64,000 nt of DNA from Candidatus Poribacteria bacterium (GTDB taxonomy: Bacteria; Poribacteria; WGA-4E; WGA-3G), in NCBI GenBank assembly GCA_965198235.1, contig OZ240248.1, positions 768,001 to 832,000 on the forward strand. Direction: 5' to 3'. The notes under the pieces were generated by a model. The model was not told where the DNA came from. It was given only the letters and a program-made list of their open reading frames with translations, and ran no database searches. Numbering within the stretch: the stretch's first letter is position 1; every line of letters starts with the position of its first letter. Of this stretch, positions 1 to 64,000 are shown in pieces. A program made the translations under genes and the position numbers.

Positions 1-24
1 TCAGCAGGATTGAGGAATAGGGGA

Positions 25-49
25 ATCGCGACTGGGAGATCGCTCCTAC
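25..49 (-). repeat. GTAG-type REP-like palindrome (copy 1)
   Basis: The minus strand reads GTAGGAGCGATCTCCCAGTCGCGAT, a GTAG tetranucleotide followed by an imperfect hairpin. Near-identical copies lie at 926-948 and 967-991. Confidence 0.7.
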
Positions 50-63
50 AGAGGAGGTAAAAA

Positions 64-874
64 TCACTGGCGTTGTTTCAGGCTTGCCCATGTTGTAGCT
101 AACTTTCCTTTTGCCGCAACACTCAGGTGTTGATTCGGATGTTCCGACAGAAGTTTCACCATTTTTTCATCACCTAAATCCCGTGCCAAGTCAATCGGTG
201 ATTTGCCAGCTTTATTCCGCGGACGTATCCAGATATTTTCATGAGACAACAGCGCATCCACCACCTCTGTGTAACGATTCAAAACAGCGTAATGCAGTGC
301 TGTCGAACCGGTGTCGTCTCGAGCGTTAACATCAATGTTTCTGTCTTGCTCCAAGATCCAAACGGCAAACGTCTCGTGTCCCTGTCTGAGTTCAAAGATC
401 AGCGGAGACTTCGGAACACAACCTGCTGGAACTTTTTCAAACGTATAGTCAGGGAAAAAACAATCACCCGGGTCCAAGTCCTCATAGGTAACTTTGTAGA
501 GCCAGACGATGCCGTTTATATCGTCTTCACTAAGGTGGTGACCCGTGTAAATGAAAACGTTAAATGCCATGACGGCGGCCGGCTGTGTTCCTCTGGTCAA
601 ATTTAGTCCTCCCGTGGTGGGGACTGCTCCAGGAACTGGGTAGGTATCCCCCACCCCCATGGCGTGACCCCAACTCGTGTATGAGAGTTTTCGTGAACTG
701 CCGGCTATTTACATCTGTGCCTCGGTCTATTTCAACAAGGAGTGGAGATCGCGGGTTATCAAATACCAGTGCTCCAGATCTTCCTCCCGGTTTGCAGTGA
801 AAGATCAACCGTAGATCGAGGTGTCTCCATATGAGAAGTGTTATCGCACTGTTAGGTTTTATCAAATCTTTCAT
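64..874 (-). CDS. Zn-metalloprotease (HExxHxxGxxD) plus ankyrin-repeat protein with a KLATTWASLK tail; one frameshift
   Basis: ORF 560..874 ends ..LIHELG and ORF 64..660 starts MGVGDTY. Removing one base of the CCCC run at 668-671 gives LIHELGHAMGVGDTY. Ankyrin motifs are GSTALHYAV and GKSPIDLA. Confidence 0.75.
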
Positions 875-925
875 AGGGCGTTTCTCCTTATATTGTGCTG
901 TATTATACCTCCTTTTCCCCGTGGC

Positions 926-991
926 AGCGATCGAGAGGTCGCTCCTACAGGAAAAGAAGGAAAGAAATCGCGACCGGGAGGTCGCTCCTAC
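926..991 (-). repeat. Two tandem GTAG-type REP-like palindromes
   Basis: GTAGGAGCGACCTCCCGGTCGCGAT (967-991, minus) and GTAGGAGCGACCTCTCGATCGCT (926-948, minus). Confidence 0.7.
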
Positions 992-1015
992 AAAGAGAAG
1001 GAGGGAAATAACGCG

Positions 1016-1843
1016 CTATGTCTCCTTCGCCTGTCCCAACAACTCTGCCAACCGGTCGGCAAAACGGAGTTGGCTGTCGTCCTCTGGAGCATAACCTATG
1101 ACCTTCCGCGCATTGGCGATACTCCAGAATTTATGCGAATTGTCGCTGATGCCGTAGAAGATCTGGAACGGGATCCCGTTTTCGTCCTCTATGTTCTCTG
1201 TCTCAATGCTCTTGACAAAGAGTTGGACCTGATCCCGGATGCTCAAATACGCGCCGAGTCCGCGGTGCATTGCCTTCAAATCGTCCGCTGAAGAATTCGC
1301 CATATCCGTCTCCCGCGGTCCACCGATACGCAACTGGACGTTCTGTAATTTCTTACCGTCAACGTGTCCCGTCGCAAAGACAAAACCGAGGTGCTCATAC
1401 GCCTCTTTTGCCCACCCGTAGAAATTATCGGAGAGCGGACGCGTCTCCGGTGTCACCACATCCCACTTATCTGCCCAGATAAGACGCTCATAATAGTCGG
1501 CGGCGTGGTTGGAACTACAGACGACGACGCGCCGGACATCGGTCTCGATACAAGTCTGATAAAGATTGTATGCCATCTGGATGTTGGCAAGCTCATTCTC
1601 GAAACTACCACCCTTAAAAGCGCAGTGGATGACTGCATCAACGCCTTCAAAATGGTGTCGGTATGCGTCTCGATTGGGGTCGGTCAGTTCGGCAATCTGA
1701 ACGTTTTCGACCGCTTCCCCCTGACGATTCGTGGTTTTCACGTCTAAGAGTACGAGGTCGTAGCGTTGGCGAAATTCTGGAAGCATCCGTCCGGCGATAT
1801 AGCCAGAGGCTCCGGTGATAAGGACTTTTCTGCGGTTCGGCAT
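1016..1843 (-). CDS. NAD-dependent epimerase/dehydratase (uronate-dehydrogenase-like extended SDR)
   Basis: Rossmann motif LITGASGYIA, SSNHA and YGWAK (YxxxK). Confidence 0.85.
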   Translation of the reverse strand: MPNRRKVLITGASGYIAGRMLPEFRQRYDLVLLDVKTTNRQGEAVENVQIAELTDPNRDAYRHHFEGVDAVIHCAFKGGSFENELANIQMAYNLYQTCIETDVRRVVVCSSNHAADYYERLIWADKWDVVTPETRPLSDNFYGWAKEAYEHLGFVFATGHVDGKKLQNVQLRIGGPRETDMANSSADDLKAMHRGLGAYLSIRDQVQLFVKSIETENIEDENGIPFQIFYGISDNSHKFWSIANARKVIGYAPEDDSQLRFADRLAELLGQAKET

Positions 1844-1934
1844 TTGTTTGGCGTTTCCTTTTGTTGGGATATAATGAGATGCTCAGGGAGTTAAACTGTG
1901 CGCTGCAATTTTTTGTTCTATTTCTTGTATTAGC

Positions 1935-2375
1935 CTATTCATAAGAGGGTGAAAAGGAGTCATCAGCAAACCATTCAATGATTGTATCTAATAGTTGTCT
2001 ATGCTCATCTGCTTCCTGAGGATCCATCAAATTTTCTAAACTTGGATCAGCACCCGCATACAAATCGTTCTCAATGCTATATCCTTGTGTCCAAATAATA
2101 TCCTCATACCCAACAGGAAGTTGTGTAAACAATTCCTTATCCCGATCGGCGATAAAAGCAACAGGTAAATGGTCAAATTCGCTTCTTCTGTCATAAACAG
2201 CCAATACATTACTTCTCATACCTGCCGCAAGAACATCTATTTCGTGAACCTCAAGAAGATCTTCCATCCACCGAAATATTTGCATATCATCTTTACCTTC
2301 CACAACAACCGTTGGTAGTTTCGATCTACGAAGAGTAGAAACCAATTCGTCCACCGTAGGGTGTCGCTGTAACAT
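1935..2375 (-). pseudogene. DUF4435/TOPRIM protein (PARIS AriB-like), apparently 3'-truncated
   Basis: Motifs VVVEGKDD, IADRD and YSIEND. It is only 146 aa and ends abruptly. Its start overlaps the ATPase stop (TAATG). Confidence 0.65.
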
Positions 2376-3541
2376 TAACCTTCTCCGCGATTTTCGTCTA
2401 ACAGAAATTCTTTGTCCGGGTATTTAGTATAGATAAAAGGTGAATGTGTAGCTACGAAAAATTGATTATTTTGTCCTTGCTCCATCAATGTCGGAAATAA
2501 ACGTCTTTGCCAATCAACGTGTAGGCTTAACTCTGGTTCATCGATGAAAACAGCTGTGTCTTTGCTAAACGCGTTGTAGCATAAAAAACTGAGCATCTGC
2601 TTCTCGCCGGCAGAGAGTTTGTCAGAGGAAATAGCATCTTTTGCTTCCCCAACTGTAATTCCATCGCTTCCTTCTCCCAAAGTAATGCCGTCGGCAGTTT
2701 CCCCTCGAACACCCCTTCCAGTAACACGAATCGCGTCATACCGTAGAATCTTCCGAGATAACTCAGACAACACAGAGAACGGCTTACTCAACTGTTCCCG
2801 TTCCTCATTAACCTTTTGAATAGCATTCAAAACAGCCGAAGGATCTTGAGGAATCTCAGAAACTTTGTCCGTATCTGGATTGTTTTGTATCTCTCTTGAA
2901 ATATCTTCTAATACCTGCGACTGGCGTGTGCTGATTTCTTCATAAATATCAGCGTATTTCTGTGTGAGCAGTTCACCGAGATCCTCTGTTGAGATTGAAG
3001 CGATGAACTTGTGCCCATTGATTGACACCTCATCGGAAAATCTCAACATTGAAACTTGCAGCATTTCCGGTACTGACAAAACTCTTACATCTGAAACCTC
3101 TGCATCCGGAGTTCTGGAAAAGCCGCCCTCAATTCTTCTAAAGGTTGGGAAGAATAGACTCCGCTTGGTCGTTCGCGCGATCCGCTTTTCAAGCACATTT
3201 ACCATATCCACATCCTTCCTACTTATCCTTCCGGTTTCTGCATCTATGATAATAAATTCGTATCCCCCTTCTTCTTCACCAAAACTGTAATCAAAGGTAA
3301 CTTGGTTGGGTTCAACACGTTCCATGCTGAAAGTGAACAGATCAGTCTGAATTAAAATGGAATGAAACGGGATTTCAGCAAGGATTTGCTCAAGGTGTCC
3401 ACTAATGAGATACCACAGCAACTTAAGGAGTGTTGTCTTACCTGAGCCGTTCGCACCAGTAATAATATTCAGGTCTGAATGGAATTCCAGACCAGCGTCA
3501 ATCCGATTGTTTAACCCCTTTACTATAAGTCTTCGTATCAT
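2375..3541 (-). CDS. AAA_15/AAA_21 ABC-type ATPase (PARIS AriA-like)
   Basis: Walker A GANGSGKT, signature LSAGEKQ, Walker B IDEPELSLH and H-loop ATHSP. No TM segments. Coupled to the DUF4435 gene. Confidence 0.85.
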   Translation of the reverse strand: MIRRLIVKGLNNRIDAGLEFHSDLNIITGANGSGKTTLLKLLWYLISGHLEQILAEIPFHSILIQTDLFTFSMERVEPNQVTFDYSFGEEEGGYEFIIIDAETGRISRKDVDMVNVLEKRIARTTKRSLFFPTFRRIEGGFSRTPDAEVSDVRVLSVPEMLQVSMLRFSDEVSINGHKFIASISTEDLGELLTQKYADIYEEISTRQSQVLEDISREIQNNPDTDKVSEIPQDPSAVLNAIQKVNEEREQLSKPFSVLSELSRKILRYDAIRVTGRGVRGETADGITLGEGSDGITVGEAKDAISSDKLSAGEKQMLSFLCYNAFSKDTAVFIDEPELSLHVDWQRRLFPTLMEQGQNNQFFVATHSPFIYTKYPDKEFLLDENRGEG

Positions 3542-3555
3542 GAGTTCATGTCCTC

Positions 3556-5235
3556 TTATTGAATCTCCAGTTTTTCTTTACAGTGCCGAGCGAGGATTTT
3601 CATTTCTGCGATGACTTGTGCCTCGGTTTGCATCAACTGGCTAAAGATGGGCGGGACAAGTCGCCTGCTGAAAATTCTTTCAAAGAAACCTTGTTGGACC
3701 TGGAGTGGCATCCCGAAACGTGAAGTTCCAACACGGTCAGGTTCCATCCCTAAGTATTCAATTGAGAGATAATGCGCAACCTCATCTTGGGTAACGTTGC
3801 CTTCATGGATGCTGCCGGTATTCCTCCGCCCGTAACTTACGAGATAAACCCTGCCACTCATTCGGCTGAGGATGGTATAACCCCCCACATCAACTGCTTC
3901 ATTCCAACACTTTTCAAATCCGTTTTTAGGAAGGCGTTCGCGAAGTTCTTGGGCGGAGCGGACCACGAATTTGTTCTGATGAGGCGTTTTGATGATAAGA
4001 AACTCTTCATCCTGGTCCTCTAATGGAGGTTGTCCTGTGAACAAATCAACAGAATCTAAAGTCCAGACGATACCATCTCGGAGGCCCTTCGCCATGTTAT
4101 GATGCCTCTCAACAAATTCTCCATTCAGTGGATGCAGACGATAAGCCCCACTATTGTTAAACACACTCCGCAATTTTCGACGATGTTCTATGACAGAAAA
4201 CCGCTTTTTAGTGACTGGTATTTCTAACTGGAGCGTATATCCAGTATGCAAATCGGTTGTGAGGTTCAGCTGGGATTGGCGAAGTTCAGCTAAGCGGGTC
4301 AAAGCCGTCTGGCTTTTCGACAAAATCCTTCCAATTAGATACTCGCGGCGGAGCCCAGGGATCTCCATAGCAAGTCGCTCAAGCGTTGGGGCATCCAGCT
4401 CCTCTAACATAACCTTGTGTTCCCATCGGGTGCCGCGTTCATGCACTAAAATTTGGAATTGCTGCGCATCGCCGGCAGTTCGGATATACCCGAGTGCCGT
4501 CCATGGGTCGAATGTCGCACGGTAGTTCCCGCTGGTTTCCGCATCTCCATTCGCCAACACGCAATCTCGTCGTTCATACCGAGAATAAAGCCCAAATTGA
4601 AATTCAAAATCTTTGTAGGGCACTAAGGCTTCGCGCAAATCACGGGCAAACTCTTTTCCTTGTGCGAAACGTTTGAAAATTTGCTCGGTGCGTTTCGGTT
4701 GATTGAGCGCATCAAGGAACGTTCCAATCTGAAGCCCACCTTCTTCTACACCTTCATCTTCATTTTTTCCAAAAACCTTGGTTTTGGTTTTAAAAGGAGG
4801 GTTCCGGAGGGACACGTCGCGTTGTGAGACGAGATGCAACGCCGCATCATCCGTTACATCCTTGAGTGCAGGCGCGTCTCCGAGGATTTCTGCGAGTTTG
4901 ACATCATCAATCTTTTCCGTCAAGTCAATGCCGCGTTTTAATTCAGCGAAATGGATGATGTCATCAAGACGATACTGCAGTGGTGCGCTCGAAGAGAGGT
5001 TATCGTAGTTAGAGCGATGGAAGCGGATGCGCGGCTTGATACGAAAGACCGGGGTGAGCCCGTAATCCTTCAGCAACACATACAGCGTGACGGTATAGGA
5101 GTCGGCGTGAACCTTCTGTGCCAAGATTCCGTCCGGCTTTGTGTCTTGTTCCACGATTAACCGCTCTTGAACGAGCTGGCTATCGTTGCCGAAAATTATC
5201 ATCCGATGTTCTTCTCTGTTATCATCAACTAACAT
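3556..5235 (-). CDS. Hypothetical soluble protein (559 aa)
   Basis: Long ORF with a GGAGGG RBS upstream. No motif recognised. Confidence 0.75.
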   Translation of the reverse strand: MLVDDNREEHRMIIFGNDSQLVQERLIVEQDTKPDGILAQKVHADSYTVTLYVLLKDYGLTPVFRIKPRIRFHRSNYDNLSSSAPLQYRLDDIIHFAELKRGIDLTEKIDDVKLAEILGDAPALKDVTDDAALHLVSQRDVSLRNPPFKTKTKVFGKNEDEGVEEGGLQIGTFLDALNQPKRTEQIFKRFAQGKEFARDLREALVPYKDFEFQFGLYSRYERRDCVLANGDAETSGNYRATFDPWTALGYIRTAGDAQQFQILVHERGTRWEHKVMLEELDAPTLERLAMEIPGLRREYLIGRILSKSQTALTRLAELRQSQLNLTTDLHTGYTLQLEIPVTKKRFSVIEHRRKLRSVFNNSGAYRLHPLNGEFVERHHNMAKGLRDGIVWTLDSVDLFTGQPPLEDQDEEFLIIKTPHQNKFVVRSAQELRERLPKNGFEKCWNEAVDVGGYTILSRMSGRVYLVSYGRRNTGSIHEGNVTQDEVAHYLSIEYLGMEPDRVGTSRFGMPLQVQQGFFERIFSRRLVPPIFSQLMQTEAQVIAEMKILARHCKEKLEIQ

Positions 5236-5286
5236 GGATCTACCCTCCCTGGACCTATAAAACGATACCGTCGGGTCTCGGTTTCG

Positions 5287-6261
5287 CTACGCCGCTTCGG
5301 ATCGCTGTCGTGCCAAGGCAGCTGCGCCAAGGATACCGGCATTGTCCCCCAGTTCTGCCGGCACAATCTGAACCCCACTCAGCGTATTGGGCAGCGCGTA
5401 TTTTCCCGCAGCGGCACGGATATCATCCAAGAACGTATCGTCCAGTGCCTCAACGACACCGCCACCTAGTACAATCATCTCCGGATTCAAGAAATTCACG
5501 ATGGAACCAATGCCGATTCCAAGATATTTTGTTACTTTTTTGAAAACTTTGAGGGTCAACTTATCGTTTAATCGAATCGCCTTCGCCAAAACCCCACTCC
5601 GAATCGCACCAAGGTCGCCGTCGGTGAGTTCGGAAATCACACTCTTTTTTCCCTTTTTTAGAATAGCCTTTTGGAATTGCTTTGTCATCGCTGTGCGGCT
5701 GGCGATTGCTTCCAAACATCCACGCGTACCACAGCCACAGCGCGGACCCCCTGCTTTGACGATGATATGCCCGATTTCACCAGCCGTTTTACTCGCACCG
5801 TGGAACAACTCACCCTGTAGAATAATCCCACCGCCAATACCTGTGCCTACAAAAATCCCGACGACGTTCTGAACACCTCTTCCCGCACCGAACACGTGTT
5901 CACCGAGCGTTCCGACGTTCACATCATTGTCAACAAAGGTTGGAATGCCAGTGCGTGTTTCCAACTCTGTCTTCAGCGGAACGTCCCTCCATCCGAGATT
6001 TGGTGCGAAAATGACAACGCCTGTTGCAGGGTCAAGCGGTCCCGGAGCACCAATGCCGATCGCTTGAATTGAATCAGAGGCAACCCCTGATTTGTCAATC
6101 GCTTTTTGGACGCAGCCTGCGATCCGATCAATCACTTCGGATGCCCCTTTGTCCGCCTTCGTTGGGACTTTGGCCGTGCCTAAGATATTACCCTCTGCAT
6201 CAATGACAGCGGACAGAATCTTGGTGCCGCCCATATCCACACCGATAACATTAGCACTCAT
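5287..6261 (-). CDS. ROK family sugar kinase (glucokinase-like)
   Basis: Motifs IGVDMGGTK, DNDVN, GTGIGGG, GEIGH and CGCGTRGCLE. Start taken at MSANVIG (6261). Confidence 0.92.
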   Translation of the reverse strand: MSANVIGVDMGGTKILSAVIDAEGNILGTAKVPTKADKGASEVIDRIAGCVQKAIDKSGVASDSIQAIGIGAPGPLDPATGVVIFAPNLGWRDVPLKTELETRTGIPTFVDNDVNVGTLGEHVFGAGRGVQNVVGIFVGTGIGGGIILQGELFHGASKTAGEIGHIIVKAGGPRCGCGTRGCLEAIASRTAMTKQFQKAILKKGKKSVISELTDGDLGAIRSGVLAKAIRLNDKLTLKVFKKVTKYLGIGIGSIVNFLNPEMIVLGGGVVEALDDTFLDDIRAAAGKYALPNTLSGVQIVPAELGDNAGILGAAALARQRSEAA

Positions 6262-6311
6262 AAAAAATCTCCTGTATACACATTTCGTACGTGCGACCAT
6301 CCCATAATTGG

Positions 6312-6833
6312 TTATGATACTAAAAATGATAACAATTTTTGTTTGAAACCTGCGGCGGAGAGTTGGTCCCACTTTTCCAAAAACGTTTCATAATCCGCTT
6401 TGCGGGTTTCCTCCGTCCGAGCAATGACCGTAGCAACACCCGGAGGGACATCAATCTGTCCTCCTTGACTTTCCGATTGAGATGCATAATCGGCTAAAAC
6501 TTTCAAGACGACATCAGCGTCATGAATATCGCCGAGTATTTCTTGTAAATCAACGATCACCGCGAGAAATTCAGCAAAATGTTTGTCGTCAGTTAGCGAA
6601 GCCTTTTTAGAACGTGTTTTCGGCAATCTATAAGCCACGCGAAAAAGTTCCATCGTATACCGGAGGCGTTTAATGGAAATTCGCATATTGTGGAGTTCTT
6701 CGCGCCTCGTCTCATCCCGAATGAACGGCTCCCACGTGTAAACCTCTTGAAGTCTTTGTGGGAGAATGATACGGGCATTCTCGTGATAACTACGCAGCGG
6801 TGCAACGTCGATGACTTTGTGTGCCTTTGCCAT
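6312..6833 (-). CDS. CHAD-domain protein, C-lobe-like half
   Basis: Motifs LHNMRISIKRLRYTME and LQEILGDIHDADV. Confidence 0.85.
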   Translation of the reverse strand: MAKAHKVIDVAPLRSYHENARIILPQRLQEVYTWEPFIRDETRREELHNMRISIKRLRYTMELFRVAYRLPKTRSKKASLTDDKHFAEFLAVIVDLQEILGDIHDADVVLKVLADYASQSESQGGQIDVPPGVATVIARTEETRKADYETFLEKWDQLSAAGFKQKLLSFLVS

Positions 6834-6911
6834 TTTTTAATTATACCTTGCGGTTCGGTGAAGTGGGTGTTTTTGCTTGGGTGTTTCCCCAGAGACCTTG
6901 AAGTTCCTCTC

Positions 6912-7052
6912 CGCATACCCGCTCTCCATTACATTACGAGCTACGCGCTTTGGTTTACTTTTTTCCACCAAATCCTTCAAACATAGTTGAGACTTAACCA
7001 GATACCTACACGTAATGAAATGGAGCGCAGCCCAGGAGTACATACTTAAAAA
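6912..7052. repeat. Palindromic intergenic element (MITE/REP-like family)
   Basis: Inverted arms CTCCATTACATTACG ... CGTAATGAAATGGAG...GCCCAGGAG. Confidence 0.65.
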
Positions 7053-7522
7053 TCCGCTCCTCCAAAGAATTCCAAAAACTCGGTCTCAAAACCGGTTTCT
7101 TTCAGTTCCTCAAAGAGCATCAGCATCGGTTCTCGTGCTTCCTTCCGTTCCCGCTGTAGGTGCTCAATCAACCCTCGGAGGTCTGCTCGCTCCACTGCAG
7201 TCAGATTAGTTAATTCATTCTGAAAACGAACGATTAGGACATCCAGATCCCGCACGGCTCCCATCGTTCGGGTTATCGCTTTTATCTTTTTGTAGTGTTT
7301 TTTGAACGGCTTCTTTGGAAAGCAGTCAGCGAAATTGTCCATTGCGGCGCGCAAGCGACGCGAAGCAACGCGCATATCATGGACAAACTCAATATCGATC
7401 CCGTCTTTGGCTCCCTCTTTGTAGGATATCATTTCGTGAAAATAGTTCACGATTATCTGCCGAGCACAGGTTTCCAACGTTTCGTCAGGTGAGATTCCCT
7501 TGATTTCCGGTTCTGTAGCCAT
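7046..7522 (-). CDS. CHAD-domain protein, N-lobe-like half
   Basis: Motifs VHDMRVASRRLRAAM and MGAVRDLDV. Confidence 0.85.
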   Translation of the reverse strand: MATEPEIKGISPDETLETCARQIIVNYFHEMISYKEGAKDGIDIEFVHDMRVASRRLRAAMDNFADCFPKKPFKKHYKKIKAITRTMGAVRDLDVLIVRFQNELTNLTAVERADLRGLIEHLQRERKEAREPMLMLFEELKETGFETEFLEFFGGADF

Positions 7523-7535
7523 TGTCCTATTCCAA

Positions 7536-7600
7536 TTTTTTTAACTATGGACTCTGATCATCGTTCCACTTCGTTTCACGATGGTTTTTGCTGAATCTAT
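7536..7600 (-). repeat. Single arm of the palindromic element family
   Basis: The minus strand reads AAAACCATCGTGAAACGAAGTGGAACGATGATCAGAGTCCATAGTTAAAAAA. The core matches 62703-62731. Confidence 0.75.
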
Positions 7601-7976
7601 CAGGCTTAAGTGCCTGTTCGGTTCTCCAATTGGGAGAAAACCCGTCAGAGAGAATTCTCGTTACATCATCTGCAGGCATCGTGTGCAAGATGCTTGCAAC
7701 AACAGATGGATCCGTTTCTTCAACGAACTCGCTAATATCGGCACTATTTAGGTCCCGTAGAACCTCCCCCATCCGCTTTTCCTCAATCAAAACCTTGAAG
7801 AGGCTCGCCTTCGCTTCCGTACGGAGGTGCGGAAACCAGTGAGCGATGTCAGCTGAGTGGGTTTTGGCGATAATATTCCGGAGGTTCGGGAAGGCGCGCC
7901 GCTGGATCAGTCGAATCACCGTAGAAATAAACAGTTCATCGACATCGTGTGTGGTTATGATTGTTTGGCCCTGCAT
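7545..7976 (-). pseudogene. mgtE: Magnesium transporter MgtE N-terminal fragment
   Basis: MgtE_N-like motifs HSADIAHWF and ILHTMPADDVTRIL. CBS and TM domains are absent, and the ORF runs into a repeat arm. Confidence 0.65.
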
Positions 7977-9061
7977 CAGAATTTTGCGCGCTGGCGGAGT
8001 AGATGATCCGTGAGGACGAGTGCTGCCATCGCTTCGACAATAGCGGGTGCTCGCACTAAAACACAGGGATCGTGTCGTCCGCTTGCCTCTAACGTCACCT
8101 CATTCCCCTGCATATCAACAGTTTGTTGCGGTTTACCAATTGTCGCCGTCGGCTTGAAAGCGACTTGGAACAGAATATTTTCGCCGTTTGAAATACCGCC
8201 CTGTGTGCCGCCGGAATTATTTGTACGCGTCCGAATGCGCTCCGTCTCGTCTTCCTTTTCGAGATAAAACGGATCGTTATGTTCAGATCCCGTCATTGTA
8301 ATACCCCCAAAGCCGGAACCGATTTGGAAACCCATCGTTGCGGGGAGAGACATCATCGCTTTCGCCAAATCCGCCTTGAGTTTGTCGAATACAGGTTCCC
8401 CGAGTCCTACCGGGACATTACGAGCAACCGATTCAATTACACCACCGAGAGAGTCAAGGTCACGCCGCGCCTGATCGATGCGTTCCACCATCTTCGGACC
8501 AACAATAGGATCAGGACACCGGACAGGACTCGCTTCTATCTCTTCAAGCGTCACCGTGTCTGCATCCACTTCGGCTTTCAATGTATGAATCTGTTTGACA
8601 TAAGCAAGTGTTTCGGTGCCGGACACCTCACGCAAAACTTGCTTGGCGATTGCCCCTGCCGCGACGCGTCCGATGGTTTCCCGTGCGCTCGCTCTACCGC
8701 CGCCCTGCCAGTTTCGGATACCGTATTTCTGTTGGTACGTAAAATCGGCGTGTGAAGGTCTGTAAAGGTCTTTCAGGTGTTCGTAGGCTGAGGGACGCGC
8801 ATCTTGATTCCATACCAGCATAGAGATAGGCGTTCCAAGTGTTTTGCCCTCAAAGATACCGGAAAGTATTTCAACGACATCCCCCTCTTGACGCGATGTT
8901 GTGAGACGACTTTGACCCGGCTTCCGCCGATCAAGTTCAAATTGTATTTCGGATATATCCAAGTCGATTTGCGGTGGACAACCGTCAACCACAACACCGA
9001 CAGCTCCACCGTGCGATTCGCCCCAGGTCGTAATCCGAAAAAGATGACCGAACGTATTCAT
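7976..9061 (-). CDS. aroC: Chorismate synthase
   Basis: Motifs [32 protein letters not shown] and GRHDPCV. Confidence 0.97.
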
Positions 9062-9180
9062 TTGGTTCCATAGGCGCGCTTTGGAAGCGTGCACCTTACT
9101 TTTAGAATTGTATATTTTGAAGATCTTGTGATATACTATAACAGATTCTATCGTAAAAAGCAAGCAATTTAAAGGACTTT

Positions 9181-9897
9181 ATGCTGTTAATTTTTAAACG
9201 CTATATCGCGTTGCTCCTGATTTTCATAGGCATTGGGTTTTTATGGAATACACTGTTTGTGTATCCCCTCAAAATCTTTGTCGTCTTTATGCATGAGGTG
9301 AGCCACGGGCTCGCGGCAATCGCAACTGGCGGTCGTATTGTAGAGATTCAGATTAACCCGCAGCAGGGAGGGCACGCACTGACACAAGGCGGCTCTCGGT
9401 TTTTGACGTTGACTGCGGGTTATCTTGGGAGTCTGCTGTGGGGTGGACTCATCCTGCTCCTAGCTGCGAGAACCCACTTCGACAAAGCAATTAGCGTCCT
9501 TATCGGCATCGGCATGGTGGCTATCTCCATCGGCTTCGGCGAGAGTACATTTACTTATCTGTTCGGCATCGGCTTTGGCGTTGCCCTGGTCGCCATTGGT
9601 TTCTATCTCCCAGAGGCAGTCAACGATTGGATTCTCCGTATTATCGGTGTGACGAGTTGTCTCTACGCGATTCTTGACATTAAAAGCGATATCTTGGACA
9701 GATCCAATCTCCGTTCGGATGCACGAATGCTCTCGGAGGTAACAGGTATCGCGACTGAGATTTGGGGTATTCTGTGGATTCTCATTGCAATTGGACTCAC
9801 TCTATGGTTTCTCTATCTTTCAGGCAAGACCTCGGCTGTCCAGCAAACATCTACCGAGGAAAATACCGAGGAAGACTCTAATTTACTCGAACATTAA
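9181..9897 (+). CDS. M50B-like intramembrane metallopeptidase
   Basis: HEVSHG in a hydrophobic context, AGYLG and SDARML. Multiple TM helices. Confidence 0.85.
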   Translation: MLLIFKRYIALLLIFIGIGFLWNTLFVYPLKIFVVFMHEVSHGLAAIATGGRIVEIQINPQQGGHALTQGGSRFLTLTAGYLGSLLWGGLILLLAARTHFDKAISVLIGIGMVAISIGFGESTFTYLFGIGFGVALVAIGFYLPEAVNDWILRIIGVTSCLYAILDIKSDILDRSNLRSDARMLSEVTGIATEIWGILWILIAIGLTLWFLYLSGKTSAVQQTSTEENTEEDSNLLEH

Positions 9898-9931
9898 TAG
9901 TCGGCACGCACGTCCGTTCAGGAAGTTCCTA

Positions 9932-10153
9932 TTAATTAAACGGGCTAAAACGCGCCGACGACATGTTACTGAAGAAAAGAAACCATACACCGAGACCTAA
10001 CAGAAAAAGTGGAATGCAGATCAGCACTATGAGAATGAAAAATCCCCATATCCACGACTTTTTGGATTTGGCAACCGTCGCCAGCCGTGCGAGCAACACA
10101 CCACCACATATCATAATTATAACAACGAAAGCGAATACCGCCATCATCACCAT
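9932..10153 (-). CDS. Small two-TM membrane protein
   Basis: Two hydrophobic stretches and a GGAGGAG RBS upstream of the ATG. Confidence 0.55.
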   Translation of the reverse strand: MVMMAVFAFVVIIMICGGVLLARLATVAKSKKSWIWGFFILIVLICIPLFLLGLGVWFLFFSNMSSARFSPFN

Positions 10154-10208
10154 TTTTTGCTATCTCCTCCCATCAGCCAGACCGTAGCAATGCACATTAT
10201 CAAGAAAT

Positions 10209-12152
10209 ATGAAACACCCTTCAAAAAGCCCTATTACGCTACGCGCAACACTGATCGGTATCCTTCTCATTCCCTTTAATAGCTACTGGGTTCTACATCT
10301 CAGTTATATCTGGGATTCCAACCGACCTACAAGTTTGGCATTACTGTTTAATGTCCTATTTACGTTGCTTGTCCTTATCGGGTTCAGCGCGGTCCTGCGT
10401 CGTTTACGCCCAACACTGGCGTTTACACAGAGCGAATTGTTAACCATCTATGCGATGCTGTGCCAAGCCTCCGTTTTCGCAGGGCGCGATATGCTACAAG
10501 TCTTGGTGCCGTTAATGGGTAACGGCTTTTGGTACGCAACAACCGAAAACGAATGGGCACAACTTTTCCATCAACACCTCCCTGAATGGCTTGTCGTTGG
10601 CAAACAAGAGATACTGCAAGGCTTCTACAAAGGCGAATCCACATTCTATCTTCAGACAAACATACAGGCATGGTTGCTGCCAACACTGATCTGGGTAGGC
10701 TTCTGCCTCGTCATCGGGGTGACAATGCTCTGTCTCAACGTGCTTTTACGCAAGCAGTGGCAGGAACATGAACGACTCACCTATCCGATCGCACAACTAC
10801 CTTACGAAATCACACGAGCGGCTTCAAATGTAGGAAACCCCCTGCGAACTACGTCTCATCTATTTTTTAATAAACGGATGATGACTGTCGGCTTATGTAT
10901 CGCTGCTGTACTGAACCTTCTCTATAGTTTACACCAAATCGATCCTGTTTTCCCTACAATTCCGCTGTATCGCGGGTTCCGACTTCCCGATAAGCCGTGG
11001 AGCGCAATGAACAATCCCGGTTTCCGTATCAGTTTCTTCCCGTTTGCAATTGGCGTAGGTTTCCTAATCCCGCTGGATTTAGGGTTTTCCTGCTGGTTCT
11101 TTCACCTATTTTGGCACTTCCAACGGATCGTCGGTGAGATGTTCGGTTGGCGAGGGGCTATCGGATTTCCGCGAGAAATGGCGCAAATCCGAGGTGTATG
11201 GATAGCCCTATTTCTCTGGACATTATGGATGGGACGCGCACATGTCAAGGTAGTGCTGCAGACGATTTTCAGTAACCGATCCCCTACTACTAATGACGAA
11301 GGTGAAGCGTTACGCTACAGAACAGCCGGAATCGGGGTATTTGTCGGATTTATCTTAATTATGGCGTTCTGCCTCAAGGCAGGGATGTCGCTCTGGTTTG
11401 CCGGTCTATTTTTCGCGCTCTATTTCGCGATGTCGGTGACAATCACCCGCATTCGCGCCGAATTGGGACCGCCTGCGCACGACCTTTACAACGCCGGTCC
11501 AGACTTGCTCTTGACAGATGCACTCGGCACACGGCGCATCGGAAATCGGAATCTCTCGGTGATGTCGCTCTTTTTCTGGCTGAACCACCTCTCTTATCGC
11601 GCGCATCCGATGCCGCACCAATTGGAGGGATTCAAACTCGCACATCAAACCCGTTTCAACCCCACCCAACTGCTGTGGGTATTAGCGATCGCGATTTTTG
11701 TAGGCGCACTCTCTGCAGCTTGGGGGCATCTGCACCTCTCCTACCAAGTCGGCTTAGAACAAGCACGTTCATGGTATGCCCGCGCCGCGTTCAACAGGCT
11801 CGCAGGGTGGCTTTATAATCCGAGCGAAACGAGTCTCAGCGGTATGCTCTATACCACCGGCGGATTTGCTTTCGCCGTCAGCCTTTTGCTCTTGCGATGG
11901 CGATTCGTTCAGTGGCCCCTACACCCCGTCGGTTATGTCGTCTCAAGCTGGTGGACGTTTACTGGACTCTGGTTTCCACTCCTCATCAGTTGGATAATTA
12001 AACGGATCCTTCTCTCAACAGGTGGTGTTCGGTTGTACAGACGTTCAATTCCATTTTTCATCGGTTTGGTTATCGGGGATGTAATAGTTGCTTCTATTAT
12101 TAGCATTCTGGGACTGATTTTCGATTTTCGCGTCGTCTATCTGAGTTGGTGA
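10209..12152 (+). CDS. DUF6785/DUF6784-type multi-TM putative transporter (OPT-like)
   Basis: Motifs ELLTIYAM, QWQEHERLTYPIAQLP, RIRAELG and WPLHPVGY. About 16-18 hydrophobic segments. Confidence 0.75.
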   Translation: MKHPSKSPITLRATLIGILLIPFNSYWVLHLSYIWDSNRPTSLALLFNVLFTLLVLIGFSAVLRRLRPTLAFTQSELLTIYAMLCQASVFAGRDMLQVLVPLMGNGFWYATTENEWAQLFHQHLPEWLVVGKQEILQGFYKGESTFYLQTNIQAWLLPTLIWVGFCLVIGVTMLCLNVLLRKQWQEHERLTYPIAQLPYEITRAASNVGNPLRTTSHLFFNKRMMTVGLCIAAVLNLLYSLHQIDPVFPTIPLYRGFRLPDKPWSAMNNPGFRISFFPFAIGVGFLIPLDLGFSCWFFHLFWHFQRIVGEMFGWRGAIGFPREMAQIRGVWIALFLWTLWMGRAHVKVVLQTIFSNRSPTTNDEGEALRYRTAGIGVFVGFILIMAFCLKAGMSLWFAGLFFALYFAMSVTITRIRAELGPPAHDLYNAGPDLLLTDALGTRRIGNRNLSVMSLFFWLNHLSYRAHPMPHQLEGFKLAHQTRFNPTQLLWVLAIAIFVGALSAAWGHLHLSYQVGLEQARSWYARAAFNRLAGWLYNPSETSLSGMLYTTGGFAFAVSLLLLRWRFVQWPLHPVGYVVSSWWTFTGLWFPLLISWIIKRILLSTGGVRLYRRSIPFFIGLVIGDVIVASIISILGLIFDFRVVYLSW

Positions 12153-12224
12153 TGTTTCCTGACCGGCATATCAAGAACAACCGACATCGAAATTCCATCT
12201 ATGAAACGAAACAGAAATGTAGTC

Positions 12225-12253
12225 TTGAAATTTCCACCTAAACCTGCTATCAT
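12225..12253 (+). promoter_or_regulatory. Sigma70-type promoter of pyrD, probably giving a leaderless mRNA
   Basis: TTGAAA-17 bp-TATCAT with TG two bases upstream of the -10. ATGs follow 5-8 nt downstream and there is no SD. Confidence 0.5.
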
Positions 12254-12258
12254 TATTT

Positions 12259-13191
12259 ATGATGGATATAACAGATTTGTCACTCAGTGTGAATATCGGC
12301 GGGATCCAGATGCGAAACCCCGTCATGACGGCATCTGGCACATTCGGCTACGGCAGTGAATACGTCGATTTCGTGGATCTGAACCAACTCGGTGCGGTGG
12401 TCGTTAAAGGCGTTACGAGTGTGCCGTGGCCCGGCAATCCGATGCAACGCATCATGGAAACCCCGTCCGGCATGCTGAATGCGATCGGACTCCAAAACGT
12501 CGGCGTAGACGGCTTTATCTCGGAGAAGCTACCCTATCTGCGTGATTTTGATGTGCCGGTGATTGTCAACGTCTGTGGCAAGACAGTCGAAGAATACTTG
12601 ATAGTAACCGAGAAACTGAACAGGGCAGATGGCGTTGCTGGTATAGAACTCAATATTTCCTGCCCAAACTTAGACTGTGGCGGTATGAGTTTCGGGGTTG
12701 ATGCGACATTGGCACACCAACTCGTCAAAGAAGTCCGAGCGAAGACCCACCTCCCGCTACTGGTGAAGTTATCCCCGAACGTCACAGATATTACGCTGAT
12801 TGCCCGTGCTGTTGAGGAGGCCGGCGCAAACGCGCTCTCTGCCATCAACACGCTCCTCGGCATGGCGATTAACGCAGAAACACGGAAACCGGAACTCGCA
12901 AACGTGACAGGAGGACTCTCCGGTCCCGCGATAAAGCCGGTGGCATTAAGATTGGTTTGGGAGGTTTACAAAAACGTCTCAATTCCGATCGTTGGCATGG
13001 GAGGCATTATGACTGCGACAGACGCTGTCGAATTTTTCATCGCTGGGTCAACCGCTGTGGCAGTCGGAACGGCGAACTTTGTCAATCCGCAGGCATCAAT
13101 GGAAGTGGTGAAAGGCATCCATGCCTACCTCAAAAATGCAGATATGGTGTCAATTAAGGAATTGGTTGGTAGTCTGCAGGTCGATTCATAA
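12259..13191 (+). CDS. pyrD: Dihydroorotate dehydrogenase family 1 catalytic subunit
   Basis: Motifs NPVMTASGTFG, NAIGLQN, ELNISCPN, VKLSPN and GGLSGPAIKP. Confidence 0.95.
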   Translation: MMDITDLSLSVNIGGIQMRNPVMTASGTFGYGSEYVDFVDLNQLGAVVVKGVTSVPWPGNPMQRIMETPSGMLNAIGLQNVGVDGFISEKLPYLRDFDVPVIVNVCGKTVEEYLIVTEKLNRADGVAGIELNISCPNLDCGGMSFGVDATLAHQLVKEVRAKTHLPLLVKLSPNVTDITLIARAVEEAGANALSAINTLLGMAINAETRKPELANVTGGLSGPAIKPVALRLVWEVYKNVSIPIVGMGGIMTATDAVEFFIAGSTAVAVGTANFVNPQASMEVVKGIHAYLKNADMVSIKELVGSLQVDS

Positions 13192-13260
13192 TCGCTTCTG
13201 AAAAAGATTGTTACATGATAAGGACAAGGCGAACTCAAAACGGACACCCAAAGGAGGAAA

Positions 13261-14340
13261 ATGAGGCATTTGGTAACACTCGACGATTTGTCGAATTTTG
13301 AGATTGAACAAATCTTTAGACTTGCGGCAGGCATGCAGTCACAATTGGAGACATGGGCAGGGATCTGCCGAAGTAAACTGCTGGCAACCCTCTTTTATGA
13401 ACCGAGTACACGGACCCGGCTTTCGTTTGAAAGTGCGATGGAACGGCTCAACGGCGGCACCCTCGGCTTCGCCGATCCACAAGCAACCTCCGTTACTAAA
13501 GGAGAAACGCTCGCCGACACCGCACGGATGGTGACGAACTACGCCGATCTCATTGTCGTGCGGCATAACTGGGCAGGCGCGGCGCGCGTCATCGCGCAGT
13601 ACACACATATCCCAGTCATCAACGGCGGCGATGGGAGTCATACACATCCGACGCAGGCACTCGCGGACCTTTATACCATTATACGGCGAAAATCAAAAAT
13701 AGAAGGATTAACTGTCGGTATTTGCGGAGATCTTCAGTTTGGACGGGCGGCACACTCCTTTGCCCTTGCAGTCGCGCGATTTGGTGGGAACCTGATTCAC
13801 ATCGCGCCGAAACCCCTACAAATGCCACCGTGGGTGCTCGCGCAACTCGAACAGTGCGATGGGCAGATACCTCTTGAGGTAGAAAGTATTACAGAAGTGA
13901 TTGATAGATTGGATGTCATCTATGTCAATCGACTTCAGGAGGAACGGCTCCCGCCGAATATGGATGCTGCTGCCGTACGTGGAAGTTATCTATTGAATGC
14001 GGCAGTTATGAAACATGCCAAACCTGATGCGATGATTATGCATCCACTCCCGCGTGTCAATGAACTCGCCTATGAATTAGACGACGACCCTCGCGCCGCT
14101 TATTTCGAGCAATCCGCGAACGCAGTACCCGTTCGGATGGCACTGATTGCAAGTCTTGTCGGACTGGAGCAGCTTATCTTGACACAACCGCCAGAGCGAG
14201 ACATTGCCGCTTCTACACGTCCGTGTGAAAACACAAACTGCGTTACTAATTACGAGACCTACCTTACTCCTGAACGCGAAACGTTTAAGGGTGATGTTGA
14301 ACTGCACACTTGCGCCTACTGCGGAAATTTGCTCTCGTAA
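13261..14340 (+). CDS. pyrB: Aspartate carbamoyltransferase with a fused C-terminal PyrI-like Zn-binding domain
   Basis: Motifs FYEPSTRTRLSF, HPTQALAD and MHPLPR. The tail reads CENTNCVTN...CAYCG. Confidence 0.93.
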   Translation: MRHLVTLDDLSNFEIEQIFRLAAGMQSQLETWAGICRSKLLATLFYEPSTRTRLSFESAMERLNGGTLGFADPQATSVTKGETLADTARMVTNYADLIVVRHNWAGAARVIAQYTHIPVINGGDGSHTHPTQALADLYTIIRRKSKIEGLTVGICGDLQFGRAAHSFALAVARFGGNLIHIAPKPLQMPPWVLAQLEQCDGQIPLEVESITEVIDRLDVIYVNRLQEERLPPNMDAAAVRGSYLLNAAVMKHAKPDAMIMHPLPRVNELAYELDDDPRAAYFEQSANAVPVRMALIASLVGLEQLILTQPPERDIAASTRPCENTNCVTNYETYLTPERETFKGDVELHTCAYCGNLLS

Positions 14341-14385
14341 GGCGATTACATCCAATTTATACGCTCCTGTGTTGATCCGACCACT

Positions 14386-15177
14386 TCATCGGGGAGGACC
14401 TGGTAACTCCAAAATCAGATCTTCGCGGCGTTCTCCGACTCTGAGTACAAATATCTCCGATGTTGCACAAAGCCCCTTATATTCAACTGACACCCTGTAG
14501 CGGGTTGCCTTCTTCCTATCGACATACTGCACAAAGTACCCTTGAGCATCGGTTTGCACCGACCCTTGGACACCCCCAATATTATTCCCATGTAAATCTT
14601 GTGCTCTTATGTTGATGTCAACCTCTTCGTTTGCTAAGGGTGTGCCGCCTGCAAAAACGATTCTCGCGCGAATTCGCATCCGGAACCGCACGGTGACCTC
14701 TACATTCTCGATTCGCACGCCCGGCGTGATAGAAAAGGTGTTCAGCGTAAAAAAGAGAGGGAGCAAATCATTTGGATGGTAAGTAACATCTCCGATTTTG
14801 ACAGAAAGGAGTTGATATTCCGTCTCAGGAGACAGACCTTTACCATAATCAGGTGCCAGCATGAATCGAAATTCTCCGGGATGAATATCCGTGATGGAGA
14901 ATTGTCCTGCATCATCGGTCTCCGCTTCTAAAGCCGGAGGGTAGGTCCACGCTCCAGTATTATCGTCAACTTTGAACGGTTGAATGACTAAAGCGAGCCC
15001 GGCAACCGGACTTCCATCTTCATCAACAACGCGCCCCGAAAAACCCGCTGTGTCTCCTCCTATCACGGCTTCCGATAACGCAAAGGAAGATGTATCCTCC
15101 GTTTCACTGCAACCCAGTAGGGTGCAAATCACGATCGGAATTACCACAATTCTATACAAAAGGTTTTGGCAATTCAT
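14386..15177 (-). CDS. Lipoprotein with carboxypeptidase-regulatory-like beta-sandwich domains (lectin-less paralogue of the lectin array)
   Basis: Lipobox LLGC. Motifs FSGRVVDEDGSPVAG, RIRARIVFAGGTPLAN and TDAQGYFV are shared with the neighbouring lectin genes. Confidence 0.75.
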   Translation of the reverse strand: MNCQNLLYRIVVIPIVICTLLGCSETEDTSSFALSEAVIGGDTAGFSGRVVDEDGSPVAGLALVIQPFKVDDNTGAWTYPPALEAETDDAGQFSITDIHPGEFRFMLAPDYGKGLSPETEYQLLSVKIGDVTYHPNDLLPLFFTLNTFSITPGVRIENVEVTVRFRMRIRARIVFAGGTPLANEEVDINIRAQDLHGNNIGGVQGSVQTDAQGYFVQYVDRKKATRYRVSVEYKGLCATSEIFVLRVGERREDLILELPGPPR

Positions 15178-15360
15178 AAGCCATCTCCTTTTTACGCGAG
15201 CAGAACGTTCCACACATCCTGCCTAAGTTAGAATATTAAATTGAAAAATATATGCCTAACATTAACGCATCATAGAGTTTGTGGTGAGGATTGACAAATT
15301 AATTGAAAAAATTGGATGGGTGAACCGAATGTTGAACGAAACAACTGTAGATGCAAACTA

Positions 15361-16761
15361 TCATTTATCTTCGACAGGGGAACCGTCGAGCGCACCTGAC
15401 TTTTCGAGGATCGCCATTTTCGTCATACGCCACAAAAGATCACCGGGACCAACGGCATGCCACTGCCCATTCACAAAGGTCATAACAGCACTATCTTTCT
15501 CTTCTGGTGAGAGGGTGCTACGAGGAAATTTATACTTGGATCCCCAATTTTCATAGGTAAGTGGTTCACCGTTCCGCCATACCCATTCGCCCTCTTTTTT
15601 TGCATCGCTGAGTCCGATCCAATAGAGGTGATTCCCAAAGAGTCCTAAAAGCCACTTTTGTTCTGCTTCGTCGTTAATCGCGACGAGATGCGCGCCTTCG
15701 GCGGCGGCGCGGTCGTGCGCATGTTCCAGACTTCTGCACCAAATTTTTATGTAAGCGTGTCCATTTTCGGGGTTTACAGCCCATACGCCGCGCTCGAAAG
15801 GGTGCAACGTGTGCCAAGGCGAGACAGAACGATGGGTTCGAGCAGCGGTAGTTTTATCAGGTGGTGTTAAGACACCCGTTGGCTGAGCATCTGTCTGTTC
15901 ACCAGATGGTGTCTTAACAGGTAGCTCTGCTCTTTCGAGGATTGCCTCTTTGAGAACAGGTGCCCGTTTATCTACGGGCCCAACTGCCTGCCATGTGCCG
16001 CCCCAGTCATAGATGGCGTAATCTTTCACTTCAGTGTTACCACCCTCTTTTTCACGCGCGTTCCAGTTGGTATACGTAACAGGTTCACCACTGTGCCAGA
16101 CCCACTGCCCTTCCTCGGCGACATCGCTGAGTCCGATCCAAAAACTATCTAGTTCAAAGACTCCTTGTATCCATACTTCTTCTGCTTCATCGTTAATGGA
16201 AACAAGATAAGCACCTTCTGTAGCGGCTTGGGTCATCGCATCCATTACATCGTGACAATAAATCTTTTTGTAAGCGTGTCCATTTGCTGGGTTCACTGCC
16301 CACACCGTTGATGGATCGAGAAATGCTTCTAATGTGGTGAATACTTGATTGGGTCTCCATCTATCTGGCGTAACTCGATTGTCATCGAGTGTCAGGAGTA
16401 GATGAACTTCTGGTTGTCCCTTTTGGAAAATAAAAGGTGGGGCTTTCGCGAGATACCCCTGGTATGCAACACCAAGCACATAGAATTCAGACTCGTCATC
16501 CCATTGAAGGGGTTCCACAAAGTATCCTGCGGCATCAGTCTGCGTTGTGCTGCCCGAACTTCCGTAACCACTTGCATCCATATCTCTAGATCGCACAATG
16601 ACATATATATCCGCGTTGGCAAGCGGTGTTCCGTCGGCGTGGACGACCCGCGCGCGAATTTGTGGGCGGTTACCCGCCTGCACTTTAGTGCCAACAGTGA
16701 AAGAGAATGCCACAATCCCGACAAGGATTCCAAGTTTTAGACTGAGACGTTGAAGATTCAT
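15361..16761 (-). CDS. Secreted protein with two C-type lectin-like domains
   Basis: Signal peptide. Two copies of WAVNPxNGHAY...LVxINDEAE..W...WIGLSD...W..GEP.TY.NW. Confidence 0.85.
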   Translation of the reverse strand: MNLQRLSLKLGILVGIVAFSFTVGTKVQAGNRPQIRARVVHADGTPLANADIYVIVRSRDMDASGYGSSGSTTQTDAAGYFVEPLQWDDESEFYVLGVAYQGYLAKAPPFIFQKGQPEVHLLLTLDDNRVTPDRWRPNQVFTTLEAFLDPSTVWAVNPANGHAYKKIYCHDVMDAMTQAATEGAYLVSINDEAEEVWIQGVFELDSFWIGLSDVAEEGQWVWHSGEPVTYTNWNAREKEGGNTEVKDYAIYDWGGTWQAVGPVDKRAPVLKEAILERAELPVKTPSGEQTDAQPTGVLTPPDKTTAARTHRSVSPWHTLHPFERGVWAVNPENGHAYIKIWCRSLEHAHDRAAAEGAHLVAINDEAEQKWLLGLFGNHLYWIGLSDAKKEGEWVWRNGEPLTYENWGSKYKFPRSTLSPEEKDSAVMTFVNGQWHAVGPGDLLWRMTKMAILEKSGALDGSPVEDK

Positions 16762-16820
16762 GTAAATTCTCCTTTTCTGAATGTTGAGACATCAAGTGGA
16801 GATAAATCACAGTCTGACAA

Positions 16821-16880
16821 ATATTATTGTCCATCAAGCCTATCCGGTTTTTCAAGGATTGCCATCTTCGTCATACGCCA
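16821..16880 (-). pseudogene. Orphan 3' end of a deleted C-type lectin paralogue
   Basis: The minus strand encodes WRMTKMAILEKPDRLDGQ*. This matches the WRMTKMAILEK tail of 15361..16761 with only synonymous changes. Confidence 0.7.
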
Positions 16881-16891
16881 GATAACACCAT

Positions 16892-18235
16892 CTACTTATC
16901 TGCAGACTTTGGTGTCAAGGACATCGTAGAAACCAAGCCATCTTTTTCGATGACTGCCCATCGTGCCATACGCCAGAGCGGACTTTCAGGACCAGCCGAC
17001 TGCCACCCGCCTTGTCTAAAGGTGACCACGACATAGTCTTTCTCGGTATCTGGTAGTCTATCAGGGAAACTTGGATGGGTCGCCCAATTGGTGTAGGTGA
17101 CAGGTTCACCGCTATCCCACTGCCATTCTCCCTCTTTTTCCACATCCGTGAGTCCGATCCAAAAGGGTTTGTGTGAAAAAACTACCTCAAGCCAGTGTTG
17201 TTCTGCTTCGTCGTTGATAGAGACGAGGTGCGCGCCTTCCTCAATCGCCTCGCGTTGGGCATCCTGCCAGTCTTCACAATGAACCTTTTTGTAAGCGTGT
17301 CCATTTGTGGGATTAATGATCCACACGCTTATTGCTGGTGGCGGTGCGGGTGGCTCGCGAAATTCAATGTTACCGGGGTCTGGAATGTTATCAGCGGGTG
17401 GTTCGACAGGATCCGGTTTACCTTCAAGCGTTAAGATAATCTCCTCAGGCTGCACGCCGTCCTTGAGAAGAAAGGGACCCGCTCCTGCAGAAAGGTCGTT
17501 ATATTCTACAGACAGTGTATAAAACCCCGGCTCATCCGTATATTCCGTAAAGTAACCGCCGGCATCCGTAAAAAAGTTGGTGCCATAGGTCCCACCATGA
17601 TTCGGACGGAACTCATGACGCTGTTCCATGTCGAGATCTGCTTCGGCGTTAGCAAGAGGCGTACCATCGGCGTAAACAACGCGTCCACGAATCCGAAGCC
17701 GTGGTTTAACGGTAATTTTGACATCTTCAATAATCACACCGGGGTCGAGTGCAAACGTGAGTCCTTCAGAAAAGCCGGGTTCGCCCATATTAAAGACGGT
17801 GACCTTCCCAACTTGAATAGAGTAAATCCTCTTATCCGGCTCAAGGCTACCAAGTCTCATCAATTCCGGTGGAATCTCCTCTTCTGGAGGAAACCTCTCT
17901 GGGTCAAACATCTCAAACGCATCCAGCAAGGGGGCTGGAAGTGCAATTAATTGAACAAGCCCGGGCTGGATATCGCTGACAGTGAAAACCCCCGCCGAAT
18001 CAGTTTCTCCCTTGGATAAAGAGTGTAGGAAATCATGATCCGCGTGGAGAAAGCCGTCGTGTAGTTGTACGGGTTGAATGCCAAATGTGAAGCCAGCGAC
18101 AGCGTTTCCCTCTAAATCGACAACTTTCCCTGAAAGCCCACTAAGTCCTTCTGCCGCTGCTTCAACGCCTGCTCCGACAAACAAAAGTATCAATGCAAGT
18201 ACGACTAACTTTGGTGTAGTACAGTTCCGGTCCAT
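16892..18235 (-). CDS. Secreted protein: beta-sandwich domains plus C-type lectin-like domain
   Basis: GAGGAGG RBS before MDRN, a signal peptide and a Pro-rich linker. Motifs WIINPTNGHAY, FWIGLTD and YTNW. Confidence 0.85.
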   Translation of the reverse strand: MDRNCTTPKLVVLALILLFVGAGVEAAAEGLSGLSGKVVDLEGNAVAGFTFGIQPVQLHDGFLHADHDFLHSLSKGETDSAGVFTVSDIQPGLVQLIALPAPLLDAFEMFDPERFPPEEEIPPELMRLGSLEPDKRIYSIQVGKVTVFNMGEPGFSEGLTFALDPGVIIEDVKITVKPRLRIRGRVVYADGTPLANAEADLDMEQRHEFRPNHGGTYGTNFFTDAGGYFTEYTDEPGFYTLSVEYNDLSAGAGPFLLKDGVQPEEIILTLEGKPDPVEPPADNIPDPGNIEFREPPAPPPAISVWIINPTNGHAYKKVHCEDWQDAQREAIEEGAHLVSINDEAEQHWLEVVFSHKPFWIGLTDVEKEGEWQWDSGEPVTYTNWATHPSFPDRLPDTEKDYVVVTFRQGGWQSAGPESPLWRMARWAVIEKDGLVSTMSLTPKSADK

Positions 18236-18263
18236 GTCAATACCTCCTCGTGTCTTGATGCGC

Positions 18264-19514
18264 TTAACGCTTTTCAATATCGTCGTCCGATTCAGGTGTT
18301 CCAACAGTGAAACGCTCTTTTTCCAGAATCGCCCGTTCCGTCAGGCGTGCGAGAGGATTGCCCTGACGCGTCTCTTGCCACTTTCCTGTCAATCCGATGA
18401 GAACAGCGTAACCCTGGTTCGCCTCACCGTCTTGACCAGACCCTTCACCGCCAGCAGTCTTCTCCGGTTGACTCCAGTTGGTATACGTGACAGGTTCGCC
18501 ATTACCCCAGTGTGGATTCTCCGTTTTTAAAGCGTCGGTCAGTCCAATCCAATAATTTTCTCGTCTAAAAACTTCAAGGAGCCATTCCTGTTCTGCCGCA
18601 TCGTTGATAGCAACGAGATGCGCTCCTTGTTCAACAGCGCGGGTGTGTGCCTCCTCACGGCTTTCGCAATAAATCCTTTTGTAGGCATGCCGGTTTTCAG
18701 GATTGATTGCCCACATACCCTGGCGATCACGGTTCCACGCCGCTTGAAAGCGTTCTCTGTCGGGGACGCGGGCGACTGCCCGATCAGGCTTCGGAGATGC
18801 CTTGCCGTCAAGGGTAAAGACGAGCTTATCGTGACGTTCCCCGTCTTTAAGCAATATCTCCTCGGATTCTGCCGACTGTCCCTGATATCCTACGGAGACA
18901 GTATAATAGGCAGGTTCCCTTACATATTCCACAAAGTAACCATCGGCATCGAGGGCTCTCGTGCCTCCACCACCCCCTTTGCCGCTGCCATCTATGTCGC
19001 GACGTTCTACCCTGATGCCAACTCGTTCATTGCGAAGTGGGGTGCCGTCGGCAGACAGGACGCGTCCGCGAATCCGCATTCTCGGACGAACGATTATCTC
19101 CACATCTTTGACATCTGCTCCCGGTGCAATAGCGAACGTGATACCACCAAAACGACTCTGCCGTTCATCGATATAGAAGGATACACCCTCAATTTTAACA
19201 GCGCGAATTTCATACGCTGCAGCACGAACGGGAAGTAACATCAATTGAACTGAAGGTGAAGTAATCTCGTTAATCAGGAACTCGCCGACTTCATTCGTTT
19301 CAGCTTGTTGAGAAGGAAGAAACACAGGTTCATCTCGGTCCTGAGGTGTGGTCACTCTGAATCCAGGCAGGGCTAACTCGATGCCAGAAACCGGCTTTCC
19401 CGCCTCATCAACAACACGACCGGAAAATGTCGTAGCCGCACTCTGGAGAGACAGTGAAAACAGAAGTACGATACTGCCGATAAAAGTTAGGGAAAGGACA
19501 TAAAAACGGCTCAT
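18264..19514 (-). CDS. Secreted protein: beta-sandwich domains plus C-type lectin-like domain
   Basis: Signal peptide MSRFYVL..SAA. Motifs FSGRVVDEAG, WAINPENRHAY, YWIGLTD and YTNW. Confidence 0.85.
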   Translation of the reverse strand: MSRFYVLSLTFIGSIVLLFSLSLQSAATTFSGRVVDEAGKPVSGIELALPGFRVTTPQDRDEPVFLPSQQAETNEVGEFLINEITSPSVQLMLLPVRAAAYEIRAVKIEGVSFYIDERQSRFGGITFAIAPGADVKDVEIIVRPRMRIRGRVLSADGTPLRNERVGIRVERRDIDGSGKGGGGGTRALDADGYFVEYVREPAYYTVSVGYQGQSAESEEILLKDGERHDKLVFTLDGKASPKPDRAVARVPDRERFQAAWNRDRQGMWAINPENRHAYKRIYCESREEAHTRAVEQGAHLVAINDAAEQEWLLEVFRRENYWIGLTDALKTENPHWGNGEPVTYTNWSQPEKTAGGEGSGQDGEANQGYAVLIGLTGKWQETRQGNPLARLTERAILEKERFTVGTPESDDDIEKR

Positions 19515-19755
19515 TGTGCTGGTCTCCTTTTGTAATTTCAAGGGTTTTGCTCAAAAAGGTTATTGTGCAGGAAACGCACGGAAAATGACTTCAGCCGCGC
19601 GACATCGAACCAAGTCATTGTGAAAATAATAACACGTCTGAGTGCTTGTGTCAATCTTGCGGATATTTAGGTCGAGGACCCATATAGTAGTAAACGATAA
19701 ACTTAAAGCCCCAGTTTACCATTCAATCGCTGTCAATGACCCTATTTTGCAATTG

Positions 19756-19784
19756 TTGACAAAATTTACGGAAAATGGTAACAT
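19756..19784 (+). promoter_or_regulatory. Sigma70-type promoter upstream of dgoD
   Basis: TTGACA-17 bp-TAACAT with an extended TG. Confidence 0.55.
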
Positions 19785-19862
19785 AACATCAAAATTCACA
19801 AAACAATCCGTTTCAAGCGGCGAGGTGCTGCTTGCAAGCCCATATTAATCTGAGGAACCTTA

Positions 19863-20966
19863 ATGAAGATAACAAAATTGGAAACTTTCCTGGTGCAACC
19901 GCGCTGGCTCTTCCTTAAAATCCACACGGATGAAGGTTTAGTCGGACTCGGCGAACCAATTTTAGAGGGACGTGCGAAAACGTGTGCGCAAGCCGTTGAC
20001 GAACTTGCTCCCTACCTTATCGGTCAAGATCCGAGACGTGTTGTCCACCACTGGCAAGCGATGTATCGCCACGCATTCTACCGCGGCGGTCCCATTCTGA
20101 CAAGCGCATTGAGTGGTGTGGAACAAGCACTCTGGGATCTCGCAGGGAAGTCGCTGGGTGTCCCTGTCTATCAACTCTTCGGTGGACCGACGCGCGATCG
20201 CATCAGGCTATATAAAGGTGGTGGTGATCCAGACGGAATCAAAGAGTGGATTGATAAAGGGTTTACTGCTTTCAAAACAGGTCCTGCAGGCGGCAGACCC
20301 GCACGTATCATCGAAAACAAAGCCTTCATTGACAGAGCCGTGGATCACTTCGCAGCGTTGCGCGAAGCCGCAGGCACAGAAGTTGATCTCGCGATTGACT
20401 TCCACGGTGCAGTCAGCCCGCAAACCGCAAAAGTTCTGATTAAAGCGTTAGAACCTTACCAACCGATGTTCATTGAAGAACCGATTCAGTGCCAAAATGT
20501 GGACACCCTCGCCGAAATAGCGCGGAGTACCCACATTCCGATTGCGACAGGTGAGCGCGTGTTCACAAAGTGGGGTTTCCGTGAAATCTTAGAGAAACAG
20601 GCAGCATCTATCCTCCAACCTGACCTCTGTCACGCCGGGGGTATCAACGAGGTGCGCATCATTGCTGGTATGGCAGAAGCCTACTATGGTGGTATTGCCC
20701 CGCACAACCCTCTTGGTCCCATCTCCTTAGCGGCGTGTATTCAGTTAGATGCTTCTATCCCGAATTTTTTGATGCAGGAGCACACGACTCTCGGTGAAGG
20801 CTATCTCAAGAACCCCTTCGTCTTTAAAGACGGATTCGTTGAACTCCCCACCGGTCCCGGGCTTGGCATCGAACTCGATGAGGATGCGCTCGAAGACAAG
20901 ATTGATCACGACTGGCAGAATCCCGTGACGTACCACCCTGACGACGGCTCTGTTGTCGATTGGTAG
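19863..20966 (+). CDS. dgoD: Galactonate dehydratase (enolase superfamily)
   Basis: Motifs PRWLFLKIHTDEG..GLGEP, FYRGGPIL.SA, IDFHG, FIEEP, ATGER and APHNPLGP. Confidence 0.9.
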   Translation: MKITKLETFLVQPRWLFLKIHTDEGLVGLGEPILEGRAKTCAQAVDELAPYLIGQDPRRVVHHWQAMYRHAFYRGGPILTSALSGVEQALWDLAGKSLGVPVYQLFGGPTRDRIRLYKGGGDPDGIKEWIDKGFTAFKTGPAGGRPARIIENKAFIDRAVDHFAALREAAGTEVDLAIDFHGAVSPQTAKVLIKALEPYQPMFIEEPIQCQNVDTLAEIARSTHIPIATGERVFTKWGFREILEKQAASILQPDLCHAGGINEVRIIAGMAEAYYGGIAPHNPLGPISLAACIQLDASIPNFLMQEHTTLGEGYLKNPFVFKDGFVELPTGPGLGIELDEDALEDKIDHDWQNPVTYHPDDGSVVDW

Positions 20967-21058
20967 AGTAGTAGGCATGCTCCGATGTGCCATAAACCCG
21001 ATGGAAAAGAGCGGATTAAATTTTTAAAAGACTGTTCAGTTCCTTAATTGCTCTCGAT

Positions 21059-21181
21059 GTAACCGAAAACCTGCTCGTAATGAAATTAGGTTTCCTTAAA
21101 TGGCATAATTTGTCTTTGCTTTACATGTGGAGGGGTTTTTGCTTGGGCGTTTCTTTAGCCCAGGAGTCCATAAATTAAAAT
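21059..21181 (+). repeat. Composite palindromic element arm ending at the start codon
   Basis: AACCGAAAACC...AATGAAATTAGGTTTCCTTAAATGGCATAATTT (shared with 58245-58277), then GTTTTTGCTTGGG and GCCCAGGAG..AATTAAAAT-ATG. Confidence 0.65.
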
Positions 21182-21982
21182 ATGAAGTTTATTATGTTCA
21201 CGAAACATCTGGAAGGTTTAGAAATTCCAGATATTATTACCGCGTTACAATCGGTCGGCGTGAGCGGTGCTGACTTATGTGTTCGTCCGGGCTATCCAGT
21301 GAACCCAGAAAACGCGACGGAAGCATTACCCGCCGCCGCAAAGCAGTTCGCCGCCGCAGGCTTGTCCATCCCACTTGTCACCACACCGGGTGATTTTCTC
21401 GACCCAAGTCAGGAAGATACGCGTCGTGTCTACGCCGCTGCAGGTGAAGCAGGCGTTGAAAATATCAAACTGGGATATTGGCACTGGCACGCAGAGGATG
21501 GCGGCTACTGGGCACAAGTCGATTTCATCCGTGAGCAATTGGACGGGTTTGCAAAACTCTCTGCGCAATACGGACCTCGGACATGCATCCATAACCATTC
21601 CGGGACCTCCATGGGGCTGAACTCATGTGCAGTGATGAACCTTGTAAAGGGGTTCGACGCGCAGCACGTCGGCGTTTTTGCTGATACAGGACATCTGTCG
21701 ATCGTCGGGGAACCGATTAACATGGCACTCGATATTGTCAAATCACATCTCGCAGTTATCGCCTTCAAGGATCTGGCGCGTTCGCCCGGAATGCGCGGCG
21801 GCAGAGTCGTCCGAATGGGAAACGGCTTTGTTGACTGGGAAACGGCAGTGAACACACTACAAACAATCGGCTTTTCAGGTCCCGTGAGTTTCCATAGCGA
21901 ATACAGTGGAGAGCCTGTGGACACCGTCATTGACCTTGCGCGTATAGATGTCCGATTCATTAGAAGTTTGATGGACAAATAA
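21182..21982 (+). CDS. Sugar phosphate isomerase/epimerase (xylose-isomerase-like TIM barrel)
   Basis: Metal-ligand pattern GADLCVRPG, IHNHSG, DTGH, AFKD and SFHSEY. Confidence 0.85.
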   Translation: MKFIMFTKHLEGLEIPDIITALQSVGVSGADLCVRPGYPVNPENATEALPAAAKQFAAAGLSIPLVTTPGDFLDPSQEDTRRVYAAAGEAGVENIKLGYWHWHAEDGGYWAQVDFIREQLDGFAKLSAQYGPRTCIHNHSGTSMGLNSCAVMNLVKGFDAQHVGVFADTGHLSIVGEPINMALDIVKSHLAVIAFKDLARSPGMRGGRVVRMGNGFVDWETAVNTLQTIGFSGPVSFHSEYSGEPVDTVIDLARIDVRFIRSLMDK

Positions 21983-21993
21983 GGGAAGATAGA

Positions 21994-22809
21994 ATGGTAC
22001 AATTTCAATTAGGTTTAAATACAAGCACAATTCGGCCCGCCGGACTCATGGATAAGATTCAAATCGCTTCCGAAACCGGCTATTCAGCGATTGAACTATG
22101 GAATGATGATTTAACCGCTTACGAGGAAGAGGGTGGTTCGCTTACCGATGTCAAAAAAGCACTTGATGGCTACGGACTTTCGGTGCCTACCGTTATCGCC
22201 TTGCACGGCTGGCTCGATACGACCGGTGAGGAACATCAGGAAGCGATTGAAGAGGCGAAACGGCGGATGGCACAAGCCGCCGCTGTCGGCTCAACCTATA
22301 TCATCTCAAGTCCGCCGCGTGAAGTGGCAGATCTCCAATTAGGTGGCGAGAATTACCGAGAACTGCTTGAACTCGGACGCGAATTCGGCGTTAAACCTGC
22401 TATGGAATTTCTTGGCTTCGTCGATGGTGTCAATCAAGTCAAGCATGCGTGGGAAGTGATGGAAGTGGCAGATCACCCGGATAGTACGATTGTTCTTGAT
22501 CCGTTCCACATCTATCGCGGCGGTGGGGAGATAGAAGATATAAGGGGCATTCCCGGCGAAAAAATTGCTGTCTTCCACTTCAACGACGCGCCTGCGCAAC
22601 CCGCGCGCGAAGCACAATCGGATGCAGACAGGGTTTATCCCGGCGATGGCATCCTCGACCTCGGGCAGATGATCTCTATTCTGAAGGACGCGGGATACGC
22701 AGGTGTCATCTCATTGGAATTGTTCAACCCAAGTTATTGGGAACAAGATCCTGCAGAAGTCGCACGAATCGGGTTGGAAAAGATGAAATCTGTTCTGTCT
22801 GATTCTTAG
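21994..22809 (+). CDS. Sugar phosphate isomerase/epimerase (IolI/IolE-like TIM barrel)
   Basis: Motifs AIELW, MEFLG, LDPFH, FHFND, DRVYPGDG and SLELFN. Confidence 0.88.
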   Translation: MVQFQLGLNTSTIRPAGLMDKIQIASETGYSAIELWNDDLTAYEEEGGSLTDVKKALDGYGLSVPTVIALHGWLDTTGEEHQEAIEEAKRRMAQAAAVGSTYIISSPPREVADLQLGGENYRELLELGREFGVKPAMEFLGFVDGVNQVKHAWEVMEVADHPDSTIVLDPFHIYRGGGEIEDIRGIPGEKIAVFHFNDAPAQPAREAQSDADRVYPGDGILDLGQMISILKDAGYAGVISLELFNPSYWEQDPAEVARIGLEKMKSVLSDS

Positions 22810-22844
22810 TCGGAATCCAGAAAGTACGAAAGCCAAAAAGCATA

Positions 22845-22872
22845 TTGATTTTCCACGCGTATGTGGTATAAT
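22845..22872 (+). promoter_or_regulatory. Extended -10 promoter upstream of the DUF2961 gene
   Basis: TTGATT-16 bp-TATAAT with TGn immediately upstream of the -10. Confidence 0.5.
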
Positions 22873-22944
22873 AATAGCAAGAACATTTTACATGTCTCCT
22901 CGCGCTTCTGAGTGGGAACTTTAAAATTAATAAGGAAAAGTTGA

Positions 22945-24783
22945 ATGACCTACGTTGACGGATTATTGTCATCGCTGACGCGCGTAAAAAAAGCACGTTC
23001 GTTACGCGCTTCTTCATGGGATACGACAGGCAGAAATAACGATGCATGGAATGTCGAACCCGGCGAAACCCGTGTTATCGCCGACATTCAAGGATCCGGC
23101 TGTATCAATCATATTTGGATGACACAGCCAAACGGTTATCGAAACGTCCTGATTCGGATGTTTTGGGACGATGAGGAACATCCAAGTGTCTTGTGTCCAT
23201 TAGGGGACTTCTTTGGACTCGGCAACGAAATTGTTAACTCATACGATTCCATTCCGTTCTCCGCTTCTACACACCAGAACAACCAGTTCAATACAGGTTG
23301 CGCGCTTAACTGCTACTTGCAGATGCCTTTTAACCGCGGCGCAAGGATCGAACTCGTCAACGAAGGTGATACAAGCCACCGCCAATACTTCTATATCGAC
23401 TATGAGCAGTACCCTGAGCCGCTCGACGATGATATTGCCTATTTCCATGCCCAATTCCATCGTGAAAACCCGTGTGATGGGTGGGGACATGAAATTCGCG
23501 TTAATACGCCGGAAGCCAATATTATCAACGCGGAACGGCTCGCGTGGGACAACAATTACCTGATTCTGTCCGCCGAAGGTAGGGGACACTATATCGGTTG
23601 CAACCTGTCGGTTACCAACTTTCAAGGCACGTGGTGGGGTGAAGGCGATGATATGATCTGGGTCGATGGCTATAAGTGGCCCCCAGATCTGCACGGCACA
23701 GGTTCAGAAGATTACCTCAACCAGGCTTGGGAAATGCAACAGAACGCTTTTGCACACAACGGTTCCTCTATCCACGAAAACAATACCGACGGTTACCAGA
23801 CCTCCTATGTCTATCACATTGAAAACCCGATCCGCTTTGAGAAAGAGATTCGGGTTACGATAGAGCACGGACACGGGAATCATCTCAGCAATGAGATGTC
23901 CTCTGTGGCATACTGGTATCAATTTGAACCGCATACGCCCTTCGATGTGCTACCTGTCGCTCAGCGCAAGCCCGTGCTGAAAGACGAATCTGGGGCATGG
24001 CAGATTGAAGCATCTGCCCAGACCCCCTCGGCGGAACTCGTGCTCAATGACGAGGCTTGTATCGGAAATACGAAGGAAGAGACCGATCCATCTGCCGATG
24101 CACAGCAGAGTGACGAACACCAAACGGAATCGGAATTCGCAACTGACGATAATTCCACGAATGATGCTGAATCCACAGCATCAGATACCTCCGATACCCC
24201 GGTTTCTGAACCCTCAGAAATCGAAAACAGTCTTTTCGCGCTGTCTGAGTCGGAGGAAACACCCTCTGAAGACGATGTACCGTTTGTCGCTATAAATGAT
24301 GACAGTCCTCAAATACAACAAGACAGCGAAGCCTTACCTATCTCTATAGATGAAGAGACTCACGCCAGCGAGGACGACACTCCTGACACACCCAGCGCAG
24401 AAGAAACATCTGTCGTCGAGATCATCCCCCTTGCGCCGTCCGATAATGAAGCAACTGAGTCATCGGAAGACACCGATCCTGTTTCCGAAGATGAGACAGA
24501 ATTTGCAACGGAGATTGTAATATCTGAACAGGAAGGTGAGGGTACTATAGCGCAGCACGCGCAGGTTTCTGACGTTGAAGTCATAGCAACTGAAACACAG
24601 GAAACAGACGGAAGCGGCGATACTGAAACAGAAGCAACGATCTCTGAAGCAGAGCACGAAGCAACAACGTTAGAATCGGCATTATTGAAGAGATTTATGA
24701 CTTCGTGGAGATGTTTGGACAAAGCACCGTTTCCGGTACTGATCAGGCATCCGTTAGCGGAACAGATTATTCTGGCGGCGTGA
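22945..24783 (+). CDS. DUF2961 (GH172-like) protein joined in frame to an acidic low-complexity segment
   Basis: Motifs SSWDTTGRNND, GCINHIWMT, PLGDFFG, WWGEGDDM, GTGSEDY and IEHGHGN. After about aa 370 the sequence switches to E/D/S/T-rich. Confidence 0.8.
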   Translation: MTYVDGLLSSLTRVKKARSLRASSWDTTGRNNDAWNVEPGETRVIADIQGSGCINHIWMTQPNGYRNVLIRMFWDDEEHPSVLCPLGDFFGLGNEIVNSYDSIPFSASTHQNNQFNTGCALNCYLQMPFNRGARIELVNEGDTSHRQYFYIDYEQYPEPLDDDIAYFHAQFHRENPCDGWGHEIRVNTPEANIINAERLAWDNNYLILSAEGRGHYIGCNLSVTNFQGTWWGEGDDMIWVDGYKWPPDLHGTGSEDYLNQAWEMQQNAFAHNGSSIHENNTDGYQTSYVYHIENPIRFEKEIRVTIEHGHGNHLSNEMSSVAYWYQFEPHTPFDVLPVAQRKPVLKDESGAWQIEASAQTPSAELVLNDEACIGNTKEETDPSADAQQSDEHQTESEFATDDNSTNDAESTASDTSDTPVSEPSEIENSLFALSESEETPSEDDVPFVAINDDSPQIQQDSEALPISIDEETHASEDDTPDTPSAEETSVVEIIPLAPSDNEATESSEDTDPVSEDETEFATEIVISEQEGEGTIAQHAQVSDVEVIATETQETDGSGDTETEATISEAEHEATTLESALLKRFMTSWRCLDKAPFPVLIRHPLAEQIILAA

Positions 24784-27700
24784 CAAAGCCCGCTATCTTT
24801 GACATCCAACTCCAACAGAAGCGGCAAAAATCGATTACACGCTGTCACTTCCGGATGTTGATGAAAAAGAGAAACTCTTCCTACATTTTTCCATTGGATT
24901 ACGGGATGGTGTTGTTTTTGACGACGCGGAGCGACAGCCGGAGGCGTAAAGTTCGCTATCGAAATTTTCGATCTTCTTAATACAGGTTTAGAAGCTGTAC
25001 CGGAAAGATGCTTCAAATCTGTATCGACCGAATGTCAATGGGTAGAAGAAAGCATCGAACTTACGTCCTACGCTGGCAAAGAGGTCGTCGTCTCATTCTT
25101 GACGGAATGCAACATAGAAGGCAATAGTAACTACGCGTGGGCTTTGTGGGGTAAGCCGCAGTTACGTAAACTCAAACAGACCCGCCTCCGGAAAGGGAAA
25201 AGGGACCCCGAACCCAAACTACGATGTGGAATTGCTGTCTTACACGCCAGCGATGGCAGGATGCAGCTACGTGAGTTTAGTCAATCCACGTCAACAACAG
25301 TTTCGGATTTAGCGAACATTTGTCTCGAGTCACACGAACCAGAAGAGTCTCCTGTCAAAATATCGCTTTACGCGGCACAGGCCGAAATTAGAATTGTGAA
25401 CGTAGGTGCGACGGCTGCAGTTGTCACTGCAGGCGAGATTTTGAAGTGCAATGTACGCTTCGGAATATCGGCACCGCGCCACTCGACAAAGCGGATACGG
25501 CGCGAATCTCTATCAACGGCATGAACTACGGCGTGGACGCCCCAGGCAAACCGTTAAAGAAATTGAACCGGGTGAAGAAGCCTCCGTCTTTTGGATAGCC
25601 CGCCGTTTCCCAAATCCGACTGTAGTCCCTATTTCTGTCTCGCTCAAATGTCAAACCTCAGCCAGGCGAAGAACGTCAAACAGCCCAAGAACACATTGTG
25701 GTTTTTCCTGAACCTCCTAAACTCGCTGCCAAAGTAGTGAAAGAACTACACACCTACACGGAAAATGGTAGCGTTGTGCTGGGAAATAAACACCTCCGCA
25801 TCGTTTTCGTCCGCGGTCCTGAACCAAGATCAGAAATCAATGACAAAAAGGTTGTTGAGAGGGGGTTTGAGTACTACATCATCTTTGCCGCAAAAGGCGG
25901 TAACTACCAGCACGTAGCAACCTTCCGGCACTCTCCGAGGTTGTCTACTTGGACGTATCACAAAACCGTCAAACGTCACAACTTGTGCCAACAGACTATC
26001 AACTTGCCGGGAACAATCAAGGGGAGTCGATTGTCCACCTAAGCGGCTCGGATACGGATGTAGATGGCGTTGCGTGGAATTATGAGATGCAATGGACGCT
26101 CAGCGAAAGTGCGACGCGGGTGGAAAACGGAATATCAGTTGCAAACGGATGGAACAGAGAACTTCTTGCCTTTCGGGGTCCGATGCTTTACGCCGGGCAA
26201 GGGCGTAATCGCGAAAAGAAAACGGCAGCACTTTTCCCTGGGCTCGAATTCTGGAAACGATGAACGTTCCTCAAGCACACGTGACGCAGCACCACCGTTT
26301 GATAACCGTCTTGTCCCGCATCCCTATAAAATCACAGTGCCAGTCATGGCAGTAGAGATGCAGAAATCAATGGTCGGCATCATCTGGAATCCTCTGGACA
26401 CTTGGGATGGTGAGAATCAGATGCTTTCTGCAGTATTCGCCTCGCCCAATTGGCATCAGTACCAGAAAAATCACGCTCTTGGGTGTATTCGTCCCGACTG
26501 TACCAGCATGGGTTCCAGAAAATCAGACAGAGGCTTCTATCCCGTATCCACTCATACCCGTCGCGTCCGGTGTCCATCAAAACTGAAATTATCGTGGATG
26601 GAAATGCCTCTTATCTTAGATGCCATAGCGCATTGGAATGATGCTTATGGTGCCCCTGAACCGTTATCACCACCCCGTAGCGACGAAGAAGAGGTCTTAC
26701 TTTCGCGGTGCGGGTTTATGCAGACTACATGGGACGCAGACGCTCGAAAATCCCGTCCACTGTGTGGACTGGGCACTTCACAATGAACCGGGTTTCGGCA
26801 CCCTGCTCTGGTACGATTATCTGGCTACAAAAGATGAACATGTGAAGGAACGGGTGTTAGAAAATTGCCAAAAACACCATAACCGAATCCGGAGCAGGCG
26901 GCTTGGCTGCACGCGGTTCGTGTCACATTTTAAGATGGGAATTCCCATTCTATATCGGTAATATCAATGCTGGATTATCTTACATGGAGGAAGAAACGCA
27001 GCAGCGCATTGCTACCCAAGCATCGGATGGAAGTTGGCGGTGGCACCCAACAGACGCGAAAACTGCTTCCCTCGGAAAGGCAGATGAAGCGGTGCTCGGC
27101 ACCTGTGCTGAATCAGCACTTCTACTTCTTAAACATGCTCGGATTACCGGAAATAAAACCTCGCGTGAAGCAGGTTTGAAAGCACTTAATTTCATTCAGC
27201 AATTCTCCGTGCCACGCGGTGCACAAATGTGGGAATGCCCAATGTATCAACCAGATGTTCTTGCGGCTGCTTACGCCATCGGCACTTATGTTGAGGCTTA
27301 CGAATTAACAGCAGAAAAAGAATATCTCAAACGCGCAACGTATTGGGCGGCAACAGCGTTGCCATTCCTCTACCATTGGCATCTCCCAGACCGACCCGGT
27401 ATGCAGTTCGCCTCAATCCCTGTTTTCGGTACGAGCTTCTACACGCATCCGTGGTTCGGTGTCCCTGTTCAATGGAACGGATTAGTTCTCGCCTATTACC
27501 TACAACGCTTGAACCGGCACACCGAAGATGACAGATGGCTTCAAATCGCTGAGGGTATTACGGCAAGTGCGATGTACCAACAGTGGGAAGACGGTGAGCT
27601 CAAAGGCACCTATCCCGATGGATTTTATGGCTTCTGCACTGAAGGCAGGGGACCACACTTGAACCCCGAAGATATCATGGTGAACTTTTATACACTCCGA

Positions 27701-28113
27701 GGGCTCGATCCTCGGAATAAAAACTGCTATTGCCGGGGAGATACCACCTCAGTTCCGGGGCGATGGTAGATGGACTTACCTTAACCGATAACGGGCAACT
27801 GAACTGGCAACTCAGCTATGCCGATAACGAAACGAGTTATACCCTTATCGTTGGTTATGGACGCGCGCCACAAGTACTTCGGACACGCTATCAGTTTTCA
27901 TCGCCGCCGGACGAGCCTCCAATTACTGATGCGGATACACCCGCTGACGATTCCGAATCCATCAACATACCGGGCAAATATGCAGAGACCGAGATTGCGG
28001 GTGTGCAAACGCTCGAAGATGTCGAATCCGGATGGCTTTATATCGAAGATAAGGACGCTATATTGGTAAAGTACCTGCACGCCGCCACGGATGTGCAGTT
28101 TGAGATTTTTTAA
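24055..28113 (+). pseudogene. Large multidomain carbohydrate-active-like protein broken by many frameshifts
   Basis: Consecutive protein-like + ORF fragments change frame (…GVTKPAIF, YAWALWGKPQL, PHPYKITVP, PRGAQMWECP, PVQWNGLVLAY). Domain identity is uncertain. Confidence 0.6.
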
Positions 28114-28132
28114 ATTAACAGGCCTTCGTTTC

Positions 28133-28280
28133 TGCCCTCCTTGCGCAAGCCTATAGAGGCTTGCGGGACAATGTTTCGGGCAGGTTTTCGGTGAAGTCCA
28201 AACGAAAAGTAGAAGCATGTAATAGTTCCCAAACCCGCACAGAATTAACCAGAAACCATCGTGGAACGATGCTCAGAGGG
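28133..28280. repeat. Palindromic element family copy
   Basis: Hairpin GCAAGCCTATAGAGGCTTGC (inverse copy at 42866-42885) and AACCAGAAACCATCGTGGAACGATGCTCAGAG. Confidence 0.65.
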
Positions 28281-28317
28281 ACCTAGTAAAAAAACGAAAA
28301 ATAAGGAGATTATTAAA

Positions 28318-28656
28318 ATGGCTAAGAAGATTGTATTCACCACGCTTATCTTGGTTACTGCAGCAATTACTGCCTTTGTCCTATTTTCACATAACGCCGT
28401 TGCCCAATCTGACGCGGCTGCGTCTGGAGATGCTTCGATGGTAGATTTCAAAGCCTTGGGTGGTTTTATCATTGAAGGCATTGTTTTTAGCATCGTCGGT
28501 TTAATCATTCTGATGGTAGGCTACAAAGTCTTCGATATGGCGACCCCCTACGACCTAAACCGCCAGATTGCCGAAGAGAACAATACCGCTGCTGGCATTG
28601 CAGTTGCGGGTGTTCTCGTTTCACTCGGCATTATCGTCGCTGCAGCAATGGGTTAA
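28318..28656 (+). CDS. DUF350 family membrane protein with an N-terminal signal-like segment
   Basis: Motif YKVFDMATPYDLNRQIAEENNTAAGIAVAG and an AAGGAG RBS. Confidence 0.85.
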   Translation: MAKKIVFTTLILVTAAITAFVLFSHNAVAQSDAAASGDASMVDFKALGGFIIEGIVFSIVGLIILMVGYKVFDMATPYDLNRQIAEENNTAAGIAVAGVLVSLGIIVAAAMG

Positions 28657-28795
28657 TAGAAACTATTTTTATAGGCGTGCCATGCACGGGTACCTTATAA
28701 AAGGCTAAAGGCGCGGGCAGAAACCGCGCCTATAACCCGTGAGGCTGCTTTTATCTGCATCCACGGTCCTAAAAAACGACGGAGGGTGGAAAAAA

Positions 28796-29606
28796 TTGGC
28801 ACAAACAACCTATTTGGCAGATCAGGTTGTCAGTGAGGCACAAATTCAGGAATGGGTAGAGACATTCCACCAGCGAGGCTGCCTGTTTTTGCAAAACGTC
28901 TTGCCCCCTGATTTATGTGCGCAACTTCGACAAGATTTAGAGTGGGCACTCGAAAACGATCCGAATAGCTTAAATGGTGGAAGCCCCGCGGGTCGTATGC
29001 ACTTAAGCCATCGGATGTTTGAACACAGTGAAGCCGAATCGGCGATTGTTCGACCTTGAACCGATTGTCTCTTTCGCTGAAGCACTCGTCGCGGAAAACT
29101 GTCATGTTATTCACAACAATTCTTTCCAGACGTTCCCAGGAGGTGGCATCACATCGTGGCATCAAGACGATGCGCTACACTACATCGTAACAGACGGTGA
29201 ACCACCAAAGAATGTTCGGTTGCCGGTACTACTCTTTACGGCAAATTACTATCTCACTGATGTCACTGAAATTGAACACGGTGGCACAGAGGTTGTCCCA
29301 GGTTCACATCTTTTCGGTGCATCGCCTCCGAATCCGATAGAAGGAACGGAGTGGGAGGAAAAAATCCAGTACAATCTCGGAAAAGCGGGAAGCGTTATCA
29401 TGTTCAACAATCAGGTATGGCACCGCGGGGGTCCGAACCAGACCCAGCGCATCCGATATATCACACAAGTGACATACGGGCGCCGCCTTGTTGGGCATAA
29501 ATACTATCCATTTATGAACTACAATATGCCGGAGTCTGTTCACAAAAATGCGAGTCCCCGTCTGCGCCGGCTACTCGGCTTCCTCAACCACGGTGCCTAT
29601 GGGTAA
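28796..29606 (+). CDS. Phytanoyl-CoA dioxygenase (PhyH) family, frameshifted near 29030
   Basis: Motifs FHQRGCLFLQNVL, WHQD, GGTEVVPGSH and WHRGGPN..R, split over ORFs 28739..29059 and 29019..29606. Confidence 0.85.
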
Positions 29607-29634
29607 ATTTTCGCGCCACGCCGACAAACATAGC

Positions 29635-30489
29635 ATGCCTGAGCAATTTGTTGCAAAGGATTGGAAATGCATCAAGAATACCTGAAGGCATTCGCAGGGT
29701 AAAGCAGCGTCAGACGCGCATATTTTGGCAGCGTGGCTTGAAGGGAGTTTCGCAAAAGACACCGCCGACAGATATTCAGATATTGACATTCATCTATTGG
29801 TCGCCGAAGAGAATAAAGAAACTTTCCAACAGGAATTAGAATTTTGGCTATCCGATATTCAGTCGTTGGTTCTCTTCAAAGACACGTTTCCTGGACAGAT
29901 GATGACCTGCATCACAACAGCAGGCTTGCGAGTTGATGTTTGGTTACACACAGGGGATACAATTATCCTTGAACGTACTAAAGTTCATCTGGTGTCTGCC
30001 GCCGAAGGATGTATTCAATTCAAGGAAACGTGTAGAGACAAAGAATCAAAAGATGTTAGTTCGATACTAAAGCAGCATTTCAACGAGTTTTGGCGTGTGC
30101 TTGCTATTCTTCCTACAGTCTTGGGACGCGAGGAACGCATTGCAGGATTTATGGGGACTACATTTGTTGTAATGTCGCTGACAGAAGTACTCATCATAGG
30201 GAGTGGGAAGCAAAGAGACAGAGGTGTAAAAAATATTAATGCTTTTGTACCGCAAGTTCTCAGAGAAGAAATCGAAGATGCATTAACAATGCAAAGTATT
30301 AATAGAGAAGACATTGCAAAAGCACATCTCCGGTTAACAGCGATTATGCAACGGTACGGACCGAATATTGCAAAACAGTACGGAGTCGTTTATCCGTTGG
30401 CATTGGAAAAGGCTGTCCTTAATTATGTTTCCAGAGAACTACAGATATTAGGACTTTCTGATTGTTTAGATGAGTTACATAGGCTCTAA
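29635..30489 (+). CDS. Pol-beta-superfamily nucleotidyltransferase (LinB/ANT(6)-like architecture); 5' end frameshifted
   Basis: WLEGSFAKDTADRYSDIDI (GS..DxD), RVD and a helical C-terminal domain. Confidence 0.7.
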
Positions 30490-30639
30490 ACTGCAGCGCG
30501 AATCAGGAAGTTTACTCCATCTATTGCCCGGTTTCCTGTGTGCTTGAAAAAAGTTCTCAAGCTGCCCAATCCGGTTGGAATTCACCAGAAACCATCGTGG
30601 AACGAAGTGGAACGATGCCCAGAGTTAATCATTAGAAAA
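30490..30639. repeat. Palindromic element family copy
   Basis: CCAGAAACCATCGTGGAACGAAGTGGAACGATGCCCAGAG..ATTAGAAAA directly before ATG 30640. Confidence 0.65.
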
Positions 30640-31692
30640 ATGAAAGCAATTGTTTTCTCAGAACAGGGCGGCGCGGAGGTCCTTCAGTACACAGACGTAC
30701 CCAAACCGACGCTTGATACGAATGAGGTGCTGGTTAAAGTCGAAGCCTGTGCGGTGAACTATCTGGATATTCATGCCCGGCGGAACCGCCCCCGAGATAG
30801 AAGCGAAACTCCGTCAAGGGGATACGCCACATATACTCGGCTCCGACATTGCTGGGACAATCACCGAAATTGGTGACACAGTCCGCGGTGTTGCGGTCGA
30901 GGATCGAGTCGTTCTCGCACCCTGTATTCCGTGCGGTATCTGTAGTGACTGCTATCGCGGTGCTGAAAACTTGTGTGACACGCAAGAACTCATCGGTTTC
31001 CAAACAAACGGCGGATACGCAGAATACGTAAAAGCCCCTGCCCAAAACGCTATTCAGATGCCAGCGGCACTGTCATTCGTTAACGCCGCTGCAATGCCGA
31101 TAGCGTATCTCACAGCATGGCATATGTTAATGACGCGTGCGCAGCTTCGCCCTGAGGACGATGTCTTAATTCTCGGCGTAGGCGGTGGTGTCGGGAGCGC
31201 GGGACTACAAATCGCAAATTTAACGGGTGCCAGAGTTTTGCCACAGCGAGCAGCGATGAGAAACTTGAACGTGCCCGGCAGATGGGTGCAGAGGTTACGA
31301 TTAACTACAAAGACATTGATTTTTCGGAGGTCGTGCTTGATGTAACCAACGGACGAGGCGTGGGATGTTGTCCTTGAGCATGTTGGTGCCGCAACGTGGG
31401 ATCAGAGCATCGCGAGTCTTGCGAAAAATGGGAGGCGTCGTTTCGTGTGGTGTGACAACAGGCAACATTGGAACAATTAACATCCGAAAGATGTACCAAA
31501 AGCAACTAACAGTGATGGGCTCCGCCCTCGGCACAGTCCCTGAACTCCGAACGCTTGTCCATCTCGCTGGACAAGGAAAACTGGAACCCCTTTATTGACA
31601 GGATTTTACCACTCCATCGTGCGGGTGAGGCACACCTGCTATTAGAGAACCGCCAAAATTTCGGGAAAATCTGCCTCTGTCCAAATTTTTAA
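30640..31692 (+). CDS. Zinc-binding alcohol dehydrogenase/quinone oxidoreductase (MDR), several frameshifts
   Basis: Motifs MKAIVF..GG.EVL, PHILGSDIAG, CGICSDC..GAENLC, GGYAEY and GVGGGVGSAG, spread over 4-5 frames. Confidence 0.85.
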
Positions 31693-31989
31693 ATTTAATC
31701 GGTGTTTTTGTTTGGGGTTTCCCCAGATTTCTTCACCAATAGACTCTACAATTTAATTCCAGTTTCTGAAAGCACTTAATTCCGTTTTCTAAATCAAAAC
31801 TTGTAGTTCTGGTACAGACATTATCCTCACCAGAAGTGATGGATTTTTGTATGTTCTTTGTGCTAACTGCTTAATACTTCTTGAAAGTAAAAATAAATTG
31901 TGCTTTTCAATATACAACCTACGTTTTGTCAATACAGAACTGAATTCTCACAGACCGGAGCAGACTTCGTTCAACACGAAATAGGGCTA

Positions 31990-32361
31990 CTATGTATTCG
32001 AGGGTTTTTCCGCTTTCATCTTAAGAAATTCATAGAACTCGTAGAGCGTTTCCTTGTCTTTTTCCGTAAATTCCATCATCCCCTTGAACATAGCACTAAT
32101 CTTTGGGTCGGCTAAGAGGTCATCATAGCTTTTGTCGGCTTTTCCAAGTAGGTAATCGGTAGTGACTTTTAAAGCATCGGAAAGACTTGAAAGTGTTTTA
32201 AACGAGGGTTTTCGGGCTCCTGATTCAAATTGCGAGATCGCAGCAGGTGTTAGATTTGCCACCTTTGCAAGTTCTGTTTGTGTCAACTTCAATTCACGAC
32301 GACGCAGTTTTATACGTGAGACGACTTTATCTGTATTTGAGTCTCTTGATTCTCTGCCCAC
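31990..32361 (-). CDS. XRE-family HTH transcriptional regulator
   Basis: RIKLRRRELKLTQTELAKVANLTPAAISQFESGARKPS...TDYLLG. GTG start after AAGGAG. Confidence 0.92.
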   Translation of the reverse strand: MGRESRDSNTDKVVSRIKLRRRELKLTQTELAKVANLTPAAISQFESGARKPSFKTLSSLSDALKVTTDYLLGKADKSYDDLLADPKISAMFKGMMEFTEKDKETLYEFYEFLKMKAEKPSNT

Positions 32362-32541
32362 GTTAAGCTCCTTATTATTAAACAGCGAACTATTGTTATA
32401 ATACCGCTGAGTTTTCTTAAATTTCTTTAGCATCGCTGCAGCGTTGCAGTGAAATGTGGTTTTAAGGGAATTCTGCTTCAATGAGAGGCAAAAACGTGAA
32501 ATATATTTTAACCTAAAAAAGCCTTAAATGCAAATTTTAAT

Positions 32542-32571
32542 TTGACAAAAATTGCAATAATAATATACAAT
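32542..32571 (+). promoter_or_regulatory. Sigma70-type promoter for the giant FtsX operon
   Basis: TTGACA-18 bp-TACAAT in an AT-rich divergent intergenic region. Confidence 0.5.
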
Positions 32572-32886
32572 ATACATATTACTTTCTAAAATTACGCCAG
32601 TAGGCTCCGAAAACAGGAATCTATAGCGAAAAGCGACTACTTCATGATTTTCCGCGACACTTAAAAGAGACAGCATAAACGCGACCACCGAATCTAAAGA
32701 ACAACGGAGCTAACACGAAAAAAATAGAAAAAGATATATGAACCGCATTCCACTTTGTAAGAGTGATCGGATGCTAGGGGTATAATTTCTTTGCGCGCTG
32801 TTTTCCTGCGTATTCTCTCAGGGATACCCAAACGCGCTACAGAGGGAAAATCTGAAAAATCTGAAAAAGGCGGGAGACTTTACAAC

Positions 32887-35800
32887 ATGAAAATTCATAG
32901 TAGGCACGAGTGCAGCTTACGACGCTTCAGTGCACTAATAAATGTATTAATGTTTTTCCTTTCCGTTTTGCTTGTCACTGGGCAACTGCCCGATACTGCA
33001 TACGCGCAAACAGTTTCCAGTACTGGCATGAAATCTGCAGCCATTCAGATTCGGGATGACCTCTCTATTGGCAACATTCGAAAGGACATTGCACGCCTCT
33101 CAAGCCTCGACAGTCGGGTAACGGGCTATCCACAAGCTGCGAGTGGCAGCAAATACATTTTTGACCGTTTCGTCGAAATAGGCTTGCAAAACGTGGAAAG
33201 TCGCGAGTTCTCCGTCACTGTGCCGATCGACCACGGCGATAGCATCATTGAAGTACTCTCCCCAGAAGCCAACCTACTACATGCCTTTAAACTCACCCCA
33301 CTCTGGCCCAATCTTGTGCGGACCTCCCTGTTAGCAGACGGAATTAAACACACTGTGTTAGCAGGGGAAACACTTAAAGACATCGCAGAAAGTTACCAAG
33401 TTGATGAGACGACTATCCTTGCAGACGACCGGAACAAATTTCTGGCGACCCCAGTTGTCGAAGGAACCACCGTATTTATTCCAACAGGAGGTTTGTCTGG
33501 TCCCCTCCTTTACGGCGATGATGGCGAACTCGCCGATTTCAACGGCACCAACATTGGCGGATTTTGGCACAAGCTCCAAGATGGGGATACGCTCACAACG
33601 CTCGCTCGACGCTATCGTATCACCGAAGCCAGCATCACCGATGATATACTTAATGAACACCTGCAAAAAGCGTCCGATGGCATCGACAATGATGAGGATG
33701 GCACTATTGATGAATATGGCGAAATCCCCCAGCTTTCTGAAATCTTAGGGTGGGGAACAGATGGTATTGACAACGATGCAGATGGCTGGACAGACGAAAT
33801 TCCGGGGGACGACACTGATGAAATTGATAACGACAACGATGGACAAGTCGATGAATCCGGCGAGTTTATCGCCGCGAGTGAATCACATATCTTTATCCCG
33901 AAAGGGGCGATAGTCCTTCTCGATTTTAACTCCAGTACTCGTTATATCAATGCGGCAATGCTCGGTGGCACTGCCGTTATCTTTATCCAACCCGAAACAA
34001 CCATCCGAGGTGAAGCAGAAAATAAGTTCGGTACCGTCCCTGCTAATATACCACGATTTTGGATCTCCAAAGAAGATGCTGCTGTCCTAACCAATTTGTT
34101 GGAAGAACAACAGGCTCAGGGGAATCAAGTTAATGTTCGTGTCAGAGGTAAGATGACTTGGGAACGCCGCGTCGGGCAAAATATACGTGGGTTTTTGGAG
34201 GGTGGAGACCCGACCTTACGTGATGAACTCATCATTCTCACAGCTTATTACGACTCCATGTCTGTCGTCCCCGCAATGGCACCCGGTGCTGATCCAACTT
34301 GCGGTATCGCGACCCTCATGGAACTCGCGCGCCTTTTTAGTCAACCCCAATATCGGCCCGGCTATTCTGTTCTGCTTGTTGCAGTTGATGGACACTTCCA
34401 AGGGCTTGCGGGTATGCGCGCCTTCATGGAAGGCATTGGACAAGATATTGTCGGTTCTGCCACCAATTCACCCGGTACACCAACGATGCACGGACTTCGC
34501 CGTGGACTCTCTACAGATGTCATCGAATTTGAAGAATTGGGCAGAAGGCTTCTGCTCTCCATTGACCGGAGCGTCCTCGTCGATCTCCCTGCTGACTTTT
34601 TCCACGGTATACACAACGTAAAGTCTGACTTAGACTCCCTCACAACCACACTGGATGGCTTGGCAAAAACACGGTCTGAGATTGAATCTCTTACAGAGCA
34701 ACAGCGGGACTTTTCAGAACGCCAGAAGAAGCAGACAGATAGGAATCGAAAACGTGAAAAGCAAGGCTTCACAGGTGAAGAGAAGAGTCGTTTGTTAGCA
34801 AATCTTGCCCGCTCGAAGAAAGAGGCTCTGCAAACGACACATTTCCTCCGAGATATTGTCAGCAGGTTAGCTGAGGTTCGTGCCGTTGCACTCAACACGA
34901 GCCGATCCGCGCAGCGCGAATTAATCGAAACGCTTGGACTACCGATTGCCCGTCTTGACACATGGGCGGTACAGAAACTCACTCACGCTATAGAGACCGG
35001 TAACACCGACGAATATGGTACGCACCCAAATGATTCCTACCTTATTCCGGTGCAACAAGGTTCAGACTGGCAAGCCCTAACACCGGAAGACCTTCCACAA
35101 GAACTCGTCCCTGATATTGAGATGCTTAACAAAACCCTCGCAAACTGGGAGATGAGCGACAAACGCAAATTTGCGCTGATATGGACTCCCGAGAAAATAC
35201 TCGACCGGCATCTTGATTTACACTCACTCAACAAAGCGAAAGAAGCACGCAGTGTTTTACGAAATGCCAACGACTCCCAAGAAGTCGCGATCCAGCGAGA
35301 GAACCAGTTACTTGAAAAGGTTCTGGCACAAATACCTGACAGCCAACCCGTTGAAGATGAGATTAAAGGCAGCATTCGGCAACTCAAGGAAACGCCGATG
35401 GGGAAACCAAGCGGGGATTCTCTGATTTATGGCGGTAAGTTTTTGTCGAAAGCCGGGATAGAACGCCTTAACACTATTGATACCCAACTTCGACAGCGAT
35501 TAAACGAATCTGAAGACACCGTTGATGCTGCTATATTGATAGCCGATCTTCTCAAAGACAAACAAAGTATCTTTGAAATTGCCCTCCGCAACGCCCGATT
35601 GGAACGAACGCGTATCCAGAATTTGATCGCAACAGCCGGAACGTTAGGTCGGGAATACTTGGATGAAGAACGTCTCATTTTGGAAAACTACCTATCAGAT
35701 GATGAAGTCGAACAGGCACTTTCGTTGCGCTCCCGCATCTCATCACACATTAACGAAAAAGAACTGTTAGGGATCGTCAAAAAACGTGCGGACACAGACA

Positions 35801-38800
35801 TCGTAGCACTTGAAAATCTCGTTGAACGGTTACCCACATTAGATACCGATTTGGATGAAGAGACTAAAGTGCTCCTACGCGATAATATGCTGACGCTCCG
35901 AAACGCACGCTTCCGTAACATCCAGAGTCGCATTGAAAAGATGTTGCGCATTGACACCGACGAATACAATCGAAAACTCGGACAGATCGAGGCGGCTATC
36001 GCACTTCAAGACCTATTCAACCGGTATTATACCTCCCTCTATATTAGTATTGACTTCTCCTCACAATCAAATCAGTTCGGGGTGTTCAACAAGGGATGGT
36101 TCTACGATCAGCAACCCGAATTTGTATTACGTCGCGAGTTCGCAAGCATCGGCAATAAGCTTGCCGCTTACGCCGAAGATGCTGATTTCGGTGTCCGTGT
36201 CCGGAAACTCTGGCAGTGGACAGATGACCAAATTCGACAAGCCGTTATGGCAAGCCAATGGACGGTTGCAAACGGGATCTCTGATAAAGCAGCTCTTGAA
36301 GGGAAGACACTTGAAACGTTACTGAGCGCGCACTTCGACAAACTCACCGGTCTCAGCGGGGTGAGCCGACTGATGAAAATGCAGTTTGAACAGTGGCGTA
36401 ATCAAGGTGAACCCTCCGAGGATATGCTCAAGGATATGGACTATATCCGCAAAGAGGTCGAGCGTTTCATCCGAAATGATGTCCGCACTGCGAAGAAAAA
36501 TCGAAAGAATAATATCCGTACACGTGAGCAGCTGGACGCAATGCTACAGCTTCGATACGAAGACCCAGACACCTTTTCCGACGAAGAAATTGAGGATATC
36601 AAAACTCTTATTTCAATCGCGGGACTTGGGGGTGAGTCAAATTTCGTTAACGCCATCTCCGCAAGTGGCGGAAAGACTTGGAAAACCTATATCCCCGGTA
36701 AAATTGCTTTTGACAGTGAGGTCGCAACGCTTGTCGGAAAAACCGGAATCGCTTTTGCAACTATCGAAGATGCACGTGTCTTAACGGACACACCCCTCGA
36801 TACGATTGAACGCGTTGACTTGCGCGAAGGCGGTAATCTTCATCAGCAAGCACAGACATTGGCATCGTTACTCATCCAAGCACTTCGGGACGAAGAAATG
36901 CCTACCGCCGCACGCGTCGGGAATTTCTACTGCAACCTCTTTGGGGATGTCGTTGAATTTGACGCACGCGAGTCCGCACTACCGAATAAACCGGTACCTT
37001 ATCCCATCTTGACTCTCCGCAGGAAAAACAAAACCATGATGGGTGTCCGTGGGGACCTGTTTGTGATGGGCGATAACAAGGGCAACTTTGAGGTTGCCGG
37101 GTTAGCTATGGAAGGTAGAGCCACACGACGTCTCAAGGGGAAACAAGAAGTCGAAGCATATATTCTCGATCAAGATTCTGGAGATATCATCTACGCACCT
37201 GATTTAGGGAATTACGGTGCCAAGCTGCTTCCTAATGAAATTCCCATCAATACTCGTAGACGGGGTTGTCGGGTCGTCACATTTCCGTGCGTATCTACAA
37301 CTATCTACGACTTGGTGGATCAGCGGTACCTACGGACCTTGCGGGAACTCGAAGTCTATGATGCACTCACCGATAGCGCGCCGGAGAAGTTCGGGATGTC
37401 CAAACCGTGGCAGCAGCAAGGTGTGTCCGCAGCCGAGCCCATCGCTCTCGTGTATAGTAAGCCTAACACCCGCATTAAAATTGGGATGGCATACGGACAG
37501 ATCGGTAAACGACTCCTACTCATCAAAGCAACTAAGAGTGGTATGAAGAACCCGACGCTTTATACTGGTGAGGGGTTTGTCGTCCGCGAAAACGGACAAA
37601 TTCGCCTCACTCCATACGTCGTTGTCCGGGATATGTGGTGGCTCGATGAGAACCGCTCACGACTTTATAAACGGTTTGGTATCTCCAGCGACCGGCTTGA
37701 TAAACTCCATCAATTTGCGAATGATTATCTCGCACGAGCAGAGATTGAATTACTCCAAAAGGACTATCAACAAGCACTCAAACTCGCGCGTGCCGCGTGG
37801 GGCTACGAATCACGTGCATATCCGGATGTCAAACAGACCGGTAATGATGTCGTTAACGGTGTAATGTTCTATCTCGCTTTACTGATGCCGTTCGCGTACT
37901 TTATGGAGCGGCTCATTTTCGGTTTCCCAAATATCCACAAGCAGATTTTGGGATCGTTCGGCATCTTTTTACTTGTATTCTTCTTCCTAAGCCAAGTTCA
38001 CCCCGCATTCCAGATCGCGACTACACCTGTGATTATTTTGATCTCGTTCGTAGTGCTTGCATTGACGGTTATCGTCATCAGTATCATTGTCCGAAAATTC
38101 GAGGAGCAACTCGAAAAGATCCGGCAAGAAGGAAGTAAGGTTTATAAAGCAGATGTCGGCAGATTGAGTGCAAGTGCCGCCGCATTTAGTTTAGGTATCT
38201 CCAACATGCGGAAACGGAAAGGACGGACGATCCTGACATGTTGTACGTTGGTAATCCTGACATTTACTGTTATCTCGTTCACTTCTGTGCGAACGTTTAT
38301 GCACCCGAATAGAACAAGCCTCCCGCAAGTGACACCGCGCTATACGGGACTTCTTATCCGCGACCAGTACTGGCGCCCGCTTGAGGAACCCGTGCTCACC
38401 TCCGTGCTAAATGACATGCAAAAGACGCAGATCACACTTACCGCCTTAGAACGACTTTTGGCACGTAAGAACGAACTCTTAACCAAGCAAAGGCAACAAT
38501 CGATTGACATCACAGAAGCACGCAGGGCTTTAGAAGAGGGTGGCTTCATTGAACAAGTAGAGGAAAACCCCGTCTTGATCGTCCGGAATGTCGTCGCACC
38601 GCGCGCATGGTATCAATCCTCAGGAACTGGCGACCAATCGTTTGTCCAACTCACACGTACCTCAAACGTAGCAGATCCATCGCCTCCGACCCACCAACTC
38701 ACGGGTGAAGCGTTGACTTTCGCCGCAAACATGCTCGTGGGTATGAACGAATCCGAACCCGGTGTCAGCGGTATCGACAGATACCTCCAATACGGAAAAT

Positions 38801-40215
38801 GGTTCAACCCTGTAGACGCCGACGAATGGCCAACAGAATGGCCCTACGCCATCGTGTTGCCTAAAGGGATGGCAGAGTTGCTTAAGATCACCGAAAGCGA
38901 TATGGGCAAAGCCACCGTTTCTGTTTACGGCGCCGACTTCACCGTCGTCGGTGTCCTCGGTATCGGTTTCAAGGACCTCACCGATAACGATGGTGAAGAA
39001 CTTACACCCGTCGATTATCAGTTGATGCAACAGCAGCGGAGCCGCGGTGCCACTGGCGATGAGACACTTGAAGGTGAATTACAGAAGTACCTCCATCTCA
39101 CACCAGACAGCGTCGCCATCCTGCCATACGAGGTGGTCATGAATCAAGGAGGCACGCTTCGAAGCGTTGCTGTTAACATGGAACCGAGAGAGGGTGACCC
39201 GAAACTATTAGGTGCAACAGATAAGTTGGACCTCATCATGGCACCGCTCATGAACCGTATTGCCCTTGACTTCTTTGTCGGGCGCGATAAAGATACATAC
39301 CTCTACAGTAGTATCGGAATGACGAGTTTTAGTGGTATGGGCAACTTGTTTGTACCGATCCTGATCGCGGCTCTTATCGTCCTTAACACCATGCTTGGAG
39401 CCGTTTATGAACGGGTACGTGAAATCGGTATTTACAGTTCTGTCGGGCTCGCGCCTGTGCATATCGCCTTCCTTTTCCTTGCGGAGGCATGCGTATACGC
39501 CATCGTTGGTGCGGTGTTAGGCTATCTCATGGGACAAGCGATAGCGACAACCCTCGTGAATTTCGGCTGGCTTGCTGGGCTGACGCTCAATTACTCGTCA
39601 ATGTCAACCGTTGTTGCGACGATTATTGTCATGGCTGTAGTGCTGCTGAGTACACTGTATCCAGCGATCAAAGCCTCACGGATGGCGGTCCCTGATATCG
39701 AACGTAAGTGGAAACTCCCGGAACCTGAAGGTGACGTATGGCATTTCAACCTGCCCTTCACCGTCCTTGAAGAAGAGGCACTCGGTCTGAACGTCTTTAT
39801 GCGGGATTATTTTGAGGCACATGCAGACGAATCCGCCAGTGATTTCTATACAGATCAGGTTGCTTTCAGCCGAGCGGAAATCGAAGATTCCTACCAGATC
39901 GGGATGATGGTATGGCTGGCACCTTACGACTTGGGCGTGAGTCAGTCTATTCAGTTTGTTACATCCCCAGTCGGTGGTGAAGAAGAGGATCTCTACAAAA
40001 TCACATTGGATGTGCACCGCGAGAGTGGTGAGATTGCCTCTTGGAAGCGGGTCAACCGGCGTTTCCTCAATCTGCTGCGGAAACAACTTCTGATTTGGCG
40101 GACATTCAGTGTCGATATCCGGGCAGAGTTCCATGAACGTGGCAGAACTGAGGGCACTGACACACCGACAGAAGAAGCAGGACAGATGGACCCAGTACCG
40201 ACACCCGCGGATTAA
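32887..40215 (+). CDS. Giant membrane protein: signal, M28-peptidase-like/PA region with 2 LysM and 3 DxxDNDxDGxxDE repeats, coiled-coil inserts, C-terminal MacB/FtsX permease
   Basis: M28-like motifs SRVTGYP, ILTAYYDS..PGAD...GIATLMELAR and DGHFQGLAG. LysM motifs HTVLAGETLKDIAESY and HKLQDGDTLTTLARRY. FtsX motifs ISNMRKRKGRTILT and NTMLGAVYERVREIGIYSSVG. Confidence 0.85.
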   Translation: MKIHSRHECSLRRFSALINVLMFFLSVLLVTGQLPDTAYAQTVSSTGMKSAAIQIRDDLSIGNIRKDIARLSSLDSRVTGYPQAASGSKYIFDRFVEIGLQNVESREFSVTVPIDHGDSIIEVLSPEANLLHAFKLTPLWPNLVRTSLLADGIKHTVLAGETLKDIAESYQVDETTILADDRNKFLATPVVEGTTVFIPTGGLSGPLLYGDDGELADFNGTNIGGFWHKLQDGDTLTTLARRYRITEASITDDILNEHLQKASDGIDNDEDGTIDEYGEIPQLSEILGWGTDGIDNDADGWTDEIPGDDTDEIDNDNDGQVDESGEFIAASESHIFIPKGAIVLLDFNSSTRYINAAMLGGTAVIFIQPETTIRGEAENKFGTVPANIPRFWISKEDAAVLTNLLEEQQAQGNQVNVRVRGKMTWERRVGQNIRGFLEGGDPTLRDELIILTAYYDSMSVVPAMAPGADPTCGIATLMELARLFSQPQYRPGYSVLLVAVDGHFQGLAGMRAFMEGIGQDIVGSATNSPGTPTMHGLRRGLSTDVIEFEELGRRLLLSIDRSVLVDLPADFFHGIHNVKSDLDSLTTTLDGLAKTRSEIESLTEQQRDFSERQKKQTDRNRKREKQGFTGEEKSRLLANLARSKKEALQTTHFLRDIVSRLAEVRAVALNTSRSAQRELIETLGLPIARLDTWAVQKLTHAIETGNTDEYGTHPNDSYLIPVQQGSDWQALTPEDLPQELVPDIEMLNKTLANWEMSDKRKFALIWTPEKILDRHLDLHSLNKAKEARSVLRNANDSQEVAIQRENQLLEKVLAQIPDSQPVEDEIKGSIRQLKETPMGKPSGDSLIYGGKFLSKAGIERLNTIDTQLRQRLNESEDTVDAAILIADLLKDKQSIFEIALRNARLERTRIQNLIATAGTLGREYLDEERLILENYLSDDEVEQALSLRSRISSHINEKELLGIVKKRADTDIVALENLVERLPTLDTDLDEETKVLLRDNMLTLRNARFRNIQSRIEKMLRIDTDEYNRKLGQIEAAIALQDLFNRYYTSLYISIDFSSQSNQFGVFNKGWFYDQQPEFVLRREFASIGNKLAAYAEDADFGVRVRKLWQWTDDQIRQAVMASQWTVANGISDKAALEGKTLETLLSAHFDKLTGLSGVSRLMKMQFEQWRNQGEPSEDMLKDMDYIRKEVERFIRNDVRTAKKNRKNNIRTREQLDAMLQLRYEDPDTFSDEEIEDIKTLISIAGLGGESNFVNAISASGGKTWKTYIPGKIAFDSEVATLVGKTGIAFATIEDARVLTDTPLDTIERVDLREGGNLHQQAQTLASLLIQALRDEEMPTAARVGNFYCNLFGDVVEFDARESALPNKPVPYPILTLRRKNKTMMGVRGDLFVMGDNKGNFEVAGLAMEGRATRRLKGKQEVEAYILDQDSGDIIYAPDLGNYGAKLLPNEIPINTRRRGCRVVTFPCVSTTIYDLVDQRYLRTLRELEVYDALTDSAPEKFGMSKPWQQQGVSAAEPIALVYSKPNTRIKIGMAYGQIGKRLLLIKATKSGMKNPTLYTGEGFVVRENGQIRLTPYVVVRDMWWLDENRSRLYKRFGISSDRLDKLHQFANDYLARAEIELLQKDYQQALKLARAAWGYESRAYPDVKQTGNDVVNGVMFYLALLMPFAYFMERLIFGFPNIHKQILGSFGIFLLVFFFLSQVHPAFQIATTPVIILISFVVLALTVIVISIIVRKFEEQLEKIRQEGSKVYKADVGRLSASAAAFSLGISNMRKRKGRTILTCCTLVILTFTVISFTSVRTFMHPNRTSLPQVTPRYTGLLIRDQYWRPLEEPVLTSVLNDMQKTQITLTALERLLARKNELLTKQRQQSIDITEARRALEEGGFIEQVEENPVLIVRNVVAPRAWYQSSGTGDQSFVQLTRTSNVADPSPPTHQLTGEALTFAANMLVGMNESEPGVSGIDRYLQYGKWFNPVDADEWPTEWPYAIVLPKGMAELLKITESDMGKATVSVYGADFTVVGVLGIGFKDLTDNDGEELTPVDYQLMQQQRSRGATGDETLEGELQKYLHLTPDSVAILPYEVVMNQGGTLRSVAVNMEPREGDPKLLGATDKLDLIMAPLMNRIALDFFVGRDKDTYLYSSIGMTSFSGMGNLFVPILIAALIVLNTMLGAVYERVREIGIYSSVGLAPVHIAFLFLAEACVYAIVGAVLGYLMGQAIATTLVNFGWLAGLTLNYSSMSTVVATIIVMAVVLLSTLYPAIKASRMAVPDIERKWKLPEPEGDVWHFNLPFTVLEEEALGLNVFMRDYFEAHADESASDFYTDQVAFSRAEIEDSYQIGMMVWLAPYDLGVSQSIQFVTSPVGGEEEDLYKITLDVHRESGEIASWKRVNRRFLNLLRKQLLIWRTFSVDIRAEFHERGRTEGTDTPTEEAGQMDPVPTPAD

Positions 40216-40218
40216 GAT

Positions 40219-40350
40219 TTTCTAATTATTAAAATCTGGTCATCGTTCCACTACGTTTCACGATGGTTTTCGGTTAATTCTAACCGCAACTTCACCAGAC
40301 ATCTGCCCGAAACGAAGTGGAGGGCAGCTCAGAGGCACATAGTTAAAAAA
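40219..40350 (-). repeat. Complete palindromic element; inverted copy of 62598-62754
   Basis: The reverse complement TTTTTAACTATGTGCCTCTGAGCTGCCCTCCACTTCGTTTCGGGCAGAT...AAAACCATCGTGAAACGTAGTGGAACGATG matches both arms of the 62.6-kb copy. Confidence 0.8.
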
Positions 40351-40538
40351 TGGAAAAAGTAGCAAGCCTTATTATCATCATCGGCACCTTCTTATGGCTG
40401 TTCAGCGTTTTCGCCCTCGAAGGGCGTTGGCAATGGCAGATGTTCTCAGCCCTCGTGCTGGCGGTTGGTATTTTCTGGGCGCATTTCTGGGAAGAACTAC
40501 GAAACACCGATAACACCGAAGAATCAGACGAAGAGTGA
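40350..40538 (+). CDS. Small two-TM membrane protein with acidic tail
   Basis: 62 aa with two hydrophobic helices. Co-oriented inside the operon. Confidence 0.6.
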   Translation: MEKVASLIIIIGTFLWLFSVFALEGRWQWQMFSALVLAVGIFWAHFWEELRNTDNTEESDEE

Positions 40539-40694
40539 CGGACGAACAGAAGACCTGTAGGGTTGGAAGGTCTTTAGGAGTGCCACACGGGCAGTCCTCA
40601 TAGACTGATACAGAGCGAGACCGGAAAATGCCGACCAACCCCCCTTCCCAGTAACGGGTGGGGACCCCTGTCAAAAGAAAGGAGAACATTCAAT

Positions 40695-42683
40695 TTGGCG
40701 AGAGAAAGAGTATCACAAGCAGATGAATGGCAAGCTTGGGCACAGCGATACGACATTGAAGGCGGTATTCGTACCTTTGAGTCGGGGCTAACAGTTAAGG
40801 TGTTTGTTGGAGCACTTTTCGTTGGCTTACTGATGATGCCAGGTTCCATCTATCTCAGTTATGTATCGGGTGAATCCGGTGCTGGTGCAGCACCTTGGGT
40901 TGCCGTTATTCTATTCACCGAACTCGCGCGGCGTTCCTTTACAACTGCCCGACGACAGGAGCTTTATATGCTCCTCGGGTTAACAGGCGCAGCTGTTGGA
41001 AGTGGGCTCCAGTACCGGAACTTTATCTGGTACGCCTACTTTATCAATACCCCGCAGGCAGCTTCTTATGAAATCGCAGACAAAATCCCAGATTGGATCG
41101 TACCTGCAGGTGATTCTGTCGGCGTACTCACGCGAAGTCTGATACATCCGGACTGGTTTCTGCCTATCGGTATCTACCTCGTAGGAAAACTGCTGGGGAC
41201 ACTGCGATTTGTCAGTGGACAGTATATTCTGTTTCGGCTTACGGCAGACCTTGAACGACTCCCATATCCGATGGCACCGATTAGTGCCCAAGGGGCAACC
41301 GCACTCGCAGAAACGACAGGTAAAGAAGAGACCTGGCGATGGCGCGTTTTCTCCATCGGTTCTATGGCAGGACTTATCTGGGGGTTCCTCTATATCGGTG
41401 TGCCTTCGCTCACCGGTGTTATGATGAGCCAGCCGATTCAGATCCTGAAGATCCCGTGGATAGATTTCACACAGAGTATTGAAGGTTTCGCACCAACAGG
41501 TGTTTTCGCCTTCCGAACCGATTTTGGACAGATGCTCATTGGGTTCGTGATGCCGTTCCCGATTATCATGACAGAGTTTATCACGGCGATGGCATCGCAA
41601 TTTATTTTGAATCCACAAATTCTGTACCGCTACGAGATTCTTCATCAGTGGACCCCGGGTTTAGATGTCCGTGGTGTCGGCTTGTTCAACGGACTGGATT
41701 TCTGGATTAGTTACGGTATGGGGAAATCCTTTAGCCTTGCGCTCGTTGGAATGGCAGCTTCAATCCCGATGCTCGTTAAACTACGGAAATCCCAGAAAAC
41801 CGCAGGCGAACGCGGTTCCTTCGCGACCCCTCCGAACCGTGGCGATTTCCCAATCTGGTTGATGGGATTAATGTGGTTCATCGGTATGGCTGGATTCATA
41901 TGGCTCATCCATTGGATGGTTCCTAACTTCCCCTTGAGTTTCCTGATAGGCTACGCATTTCTGTACACGCCAATTAATTCGTATATTACCGCACGAACCT
42001 TTGGGGTCTTGGGGCGCGATCTCTTTGAAATACCGTATCTACACGAAATTACCTTTATTTTGAGCCGATACGAAGAGGTAGACATTTGGTTCGCACCACT
42101 CCCAGACGAAGATTATGGACGTGGCACCCAGAATTGGCGAGTCCTTGAATTGACAGGGACGACCTTCACTTCAAATCTCGCTGGCACACTGCTGATTATG
42201 CCGATTTTGCTTGTCAGTGGAATTGTGGTGCTTCACTTTATCTGGAAGATTGCCCCTATTCCGAGTGCACAGTATCCGTTTGCACAGATGATGTGGCCCA
42301 TTAACGCCACAAATGAATGTCTCTGGAAAACGTCGCTTCGGGATGGAAACAGCCAAATGCTTCAAGCGATTCGGGGTGATTACGTCGCCGCCGGATTTAC
42401 GTCAAGCCTCGCAATCTACGGGATGTTGTGGGTATTTAAACTACCCTCAATGTGGTACTACGGAATTATCGGTGGTATCGGCGCAGATCCGGGGGGCATG
42501 GTTGCACGGCTACTTGGTGCGATCATTGGACGGTTCTACATGATTAAGCGATTCGGGATGCGGCGTTGGTATATGTTCAACCCGGTCCTTGCAGCAGGAT
42601 TTGCCTGCGGGGTTGGCCTCATCGGCATGGGAACTGTAGCAATTGCCCTTGTTTCTAAAGCCGTAATCGTCAAACCGTTTTAA
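40695..42683 (+). CDS. OPT-superfamily-like ('peptide transporter') multi-TM protein
   Basis: TTG start after AAGGAG. Motifs FESGLTVKVFVGALFVGLLMMPGSIYL, WVAVILFTELARR and ERLPYPMAPISAQGATALAE. About 16 TM segments. Confidence 0.75.
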   Translation: MARERVSQADEWQAWAQRYDIEGGIRTFESGLTVKVFVGALFVGLLMMPGSIYLSYVSGESGAGAAPWVAVILFTELARRSFTTARRQELYMLLGLTGAAVGSGLQYRNFIWYAYFINTPQAASYEIADKIPDWIVPAGDSVGVLTRSLIHPDWFLPIGIYLVGKLLGTLRFVSGQYILFRLTADLERLPYPMAPISAQGATALAETTGKEETWRWRVFSIGSMAGLIWGFLYIGVPSLTGVMMSQPIQILKIPWIDFTQSIEGFAPTGVFAFRTDFGQMLIGFVMPFPIIMTEFITAMASQFILNPQILYRYEILHQWTPGLDVRGVGLFNGLDFWISYGMGKSFSLALVGMAASIPMLVKLRKSQKTAGERGSFATPPNRGDFPIWLMGLMWFIGMAGFIWLIHWMVPNFPLSFLIGYAFLYTPINSYITARTFGVLGRDLFEIPYLHEITFILSRYEEVDIWFAPLPDEDYGRGTQNWRVLELTGTTFTSNLAGTLLIMPILLVSGIVVLHFIWKIAPIPSAQYPFAQMMWPINATNECLWKTSLRDGNSQMLQAIRGDYVAAGFTSSLAIYGMLWVFKLPSMWYYGIIGGIGADPGGMVARLLGAIIGRFYMIKRFGMRRWYMFNPVLAAGFACGVGLIGMGTVAIALVSKAVIVKPF

Positions 42684-42921
42684 TCTTTTTAACTATGGGC
42701 CCCTGGTCACTGATCCATTACATTCCGCAGTGGTGTCTGGTTGATTCCGACGTGATTCGGAAGATGTACGGTTTTAAGGAAATCGCGAACTGGAACTCGC
42801 TCCTACAAACGTACATATCTTTAATTGCGTTGGGATTAATCAGAAACCATTGTGGAACATTGTCCTGCAAGCCTCTATAGGCTTGCACAAGGAACAATGC
42901 CCAGGAGTAATAAATTAAAAA
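42684..42921. repeat. Long palindromic element family copy
   Basis: TTTTTAACTATGGGC..TCCATTACATTCCGCAGTGG...CAGAAACCATTGTGGAAC..GCAAGCCTCTATAGGCTTGC..GCCCAGGAG..AATTAAAAA-ATG. Confidence 0.7.
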
Positions 42922-43956
42922 ATGGACTGGACTGTTTTTGGTTGGGCAGGCATAGAACTGGAAATACCCACGACATGGGAACTTAGTGGACTCAGCGGAG
43001 ATCAGAAAACAGGATATCTCCGGCTTGACGATGCAGAGATGCCTCGCCTTGAACTCAAATGGGCGCACACCCGACGCAAAAAGCCAGACCTTCATGCGAC
43101 GCTCGACGAATACTTCAAGTTGATTCGCAAGACTTATAAGAAAGGCACCGAACTCTCCTTCCGCCGGAACGTTAATTTCATCAAAGAAGATGAATTCTTT
43201 AAGGGACGCACCGTTCTCGGTTTTAGTTGGAAGGGGAGTATTCGCGCGAATGGGTTGATTTTCCACACCGGGAAACGGATTACGATCGTGCAGGTGATGG
43301 GACGGCTCAAGGAGAATTGGCGCCCCACGGTTCTTCGGGTTTTCGAATCAATTACAGACCGTGGAGACGCACCATTGACACTGTGGAGTGCTTACGGGCT
43401 TAAGTTAGGTGTTCCAAAAGAATACAAGTTGGAACGTCAGAAATTGCTCAGTGGGTACCTGTTGTTTACCTTCGTTGCAAAGCCTGTCCGCTTTCAAAGC
43501 GCAGTACGGCTTGCGAAACTGGCAAGCAACCGTCTACGGAACAATGGTTTTGTAGAAGATTTAGATACTTCTCCACCCGACAAAGGCCGGCTTAGCGTGG
43601 AACGGTACGGACCAGCAGAGGTGATGTTGAGCGACTATAAAGACGCTCCAAACCCATTAGAGGCATGGTTTCGCGCCAAATACACAAAAGCGATTCGTGG
43701 CTACGGGTTTGAAGTAACATCCGACATAGACTCAGAAGATGAACGTCTGACACTCATTGGACAACAGACACGGCTTTATGATGGGGTCCCACTTACACCG
43801 GTGTTGATGCTTGATAAACTTTCTAAACGTACAACACTTGTGTTTCATCTATGGCGATGCAATCATTCCAATCGTATCTATGTCATCCAGTCCATCGGCA
43901 GTACCGATGCGCGTTCGACCGTCCAAAAGGTTGCTGAAAGTATTGAATGCCACTAA
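42922..43956 (+). CDS. Hypothetical soluble protein with an internal two-fold repeat
   Basis: FGWAGIELEIPTTWEL...GYLRL and WSAYGLKLGVPKEYKL...GYLLF. Confidence 0.75.
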   Translation: MDWTVFGWAGIELEIPTTWELSGLSGDQKTGYLRLDDAEMPRLELKWAHTRRKKPDLHATLDEYFKLIRKTYKKGTELSFRRNVNFIKEDEFFKGRTVLGFSWKGSIRANGLIFHTGKRITIVQVMGRLKENWRPTVLRVFESITDRGDAPLTLWSAYGLKLGVPKEYKLERQKLLSGYLLFTFVAKPVRFQSAVRLAKLASNRLRNNGFVEDLDTSPPDKGRLSVERYGPAEVMLSDYKDAPNPLEAWFRAKYTKAIRGYGFEVTSDIDSEDERLTLIGQQTRLYDGVPLTPVLMLDKLSKRTTLVFHLWRCNHSNRIYVIQSIGSTDARSTVQKVAESIECH

Positions 43957-43967
43957 TAGTTATAAGT

Positions 43968-44030
43968 TCTCAGTTGTCAGTAAGAAAAACGTCTCTCTCT
44001 AATAACCGAATACTGAAAACCAACAACCGT
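43968..44030. repeat. Degenerate heptamer-repeat hairpin spacer
   Basis: TCAGTTGTCAG ... CTGAAAACCAACAACCG. Similar to 45396-45525 and 58553-58690. Confidence 0.4.
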
Positions 44031-44065
44031 ACATAAAAGATTGTTCATTCCAGACCCATTAAAAG

Positions 44066-44539
44066 ATGTTGAACAGAATTCTATATGCTCTCAAACTCAA
44101 GAAACGTCCGGATATGGACCGGACTCGGGTGATGAAGTCGTTCCCTGTTCGGAACCAGTTGATAACCTGGGAAATAGACGACAAAGGCGAAGCCTCACTC
44201 GTTGTTCCACAGAAAGACAAACTCTGGATCCGACTCGCCAGTAAGCTTTTTATGCTCCCGAATAAAAGGGTTATTGTATTAGATTCCATCGGAACTTATG
44301 TGTGGCAGATGTGCGACGGTAAGCATACCATTTCGCAGATCATAAAGGGGGTCCAAAAACAGTACCAGTTGACTCGGAAAGAAGCGGAAACGTCCCTCTT
44401 TACGTTTATGCAGCAGCTTGGCAAACGGAATTTTATAGGGTTCGCCATTCCTAACCCTCAACAGAACGCTCCTGTAACGCCCGAACCTGAACCTGAACCT
44501 GAAAAATCGGGACTCTTTGGGTTCCTGCAGAGGCGGTAA
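44066..44539 (+). CDS. Stand-alone PqqD-family (RiPP recognition element-like) protein
   Basis: IVLDSIGTYVWQMCDGKHTISQII...YQLTRKEAETSLFTFMQQLGKRNFI. Confidence 0.88.
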   Translation: MLNRILYALKLKKRPDMDRTRVMKSFPVRNQLITWEIDDKGEASLVVPQKDKLWIRLASKLFMLPNKRVIVLDSIGTYVWQMCDGKHTISQIIKGVQKQYQLTRKEAETSLFTFMQQLGKRNFIGFAIPNPQQNAPVTPEPEPEPEKSGLFGFLQRR

Positions 44540-44581
44540 GCCGTATCCTCATCGGAAACTTAGGTAAAATAGGAGAAAAAA

Positions 44582-45394
44582 ATGAATATACCAACAGAAA
44601 TTGGCGATGTTAGTGCAATTCTCGCCGAAACACCAGGAAAGTTCCAACGCGTCCTTCCAAAGGAAAATACAGTTCGCGTCCGGAACCTTATCAAGCGATA
44701 TGAGATGGGAACGCAGACCGTGGATGCCCTCCGCGGTGTCAATTTCCAAATCCAACGCGGCGAATACATTTCTATTATGGGTCCCTCCGGTTCAGGGAAA
44801 TCGACACTTTTCAATATGATTGGTGGTTTAGACAAACCGACCGAGGGGAGAGTTTACATTGACGAGGTGGACATCGCACAACTTGACGCGTACGAACTCG
44901 CGTGGCTCCGCTGCCGAAAAATCGGCTATATCTTTCAATCGTTCAACCTCATCCCTGTTATGACTGCACTCGAAAACGTCTCACTTCCGATGATTTTCGC
45001 CGGTATGAGTGCAGACGAAAGTAGAGAGAAAGGCGTTGACCTCCTTACACTCGTCGGATTGGGTGACCGCGTGCAACACAAGCCGTTAGAACTCTCCGGT
45101 GGACAGCAACAGCGTGTCGCAATTGCACGTTCGCTCGCAAACGACCCTGCAATCGTCCTCGCTGATGAACCGACAGGAAACTTGGACACTAAAACTGGAC
45201 TCGAAATCATCGCCCTACTCCGTCGACTCAATGCTGAAAACGGCGTAACCATCATCACCGCAACGCACGACCACAAAATGTTAGATGTCTCCGACCGTAT
45301 CTTCCACATGGCAGACGGTAAGGTGGACAAGATCGAGGGGCGCGATGAGATCGACCTCCACGTCGGTAAATTAGACGGTGAAGAAGTCGGATAA
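44582..45394 (+). CDS. ABC transporter ATP-binding protein, LolD/MacB type
   Basis: Motifs GPSGSGKS, IGYIFQSFNL, LSGGQQQRVAIAR, ADEPTGNLD and ATHD. Confidence 0.95.
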   Translation: MNIPTEIGDVSAILAETPGKFQRVLPKENTVRVRNLIKRYEMGTQTVDALRGVNFQIQRGEYISIMGPSGSGKSTLFNMIGGLDKPTEGRVYIDEVDIAQLDAYELAWLRCRKIGYIFQSFNLIPVMTALENVSLPMIFAGMSADESREKGVDLLTLVGLGDRVQHKPLELSGGQQQRVAIARSLANDPAIVLADEPTGNLDTKTGLEIIALLRRLNAENGVTIITATHDHKMLDVSDRIFHMADGKVDKIEGRDEIDLHVGKLDGEEVG

Positions 45395-45395
45395 A

Positions 45396-45525
45396 CAGTT
45401 GTCAGGTATCAGTCGTCAGCTAAGAGGTTTTCGGTATTCATAAATGATATGGGTGAATCCACACAACTCTGAATTGATAACTGATAGATAACCAATACGC
45501 CGATAGCCAACAGCCAATTAACCAT
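45396..45525. repeat. Degenerate heptamer-repeat hairpin spacer
   Basis: CAGTTGT-CAGGTAT-CAGTCGT-CAG ... CCGATAG-CCAACAG-CCAAT. Confidence 0.5.
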
Positions 45526-45529
45526 CAAA

Positions 45530-46651
45530 ATGACTATCTACAAACGCTTAGGCATTCCTACAGTCATCAACGGGAACGCAACGCTCACACGGCTCGGTGG
45601 TTCGATTATGCCACCTGAGGTTGTCGCGGCGATGGCAGACGCTGCCAAGCACTTTGTAGACATCATCGAACTCCAAAAACGGGTCGGGGAAGAGATTGCG
45701 AAACTCACCCACAACGAAGCGGCGTACGTCTCCTGTGGTGCCGCCGCCGCCTTGACACTCAGCACTGCCGCGTGTATCACTGGGCTTGATGCTGACAAGC
45801 GTGAAAAATTGCCTCACCTTGATGCGTCAATGAAAAGTGAAGTCATTGTGCATCGTCATGGCCGTGTCGGATACGATTTCGCCGTTCGGCAGGTCGGTGT
45901 CACATTTGTAGAGATAGGGGACGAAAACGGAACGACGCCCGACGAGTTAGAAAACGCTATTACCGAGAAAACCGCCGCAATCTTCTACTTCGCAAATTTT
46001 CTTCGCCAACACCTCTGGGTGTCTTATGAAGAAGCCATCGCGATTGCCGAAAGGCACAACGTCCCTCTCATCGTTGATGCCGCTGCACAGTTACCACCCC
46101 CAGAAAATCTTTGGCGTTTCACGCAGATGGGTGCTGATTTAGCACTCTTTAGTGGGGGAAAAGGTTTGTCCGGACCGCAGAGTAGTGGGTTAATCGTCGG
46201 AAAAAAATCGTTGATTGAAACTATCGCCTTCAACGGACCACCGCACCCTTTCATCGGCAGGGGAATGAAGGTCGGAAAAGAGGAAATGGTAGGTTTACTT
46301 GCCGCTGTCAAATGGTACTTGGATCAGGATCACGACGAATTACAGAAATCTTACGAGGATCAGGTTACCTACTACGACGAAGTGTTCGCGGACATCCAAG
46401 GCGTTACAGTACACCGTAGCTTCCCCTCCGAAGCCGGACAACCGATGCCGCGCACCGAAATCCGATTTGATGAGGAACAACTCGGCATCACACGGAACGA
46501 AATCCTTCAGCAACTCACAGAAGGTGAACCCTCCATTGACATTGCAGGCGCAGGTGCAAACGGCGTAGTTATCAACGGACAAACGCTAATGCCCGGAGAG
46601 GTAGAAATCATCGCTCAAAGATTAAAGGAGATTTTAAGTAGCGTAGCATGA
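45530..46651 (+). CDS. SelA/DgaE-like PLP-dependent enzyme
   Basis: Motifs VINGNATLTRLGGS, VDAAAQLPP, FSGGKGL.GPQSSG and GRGMKVGKEE. Confidence 0.88.
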   Translation: MTIYKRLGIPTVINGNATLTRLGGSIMPPEVVAAMADAAKHFVDIIELQKRVGEEIAKLTHNEAAYVSCGAAAALTLSTAACITGLDADKREKLPHLDASMKSEVIVHRHGRVGYDFAVRQVGVTFVEIGDENGTTPDELENAITEKTAAIFYFANFLRQHLWVSYEEAIAIAERHNVPLIVDAAAQLPPPENLWRFTQMGADLALFSGGKGLSGPQSSGLIVGKKSLIETIAFNGPPHPFIGRGMKVGKEEMVGLLAAVKWYLDQDHDELQKSYEDQVTYYDEVFADIQGVTVHRSFPSEAGQPMPRTEIRFDEEQLGITRNEILQQLTEGEPSIDIAGAGANGVVINGQTLMPGEVEIIAQRLKEILSSVA

Positions 46652-47358
46652 AACTTAACAACGGTATTCGCCTGACATGGCTCGGACATTCCACCTTTAA
46701 AATCGAAACAGACGGACAAACCCTCCTCATTGACCCATGGGTGACAAACAATCCGGTATGTCCGGATGCCCTTAAAACCTTTGACGCGCTCGACGTGATA
46801 CTCATAACACACGGGCACGCCGATCACATCAGCGACGCGGTACCACTGGCGAAAAAACATACACCGACAGTTGTGTCTATCGTTGAAATCGCAGGATGGC
46901 TTGGTAAACAGGGTGTCGAGAACACGATTGGTATGAATAAGGGTGGCACTGTCACTGTCGGCGACCTGAAAGCAACGATGGTCTCAGCAAACCATAGTAG
47001 CAGCTTCACAGAGGAAAACGGCACGACAGTTTATTTGGGTGAACCCGCAGGCTACGTGATTGAATTCGGAAACGGCTACAAAATTTACCACGCTGGGGAT
47101 ACGAACGTGTTCGGGGACATGCGAATTATCGGTGAGATTTACCAACCCGACCTCGCGTTACTCCCTATCGGCGACCATTTCACGATGGGACCGCGTGAAG
47201 CCGCCTATGCCGCGCAATTACTCAACGTCCCAGCGATTCTGCCCATCCATTATGGCACTTTCCCACTATTGACAGGAACGCCCAAAGAACTCCGTAAATT
47301 GACGGCATCTCAGGATGTGGAAATTATTTCATTAGAAGTTGGGGAAATCTTAGATTGA
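46648..47358 (+). CDS. Metallo-beta-lactamase-fold hydrolase (UPF0173-like)
   Basis: Motifs WLGHST, IDPW, THGHADH, YHAGDT, LPIGD.FTMGP and PIHYGTF. Confidence 0.92.
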   Translation: MKLNNGIRLTWLGHSTFKIETDGQTLLIDPWVTNNPVCPDALKTFDALDVILITHGHADHISDAVPLAKKHTPTVVSIVEIAGWLGKQGVENTIGMNKGGTVTVGDLKATMVSANHSSSFTEENGTTVYLGEPAGYVIEFGNGYKIYHAGDTNVFGDMRIIGEIYQPDLALLPIGDHFTMGPREAAYAAQLLNVPAILPIHYGTFPLLTGTPKELRKLTASQDVEIISLEVGEILD

Positions 47359-47426
47359 GGCAATTTTTTGTAGCAAAAACTGTTAGTTTGTGCCCTACAA
47401 GGTAGCATATCGAGGAAAGACAGTTT

Positions 47427-50400
47427 TTAAAATTCTCTTTCCTCGTCAACCCTTGCGCGTTCAATGTCCTCTTCCAACTCCTCTATATATTTATCAAGCC
47501 ACTGTTTGACATTTTTGTCGTCTTCGTTGACTCGAATACGAAGGAACTTTTCTTTTTTTTCATCCAAGTGCAAACTACGAAGCCCCATCCACATCTCTGT
47601 TGAATAATTGGCTTGTAGATTGTCGCGAACATCTTCTCGATCGCCGTAACGAGCGAGGAACGCACGCATTAGGGAATTCGGCCATTCATCCGCTGAAAGG
47701 GTTTTAGGAACGAGTCTGTAGGCGAAATACCATGCCCGATCTTTTACATCCCTATCAATCCACTCCCAAATTTTTTCATGTGGAATTAAGTTTAACGCCC
47801 CTCTTTCATCCGTTGTTGAGAAAGGCTCTTTGGAATCCCCCTCTTTAAGCCACTCCTCTAAGAAAAAGTCACGTTCTTCTAGGCGTTTACTAACATGCTT
47901 CCAAACTTGCTCCGGATATCGTTTCGTCAACTCAGTCAGCACAGAGCATGTTTCTGTGTCGAATGCGCCAAAAATGGTGCCTTCCGTCCCAAAATGAGGG
48001 AATATTTTTTCGATAAACTCTAAACCTTTTTCTGGATAAAGGCGTAGGAACGCTTTCGCGATCTCTGTCCAATAGCGCTCTGTCATGGAGTTTAACTGAT
48101 TAGGAATCAAGTTCTCAAACGCGGCTGGACGAACAAGCAATTGGAACGTCAGGTCACACGGTAAAGCCAGCCGTTGTTTGCCGTAATCATAGTAGAAATA
48201 ATACAATTTGAGTGCAATTGGTACGGCTGAGTTGTCTGAACAACTCAACAGAAACGTAATCCATTTGGTGAAGACTTCATCCGATAAATTATTTGTTACA
48301 CGACTATCGAAGAAAGATGCAAAGGAGTTGACGTGCATAATCCCTTCTTCGGAAAGTTTGAGAAGACGCAAGCCCGCTCGGTCTGTTATGCCAGAACGAT
48401 ATGTGAGCTCTGGGATTAGTCCATTTAGCGTGGTATCTTCAACCAATACATCAAGTTGTTTTTCCCATTCTGCTACGTTGCCCTCAAAGAGTGCTCGGAA
48501 ATAACCACCCAGAAAGAACGCACTTGCATTGTCCCCTGCCTTCCGCTGGGTATCAAGAAGTGTTGGGAGCATCACAAAGCGATTGTCTTTTTTCCCGAGT
48601 CGATATCCAAACGCATATCCATTGTGAGCCTCGGTTGTAACGAGCCATGGTAACTCCGATTGTAATAGGGATGGATCAGCGATAGCTTGTTCGGCAAGCA
48701 CGTGAATTTGTGGATGTCCCTCCTTGAAGTAATTTTCGTTTTCGTCAACGACATCTATAAGTAGATTCATCCCAACGTACCGCCGCATCATGGAATGAAA
48801 GTCAGATCCAATCAATTCATCTCTGAGGTGCTCCCAACGTTGTCTTATGTCGTCGGGCAGATCCTTGCTATCACGACGAAGGAACTCAACAACAGTTTTA
48901 ACAAGCAATCTGTTATCAACATAAACCTTTTCGGCGAGCATCCGAATTGTGTCAATCACCATATTACTTAGATTCGGTCGCCTTGCAATTCGAGGGGCAC
49001 GTCGCAGCAAAATACCTACAGCTTCTTCACGTTCATCCTTCGGCAAACACTCGAATTGTTCCGACAAAAGTTGCCATACTTGACGGTAAGCATCAAAAAG
49101 TTCGCCGTATGTTTCGGGATCCCAAAAGTTGGCATCCTTGCGTAACCCTCGATACTCTGCACCAGACATCCGTGAAAAATGGTCGAACTCCAGTCCTTCA
49201 TTGCATGCTTTCAGTGCAAGAAGTCGTCGTTCTTTCGACCCAGATTCAAATGCTTCTTTCAAAACTGGTAACCGTTCCGCCGGGGATGCTTCAGTTGGAG
49301 CAACTCTGCCATGTCCTAACGAAAAGAGACCGGCAAATACGCCGCTGGCATTGTTTGACCAACTTTCATTCTCTGCTTCGCCGAGGGCAAGAAGCAATCG
49401 CGCGGCATCAACAAACAGGTCGCGTTGCATAGCAATCTTTTCCAATGCCCATACCACATCCCTTCGCCCGCTTGTGAATTGGAAAAGTGCATCCCTATCC
49501 CAGGTCCCCATCGTACGCATTAAGCATTCTAAGGCAGATTTGGGATCCGCTTCAGTCAGTGCGAGAAAAAAACGGCTACCCAACCTCGTCTTCAGATATT
49601 CACCGTCCTGAAAAGGCCCATTCGGACCGAGAAGGTTCCTGACAATTCTTAATGCAGGTTCTGATTCAGCGGCGTACTGAAACATTTCATGGAACCACTC
49701 AATCAATTTGGATCCAGGAGGCAAACCTTGTGTAAAGGTTTCAAGGTCAAAAGAGGCTCCGTAAATCCGCCACCATTCCACCCATAGCTTGATATGGAGT
49801 GCTTTTAGTGTAATGTAAAGCGTAGACTCGCCTTGAAGGATTTTGCGTTTCTTCAGATCATCAACAATTTTCTGAAATCTGCTCAAGGGAATCGGGGGGT
49901 TCGCTTCTTGAACCTTCTCAGCGATTGCTTGAGCGTCTCGGAATCAATTCACTCTGCGATTGACCTGGGAAAAAAGGAAATCGCATAGTTCCATCTTGAG
50001 ACCAGCTCTGATGTGTTTGAAAGTTCAATCCCCCGCGTTCATTCACCCATAATGCCAAAGATGGAAACATTTGAAGAAAACCGATTAAAGTGTTCTGGCT
50101 GCACACCTCAACTTTGGGATGCGAATAACCACACTGCTTTAGAAAATTCTCAATGTGTTCGAGAGTATCTCTACGTTGGGAATCAACCAAGTCTATCCCG
50201 GTGCAAACCAAAACATAAGTGCCATCATCAGTATCAAGACAGGCACGTATACTCTCGCCAAGGTTCTGCCGGTCAGGAGGTTTTGTACCGAAGAACTCCT
50301 TTCTAATCACCGATTTTTGCCACGGTTTAAACGATGCCCCCGCTTTAATTTGATAACTCGTTTTGCCCAGCTTAATTATGCCGCCCCCCGTCGCAATTTG

Positions 50401-50592
50401 AACGTCATCAACAGTAGCATCGACACCACCGTCCGGGACATTAACCCAACGAGAAACGTTAATCTTGCTAATTTCTATACCGAGCCGGCGCGCTTCCGCC
50501 CAAAGCAATTGCTGGAAAAATTCAACCGCTGTGTTCTGATTAAGCCGGGTAAGGTCTTCATTCCTTACGGCAAAAATAGTATCGTAGTTCAT
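47427..50592 (-). pseudogene. Avs/STAND-like antiphage gene: N-terminal PD-(D/E)xK-like nuclease and helical C-terminal region, central NTPase apparently deleted
   Basis: ORF 49918..50592 has PDGGVDA...YQIKAG and ORF 47427..49886 is long and helical. The two are joined out of frame near 49945 and no Walker A motif is present. Confidence 0.55.
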
Positions 50593-50657
50593 GGGGCAAC
50601 TCCGAAAATTCAGGATATAAACAGGATACCATATTTTGTAGTATACCGAAAATTTAC

Positions 50658-53618
50658 TTACAAAAGTAACTGTATTTGTGCCTCGCTTGAATCCTCATGG
50701 ATAAGTTCTGGTGCTTCCTTCTCCAAGGCACACTCATCCGCTTTTCCGCCGTGGATACTTGGCTCCGCGCAGAGTTTTTTGCGGAGCAGATCAAGCCCTT
50801 CATGCACCTCTGGGTGCGTATCTTCTCCTAAACCCAGTACCTTTGATAACAGTAACCGATCAAGTTTCCGCCTCACTGGGTCATTTACCATCTCATTGAA
50901 GGGGAGCATCTCCTGGTGTTTTAACTCGTGGAAAATCTGCTCTGCGGCCCCAAGCTGAGACAGACTCAACTGAGTGACATCCAATGTCGGCAGAGAACGC
51001 AAGGTCGTTTTTCGGAGTATACCGCGCCCCTGCTGCTGTTTGCCACACTGCATCCAATGGCAGAGCAACCCAAATGTTGAATTTCCCCATAATGCCCACG
51101 CGTATTCATAGATTTCGTTAGCAAAGGCAACGTTTGGGAGCGTATTTACACCGATCGATTTTTGATCGGTAAACATCACTAACACAGAACCAGCGTTAAA
51201 CTGTATGCTTTCGCTGTAATGTACTCGGCTATTAACGCCCATTATGTCTGCAATTTTGGCTTCCTTGTTTGGCCTAGGCAACGCGTGTGAATCGGGTGAA
51301 ACAAGCATCATCTGCTGCGTCCGAGAATCAACATGCCATAAACAGGGATAATCTACAGTGTCAGGACAACCCTCTTCAATATCAAAACCACCACGTCCAC
51401 TATCACCGTATATGTCTAAAGGACCAGGGCTGGTTTTGGCAATGTCGGACAACCGACAGATTGGAATAGGAATTGACTTTGTCTGTCTAGGCAGTTTCAG
51501 ATGCCCGTTGGCGAGTTGATATGCCGATTGTAGTAACCCCATATCTTTGACACGACACACCGCCCAGCCTTCTTCAAAGTCTGGGAGCGGTGCGTCCATT
51601 ACATAGCCTACGGGCTCTGCCCCTACCTTGATAGGATCGCCGCCGGTGATACCGCTTTCAAGTTGGCGGATGTCGTCAGATTTCCTGTAAATCTGGTTCG
51701 CTATTTCAAGTGCCTCCAGTACGCTCGCGGGGCAGCGGTGTAGGCAGACAAAAGTGCCTCGGCCTGTGGTTTTGGATTTTCCTTTGGTTGCAATAACAAG
51801 ACACTCCGCTATGCCCGTGTCCGCAGAAAAGGTGCTGTTTTCAATTTCGGCATCCGCGATCGTGACGACAATGACATCACGGTATTTCTTCGCCCAGAGG
51901 TTTCGCACCTTTCGCCAACTTGTGCCTGCAATGGCGTTTATGGGCAGGACTATTCCCATTCTGCCGTTGGACTTCAGCATTTTATTAGCGAGCTCAATAA
52001 AGTACGAAGCAATACCAGCATTCCCATCGGCGACGCTGTCTTTCTCCTTCTGTGCTTTAAGCGATTTTTTCATCGCCTTTTCGACTTTGGGATCCTTATC
52101 TCCAAAGGTTGTTTTTGGGACTTCAGAATTTTTATCTGTATTGCCCTTGGTATAGGGTGGGTTCTGTATCACGAAATCGAATTCTTTGTGCCTGAATTCT
52201 TGCTTTGCATCGGTTTCTTTATCTCCTTGTCCACCGACCCTACGGCTGGTTGTCATCGGTATCGGTAGAGTTTCTTCTGGGTTGCGAAGCAGATTTAGGG
52301 CACCAATGGCGCATTGTCCGTCGGGACGTTGTATACCATATTCCATCGTATGGATTCGTGTGTCCCCAATTTTGATACCTGGGTAGGTACTAGCGATAAT
52401 GGATGCGGTAAGATGGACAGCATTGGGCAGGATGTCGCAGCCGACGATATTGTTTTTCAGCATATATCGATGGATATCTTGCCCCTTTCCACCGATTTTT
52501 TCATGAAAACCAAGAATACGCTGGTAAATGTCGTTGAGGAGTGTGCCAGTCCCACAAGCGAAATCTGCTACCTTAATTTGCTGAGCATCGCGTTTTAATT
52601 CAGGTAACATGAGTGCAGAGAGAAGAGCTGACGATTCAGGACGTGTGTAGTGCGCCTTGATAAATCTCCGGTCTGTAATCAATTTCTGAAAGACTATTCC
52701 AGCGAGTTCATGCTCTCTCGCAAGTCCCATTTGCTCTAAGTTCCGTGCGGTGTTGCGGAGTGTATAAAGTACCTTTCCGACAAGTTGATCGTCAAGTGCG
52801 ATGGCATTGACCAAACCAATCGCTACATCATAAATAGAGCGATAGTTTATTGTCCGAATAGTATACCATGCGTCAAAAACCAAGTCAGAATCAAGTAAGC
52901 CGTCTTGACCTCGGAGTCCACTAAGCGAAGGCACTGCTTCCAGTTCAGGTTTGCCTGCAAGGGAACTTTGAAAGATAAAAGCATTTCCGATGATAAGCAT
53001 CGCCATCCGCGTTGTCTGTGGGCAGGACTCTTGGTAGAGGATTCTTTCTATTTGATTACCGATCTCCGGTCGTTCCGCTATAGCTGCATCAACGAGTTCG
53101 CCTGCATTATCCACACCTTGCTCCAGAATTACTGCTGCTTCATTAATTTTAGCGATGGGTATTGTTCTGACGCGGATAGCAGTCGCAATGTCCGCCACGC
53201 TACCGGTTAGCCACCCTTCCTCTGGAAAGCGATGGGATTCATCCGTACTGAGAATGCAATAAGCGATGTTATGCTCTTTTTCCATTTCCGCATCAAGATT
53301 TGCTTCCTCTATCTCCCTAAACTTGTACGGAAATCGAACAGCGATACCCATGTGAATCTTCTGCCCTGTTGTCTTAAGCGTCTTACCGAGATAGAGGTCT
53401 TTGAGTTGCCCTTCACCACTGAGATCTGGACTGCGATCGTTGTCAACCTTGTCCTCAATAGCAATCGGATCTCGCTTCGGCTCGGTGACAATGACATCAG
53501 GTTCTCTATTATTCTCAATAAAGGGTTTCGATGGACGTTGTCTAAGTGTCCATGTAGCACGCATAGGGCGGAGTATATTTACGAATGCAGATGTAATAAG
53601 GTCTTCTTTGTTTGGCAT
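50658..53618 (-). CDS. Type IIG-like fused restriction-modification enzyme (N6-adenine MTase)
   Basis: N-terminal PDVIV...IEDK nuclease motif, HYTRP, motif I DFACGTGTLL, motif IV NPPY and a C-terminal TRD-like region. Confidence 0.85.
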   Translation of the reverse strand: MPNKEDLITSAFVNILRPMRATWTLRQRPSKPFIENNREPDVIVTEPKRDPIAIEDKVDNDRSPDLSGEGQLKDLYLGKTLKTTGQKIHMGIAVRFPYKFREIEEANLDAEMEKEHNIAYCILSTDESHRFPEEGWLTGSVADIATAIRVRTIPIAKINEAAVILEQGVDNAGELVDAAIAERPEIGNQIERILYQESCPQTTRMAMLIIGNAFIFQSSLAGKPELEAVPSLSGLRGQDGLLDSDLVFDAWYTIRTINYRSIYDVAIGLVNAIALDDQLVGKVLYTLRNTARNLEQMGLAREHELAGIVFQKLITDRRFIKAHYTRPESSALLSALMLPELKRDAQQIKVADFACGTGTLLNDIYQRILGFHEKIGGKGQDIHRYMLKNNIVGCDILPNAVHLTASIIASTYPGIKIGDTRIHTMEYGIQRPDGQCAIGALNLLRNPEETLPIPMTTSRRVGGQGDKETDAKQEFRHKEFDFVIQNPPYTKGNTDKNSEVPKTTFGDKDPKVEKAMKKSLKAQKEKDSVADGNAGIASYFIELANKMLKSNGRMGIVLPINAIAGTSWRKVRNLWAKKYRDVIVVTIADAEIENSTFSADTGIAECLVIATKGKSKTTGRGTFVCLHRCPASVLEALEIANQIYRKSDDIRQLESGITGGDPIKVGAEPVGYVMDAPLPDFEEGWAVCRVKDMGLLQSAYQLANGHLKLPRQTKSIPIPICRLSDIAKTSPGPLDIYGDSGRGGFDIEEGCPDTVDYPCLWHVDSRTQQMMLVSPDSHALPRPNKEAKIADIMGVNSRVHYSESIQFNAGSVLVMFTDQKSIGVNTLPNVAFANEIYEYAWALWGNSTFGLLCHWMQCGKQQQGRGILRKTTLRSLPTLDVTQLSLSQLGAAEQIFHELKHQEMLPFNEMVNDPVRRKLDRLLLSKVLGLGEDTHPEVHEGLDLLRKKLCAEPSIHGGKADECALEKEAPELIHEDSSEAQIQLLL

Positions 53619-53659
53619 TCTGTTTTTTCGCTTCCCAACCGTAGGGGATTCTACTTTTG

Positions 53660-54571
53660 CTAATTTTGATTTTCAAGCACTTCCTGATAGGGACCTTGTA
53701 ATCCAAAGGCATTCACGGTCTTCAGCAGGTCCTGGGGGTTTCCCGTATCGTAACGCTGACCCGCGACGCGATAACCGTACATGCCTTCCCGTTTTATCAT
53801 CTCCGACATTGCATCCCGCAGTTGAATTTCTCCGTGCGTCACAATTTGGTGTCTGTAGTTGTAGTCCAGAATGTCAAAGAGGAGGGGGTTGAGGAGATCG
53901 ATGCCGAAGTTGCAGAGGTACTGTTGATTAGGGACTCCTTCAACGCGGAGGTGTGCCTGCGCGAACTCGACTGTCGGCTTTTCAGAAATTTGCGCTAATG
54001 TAAAGAGGCTTGGGGATTCAGCAGAAGGACTGCCGTGAACGATGCCGTTGAGCGAGAGCTCACTCTCATGGCAGAGGTCGAGACTCGTGACAGATTGCCC
54101 AACCTGTGTGTAGACTTCCACCAATTGTTTAGCGCAAGAGACACCTGACTCGGAAATATAGAGGTGATCCCCGAGCAGAATCATGACCGATTCACCAGCA
54201 GCGAAATCCCTTGCACAATAGATGGCGTGCCCTAATCCTTCCGGTTCTGCCTGAATAGCGAAATGCAATCGCTCGCCTATTTCTCCCAACCGATCCGCCT
54301 GCGCTGCTAATTCCGCTTTTTCGCGAATCGCATCCGCAACGCCACTGGAAAAATAGGTAGCAATCGGCTCAACCTGTTGAGGTTGGGCAACGAGACACAC
54401 CTCTTCCACACCTGCCGTTAAGGCTTCCTCAATAATCAACTGAATGATCGGTTTTGCGATACCATCCTGAGCGATGATTGGAAAAAGTGCTTTCGGCACG
54501 GCTTTCGTTGCAGGGAAAAGGCGTGTCCCGTATCCAGCAATGGGAATAATTGCCTTCTGAATGCGTTGCAT
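53660..54571 (-). CDS. galU: UTP-glucose-1-phosphate uridylyltransferase-like nucleotidyltransferase
   Basis: Motifs KAIIPIAGYGTRLFPATKAVPK, Q.EPEGLGHAI, LGD, SEKP and EIQLRDA. Confidence 0.8.
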   Translation of the reverse strand: MQRIQKAIIPIAGYGTRLFPATKAVPKALFPIIAQDGIAKPIIQLIIEEALTAGVEEVCLVAQPQQVEPIATYFSSGVADAIREKAELAAQADRLGEIGERLHFAIQAEPEGLGHAIYCARDFAAGESVMILLGDHLYISESGVSCAKQLVEVYTQVGQSVTSLDLCHESELSLNGIVHGSPSAESPSLFTLAQISEKPTVEFAQAHLRVEGVPNQQYLCNFGIDLLNPLLFDILDYNYRHQIVTHGEIQLRDAMSEMIKREGMYGYRVAGQRYDTGNPQDLLKTVNAFGLQGPYQEVLENQN

Positions 54572-54578
54572 ACGGCTT

Positions 54579-55349
54579 CTAATTTCTCAATGCCTTGAGG
54601 TACCCCCAAGTGGCTGAGAGCTTGCCAGCAGGTTCCACAGGCAATTGATCGCTTTTGGACTCAAAATTCTGCTGAACCTCTTTCTCGTCAAGAATCCGAT
54701 CGTAAATGCGGACGTTATCTATCATACCGGTGAGGAATCTGCCATCGTGTTCACTGCCAATCCGACGCTCCTTCATATTTTCAGGCGTAGCTCCAGCGTT
54801 TCCTTCGTCAACTAACTCACCGTCAACATAGAGTTTAAGCTCGTTGTCTTTGGTATTGCTGGTGTAAATGATGTGATACCATCTATCCGCTTCAGCATTC
54901 GAACGAATTTTGACCCCGTCGTTCTTATGGACCTGGATCTCGTTTGCTGAAAATTTGAAATGGACCTTACCTGCCGTCCACAGCCACGTCGAAACAAGCC
55001 CTTGAGTGGGATTGAACTGCCCCTCAAGTGCATAGCACTCAATAGACACAAATTCAAAGTCACCCATATCGGGGATTTCAACGTAGTTGTCGGGTTTCCC
55101 TTCAAATTCCATCGCTTCCCCCGTGCCATCTGTCGCCCCTTCGACAAATTTGAGTTTACCGACGAGTTCTGCATCATTTTTGCCAAGGGCATCTTTGACA
55201 ACCTTGCCATCCAGATCCGCTTCATTGAGCGTATATATAGCGACAAGCCCATCTGTCACAAAATCTTGCGCATCAGCGGCACTAACATACCACAGCGTGG
55301 TAAGGAGTACGCCGAGGATGCAAATCGCTCTTCTATCCTTCAGATTCAT
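54579..55349 (-). CDS. Secreted LamG-like jellyroll protein with a KLSATWGYLK tail
   Basis: Signal peptide. Motifs WYHIIYT, LKLYVDGEL and GMIDNVRIYDRIL. Confidence 0.9.
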   Translation of the reverse strand: MNLKDRRAICILGVLLTTLWYVSAADAQDFVTDGLVAIYTLNEADLDGKVVKDALGKNDAELVGKLKFVEGATDGTGEAMEFEGKPDNYVEIPDMGDFEFVSIECYALEGQFNPTQGLVSTWLWTAGKVHFKFSANEIQVHKNDGVKIRSNAEADRWYHIIYTSNTKDNELKLYVDGELVDEGNAGATPENMKERRIGSEHDGRFLTGMIDNVRIYDRILDEKEVQQNFESKSDQLPVEPAGKLSATWGYLKALRN

Positions 55350-55431
55350 TTGTCTTACTCCTTTCGGTTCCAGAAATTAGGTTTCGTAAAAACTTTCATA
55401 CATTCTATCTTATAGGTTTGGGTTTGTCAAG

Positions 55432-56457
55432 TCAATTTATCTGTGTGTCTGGCGGTATTGGCACCTTCAATTTACGTTCAAGAGTGAGATTGTCCTCATA
55501 AATGGTTTTGATTAACTCCTCAATATCAGGTTCCTGGACAGATATGTCTACAATCTTGAATTTCTGGAGAATTGCACCGACGAGATCTGCTGTGCTAATC
55601 TCCTCTGGAGAGAAGCGATACTGCACGCGAGCACCTTCCCGATAGATAATGTGCGCGTTGGGAATACTGATGTCTGGATAGACTTCGGCGTAATCAACAC
55701 TCAAAAGCCGCTCTGTTGAAAGCAACCGCCGAAGTGTGGTAAGTTCCCCATCAAAACGGAGACGCGCGTTGTCTATGAGAATGACGCGCTTGCATAATTT
55801 TTCAACATCGTTCAAATCGTGTGTTGTCAACACGACCGTTACCTCTCGTTCAGCGTTAATTTGCTGGATAAACTGGCGGATACGCGCCTTGGCGACGACA
55901 TCCAAACCGATCGTCGGTTCATCAAGAAACAGAACATCCGGATTGTGGAGCAGTGCAGCAGCGATGTCGGCACGCATCCGTTGACCGAGACTCAACTGAC
56001 GAACAGGGGTCTGGAAAAAATCGCCAAGACTGAGCAATTCGTTAAACATCTCGACGTTGTAGCGATATTGCGCCTCTGGAATCCGATAAATACGTTGTAA
56101 GAGTTCAAATGACTCTTGAACGGGTAAATCGAACCACAGATGTGATCTTTGTCCAAACACGACCCCAATGTGTTTGGCGTTCTCCTTCCGCTGACGATGT
56201 GGGATATATCCATTTACAGTTACGCTACCTGACGAAGGCACCAAAATACCAGTCAACATCTTGATAGTCGTTGACTTTCCGGCACCGTTCGGTCCTAAAT
56301 ATCCTACAATTTCGCCACGCTTTACCGTGAATGAAATCCTGTCCACCGCTTGGACAATGCGGTGTCTGCGAGAAAAGAGGTTCACAAAACTCCCGAAAAA
56401 TCCTTTTCGGTGATGATAAACCTTGAAAATTTTGCTAAGGTTGTCAACTTCGATCAT
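55432..56457 (-). CDS. ABC-2 type transporter ATP-binding protein
   Basis: Motifs GPNGAGKS, VFGQRSHLW.DLP, LSLGQRMR and LDEPTIGLD. Confidence 0.93.
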   Translation of the reverse strand: MIEVDNLSKIFKVYHHRKGFFGSFVNLFSRRHRIVQAVDRISFTVKRGEIVGYLGPNGAGKSTTIKMLTGILVPSSGSVTVNGYIPHRQRKENAKHIGVVFGQRSHLWFDLPVQESFELLQRIYRIPEAQYRYNVEMFNELLSLGDFFQTPVRQLSLGQRMRADIAAALLHNPDVLFLDEPTIGLDVVAKARIRQFIQQINAEREVTVVLTTHDLNDVEKLCKRVILIDNARLRFDGELTTLRRLLSTERLLSVDYAEVYPDISIPNAHIIYREGARVQYRFSPEEISTADLVGAILQKFKIVDISVQEPDIEELIKTIYEDNLTLERKLKVPIPPDTQIN

Positions 56458-56496
56458 GGATTCTCCTTATGCGCGCACCTTGGGACTACAGATAAA

Positions 56497-57297
56497 TCAG
56501 TGTCCTGTGCTTTGATAGCGTAAAACGCCCCATCTCCAAAATAGCATGGTGCTGCCAAGAAAGAGGAAACCCGCAAAAGGTGCTAATTGCACGCCAATCG
56601 GTGAGGCTCCTGACGAGCCAATTTTTCCGAGCAGAAAAAGGGACGGAAAATAGTTAACACACGCCAACGGAACAATAAAGGTGAAAAAATGCCGAAACCA
56701 CCATCGATAAATGGAAAACGGGTAACTTCCCATGAAAACGCCGCCGTTCGTGAAGATATTAATAATCTCAATGGATTGGATAGTCCAAAAGCAACTCGTC
56801 GCGCCGATTACGAAGAGACCTACAAAAAAACAGGTTCCGCTTACCAGCGAAATCAACAGATACCCCACCTTGGTAAGTGACCAAGCTACAATCAACTGCG
56901 AATTGGCAATAAGAAACACAACTAAGGCTTGCGCTATCCTCCCTATCCGACGAAGTAGAAATTCATGCGCAAATACTTGATAAAAAGTGCCGAGGGGTCG
57001 GATGAGGACCGTATCAAAGTCTCCGCGCACAATATTTCTCTGAAAAACATCAAAACCCCTCCCAATCATCTCAGCAACAGCAAAGCAGATGCCAATCATG
57101 CCGTAGAGGAACCCGACTTCCCATAGCCCCCATCCGGCTAACTCTTTGAAACGGTTAAAGAGAAGGGCAATCATGAAAAAGTCAATGACAGAGATGCTCG
57201 CTTGAGCAAACAGATCAAAGACAAACGAGAGCCGGTATTCCATCTGCGATCGGATGCGGAGTTTGACAAAATGGAAGTAGAGTGAAAGATGGTGCAT
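56497..57297 (-). CDS. ABC-2 family permease (ABC2_membrane_6/DUF990 type)
   Basis: Motifs YRLSF, GW...EV, GDFD..LIRP, YPFSIY and YQSTG. Confidence 0.88.
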   Translation of the reverse strand: MHHLSLYFHFVKLRIRSQMEYRLSFVFDLFAQASISVIDFFMIALLFNRFKELAGWGLWEVGFLYGMIGICFAVAEMIGRGFDVFQRNIVRGDFDTVLIRPLGTFYQVFAHEFLLRRIGRIAQALVVFLIANSQLIVAWSLTKVGYLLISLVSGTCFFVGLFVIGATSCFWTIQSIEIINIFTNGGVFMGSYPFSIYRWWFRHFFTFIVPLACVNYFPSLFLLGKIGSSGASPIGVQLAPFAGFLFLGSTMLFWRWGVLRYQSTGH

Positions 57298-57314
57298 TTT
57301 CTTGAAAATACCTA

Positions 57315-58130
57315 TTAGCCACCCTGTATGACAAGTCGGGAAAACCCACGGGTTAAAAGAAAACGTCCCAGCCCAAGAAAAAAGAGGCTCCACACCATCT
57401 GTTTGCCTATAGCGATCCAGGCCTCAACACCTGTAATCTTGCCCAAATAGATACTAAACGGAATGTCAATCAAACCTTCAAACGGCAGCCATCTGGCGAT
57501 GTATTCCAACCATTCGGGCCATAGCGCAATCGGAACTAACATTCCAGAAAATAGCATAATTACGGAACCAGACATTCCAGAAATTCCTGTTGTATCTAAA
57601 GTCCAGAACGCACTGCTAAAAATTGTTATTGTGATCGCAGTACTCATGAAAATAGCGAGCATCATTGAAACTGTAAACGCCATCAAGAGGGTGGGCTGCT
57701 GCGGAATTGCAACCTTGAAGAAGAAAATGCTGATAAGAAAGGTCGGAAATCCCCGCATGAGTAAGTAATAGCAGGCTCTACCGCACTCATCGGCAAACCA
57801 ATATGCTTGGAAGTCAACAGGTTTGGTTAATTGGAGTGCAACGCTGCCGTCTTTAATCGCGTTCGTAACTTCAGAGCGAGTTCCCCAAAACGGCATGAGC
57901 ATGAAAGAAACCTGACAAAGAACGAAATAGGTGATAATTTCATCCAGATTAAGGGGTTGAGGACCGGCACGCGCTGCGTAGAAAGCAGTATAGACAAAGA
58001 TATGCACCAGCAGAAAGAAGAAATTGGTCGTCAAACCTGCGATGTTTGCAACCCGATATTGCATCCGCCTCTGAAACGATTTCTTTGTAAATGCCAGATA
58101 GACCTGGAACGCCAAATAGAAGGATTCCAT
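57315..58130 (-). CDS. ABC-2 family permease (ABC2_membrane_6/DUF990 type)
   Basis: Motifs QYRVAN, IKDGSVALQLTKPV, SGMLVPIALWP and VIQGG. Confidence 0.88.
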   Translation of the reverse strand: MESFYLAFQVYLAFTKKSFQRRMQYRVANIAGLTTNFFFLLVHIFVYTAFYAARAGPQPLNLDEIITYFVLCQVSFMLMPFWGTRSEVTNAIKDGSVALQLTKPVDFQAYWFADECGRACYYLLMRGFPTFLISIFFFKVAIPQQPTLLMAFTVSMMLAIFMSTAITITIFSSAFWTLDTTGISGMSGSVIMLFSGMLVPIALWPEWLEYIARWLPFEGLIDIPFSIYLGKITGVEAWIAIGKQMVWSLFFLGLGRFLLTRGFSRLVIQGG

Positions 58131-58300
58131 TTTTTTAACTATTGAATATGGGCGTTGTTTCACTTCGTTCCACAACGGTGTTTGATGAATTTAGAAACCT
58201 TTGAGCACCCGGAGAAGGTTGGACTTTACCGAAAACCACTGCGGAATGAAATTATGTTTCCTTAAATGGCATAATTTTGCTTCGCAGTGAGAATGCTTTA
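58131..58300. repeat. Palindromic element family copy
   Basis: TTTTTTAACTATTGAATATGGGCGTTGTTTCACTTCGTTCCAC...TTAGAAACCTTTGA...ACCGAAAACC. Resembles 59989-60146. Confidence 0.7.
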
Positions 58301-58321
58301 CACTTGGAGCAGTGATCAGAT

Positions 58322-58525
58322 TTACATAGTTAGAAAACTTAAATCTGCGATAGGCACAGATCGTCCCTTTTCTGCGGATTCGTAGATACCGTCAAGCATC
58401 TGCATCAGCATGATACCCTGTTCTGCTGAGGAGATAGGCTCTTTGCCATAACCTTTGAGATGTTGCATCCCGGGCCAACCGAGCCCGACGACAGCCGTGC
58501 GAACTTTCGTTGTTCGATTTGACAC
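58322..58525 (-). pseudogene. Gfo/Idh/MocA oxidoreductase remnant with a large in-frame internal deletion
   Basis: The N-terminal VRTAVVGLGWPG..HLKGY is fused directly to the C-terminal P.SSAEQG..LMQMLDGIYESA..GRSV. Only 67 aa. Confidence 0.8.
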
Positions 58526-58751
58526 AGCACATGCTCCTTTACTTATTGGTTTCCATCAGCCTGCTTCGCAGCGAGAACCGTCGGAAACTGTCAGCAAGAG
58601 GTTTTGTGGCAGGTCAGAACGTTCGCAACTACCACATGCTCTACTGACTGTTGATGCTTTCCGATAGTCAACAGCCAATGGCAAGCCAAAATTTTCTATT
58701 CAAATTCTCATAAACTTTGATTTTGCGAGGGAGGTGCGAAATTATGCGATT

Positions 58752-59988
58752 TTAGTCATGGCGCAGTGCCTCTGTTGGGGTAAGACCTGCGGCTTTGTTC
58801 GCTGGATAGAGTCCAAAAAATATGCCGATTAATGCCGAGACGCTAAACGCGATCAAAGCGGCTTGGACAGAAACAACAGCGGGCCAACTCGCCTTCATGA
58901 GTTGTGAAATAACCAAACCGGAAACAGAGGCGAGACTGCTTCCGATGAAAATGCCAATGAGCCCACCGCAAATGCTCAAAACGATGGCTTCAATGAGGAA
59001 TTGGATCAGGATGTCGCGACGTTTTGCACCAAGGGCTTTGCGCAAGCCGATTTCACGGGTTCTCTCTGTTACGGAGACTAACATAATATTCATGATTCCA
59101 ATGCCGCCAACGAACAAGGCAACACTCGCAACGCCACCCTAAGAGTATTTGAACAATCCGGCTGACGTTACCTACCTGTTTTATAATCTCTTTAGCGGTG
59201 AAGAATTCAAAATATTTTTCATCTCCGTGTTGCTGTCGCATCGCAATTTTGATTTCAGCGACGGCTTGTTCGACCTTTTCATAACTCTCAGCTTGTGCCC
59301 ACAAGAAGATCCAGCCTTTCCGCTGTCCGATAAAACGAATTTCCATTGTGGTAAGGGGGACAATCACCCGATTATCCCAACCCTCGCTCGCCATACTATT
59401 GCCCTTCTCCTCCATGACTCCAATGACCGTAAATCGCTCCGTGCCAACTCTGAGTTCAAGTCCAATCGGATCCGCCATCTCAAACAGGTCTTTCCGGACT
59501 TCAGAACCGATGACACAGACGGGTTCTCTCCGTTCCATGTCGCTCTGCGTAATAAATCTGCCGGCTTGAATGTACCAGTTATTAACCTCTTCATAGAAAG
59601 GTGTAACACCTTCGATTTCAAGCGACTGATTAACATGCTTGTGCGATACAGTGAAATTCATCTTTGACAGTGCTGTAGCTGCTTTAAGAGAGGGACAATT
59701 CTCAAGGAGAAAGTCCAGATCTTCGTATTCAATATACTCTGGATGCTTATTTTCGACATACGAGCCATCCTCTCTACGAAACGCCTCTTTCCGAAAGCAG
59801 ACGATCAGTCCTGCGCCGCCGATCCGTTCCAACTCAGCGAGCATAAGATGTTCTGCACCGCCGCCAACAGAAACGACAGCCACAACCGCTGCGATACCGA
59901 TGATAATTCCGAGGGTTGTGAGCACAGAACGTAACTTGTTACGTTGTAGTGCTGTCAAGCCGACAGTAACCCCTTGTGTAATCTGCAT
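58752..59988 (-). CDS. MacB/FtsX-type ABC permease, one frameshift near 59138
   Basis: Motifs NKLRSVLTTLGIIIGIAAV, VGGIGIMNIMLVSVTERTREIGLRKALGA and GLYPANKAA. An extra base in CCC at 59137-59139 splits the gene. Confidence 0.88.
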
Positions 59989-60146
59989 TTTTTATTTTTT
60001 AAACTATTAACTCTGGGCGTTGCTCCATTACATTCCGTAACGGTTTCTGGTAAAGTTAGAAACCTTTGAATCCTTGGGATGTGTTGGTATTAACCGAAAA
60101 CCGCCATGAAATGGAATGGCACCCAGATTCCCATAGTTAGAAAATT
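59989..60146. repeat. Complete palindromic element
   Basis: TTTTTTAAACTATTAACTCTGGGCG..CTCCATTACATTCCG...AACCGAAAACCGCCATGAAATGGAATGGCACCCAGA..ATAGTTAGAAAA. Confidence 0.75.
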
Positions 60147-60164
60147 TCGATGGCCAATACGCCA

Positions 60165-61232
60165 TTACTCCGGTTTCATGGATTCGCCGTGTAACAAAAA
60201 CGCACGGATGTCGTAACGCCCTGGGCGTTCAATAGGCAAATCTTTGCTTTCAATCATCAAATCCAGCGGATTGGCATGCGTCCGCAGCGGTAATTGGACG
60301 ACTTCGTGCATACGTGCGGATTCATAGATTGCCATTATAATTTCAACAGCAGCACGCCCATGTTTTGCCTCACCACGGTGTTCAGGACCGCCCTCGATCC
60401 ATTCAACCAGTTCGGTTGCTTGTGCGACGTGCTGGTCTCTTCCATCAGAGGGACGTTCTTCCCAGTCAGCAGCTTTATTGTTGAGGAGACGGACGCGTCC
60501 CTCCATTACATCTGCGATACCATCTGTCCCATAGACGATGCCACCTTGATAGTTCGGCCTACCAATTTCCTGCAAGAGCATACCGATGCAACCGTTTGAA
60601 AAACCGATAATTCCAGCACTCCGATCCTCAATCTGAATATCTCGCTCGTAACGTTCCGTTTTTCGTTCAACGTTACCGATAACCCATTGCGGATCCGGGT
60701 CGCCGATGACATAGCGCATCATATCAAAGAGGTGTGAGCAGTCATTCAGTAACCCTTGACCACCGTGACAAACAATCTGTCGAGGTTCACCGATTGCCCC
60801 CTCAGCGATGAGGTTGCGGGCATCTGTCCATGCGGAATTGAAGCGGCGTTGATGCCCGATGACCACCTTGACACTACTTCGATTCGCAGCGATCAATATT
60901 TCGTCGCATTCCCCGAGACTTACACCCATCGGTTTTTCACAGAGTACTGCCATTGGACTTCGTGCACACGCTGCGATTGCCATTGGTGCATGGAGCTTAT
61001 GCCACGTCGCGATACTGACAATATCAAGGTTTTCGTTGTCCAGCATCTCGCGCGCATCCAAATAACAGTTTTCAGCGGCTACGCCGTAGGTGTCTGCAAA
61101 CTTATCAAGAGCTACTTGAACTGGATCGGCAAGTGCGACAATCTCTGTTTGCTCAACACCTTGATAGCCGCGGGCATGAGCATTGGCGATACCACCACAT
61201 CCGATAATTCCAACGCGATATTTAGATGCCAT
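60165..61232 (-). CDS. Gfo/Idh/MocA family oxidoreductase
   Basis: Motifs VGIIGCGGIA, LDIVSIAT..LH, LCEKPM, GHQRRF and AIYESAR. Confidence 0.93.
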   Translation of the reverse strand: MASKYRVGIIGCGGIANAHARGYQGVEQTEIVALADPVQVALDKFADTYGVAAENCYLDAREMLDNENLDIVSIATWHKLHAPMAIAACARSPMAVLCEKPMGVSLGECDEILIAANRSSVKVVIGHQRRFNSAWTDARNLIAEGAIGEPRQIVCHGGQGLLNDCSHLFDMMRYVIGDPDPQWVIGNVERKTERYERDIQIEDRSAGIIGFSNGCIGMLLQEIGRPNYQGGIVYGTDGIADVMEGRVRLLNNKAADWEERPSDGRDQHVAQATELVEWIEGGPEHRGEAKHGRAAVEIIMAIYESARMHEVVQLPLRTHANPLDLMIESKDLPIERPGRYDIRAFLLHGESMKPE

Positions 61233-61356
61233 ATTCATATTTCCTGTATTCTGCCCCTACACAGATTTCACCCCTACGGGGTTCAAAAAGGAATTGCTTG
61301 AAATTGACCGGAAACCCGTGTGGAACGTAGTGGAACACGGCGCGAAGGCCGATCGT

Positions 61357-62478
61357 TTAAAAATCTTCACCGAAATGCGAAGATACAAGAACTAAATCAA
61401 GGACACTTACTGTCCCATCACCGTTTACATCCCCTTTAAGGGCTTCTCCAGACTGACCGAATTCGCTCGCGACCAAAACTAAGTCTTGAATATTCACGGT
61501 CCCATCCGCATTGACATCCCAAGGTGTTGGGGGTGGAGGCGGCGTTTCTGGTGTCGGGGGTGGCGGCACTTCTATAGTCGTTGTGGTTGTGACTTCAGCA
61601 GTCATTGTGTCATCTGTCTTGGAAGTTGCTGTCACATTGATGTCGTAATCACCGGACGCTGTCAATAAGTCCCCCGCAACCGTCAATGTTACTTCTGCAT
61701 CTGCACCGGCTTCAAGTTCAACTGATCTGTCGCTGAGCGTGCCAAGCACACTGCCTTCAATGCCGACCTCTGCCGAGGCTTCAAGCGTTATCGTGTCCAT
61801 CATATTACCGGTATTCGTGACTTTGAGGGTATAACTCACACCTTCAACGGCATTCATTGTAGAGAGTGCTGTGTCCCCTACAATTTCCAAGGATACACCG
61901 ACAACCGTGGGGATCGGCGGTACTGATTCCGCCTGTGCTGTGTAGATATAGTCCCCTGTGGGCCCACCATCACCATTGGCGGCGTTTCCGGCAGTGTAGA
62001 ACGTAATGGGTCCTATATCAGCATCAGGGGCAGTCCATTTAAGGGTCCACTGGTTCTCATCATCTGTTCCTTGCGCGCTTCCCGCAGCAGTGTGCATAAT
62101 ATATTGCTTACTGTTCTTGTCCTTCAACTGCGTATTTGCCACATCTGCGGCTTCAAAGGAGCCAGCGCGTGCACCATTGGCATCCAGTGCAGTCATTTCA
62201 AATCCCCAACGGCTTTGCCCGGCACGTGCAAGACTGACAACAATCTCATAAACCTGACTCGACTCATAGGTTTCAGGGATTGCCAGCATCAATGAACCAT
62301 CTGTAACATTGAGTTCATTGGCGGCATGACAACCTACATCTGCACACGTGCCTTCATTGGGGGCTCCTGTCTTCTCCTCCGGCGGTCCGAAAGAGAAGGC
62401 GAATACACTACCAGTGCTCGCAGCAAAGAGAAGGACAAGCAACGCACAAACAGATAAGATATTTTTTAGATAACTCAA
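61357..62478 (-). CDS. Secreted reeler/choice-of-anchor-V-like domain, Ig-like domain and dockerin type I
   Basis: TTG start after GGGAGA and a signal peptide. Motifs TGAPNEGTCADVGCH, GFEMTA, WTAP and GNAANGDG..TGD. Dockerin motifs DVNADGTVNIQDL and DVNGDGTVSVLDL. Confidence 0.82.
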   Translation of the reverse strand: MSYLKNILSVCALLVLLFAASTGSVFAFSFGPPEEKTGAPNEGTCADVGCHAANELNVTDGSLMLAIPETYESSQVYEIVVSLARAGQSRWGFEMTALDANGARAGSFEAADVANTQLKDKNSKQYIMHTAAGSAQGTDDENQWTLKWTAPDADIGPITFYTAGNAANGDGGPTGDYIYTAQAESVPPIPTVVGVSLEIVGDTALSTMNAVEGVSYTLKVTNTGNMMDTITLEASAEVGIEGSVLGTLSDRSVELEAGADAEVTLTVAGDLLTASGDYDINVTATSKTDDTMTAEVTTTTTIEVPPPPTPETPPPPPTPWDVNADGTVNIQDLVLVASEFGQSGEALKGDVNGDGTVSVLDLVLVSSHFGEDF

Positions 62479-62514
62479 AAAACTTCTCCCTTGTGTACAC
62501 ATTAAATGTACACA

Positions 62515-62590
62515 TAAAAAAACACCCCAACGCCGACTGCTAATCGGCGTTGATTCGCGGTTAGCGCAACCGGCAAATTGGGGCGTTTTA
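62515..62590 (-). terminator. GC-rich hairpin plus U-run (terminator or attenuator) upstream of the reeler/dockerin gene
   Basis: The minus strand reads CAACGCCGA-TTAGCAG-TCGGCGTTG GGGTG TTTTTTT. Confidence 0.55.
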
Positions 62591-62597
62591 TTTTTCA

Positions 62598-62754
62598 ATT
62601 TTTTAACTATGTGCCTCTGAGCTACCCTCCATTACATTTCGGGCAGATTTCCGGTGCAATTCACACGGGCGGGTCCGCTGAAACCCTTTCGTACTTAACC
62701 AGAAACCATCGTGAAACGAAGTGGAACGATGCTCAGACTCTAATCGTTAAAAAA
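62598..62754 (+). repeat. Complete palindromic element
   Basis: TTTTTAACTATGTGCCTCTGAGC...GCTCAGACTCTAATCGTTAAAAAA, with imperfect terminal inverted arms. Confidence 0.8.
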
Positions 62755-62766
62755 CCGCTGCTATAC

Positions 62767-64000
62767 CTACTTGAGGATAACCATCCGTCGGGTAGCAGCA
62801 AAATCTGATGTCTGTAGCGTATAGAAGTAAATACCACTCGCTACACGCTCTCCTACTGCGTTCTTACCATCCCAATACGCAGCACTCGACGGCGTCATAT
62901 ACGAGCCTACAGGCTGCCAACCCAAATCCAGCGAACGAACCAAATGACCCGACACATCATAAATATCGATCTTCACTTCTGTCGTTTTGCTCAACTGATA
63001 CGGAATCCATGTTTCTGGATTGAACGGATTCGGGAAGTTCTGCGCCAAAAGCGTGTCTTGCGGCTGCACATCTCCAACATTCAGTTGCAGACTCAGGAAC
63101 GCATTGCGAATGTCAGATGTCGTAACCGTGCGTTGGAACGGACCTGAGACGATTCTACCATGGTCGTCGTGAAGTGCGACTTTGAGTCTATCGCCTGCCT
63201 CAACGACGCTCTTGCGGTTCAGATCTGCCCAGACAGCAGACGAACGTTTCACTGCGCTTGTGAGATTCTCCGTGGCGATAATGCCAGTGCGGAGGTTTTC
63301 TGCGACGAGAGTATATGCGGTTCCTGTTTCCATACCATGGATGTCACTGGTAACGATGAACGCCCATGCGCTGTCATAGGTTGAGAGCGCGGGTGCGGCG
63401 GGCGCAACCTCTTCAGCAGCTGGTTCCTCAGCAACTTCTTCCTCTGCGACTTCTTCTTCAGCAACTGGTTCCTCAGCAACTTCTTCCTCTGCGACTTCTT
63501 CTTCGGCAGCTGGTTCCTCAGCAACTTCTTCCTCTGCGACTTCTTCTTCAGCAGCTGGTTCCTCAGCAACTTCTTCCTCTGCCGGAACCTCTTCTTCAGC
63601 AACTGGTTCTTCAGCAGGGGCTTCTTCAGGTTCAGGCTGGTTGTCCCACGCATCACCTGTGAACTTTACCTTGCCTCCAGCAGGAGTATTCACGATATAA
63701 CCCATGCCACCGTCAATACCAAAGCCATCACCTTCATCTGCTACCGTATAACCCATGAAACTCTGGGTCGTCGCATCAAGTTGGATCACAACCGTTGCAC
63801 CCAGCATTTCTGCCAACGATTTCGCTGTGTAGGGTTCTTCCGGCATCAGCGGAATAGAAATCATGTTCAAACCCGTTTCGAGCATTACATCAAAACCAGG
63901 ACCTTCCACGACGGGTTCCGGCATCGGTTCATCCACGGTTGGTTCCGCAGGAGCATCAACTGGCGTGATCATCAGCATTGCAGTCGGCTCATCCCACGCA
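62767..64000 (-). CDS. C-terminal part of a large secreted protein with an FlgD/T9SS-type-A-like sorting domain (5' end outside the window)
   Basis: TLLAQNFPNPFNPETWIPYQL...IYDVSGHLVRSL...YWDGKN..GE.VASGIYFY...TRRMVILK, and GLNMISIPL. Confidence 0.88.
   Translation of the reverse strand, partial: AWDEPTAMLMITPVDAPAEPTVDEPMPEPVVEGPGFDVMLETGLNMISIPLMPEEPYTAKSLAEMLGATVVIQLDATTQSFMGYTVADEGDGFGIDGGMGYIVNTPAGGKVKFTGDAWDNQPEPEEAPAEEPVAEEEVPAEEEVAEEPAAEEEVAEEEVAEEPAAEEEVAEEEVAEEPVAEEEVAEEEVAEEPAAEEVAPAAPALSTYDSAWAFIVTSDIHGMETGTAYTLVAENLRTGIIATENLTSAVKRSSAVWADLNRKSVVEAGDRLKVALHDDHGRIVSGPFQRTVTTSDIRNAFLSLQLNVGDVQPQDTLLAQNFPNPFNPETWIPYQLSKTTEVKIDIYDVSGHLVRSLDLGWQPVGSYMTPSSAAYWDGKNAVGERVASGIYFYTLQTSDFAATRRMVILK
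63411..63615. repeat. 45-bp coding tandem repeat (~4.5 units) encoding an acidic EEVAEEEVAEEPAAE linker
   Basis: Unit CTTCAGCAGCTGGTTCCTCAGCAACTTCTTCCTCTGCGACTTCTT starts at 63411, 63456, 63501 and 63546. Confidence 0.9.

Follow-up and report, generated by a model that had tools for sequence, protein, structure and literature searches.

A conserved gene cluster in Candidatus Poribacteria may encode most of an envelope system with a type VII ABC engine and an OPT-like permease

The best reading of the locus described here is that its genes specify the greater part of a single conserved envelope system with a type VII ABC engine at its core. We see roughly an even chance that this engine, a variant of the type VII (MacB/FtsX-type) ABC mechanotransducers, cooperates with an OPT-like permease in handling a peptide-like ligand. 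No description of this gene combination was found in the literature, and the original prediction likewise knew of no functional account of it. That prediction was incomplete, having overlooked two components, a short FtsX partner and an additional ATPase.

Organization of the locus

The window, a stretch of 64,000 nucleotides, comes from a sponge symbiont, Candidatus Poribacteria bacterium. A check of the open reading frames recovered, each at its stated place, the six co-oriented genes originally reported and the XRE gene that diverges from them. The features are as follows (residues of the giant protein are counted from the TTG at 32791).

31990-32481, minus strand: XRE-family HTH regulator, oriented away from the cluster (HTH_3, E 1.4e-15)
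32542-32571, plus strand: sigma-70-like promoter match TTGACA-18-TACAAT in the divergent gap (11/12 matches, consensus only)
32791-40215 from TTG or 32887-40215 from ATG, plus strand: giant fusion open reading frame
32887-33006, plus strand: putative Sec-type signal peptide or anchor (residues 33-72, core 46-64, then AYA-Q; hydropathy, and cleavage motif by eye)
33334-33900, plus strand: Poribacteria-specific inserts, with LysM-like segments and three Asp-rich DxDxDG-type repeats (residues 182-230 and 256-370)
33901-34446, plus strand: PA domain and N-terminal half of the M28-like domain, with degenerate catalytic/metal positions
34447-36024, plus strand: 526-aa insert (residues 553-1078) within the M28-like domain, rich in Leu, Glu, Arg and Asp
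36025-37848, plus strand: remainder (C-terminal half) of the M28-like domain, followed by a beta-rich domain and a three-helix stalk (secondary structure in the model of a compact homologue)
37849-38088, plus strand: three extra transmembrane segments (residues 1687-1766, hydropathy), joining the ectodomain to the FtsX module
38227-39657, plus strand: FtsX/MacB-type module, comprising TM1, a ~350-aa extracytoplasmic domain and TM2-4 (PF02687, hydropathy)
39682-40212, plus strand: conserved C-terminal cytoplasmic domain, fold unassigned (residues 2298-2474)
40216-40349, no strand given: dispersed intergenic repeat 1 (copies in the genome)
40350-40538, plus strand: 62-aa small membrane protein (hydropathy and tblastn)
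40695-42683, plus strand: 662-aa polytopic permease, distant OPT superfamily member (some aligned relatives reach PF03169)
42686-42926, no strand given: dispersed intergenic repeat 2, not a gene
42922-43956, plus strand: 344-aa protein with two tandem PsbP/Mog1-like domains, cytoplasmic (predicted structure)
44066-44539, plus strand: 157-aa PqqD/RRE-domain protein with a 60-aa N-terminal extension (PF05402)
44582-45394, plus strand: 270-aa MacB/LolD/FtsE-type ABC ATPase (PF00005, E 8.6e-35)

The first repeat has ~35 more copies in the genome and an RNA fold z-score of -2.95, and a 61-aa open reading frame (42695-42880) falls within the second. Cluster genes are spaced by 110-240 bp and repeats fill two of the gaps, so that separate transcripts are possible. 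A single promoter had been proposed; one consensus match does lie in the divergent gap, but promoter-like sites in the region were not in excess of those in shuffled sequences (13 observed vs 15.9). Near-identical contigs covering the cluster occurred in four sponge metatranscriptome runs from one study, in which a single transcript is not demonstrable and DNA carry-over is possible. Of the 48 poribacterial loci, 17 gave a tblastn match to the XRE gene beside the cluster (upstream, minus strand), and the 31 loci from other phyla gave none; the regulator is a local feature and no conserved part of the system.

Conservation and co-occurrence

The giant, OPT-like, 344-aa, PqqD and ATPase genes were found in this order in 44 of 48 poribacterial loci, the remaining four being interrupted by contig ends, and the system was near-universal and mostly single-copy in the sampled poribacterial genomes. 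Among 30 informative loci outside the phylum (from Armatimonadota, WS1, Abditibacteria, Planctomycetota and Brocadiia), the giant gene immediately preceded the OPT-like gene in 23 and stood apart from it in seven; the giant family was present elsewhere in all five tested genomes with an unlinked OPT-like gene. When 61 Armatimonadota genomes were sampled, the giant and OPT-like genes were both present in the same 46 and neither was found in the same 15, and 45 of the 46 also had the short FtsX. The OPT-like gene and the short FtsX were each identified in 40 of 41 poribacterial relatives, with the misses in different genomes; related genomes are not independent samples, and all such co-occurrence counts therefore overstate the independent support. 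Because gene order is conserved across phyla and the giant and OPT-like genes show identical presence or absence in every Armatimonadota genome, the comparison supports the view that these genes belong together and do not form a chance neighbourhood. Conserved co-occurrence across phyla was the support that the original prediction had called for.

The short FtsX paralogue, which has no outer domain, and the second ATPase are located 1.7 Mb away in the same genome; in other phyla they sit inside the cluster (short FtsX in nine non-poribacterial loci). Beyond the cluster and its duplicate on contig 2, this genome holds 20 other FtsX-domain matches, including a 290-aa frame, an ordinary size for FtsX. 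Other combinations were also observed: in an Abditibacterium, a trio of PqqD, short FtsX and ATPase genes separate from the giant gene; in a Brocadiia genome, neighbouring PqqD and short FtsX genes; in a Planctomycetota genome, an OPT-like paralogue adjoining a short FtsX and an ATPase; and, in one case (locus L081), an in-frame fusion of PqqD to the short FtsX N-terminus.

The giant fusion protein

The giant protein has 2474 aa from the TTG at 32791 and 2442 aa from the ATG at 32887; the ATG start agrees with homologues of ~2443 aa. The peptidase-like/FtsX fusion of ~2,440 aa first described was borne out by both M28 and FtsX profile matches. Its parts run in the order signal peptide, PA/M28-like head with inserts, beta-rich domain and helical stalk, three transmembrane segments, FtsX module and C-terminal cytoplasmic domain. 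Matches were obtained for FtsX (residues 2188-2298, PF02687 E 2e-12), M28 (464-547, E 2.5e-7, profile positions 1-78 of 193 only), LysM (187-211, E 1.1e-6), PA (371-431, E 0.0053, under the Pfam cut-off) and MacB_PCD (1960-2061, E 0.0027, under the Pfam cut-off; E 3.9e-4 for the isolated domain), and the Asp-rich repeat stretch gave a weak acid_disulf_rpt match. The inserts at residues 182-230 and 256-370 are gapped in all 15 compact homologues and the 526-aa insert, presumed from its composition to be helical or coiled-coil, is mostly gapped in them; a second insert (residues 1130-1271) lies in the C-terminal half of the M28-like domain. The region encoded by 36025-37848 had no match in a Pfam search. 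Few parts of the protein are better conserved: identity is 91-97% in 35 of 48 poribacterial loci, 63-87% in 12 others reaching it and 31-54% in other phyla. For the FtsX module the closest solved structures are LolC and MacB. The C-terminal cytoplasmic domain shows 33-51% identity across phyla, with no Pfam match and no solved relative by sequence. In locus L066, the counterpart of this domain matches PADLOC PDLC01991 positions 550-683.

The head appears to have kept a peptidase fold and lost the canonical site. An ectodomain model of a compact homologue (pLDDT 84.5, pTM 0.85) resembles PA-containing M28 aminopeptidases, transferrin receptor 1 and GCPII (E 1.7e-26 to 1e-20), and among solved structures the M28 part is closest in sequence to nicalin, a pseudo-peptidase. 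We aligned 19 members of the family, drawn from Poribacteria and several other phyla, to the Aeromonas/Vibrio aminopeptidase. Of the six canonical positions for catalysis or metal binding, four were replaced in all 19: His97 by Tyr or Phe, Glu151 by an invariant His, Glu152 by Phe, His, Ser, Cys or Gly, and His256 by Ser, Ala, Asn, Gly or Phe. Judged from this alignment, the head is degenerate and inactive-looking, with the canonical di-zinc peptidase site lost. The proposal that the complex processes its ligand presumed a working M28 peptidase and is not supported, given these family-wide losses. The Asp179 equivalent is retained and the Asp117 position is Asp, Glu or Gln; together with the invariant His, these positions may form a non-canonical metal site or support catalysis.

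Permease, ATPase and accessory proteins

The 662-aa protein had been called OPT-like with ~16 transmembrane segments. The protein itself had no match in a Pfam search and has no solved relative by sequence, so that its designation as a peptide permease is an inference from a distant superfamily: three of 14 aligned relatives reach PF03169 (OPT), and the count of 16 is not established, crude hydropathy giving ~12-16. For the 62-aa protein, described as having two transmembrane segments, one segment is strongly hydrophobic and the other, a weaker one, was recognized by eye. In tblastn searches, 43 of 48 poribacterial loci carried the protein (33-89% identity), and none of the loci examined outside Poribacteria did.

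The 344-aa protein has no Pfam or NCBIfam match. Its model (pLDDT 85.3, pTM 0.80; best Foldseek E against PsbP 3.2e-5) is predicted to hold two tandem PsbP/Mog1-like domains, in keeping with the duplicated domain noticed originally. The assignments of a free PqqD-family protein and a LolD/MacB ATPase also held. The former matches PF05402 with E 1.4e-11 (45 bits vs a cut-off of 23.4), and its subfamily comprises 148 representatives at E <= 1e-30. In the ATPase, the Walker A, signature, Walker B and H-loop motifs read from the sequence are intact; the best-scoring models were LolD (TIGR02211, E 2.6e-70), DarD, DevA and MacB, all under their equivalog cut-offs.

Proposed mechanism and alternative explanations

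We propose that the LolD-like ATPase or ATPases would bind and hydrolyse ATP, which would move the FtsX helices and, with them, the outer domain and attached head, a mechanotransmission that may be likened to FtsEX-EnvC, LolCDE, MacB and YbbAP-TesA. The head would hold a peptide-like ligand as a receptor or clamp and would not be an aminopeptidase, and the OPT-superfamily permease, obligately co-occurring, would move that ligand through the membrane. The PqqD/RRE and tandem PsbP/Mog1-like proteins would be accessory subunits on the ATPase/short-FtsX side, binding a peptide segment of the cargo or of a subunit. In the literature passages on type VII ABC systems, work is done outside the membrane and partner proteins define function; these passages contain no type VII system coupled with a secondary carrier, so such coupling would be without precedent in them.

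Peptide export, which we regard as unlikely, would have the RRE bind a ribosomal peptide and the OPT-like protein move it out, after which the FtsX engine and head would release, trim or hand over the peptide in the periplasm, much as substrates there are expelled by MacB-type pumps. The PqqD/RRE domain is a genuine one, lies in the cytoplasm, is fused to the short FtsX N-terminus in L081 and is found with short FtsX in several phyla (the ATPase being confirmed alongside in the Abditibacterium locus), and models for MacB-type ATPases of bacteriocin and darobactin exporters score well, all under cut-offs. However, no precursor or modifying-enzyme gene is present in the window or conserved in related loci, where the genes downstream of the ATPase vary from locus to locus, and the sole small open reading frame encodes the 62-aa membrane protein restricted to Poribacteria. 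A profile search of the window found no radical SAM, YcaO or LanM gene, as originally reported; the locus is, as had been stated, not a standard RiPP cluster, and nothing supports a RiPP pathway. A near-universal, mostly single-copy system is also unlike typical accessory RiPP clusters, and trimming would require the canonical peptidase site that the head lacks. It should be noted that a cytoplasmic RRE better suits export of a cytoplasmic peptide, which counts against import.

Control of cell-wall remodelling of the FtsEX-EnvC/PcsB kind seems improbable to a similar degree. Here the engine would switch the degenerate hydrolase-like head with its LysM and helical inserts, this head would activate or position wall hydrolases, and the OPT-like protein would recycle the peptides set free. 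The LysM segments and 526-aa helical-looking insert of the poribacterial protein fit this explanation, as does the degenerate hydrolase-like domain, which has a parallel in EnvC; the literature passages on FtsEX offer a precedent, in that these systems control periplasmic hydrolases via EnvC-like partners. Against it, the LysM segments and helical insert are lineage-specific and absent from the 15 compact homologues, and thus cannot define the ancestral job; the genome has its other FtsX-domain matches, the ordinary-size frame included; and no conserved hydrolase gene was found beside the cluster.

More doubtful still is nutritional scavenging, with the head as a working, unusual exopeptidase on external peptides whose products the OPT-like protein imports. 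The M28/PA fold, the OPT-superfamily neighbour, and the acidic residues at the Asp117 and Asp179 positions with the invariant His at the Glu151 position would suit it, but the catalytic replacements in every member do not, and the ATP-driven FtsX engine, the RRE protein and the PsbP-like protein would be left without a role. That the genes are mere neighbours with independent functions, as the 110-240 bp gaps, some with repeats, and the seven loci with an unlinked OPT-like gene might suggest, is already disfavoured and very improbable, given the gene order conserved across several phyla, the matching presence and absence in Armatimonadota, and modules that recombine yet remain together.

For the engine and permease system that we prefer, import is weakly favoured as the direction of transport. 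The LysM segments and helical inserts are poribacterial additions, and they hint at a cell-wall-derived ligand in this lineage.

Architecture of the giant protein

The divergent XRE gene and the six co-oriented ORFs of the original prediction were all present between positions 31990 and 45394. Most of the domain assignments made for their products were recovered with Pfam and NCBIfam; the 662-aa and 344-aa proteins had no match in either library. Because homologs of the giant protein are ∼2443 aa in length, its true start is probably the ATG at 32887; residue numbers used here count from the TTG at 32791.

Features of the giant protein
Residues 46-64: signal-peptide-like segment (hydropathy)
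Residues 187-211: LysM (Pfam PF01476; 29 bits, cut-off 20.9; restricted to profile positions 1-25 of 43)
Residues 371-431: PA (Pfam, under cut-off)
Residues 464-547: M28 (Pfam E 2.5e-7; first 78 of 193 profile positions only)
About 1600 aa: ectodomain (hydropathy)
Residues 1687-1766: three membrane segments, followed by a basic linker (hydropathy)
Residues 1813-1833: TM1 of the FtsX module (hydropathy)
About 350 aa between TM1 and TM2-4: outer domain of the FtsX module (hydropathy)
Residues 1960-2061: MacB periplasmic domain (PF12704; weak, 18.4-21.2 bits against a cut-off of 27)
Residues 2187-2289: TM2-4 of the FtsX module (hydropathy)
Residues 2188-2298: FtsX (PF02687; E 2e-12; score 47.7 bits, cut-off 25.5)
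175 aa: C-terminal tail domain (hydropathy)

The FtsX module showed the four-helix topology of type VII ABC permeases (TM1, an extracytoplasmic domain and TM2-4), and its best-matching solved structures were LolC and MacB. The overall topology appears to be self-consistent: the N-terminus would be exported, and the three helices would return the chain to the cytoplasm, where TM1 of the FtsX module must start. The C-terminal domain was kept across phyla and had neither a Pfam match nor a solved relative detectable by sequence; the possibility that it is related to the 344-aa protein was rejected, as comparison revealed no relation.

An alignment with 18 homologs from deep Poribacteria, Armatimonadota, WS1, Abditibacteria and Planctomycetota revealed lineage-specific inserts in the window's giant protein at residues 182-230, 256-370, 553-1078, 1130-1271 and 1881-1933, and compact homologs were 1529-1895 aa in length. 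The LysM match was located in a Poribacteria-specific insert, LysM-like segments and Asp-rich repeats fell within the inserts at 182-230 and 256-370, and a 526-aa insert with abundant Leu, Glu, Arg and Asp interrupted the poribacterial M28-like domain. The LysM insert and the presumed helical insert suggest adaptation of the head, that is, the exported PA/M28-like part of the protein, to cell-wall material in Poribacteria. The Asp-rich repeats, three of the DGIDNDxDGxxDE type at residues ∼290-350 (window 33650-33850), are calcium-binding in appearance and had only a weak NCBIfam match ('acidic double-disulfide repeat').

Fold and catalytic residues of the head

The head was modeled on the 830-aa ectodomain of the most compact homolog (locus L066), using an alignment of 19 rows (pLDDT 84.5, pTM 0.85). 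Over ∼480-600 columns, Foldseek matched this model to PA-containing M28 aminopeptidases, transferrin receptor 1 and glutamate carboxypeptidase II, with E-values from 1.7e-26 (2ek8) to ∼1e-20 and with BSAP, TfR1 and GCPII among the matches; the beta-rich part (∼530-750) and the three-helix stalk (753-829) of the model had no Foldseek match. The partial Pfam match and the Foldseek result on the homolog model both point to the M28 fold. With HMMER, the M28 part of the window's protein could be aligned to bacterial leucyl aminopeptidase, whereas the pseudo-peptidase nicalin scored better and was the top solved sequence match.

Ligand positions were read across 19 family members through the HMMER alignment to the reference aminopeptidase, whose residues we take to be His97, Asp117, Glu151, Glu152, Asp179 and His256.

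Residues of the giant family at the aminopeptidase ligand positions
His97 position: Tyr or Phe (replaced in 19/19)
Asp117 position: Asp, Glu or Gln
Glu151 position: invariant His (19/19)
Glu152 position: Phe, His, Ser, Cys or Gly (replaced in 19/19)
Asp179 position: kept
His256 position: Ser, Ala, Asn, Gly or Phe (replaced in 19/19)

The M28 metallopeptidase site (metal ligands His, Asp, Glu, Asp and His plus the catalytic Glu) was found in none of the 19 members. Judged from this alignment, the di-zinc aminopeptidase site is absent from the giant family because the equivalents of His97, Glu151, Glu152 and His256 are replaced; the conserved replacements may leave space for another kind of site.

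ATPases and short FtsX proteins

The 270-aa ATPase was of the LolD/MacB/FtsE type (PF00005, E 8.6e-35), with intact Walker A, signature, Walker B and H-loop motifs. Its best NCBIfam matches were LolD, DarD, DevA, YbbA, MacB and FtsE, all under the equivalog cut-offs. Its motifs and the four-helix topology of the FtsX module are those of a type VII ABC engine with a cognate ATPase.

A second FtsX protein was found in the related loci: in Armatimonadota and WS1-type loci, the ATPase gene is adjoined by a gene for a short FtsX protein of 200-280 aa that matches PF02687 and lacks an outer domain. The window's own genome (G000) encodes an orthologue 1.7 Mb from the cluster, 47% identical to the protein of locus L090, and directly after it a second MacB-type ATPase that is 63% identical to that of the cluster.

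Short FtsX and second ATPase genes of the window's genome
G000 contig 1, 2495156-2496572 (L091 7153-8573), minus strand: short FtsX and second ATPase pair, beside unrelated housekeeping genes

The short FtsX was found in 40 of 41 poribacterial relatives, as was the OPT-like gene, with a different genome missed each time, and also in all five genomes of other phyla whose fetched locus had none. Some of its members were longer. Those of L102, L103 and L104 (Armatimonadota G065, G079 and G105) carry a conserved N-terminal extension of ∼140 aa that differs from PqqD, and were rejected as PqqD fusions; so were L105-L107, in which the extra length is an upstream open frame, and L108, in which it is an inserted outer domain. 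A short FtsX variant with such an inserted domain was observed in L098, L099 and L108.

The OPT-like protein

Relatives of the 662-aa protein were identified in Poribacteria, Armatimonadota, WS1, Gemmatimonadota, Abditibacteria, Latescibacterota, Planctomycetota and Brocadiia. The window's protein itself had no match to PF03169 (OPT) at E <= 1; 3 of 14 aligned relatives reached this model (best E 5.3e-9), and in precomputed tables 7 of the 120 relatives listed carried PF03169. When protein features were compared, the nearest named clusters were 'peptide transporter', with PF03169 on 17-33% of their members. Judged from these profile matches, the link to OPT is a distant one. Family-averaged hydropathy suggested about 12-16 membrane segments, and no solved structure was found by sequence with the OPT-like profile. 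Two further ORFs of the window's genome (657- and 696-aa frames; contig 1, 4631188-4631931 and 1516582-1517217) showed weak, sub-threshold PF03169 matches and no detectable relation to the cluster's 662-aa protein.

PqqD and 344-aa proteins

The 157-aa protein consists of a PqqD domain (PF05402, E 1.4e-11; 45 bits, cut-off 23.4) and an additional 60-aa N-terminal extension; several PqqD-type models of NCBIfam also matched, more weakly. The original view that this is not a standard RiPP cluster was borne out: no precursor peptide or modifying enzyme (radical SAM, YcaO, lasso cyclase, LanM) was found in the cluster or the window flanks, and none was conserved in related loci, a radical SAM gene after the cluster occurring in one locus (L090) only. 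The best 150 of 2658 PqqD profile matches were all 94-256 aa in length and thus not fused, and a word-indexed search of longer proteins, which is weak evidence, gave no fused form. An in-frame fusion of PqqD and short FtsX was present in L081, the sole such case seen and one from a metagenome-assembled genome; an apparent PqqD-ATPase fusion in L046 was rejected because of a stop inside the frame.

The 344-aa protein had no detectable sequence similarity to families in Pfam and NCBIfam, and hydropathy indicated neither a signal peptide nor a membrane segment. Its model (pLDDT 85.3, pTM 0.80) predicted two tandem alpha-beta sandwiches. PsbP chains were the top Foldseek matches (E 3.2e-5 and weaker), followed by Mog1p, TplEi/Tli4 and LpqN; the 13 PDB matches at E <= 0.001 were all PsbP chains or the PsbP-like subunit of a photosystem complex, with TM-scores by target of 0.48-0.63 over ∼160-230 columns. 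Each half of the modeled protein would thus have the PsbP/Mog1p-like alpha-beta sandwich fold of PsbP, Mog1p, TplEi/Tli4 and LpqN; unlike these proteins, it is tandem and cytoplasmic. A CxxC plus C...CH pattern was present in most relatives and partly lost in the window's genus. A 314-aa ORF before PqqD in L098 was rejected as a relative, being unrelated. A complex prediction for the 344-aa protein, short FtsX and PqqD (score 0.03, mark 0.32) counts neither for nor against binding.

Linkage of the genes across phyla

The giant, OPT-like, 344-aa, PqqD and ATPase genes occurred in this order in 44 of 48 poribacterial loci, the remaining 4 being cut by contig ends. In some of these loci, 2-3.5 kb separate the giant and OPT-like genes; doubled OPT-like copies in one genus may account for some of the gaps. 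Such copies, adjacent and 79% and 75% identical to the window's protein, were observed in G032 and G038, which belong to one genus in the order of the window's genome. In several loci the 344-aa gene overlaps the PqqD gene or directly adjoins it. Genes after the ATPase vary between loci, and the cluster therefore ends there. The XRE gene adjoins the cluster in only 17 of the 48 loci. In G000 the whole cluster occurs twice at 100% identity (window 31990-45394; 24575-37979 of a second contig of ∼43.9 kb), which may reflect a genuine repeat or a duplication introduced by the assembly.

Co-occurrence across phyla, which had been proposed as support for the original prediction, was confirmed by the neighborhood survey for the giant and OPT-like genes. 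Among 31 non-poribacterial loci, one lay at a contig edge and was uninformative; in 23 of the 30 informative loci the giant gene was directly upstream of the OPT-like gene. The other genes were less regular (ATPase and short FtsX in 9 of the 31 loci each, a 344-aa relative in 9 and PqqD in 5). Where the OPT-like gene stood alone, one to five giant-family genes were present elsewhere in all five such genomes tested. Among 61 evenly drawn Armatimonadota genomes, the OPT-like and giant-ectodomain profiles matched the same 46 and missed the same 15, and this agreement is complete (61/61), but relatives are not independent samples and incomplete genomes can hide genes. The short FtsX was matched in 45 of the 46.

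Smaller groups also occurred. An Abditibacterium had PqqD, short FtsX and ATPase as a trio of their own, a Brocadiia genome had PqqD next to short FtsX, and in one genome of Planctomycetota short FtsX and an ATPase were adjoined by a paralogue of the OPT-like gene (35% identical, hhalign probability 100). The modules recombine yet remain together across phyla. As a separate observation, one or two prepilin-type N-methylation/DUF1559 genes directly followed the OPT-like gene in all four WS1-type and Armatimonadia loci with the ATPase upstream.

Prepilin-type N-methylation/DUF1559 genes
L062, 12150-13922
L069, 12140-12868
L072, 11515-12441
L080, 10401-11477

Expression and surroundings

A near-consensus promoter match was present in the divergent gap, such matches being no more frequent here than in shuffles, and a terminator scan found no terminator-like site on the plus strand in the cluster gaps. 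Sponge metatranscriptome contigs (four runs of one study) covered the cluster with 0-3 differences per long piece, and some spanned the 344-aa/PqqD gap and the end of the ATPase gene; such contigs cannot show a single transcript, DNA carry-over is possible, and low or zero cover in runs X3 and X4 is uninformative. The gaps at 40216-40349 and 42686-42926 are dispersed repeats, which inflate RNA contig depth there. The former recurs ∼35 times elsewhere in the genome, at 71-93% identity, and gives a better RNA fold than shuffled sequences do (z -2.95); the latter recurs ∼10 times. Rfam and tRNA scans of the whole window found nothing. Beyond the cluster, the window contains the following genes.

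50658-53618, minus strand: 986-aa Eco57I-type restriction-modification methylase
47427-49886 and 49918-50592: two unassigned ORFs beside it

Comparison with known systems and proposed function

No published description of this gene combination was found in full-text literature, and the source of the PADLOC CARF groups may bear on this point. The PADLOC profile PDLC01991 ('CARF_m8--CARF_LolE_TM') strongly matched giant residues 1980-2445, that is, the FtsX module and the C-terminal domain (E 4.1e-48); the L066 C-terminal domain alone matched its positions 550-683. A related permease group has therefore already been catalogued in a CARF protein survey. The match covers profile positions 274-688 of 810, leaving 1-268 and 689-810 unmatched; no CARF domain was seen in the window's giant protein, and the CARF part would lie in the unmatched stretches. 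The ATPase also matched PADLOC models (mad3 and others), as did XRE (capH, RmrA), but these were rejected as generic ABC and HTH similarity.

The fused head is read as a putative receptor or clamp that would be moved by ATP, because it is joined to the permease, has a predicted M28/transferrin-receptor fold and appears to lack the canonical catalytic site. The strict co-occurrence of the giant and OPT-like genes argues that both proteins act on the same ligand, which is probably peptide-like. Uptake would be weakly favored as the direction of transport. The RRE (PqqD) and PsbP-like (344-aa) proteins, which travel with short FtsX and the ATPase, would be accessory subunits that bind a stretch of peptide belonging either to the cargo or to another component. 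A further-reaching reading would be a hybrid primary/secondary transporter, in which the fused receptor head of a type VII ABC mechanotransducer loads or gates an OPT-fold carrier and the RRE and PsbP-like proteins receive or deliver the peptide inside; we put this forward tentatively and regard it as rather unlikely. A type VII ABC mechanotransducer itself passes no substrate across the membrane. The 662-aa protein resembles the OPT family (TC 2.A.67; PF03169) in size, polytopic build and, for some relatives, distant profile similarity, whereas the window's member does not reach the Pfam model. We know of no OPT protein tied to an ABC engine.

Three alternatives were considered, namely peptide export through the RRE, an EnvC-like controller of wall hydrolases and a working scavenging peptidase. 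With the RiPP peptide chaperones PqqD, lasso B1 and ScmD the 157-aa protein shares the PF05402 domain, which it matches above cut-off. Unlike these, it has the 60-aa N-terminal extension and no precursor or modifying enzyme, and the genes that accompany it encode an FtsX protein, an ABC ATPase and a PsbP-like protein.

Type VII ABC systems are described as acting outside the membrane, with partner proteins defining their function and classification (PMC12646458). The cluster is like FtsEX-EnvC, FtsEX-PcsB/CwlO/RipC, YbbAP-TesA, LolCDE-LolA and MacAB-TolC in its FtsX-type permease (TM1, outer domain, TM2-4) and LolD/FtsE/MacB-type ATPase, and it has an extracytoplasmic hydrolase-like partner, which would define function (PMC12646458). 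It differs in that this partner is an M28/transferrin-receptor-like pseudo-enzyme, joined covalently to the permease by way of a stalk plus three additional helices, and in having a second permease subunit without an outer domain. It also co-occurs with a carrier of OPT type, an RRE protein and a PsbP-like protein, none of which the consulted passages of that source mention for known type VII systems.

In databases, family members are named 'hypothetical protein', 'M28 family peptidase', 'LysM peptidoglycan-binding domain-containing protein' and 'peptide transporter'. The non-catalytic M28-fold proteins transferrin receptor 1, nicalin and nicastrin resemble the head in their PA/M28 fold and in the loss of metal and catalytic residues. 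They are eukaryotic, act as receptors or as subunits of complexes, and have one membrane anchor, whereas the giant protein is bacterial, is joined to an ABC permease and, in Poribacteria, is interrupted by large inserts.

Returning to the hybrid transporter, such a machine, if real, would represent a new way to power a secondary-carrier fold and a core envelope function common to Poribacteria, Armatimonadota, Abditibacteria, WS1, Gemmatimonadota, Latescibacterota and Planctomycetota. The locus defines a large cross-phylum type VII group whose partners were without precedent in the searches made: a pseudo-enzyme of M28/transferrin-receptor type fused to the permease, an OPT-like carrier that co-occurs obligately, a short FtsX lacking an outer domain, an RRE protein and a PsbP-like protein in tandem form. 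The system bears on two questions, namely whether a mechanotransducer can be coupled to a secondary carrier and what role RRE domains may have outside RiPP biosynthesis. Its near-universal occurrence in the sampled poribacterial genomes, and in three quarters of the Armatimonadota sampled, makes a core role in the envelope likely for several little-studied phyla, dominant sponge symbionts included.
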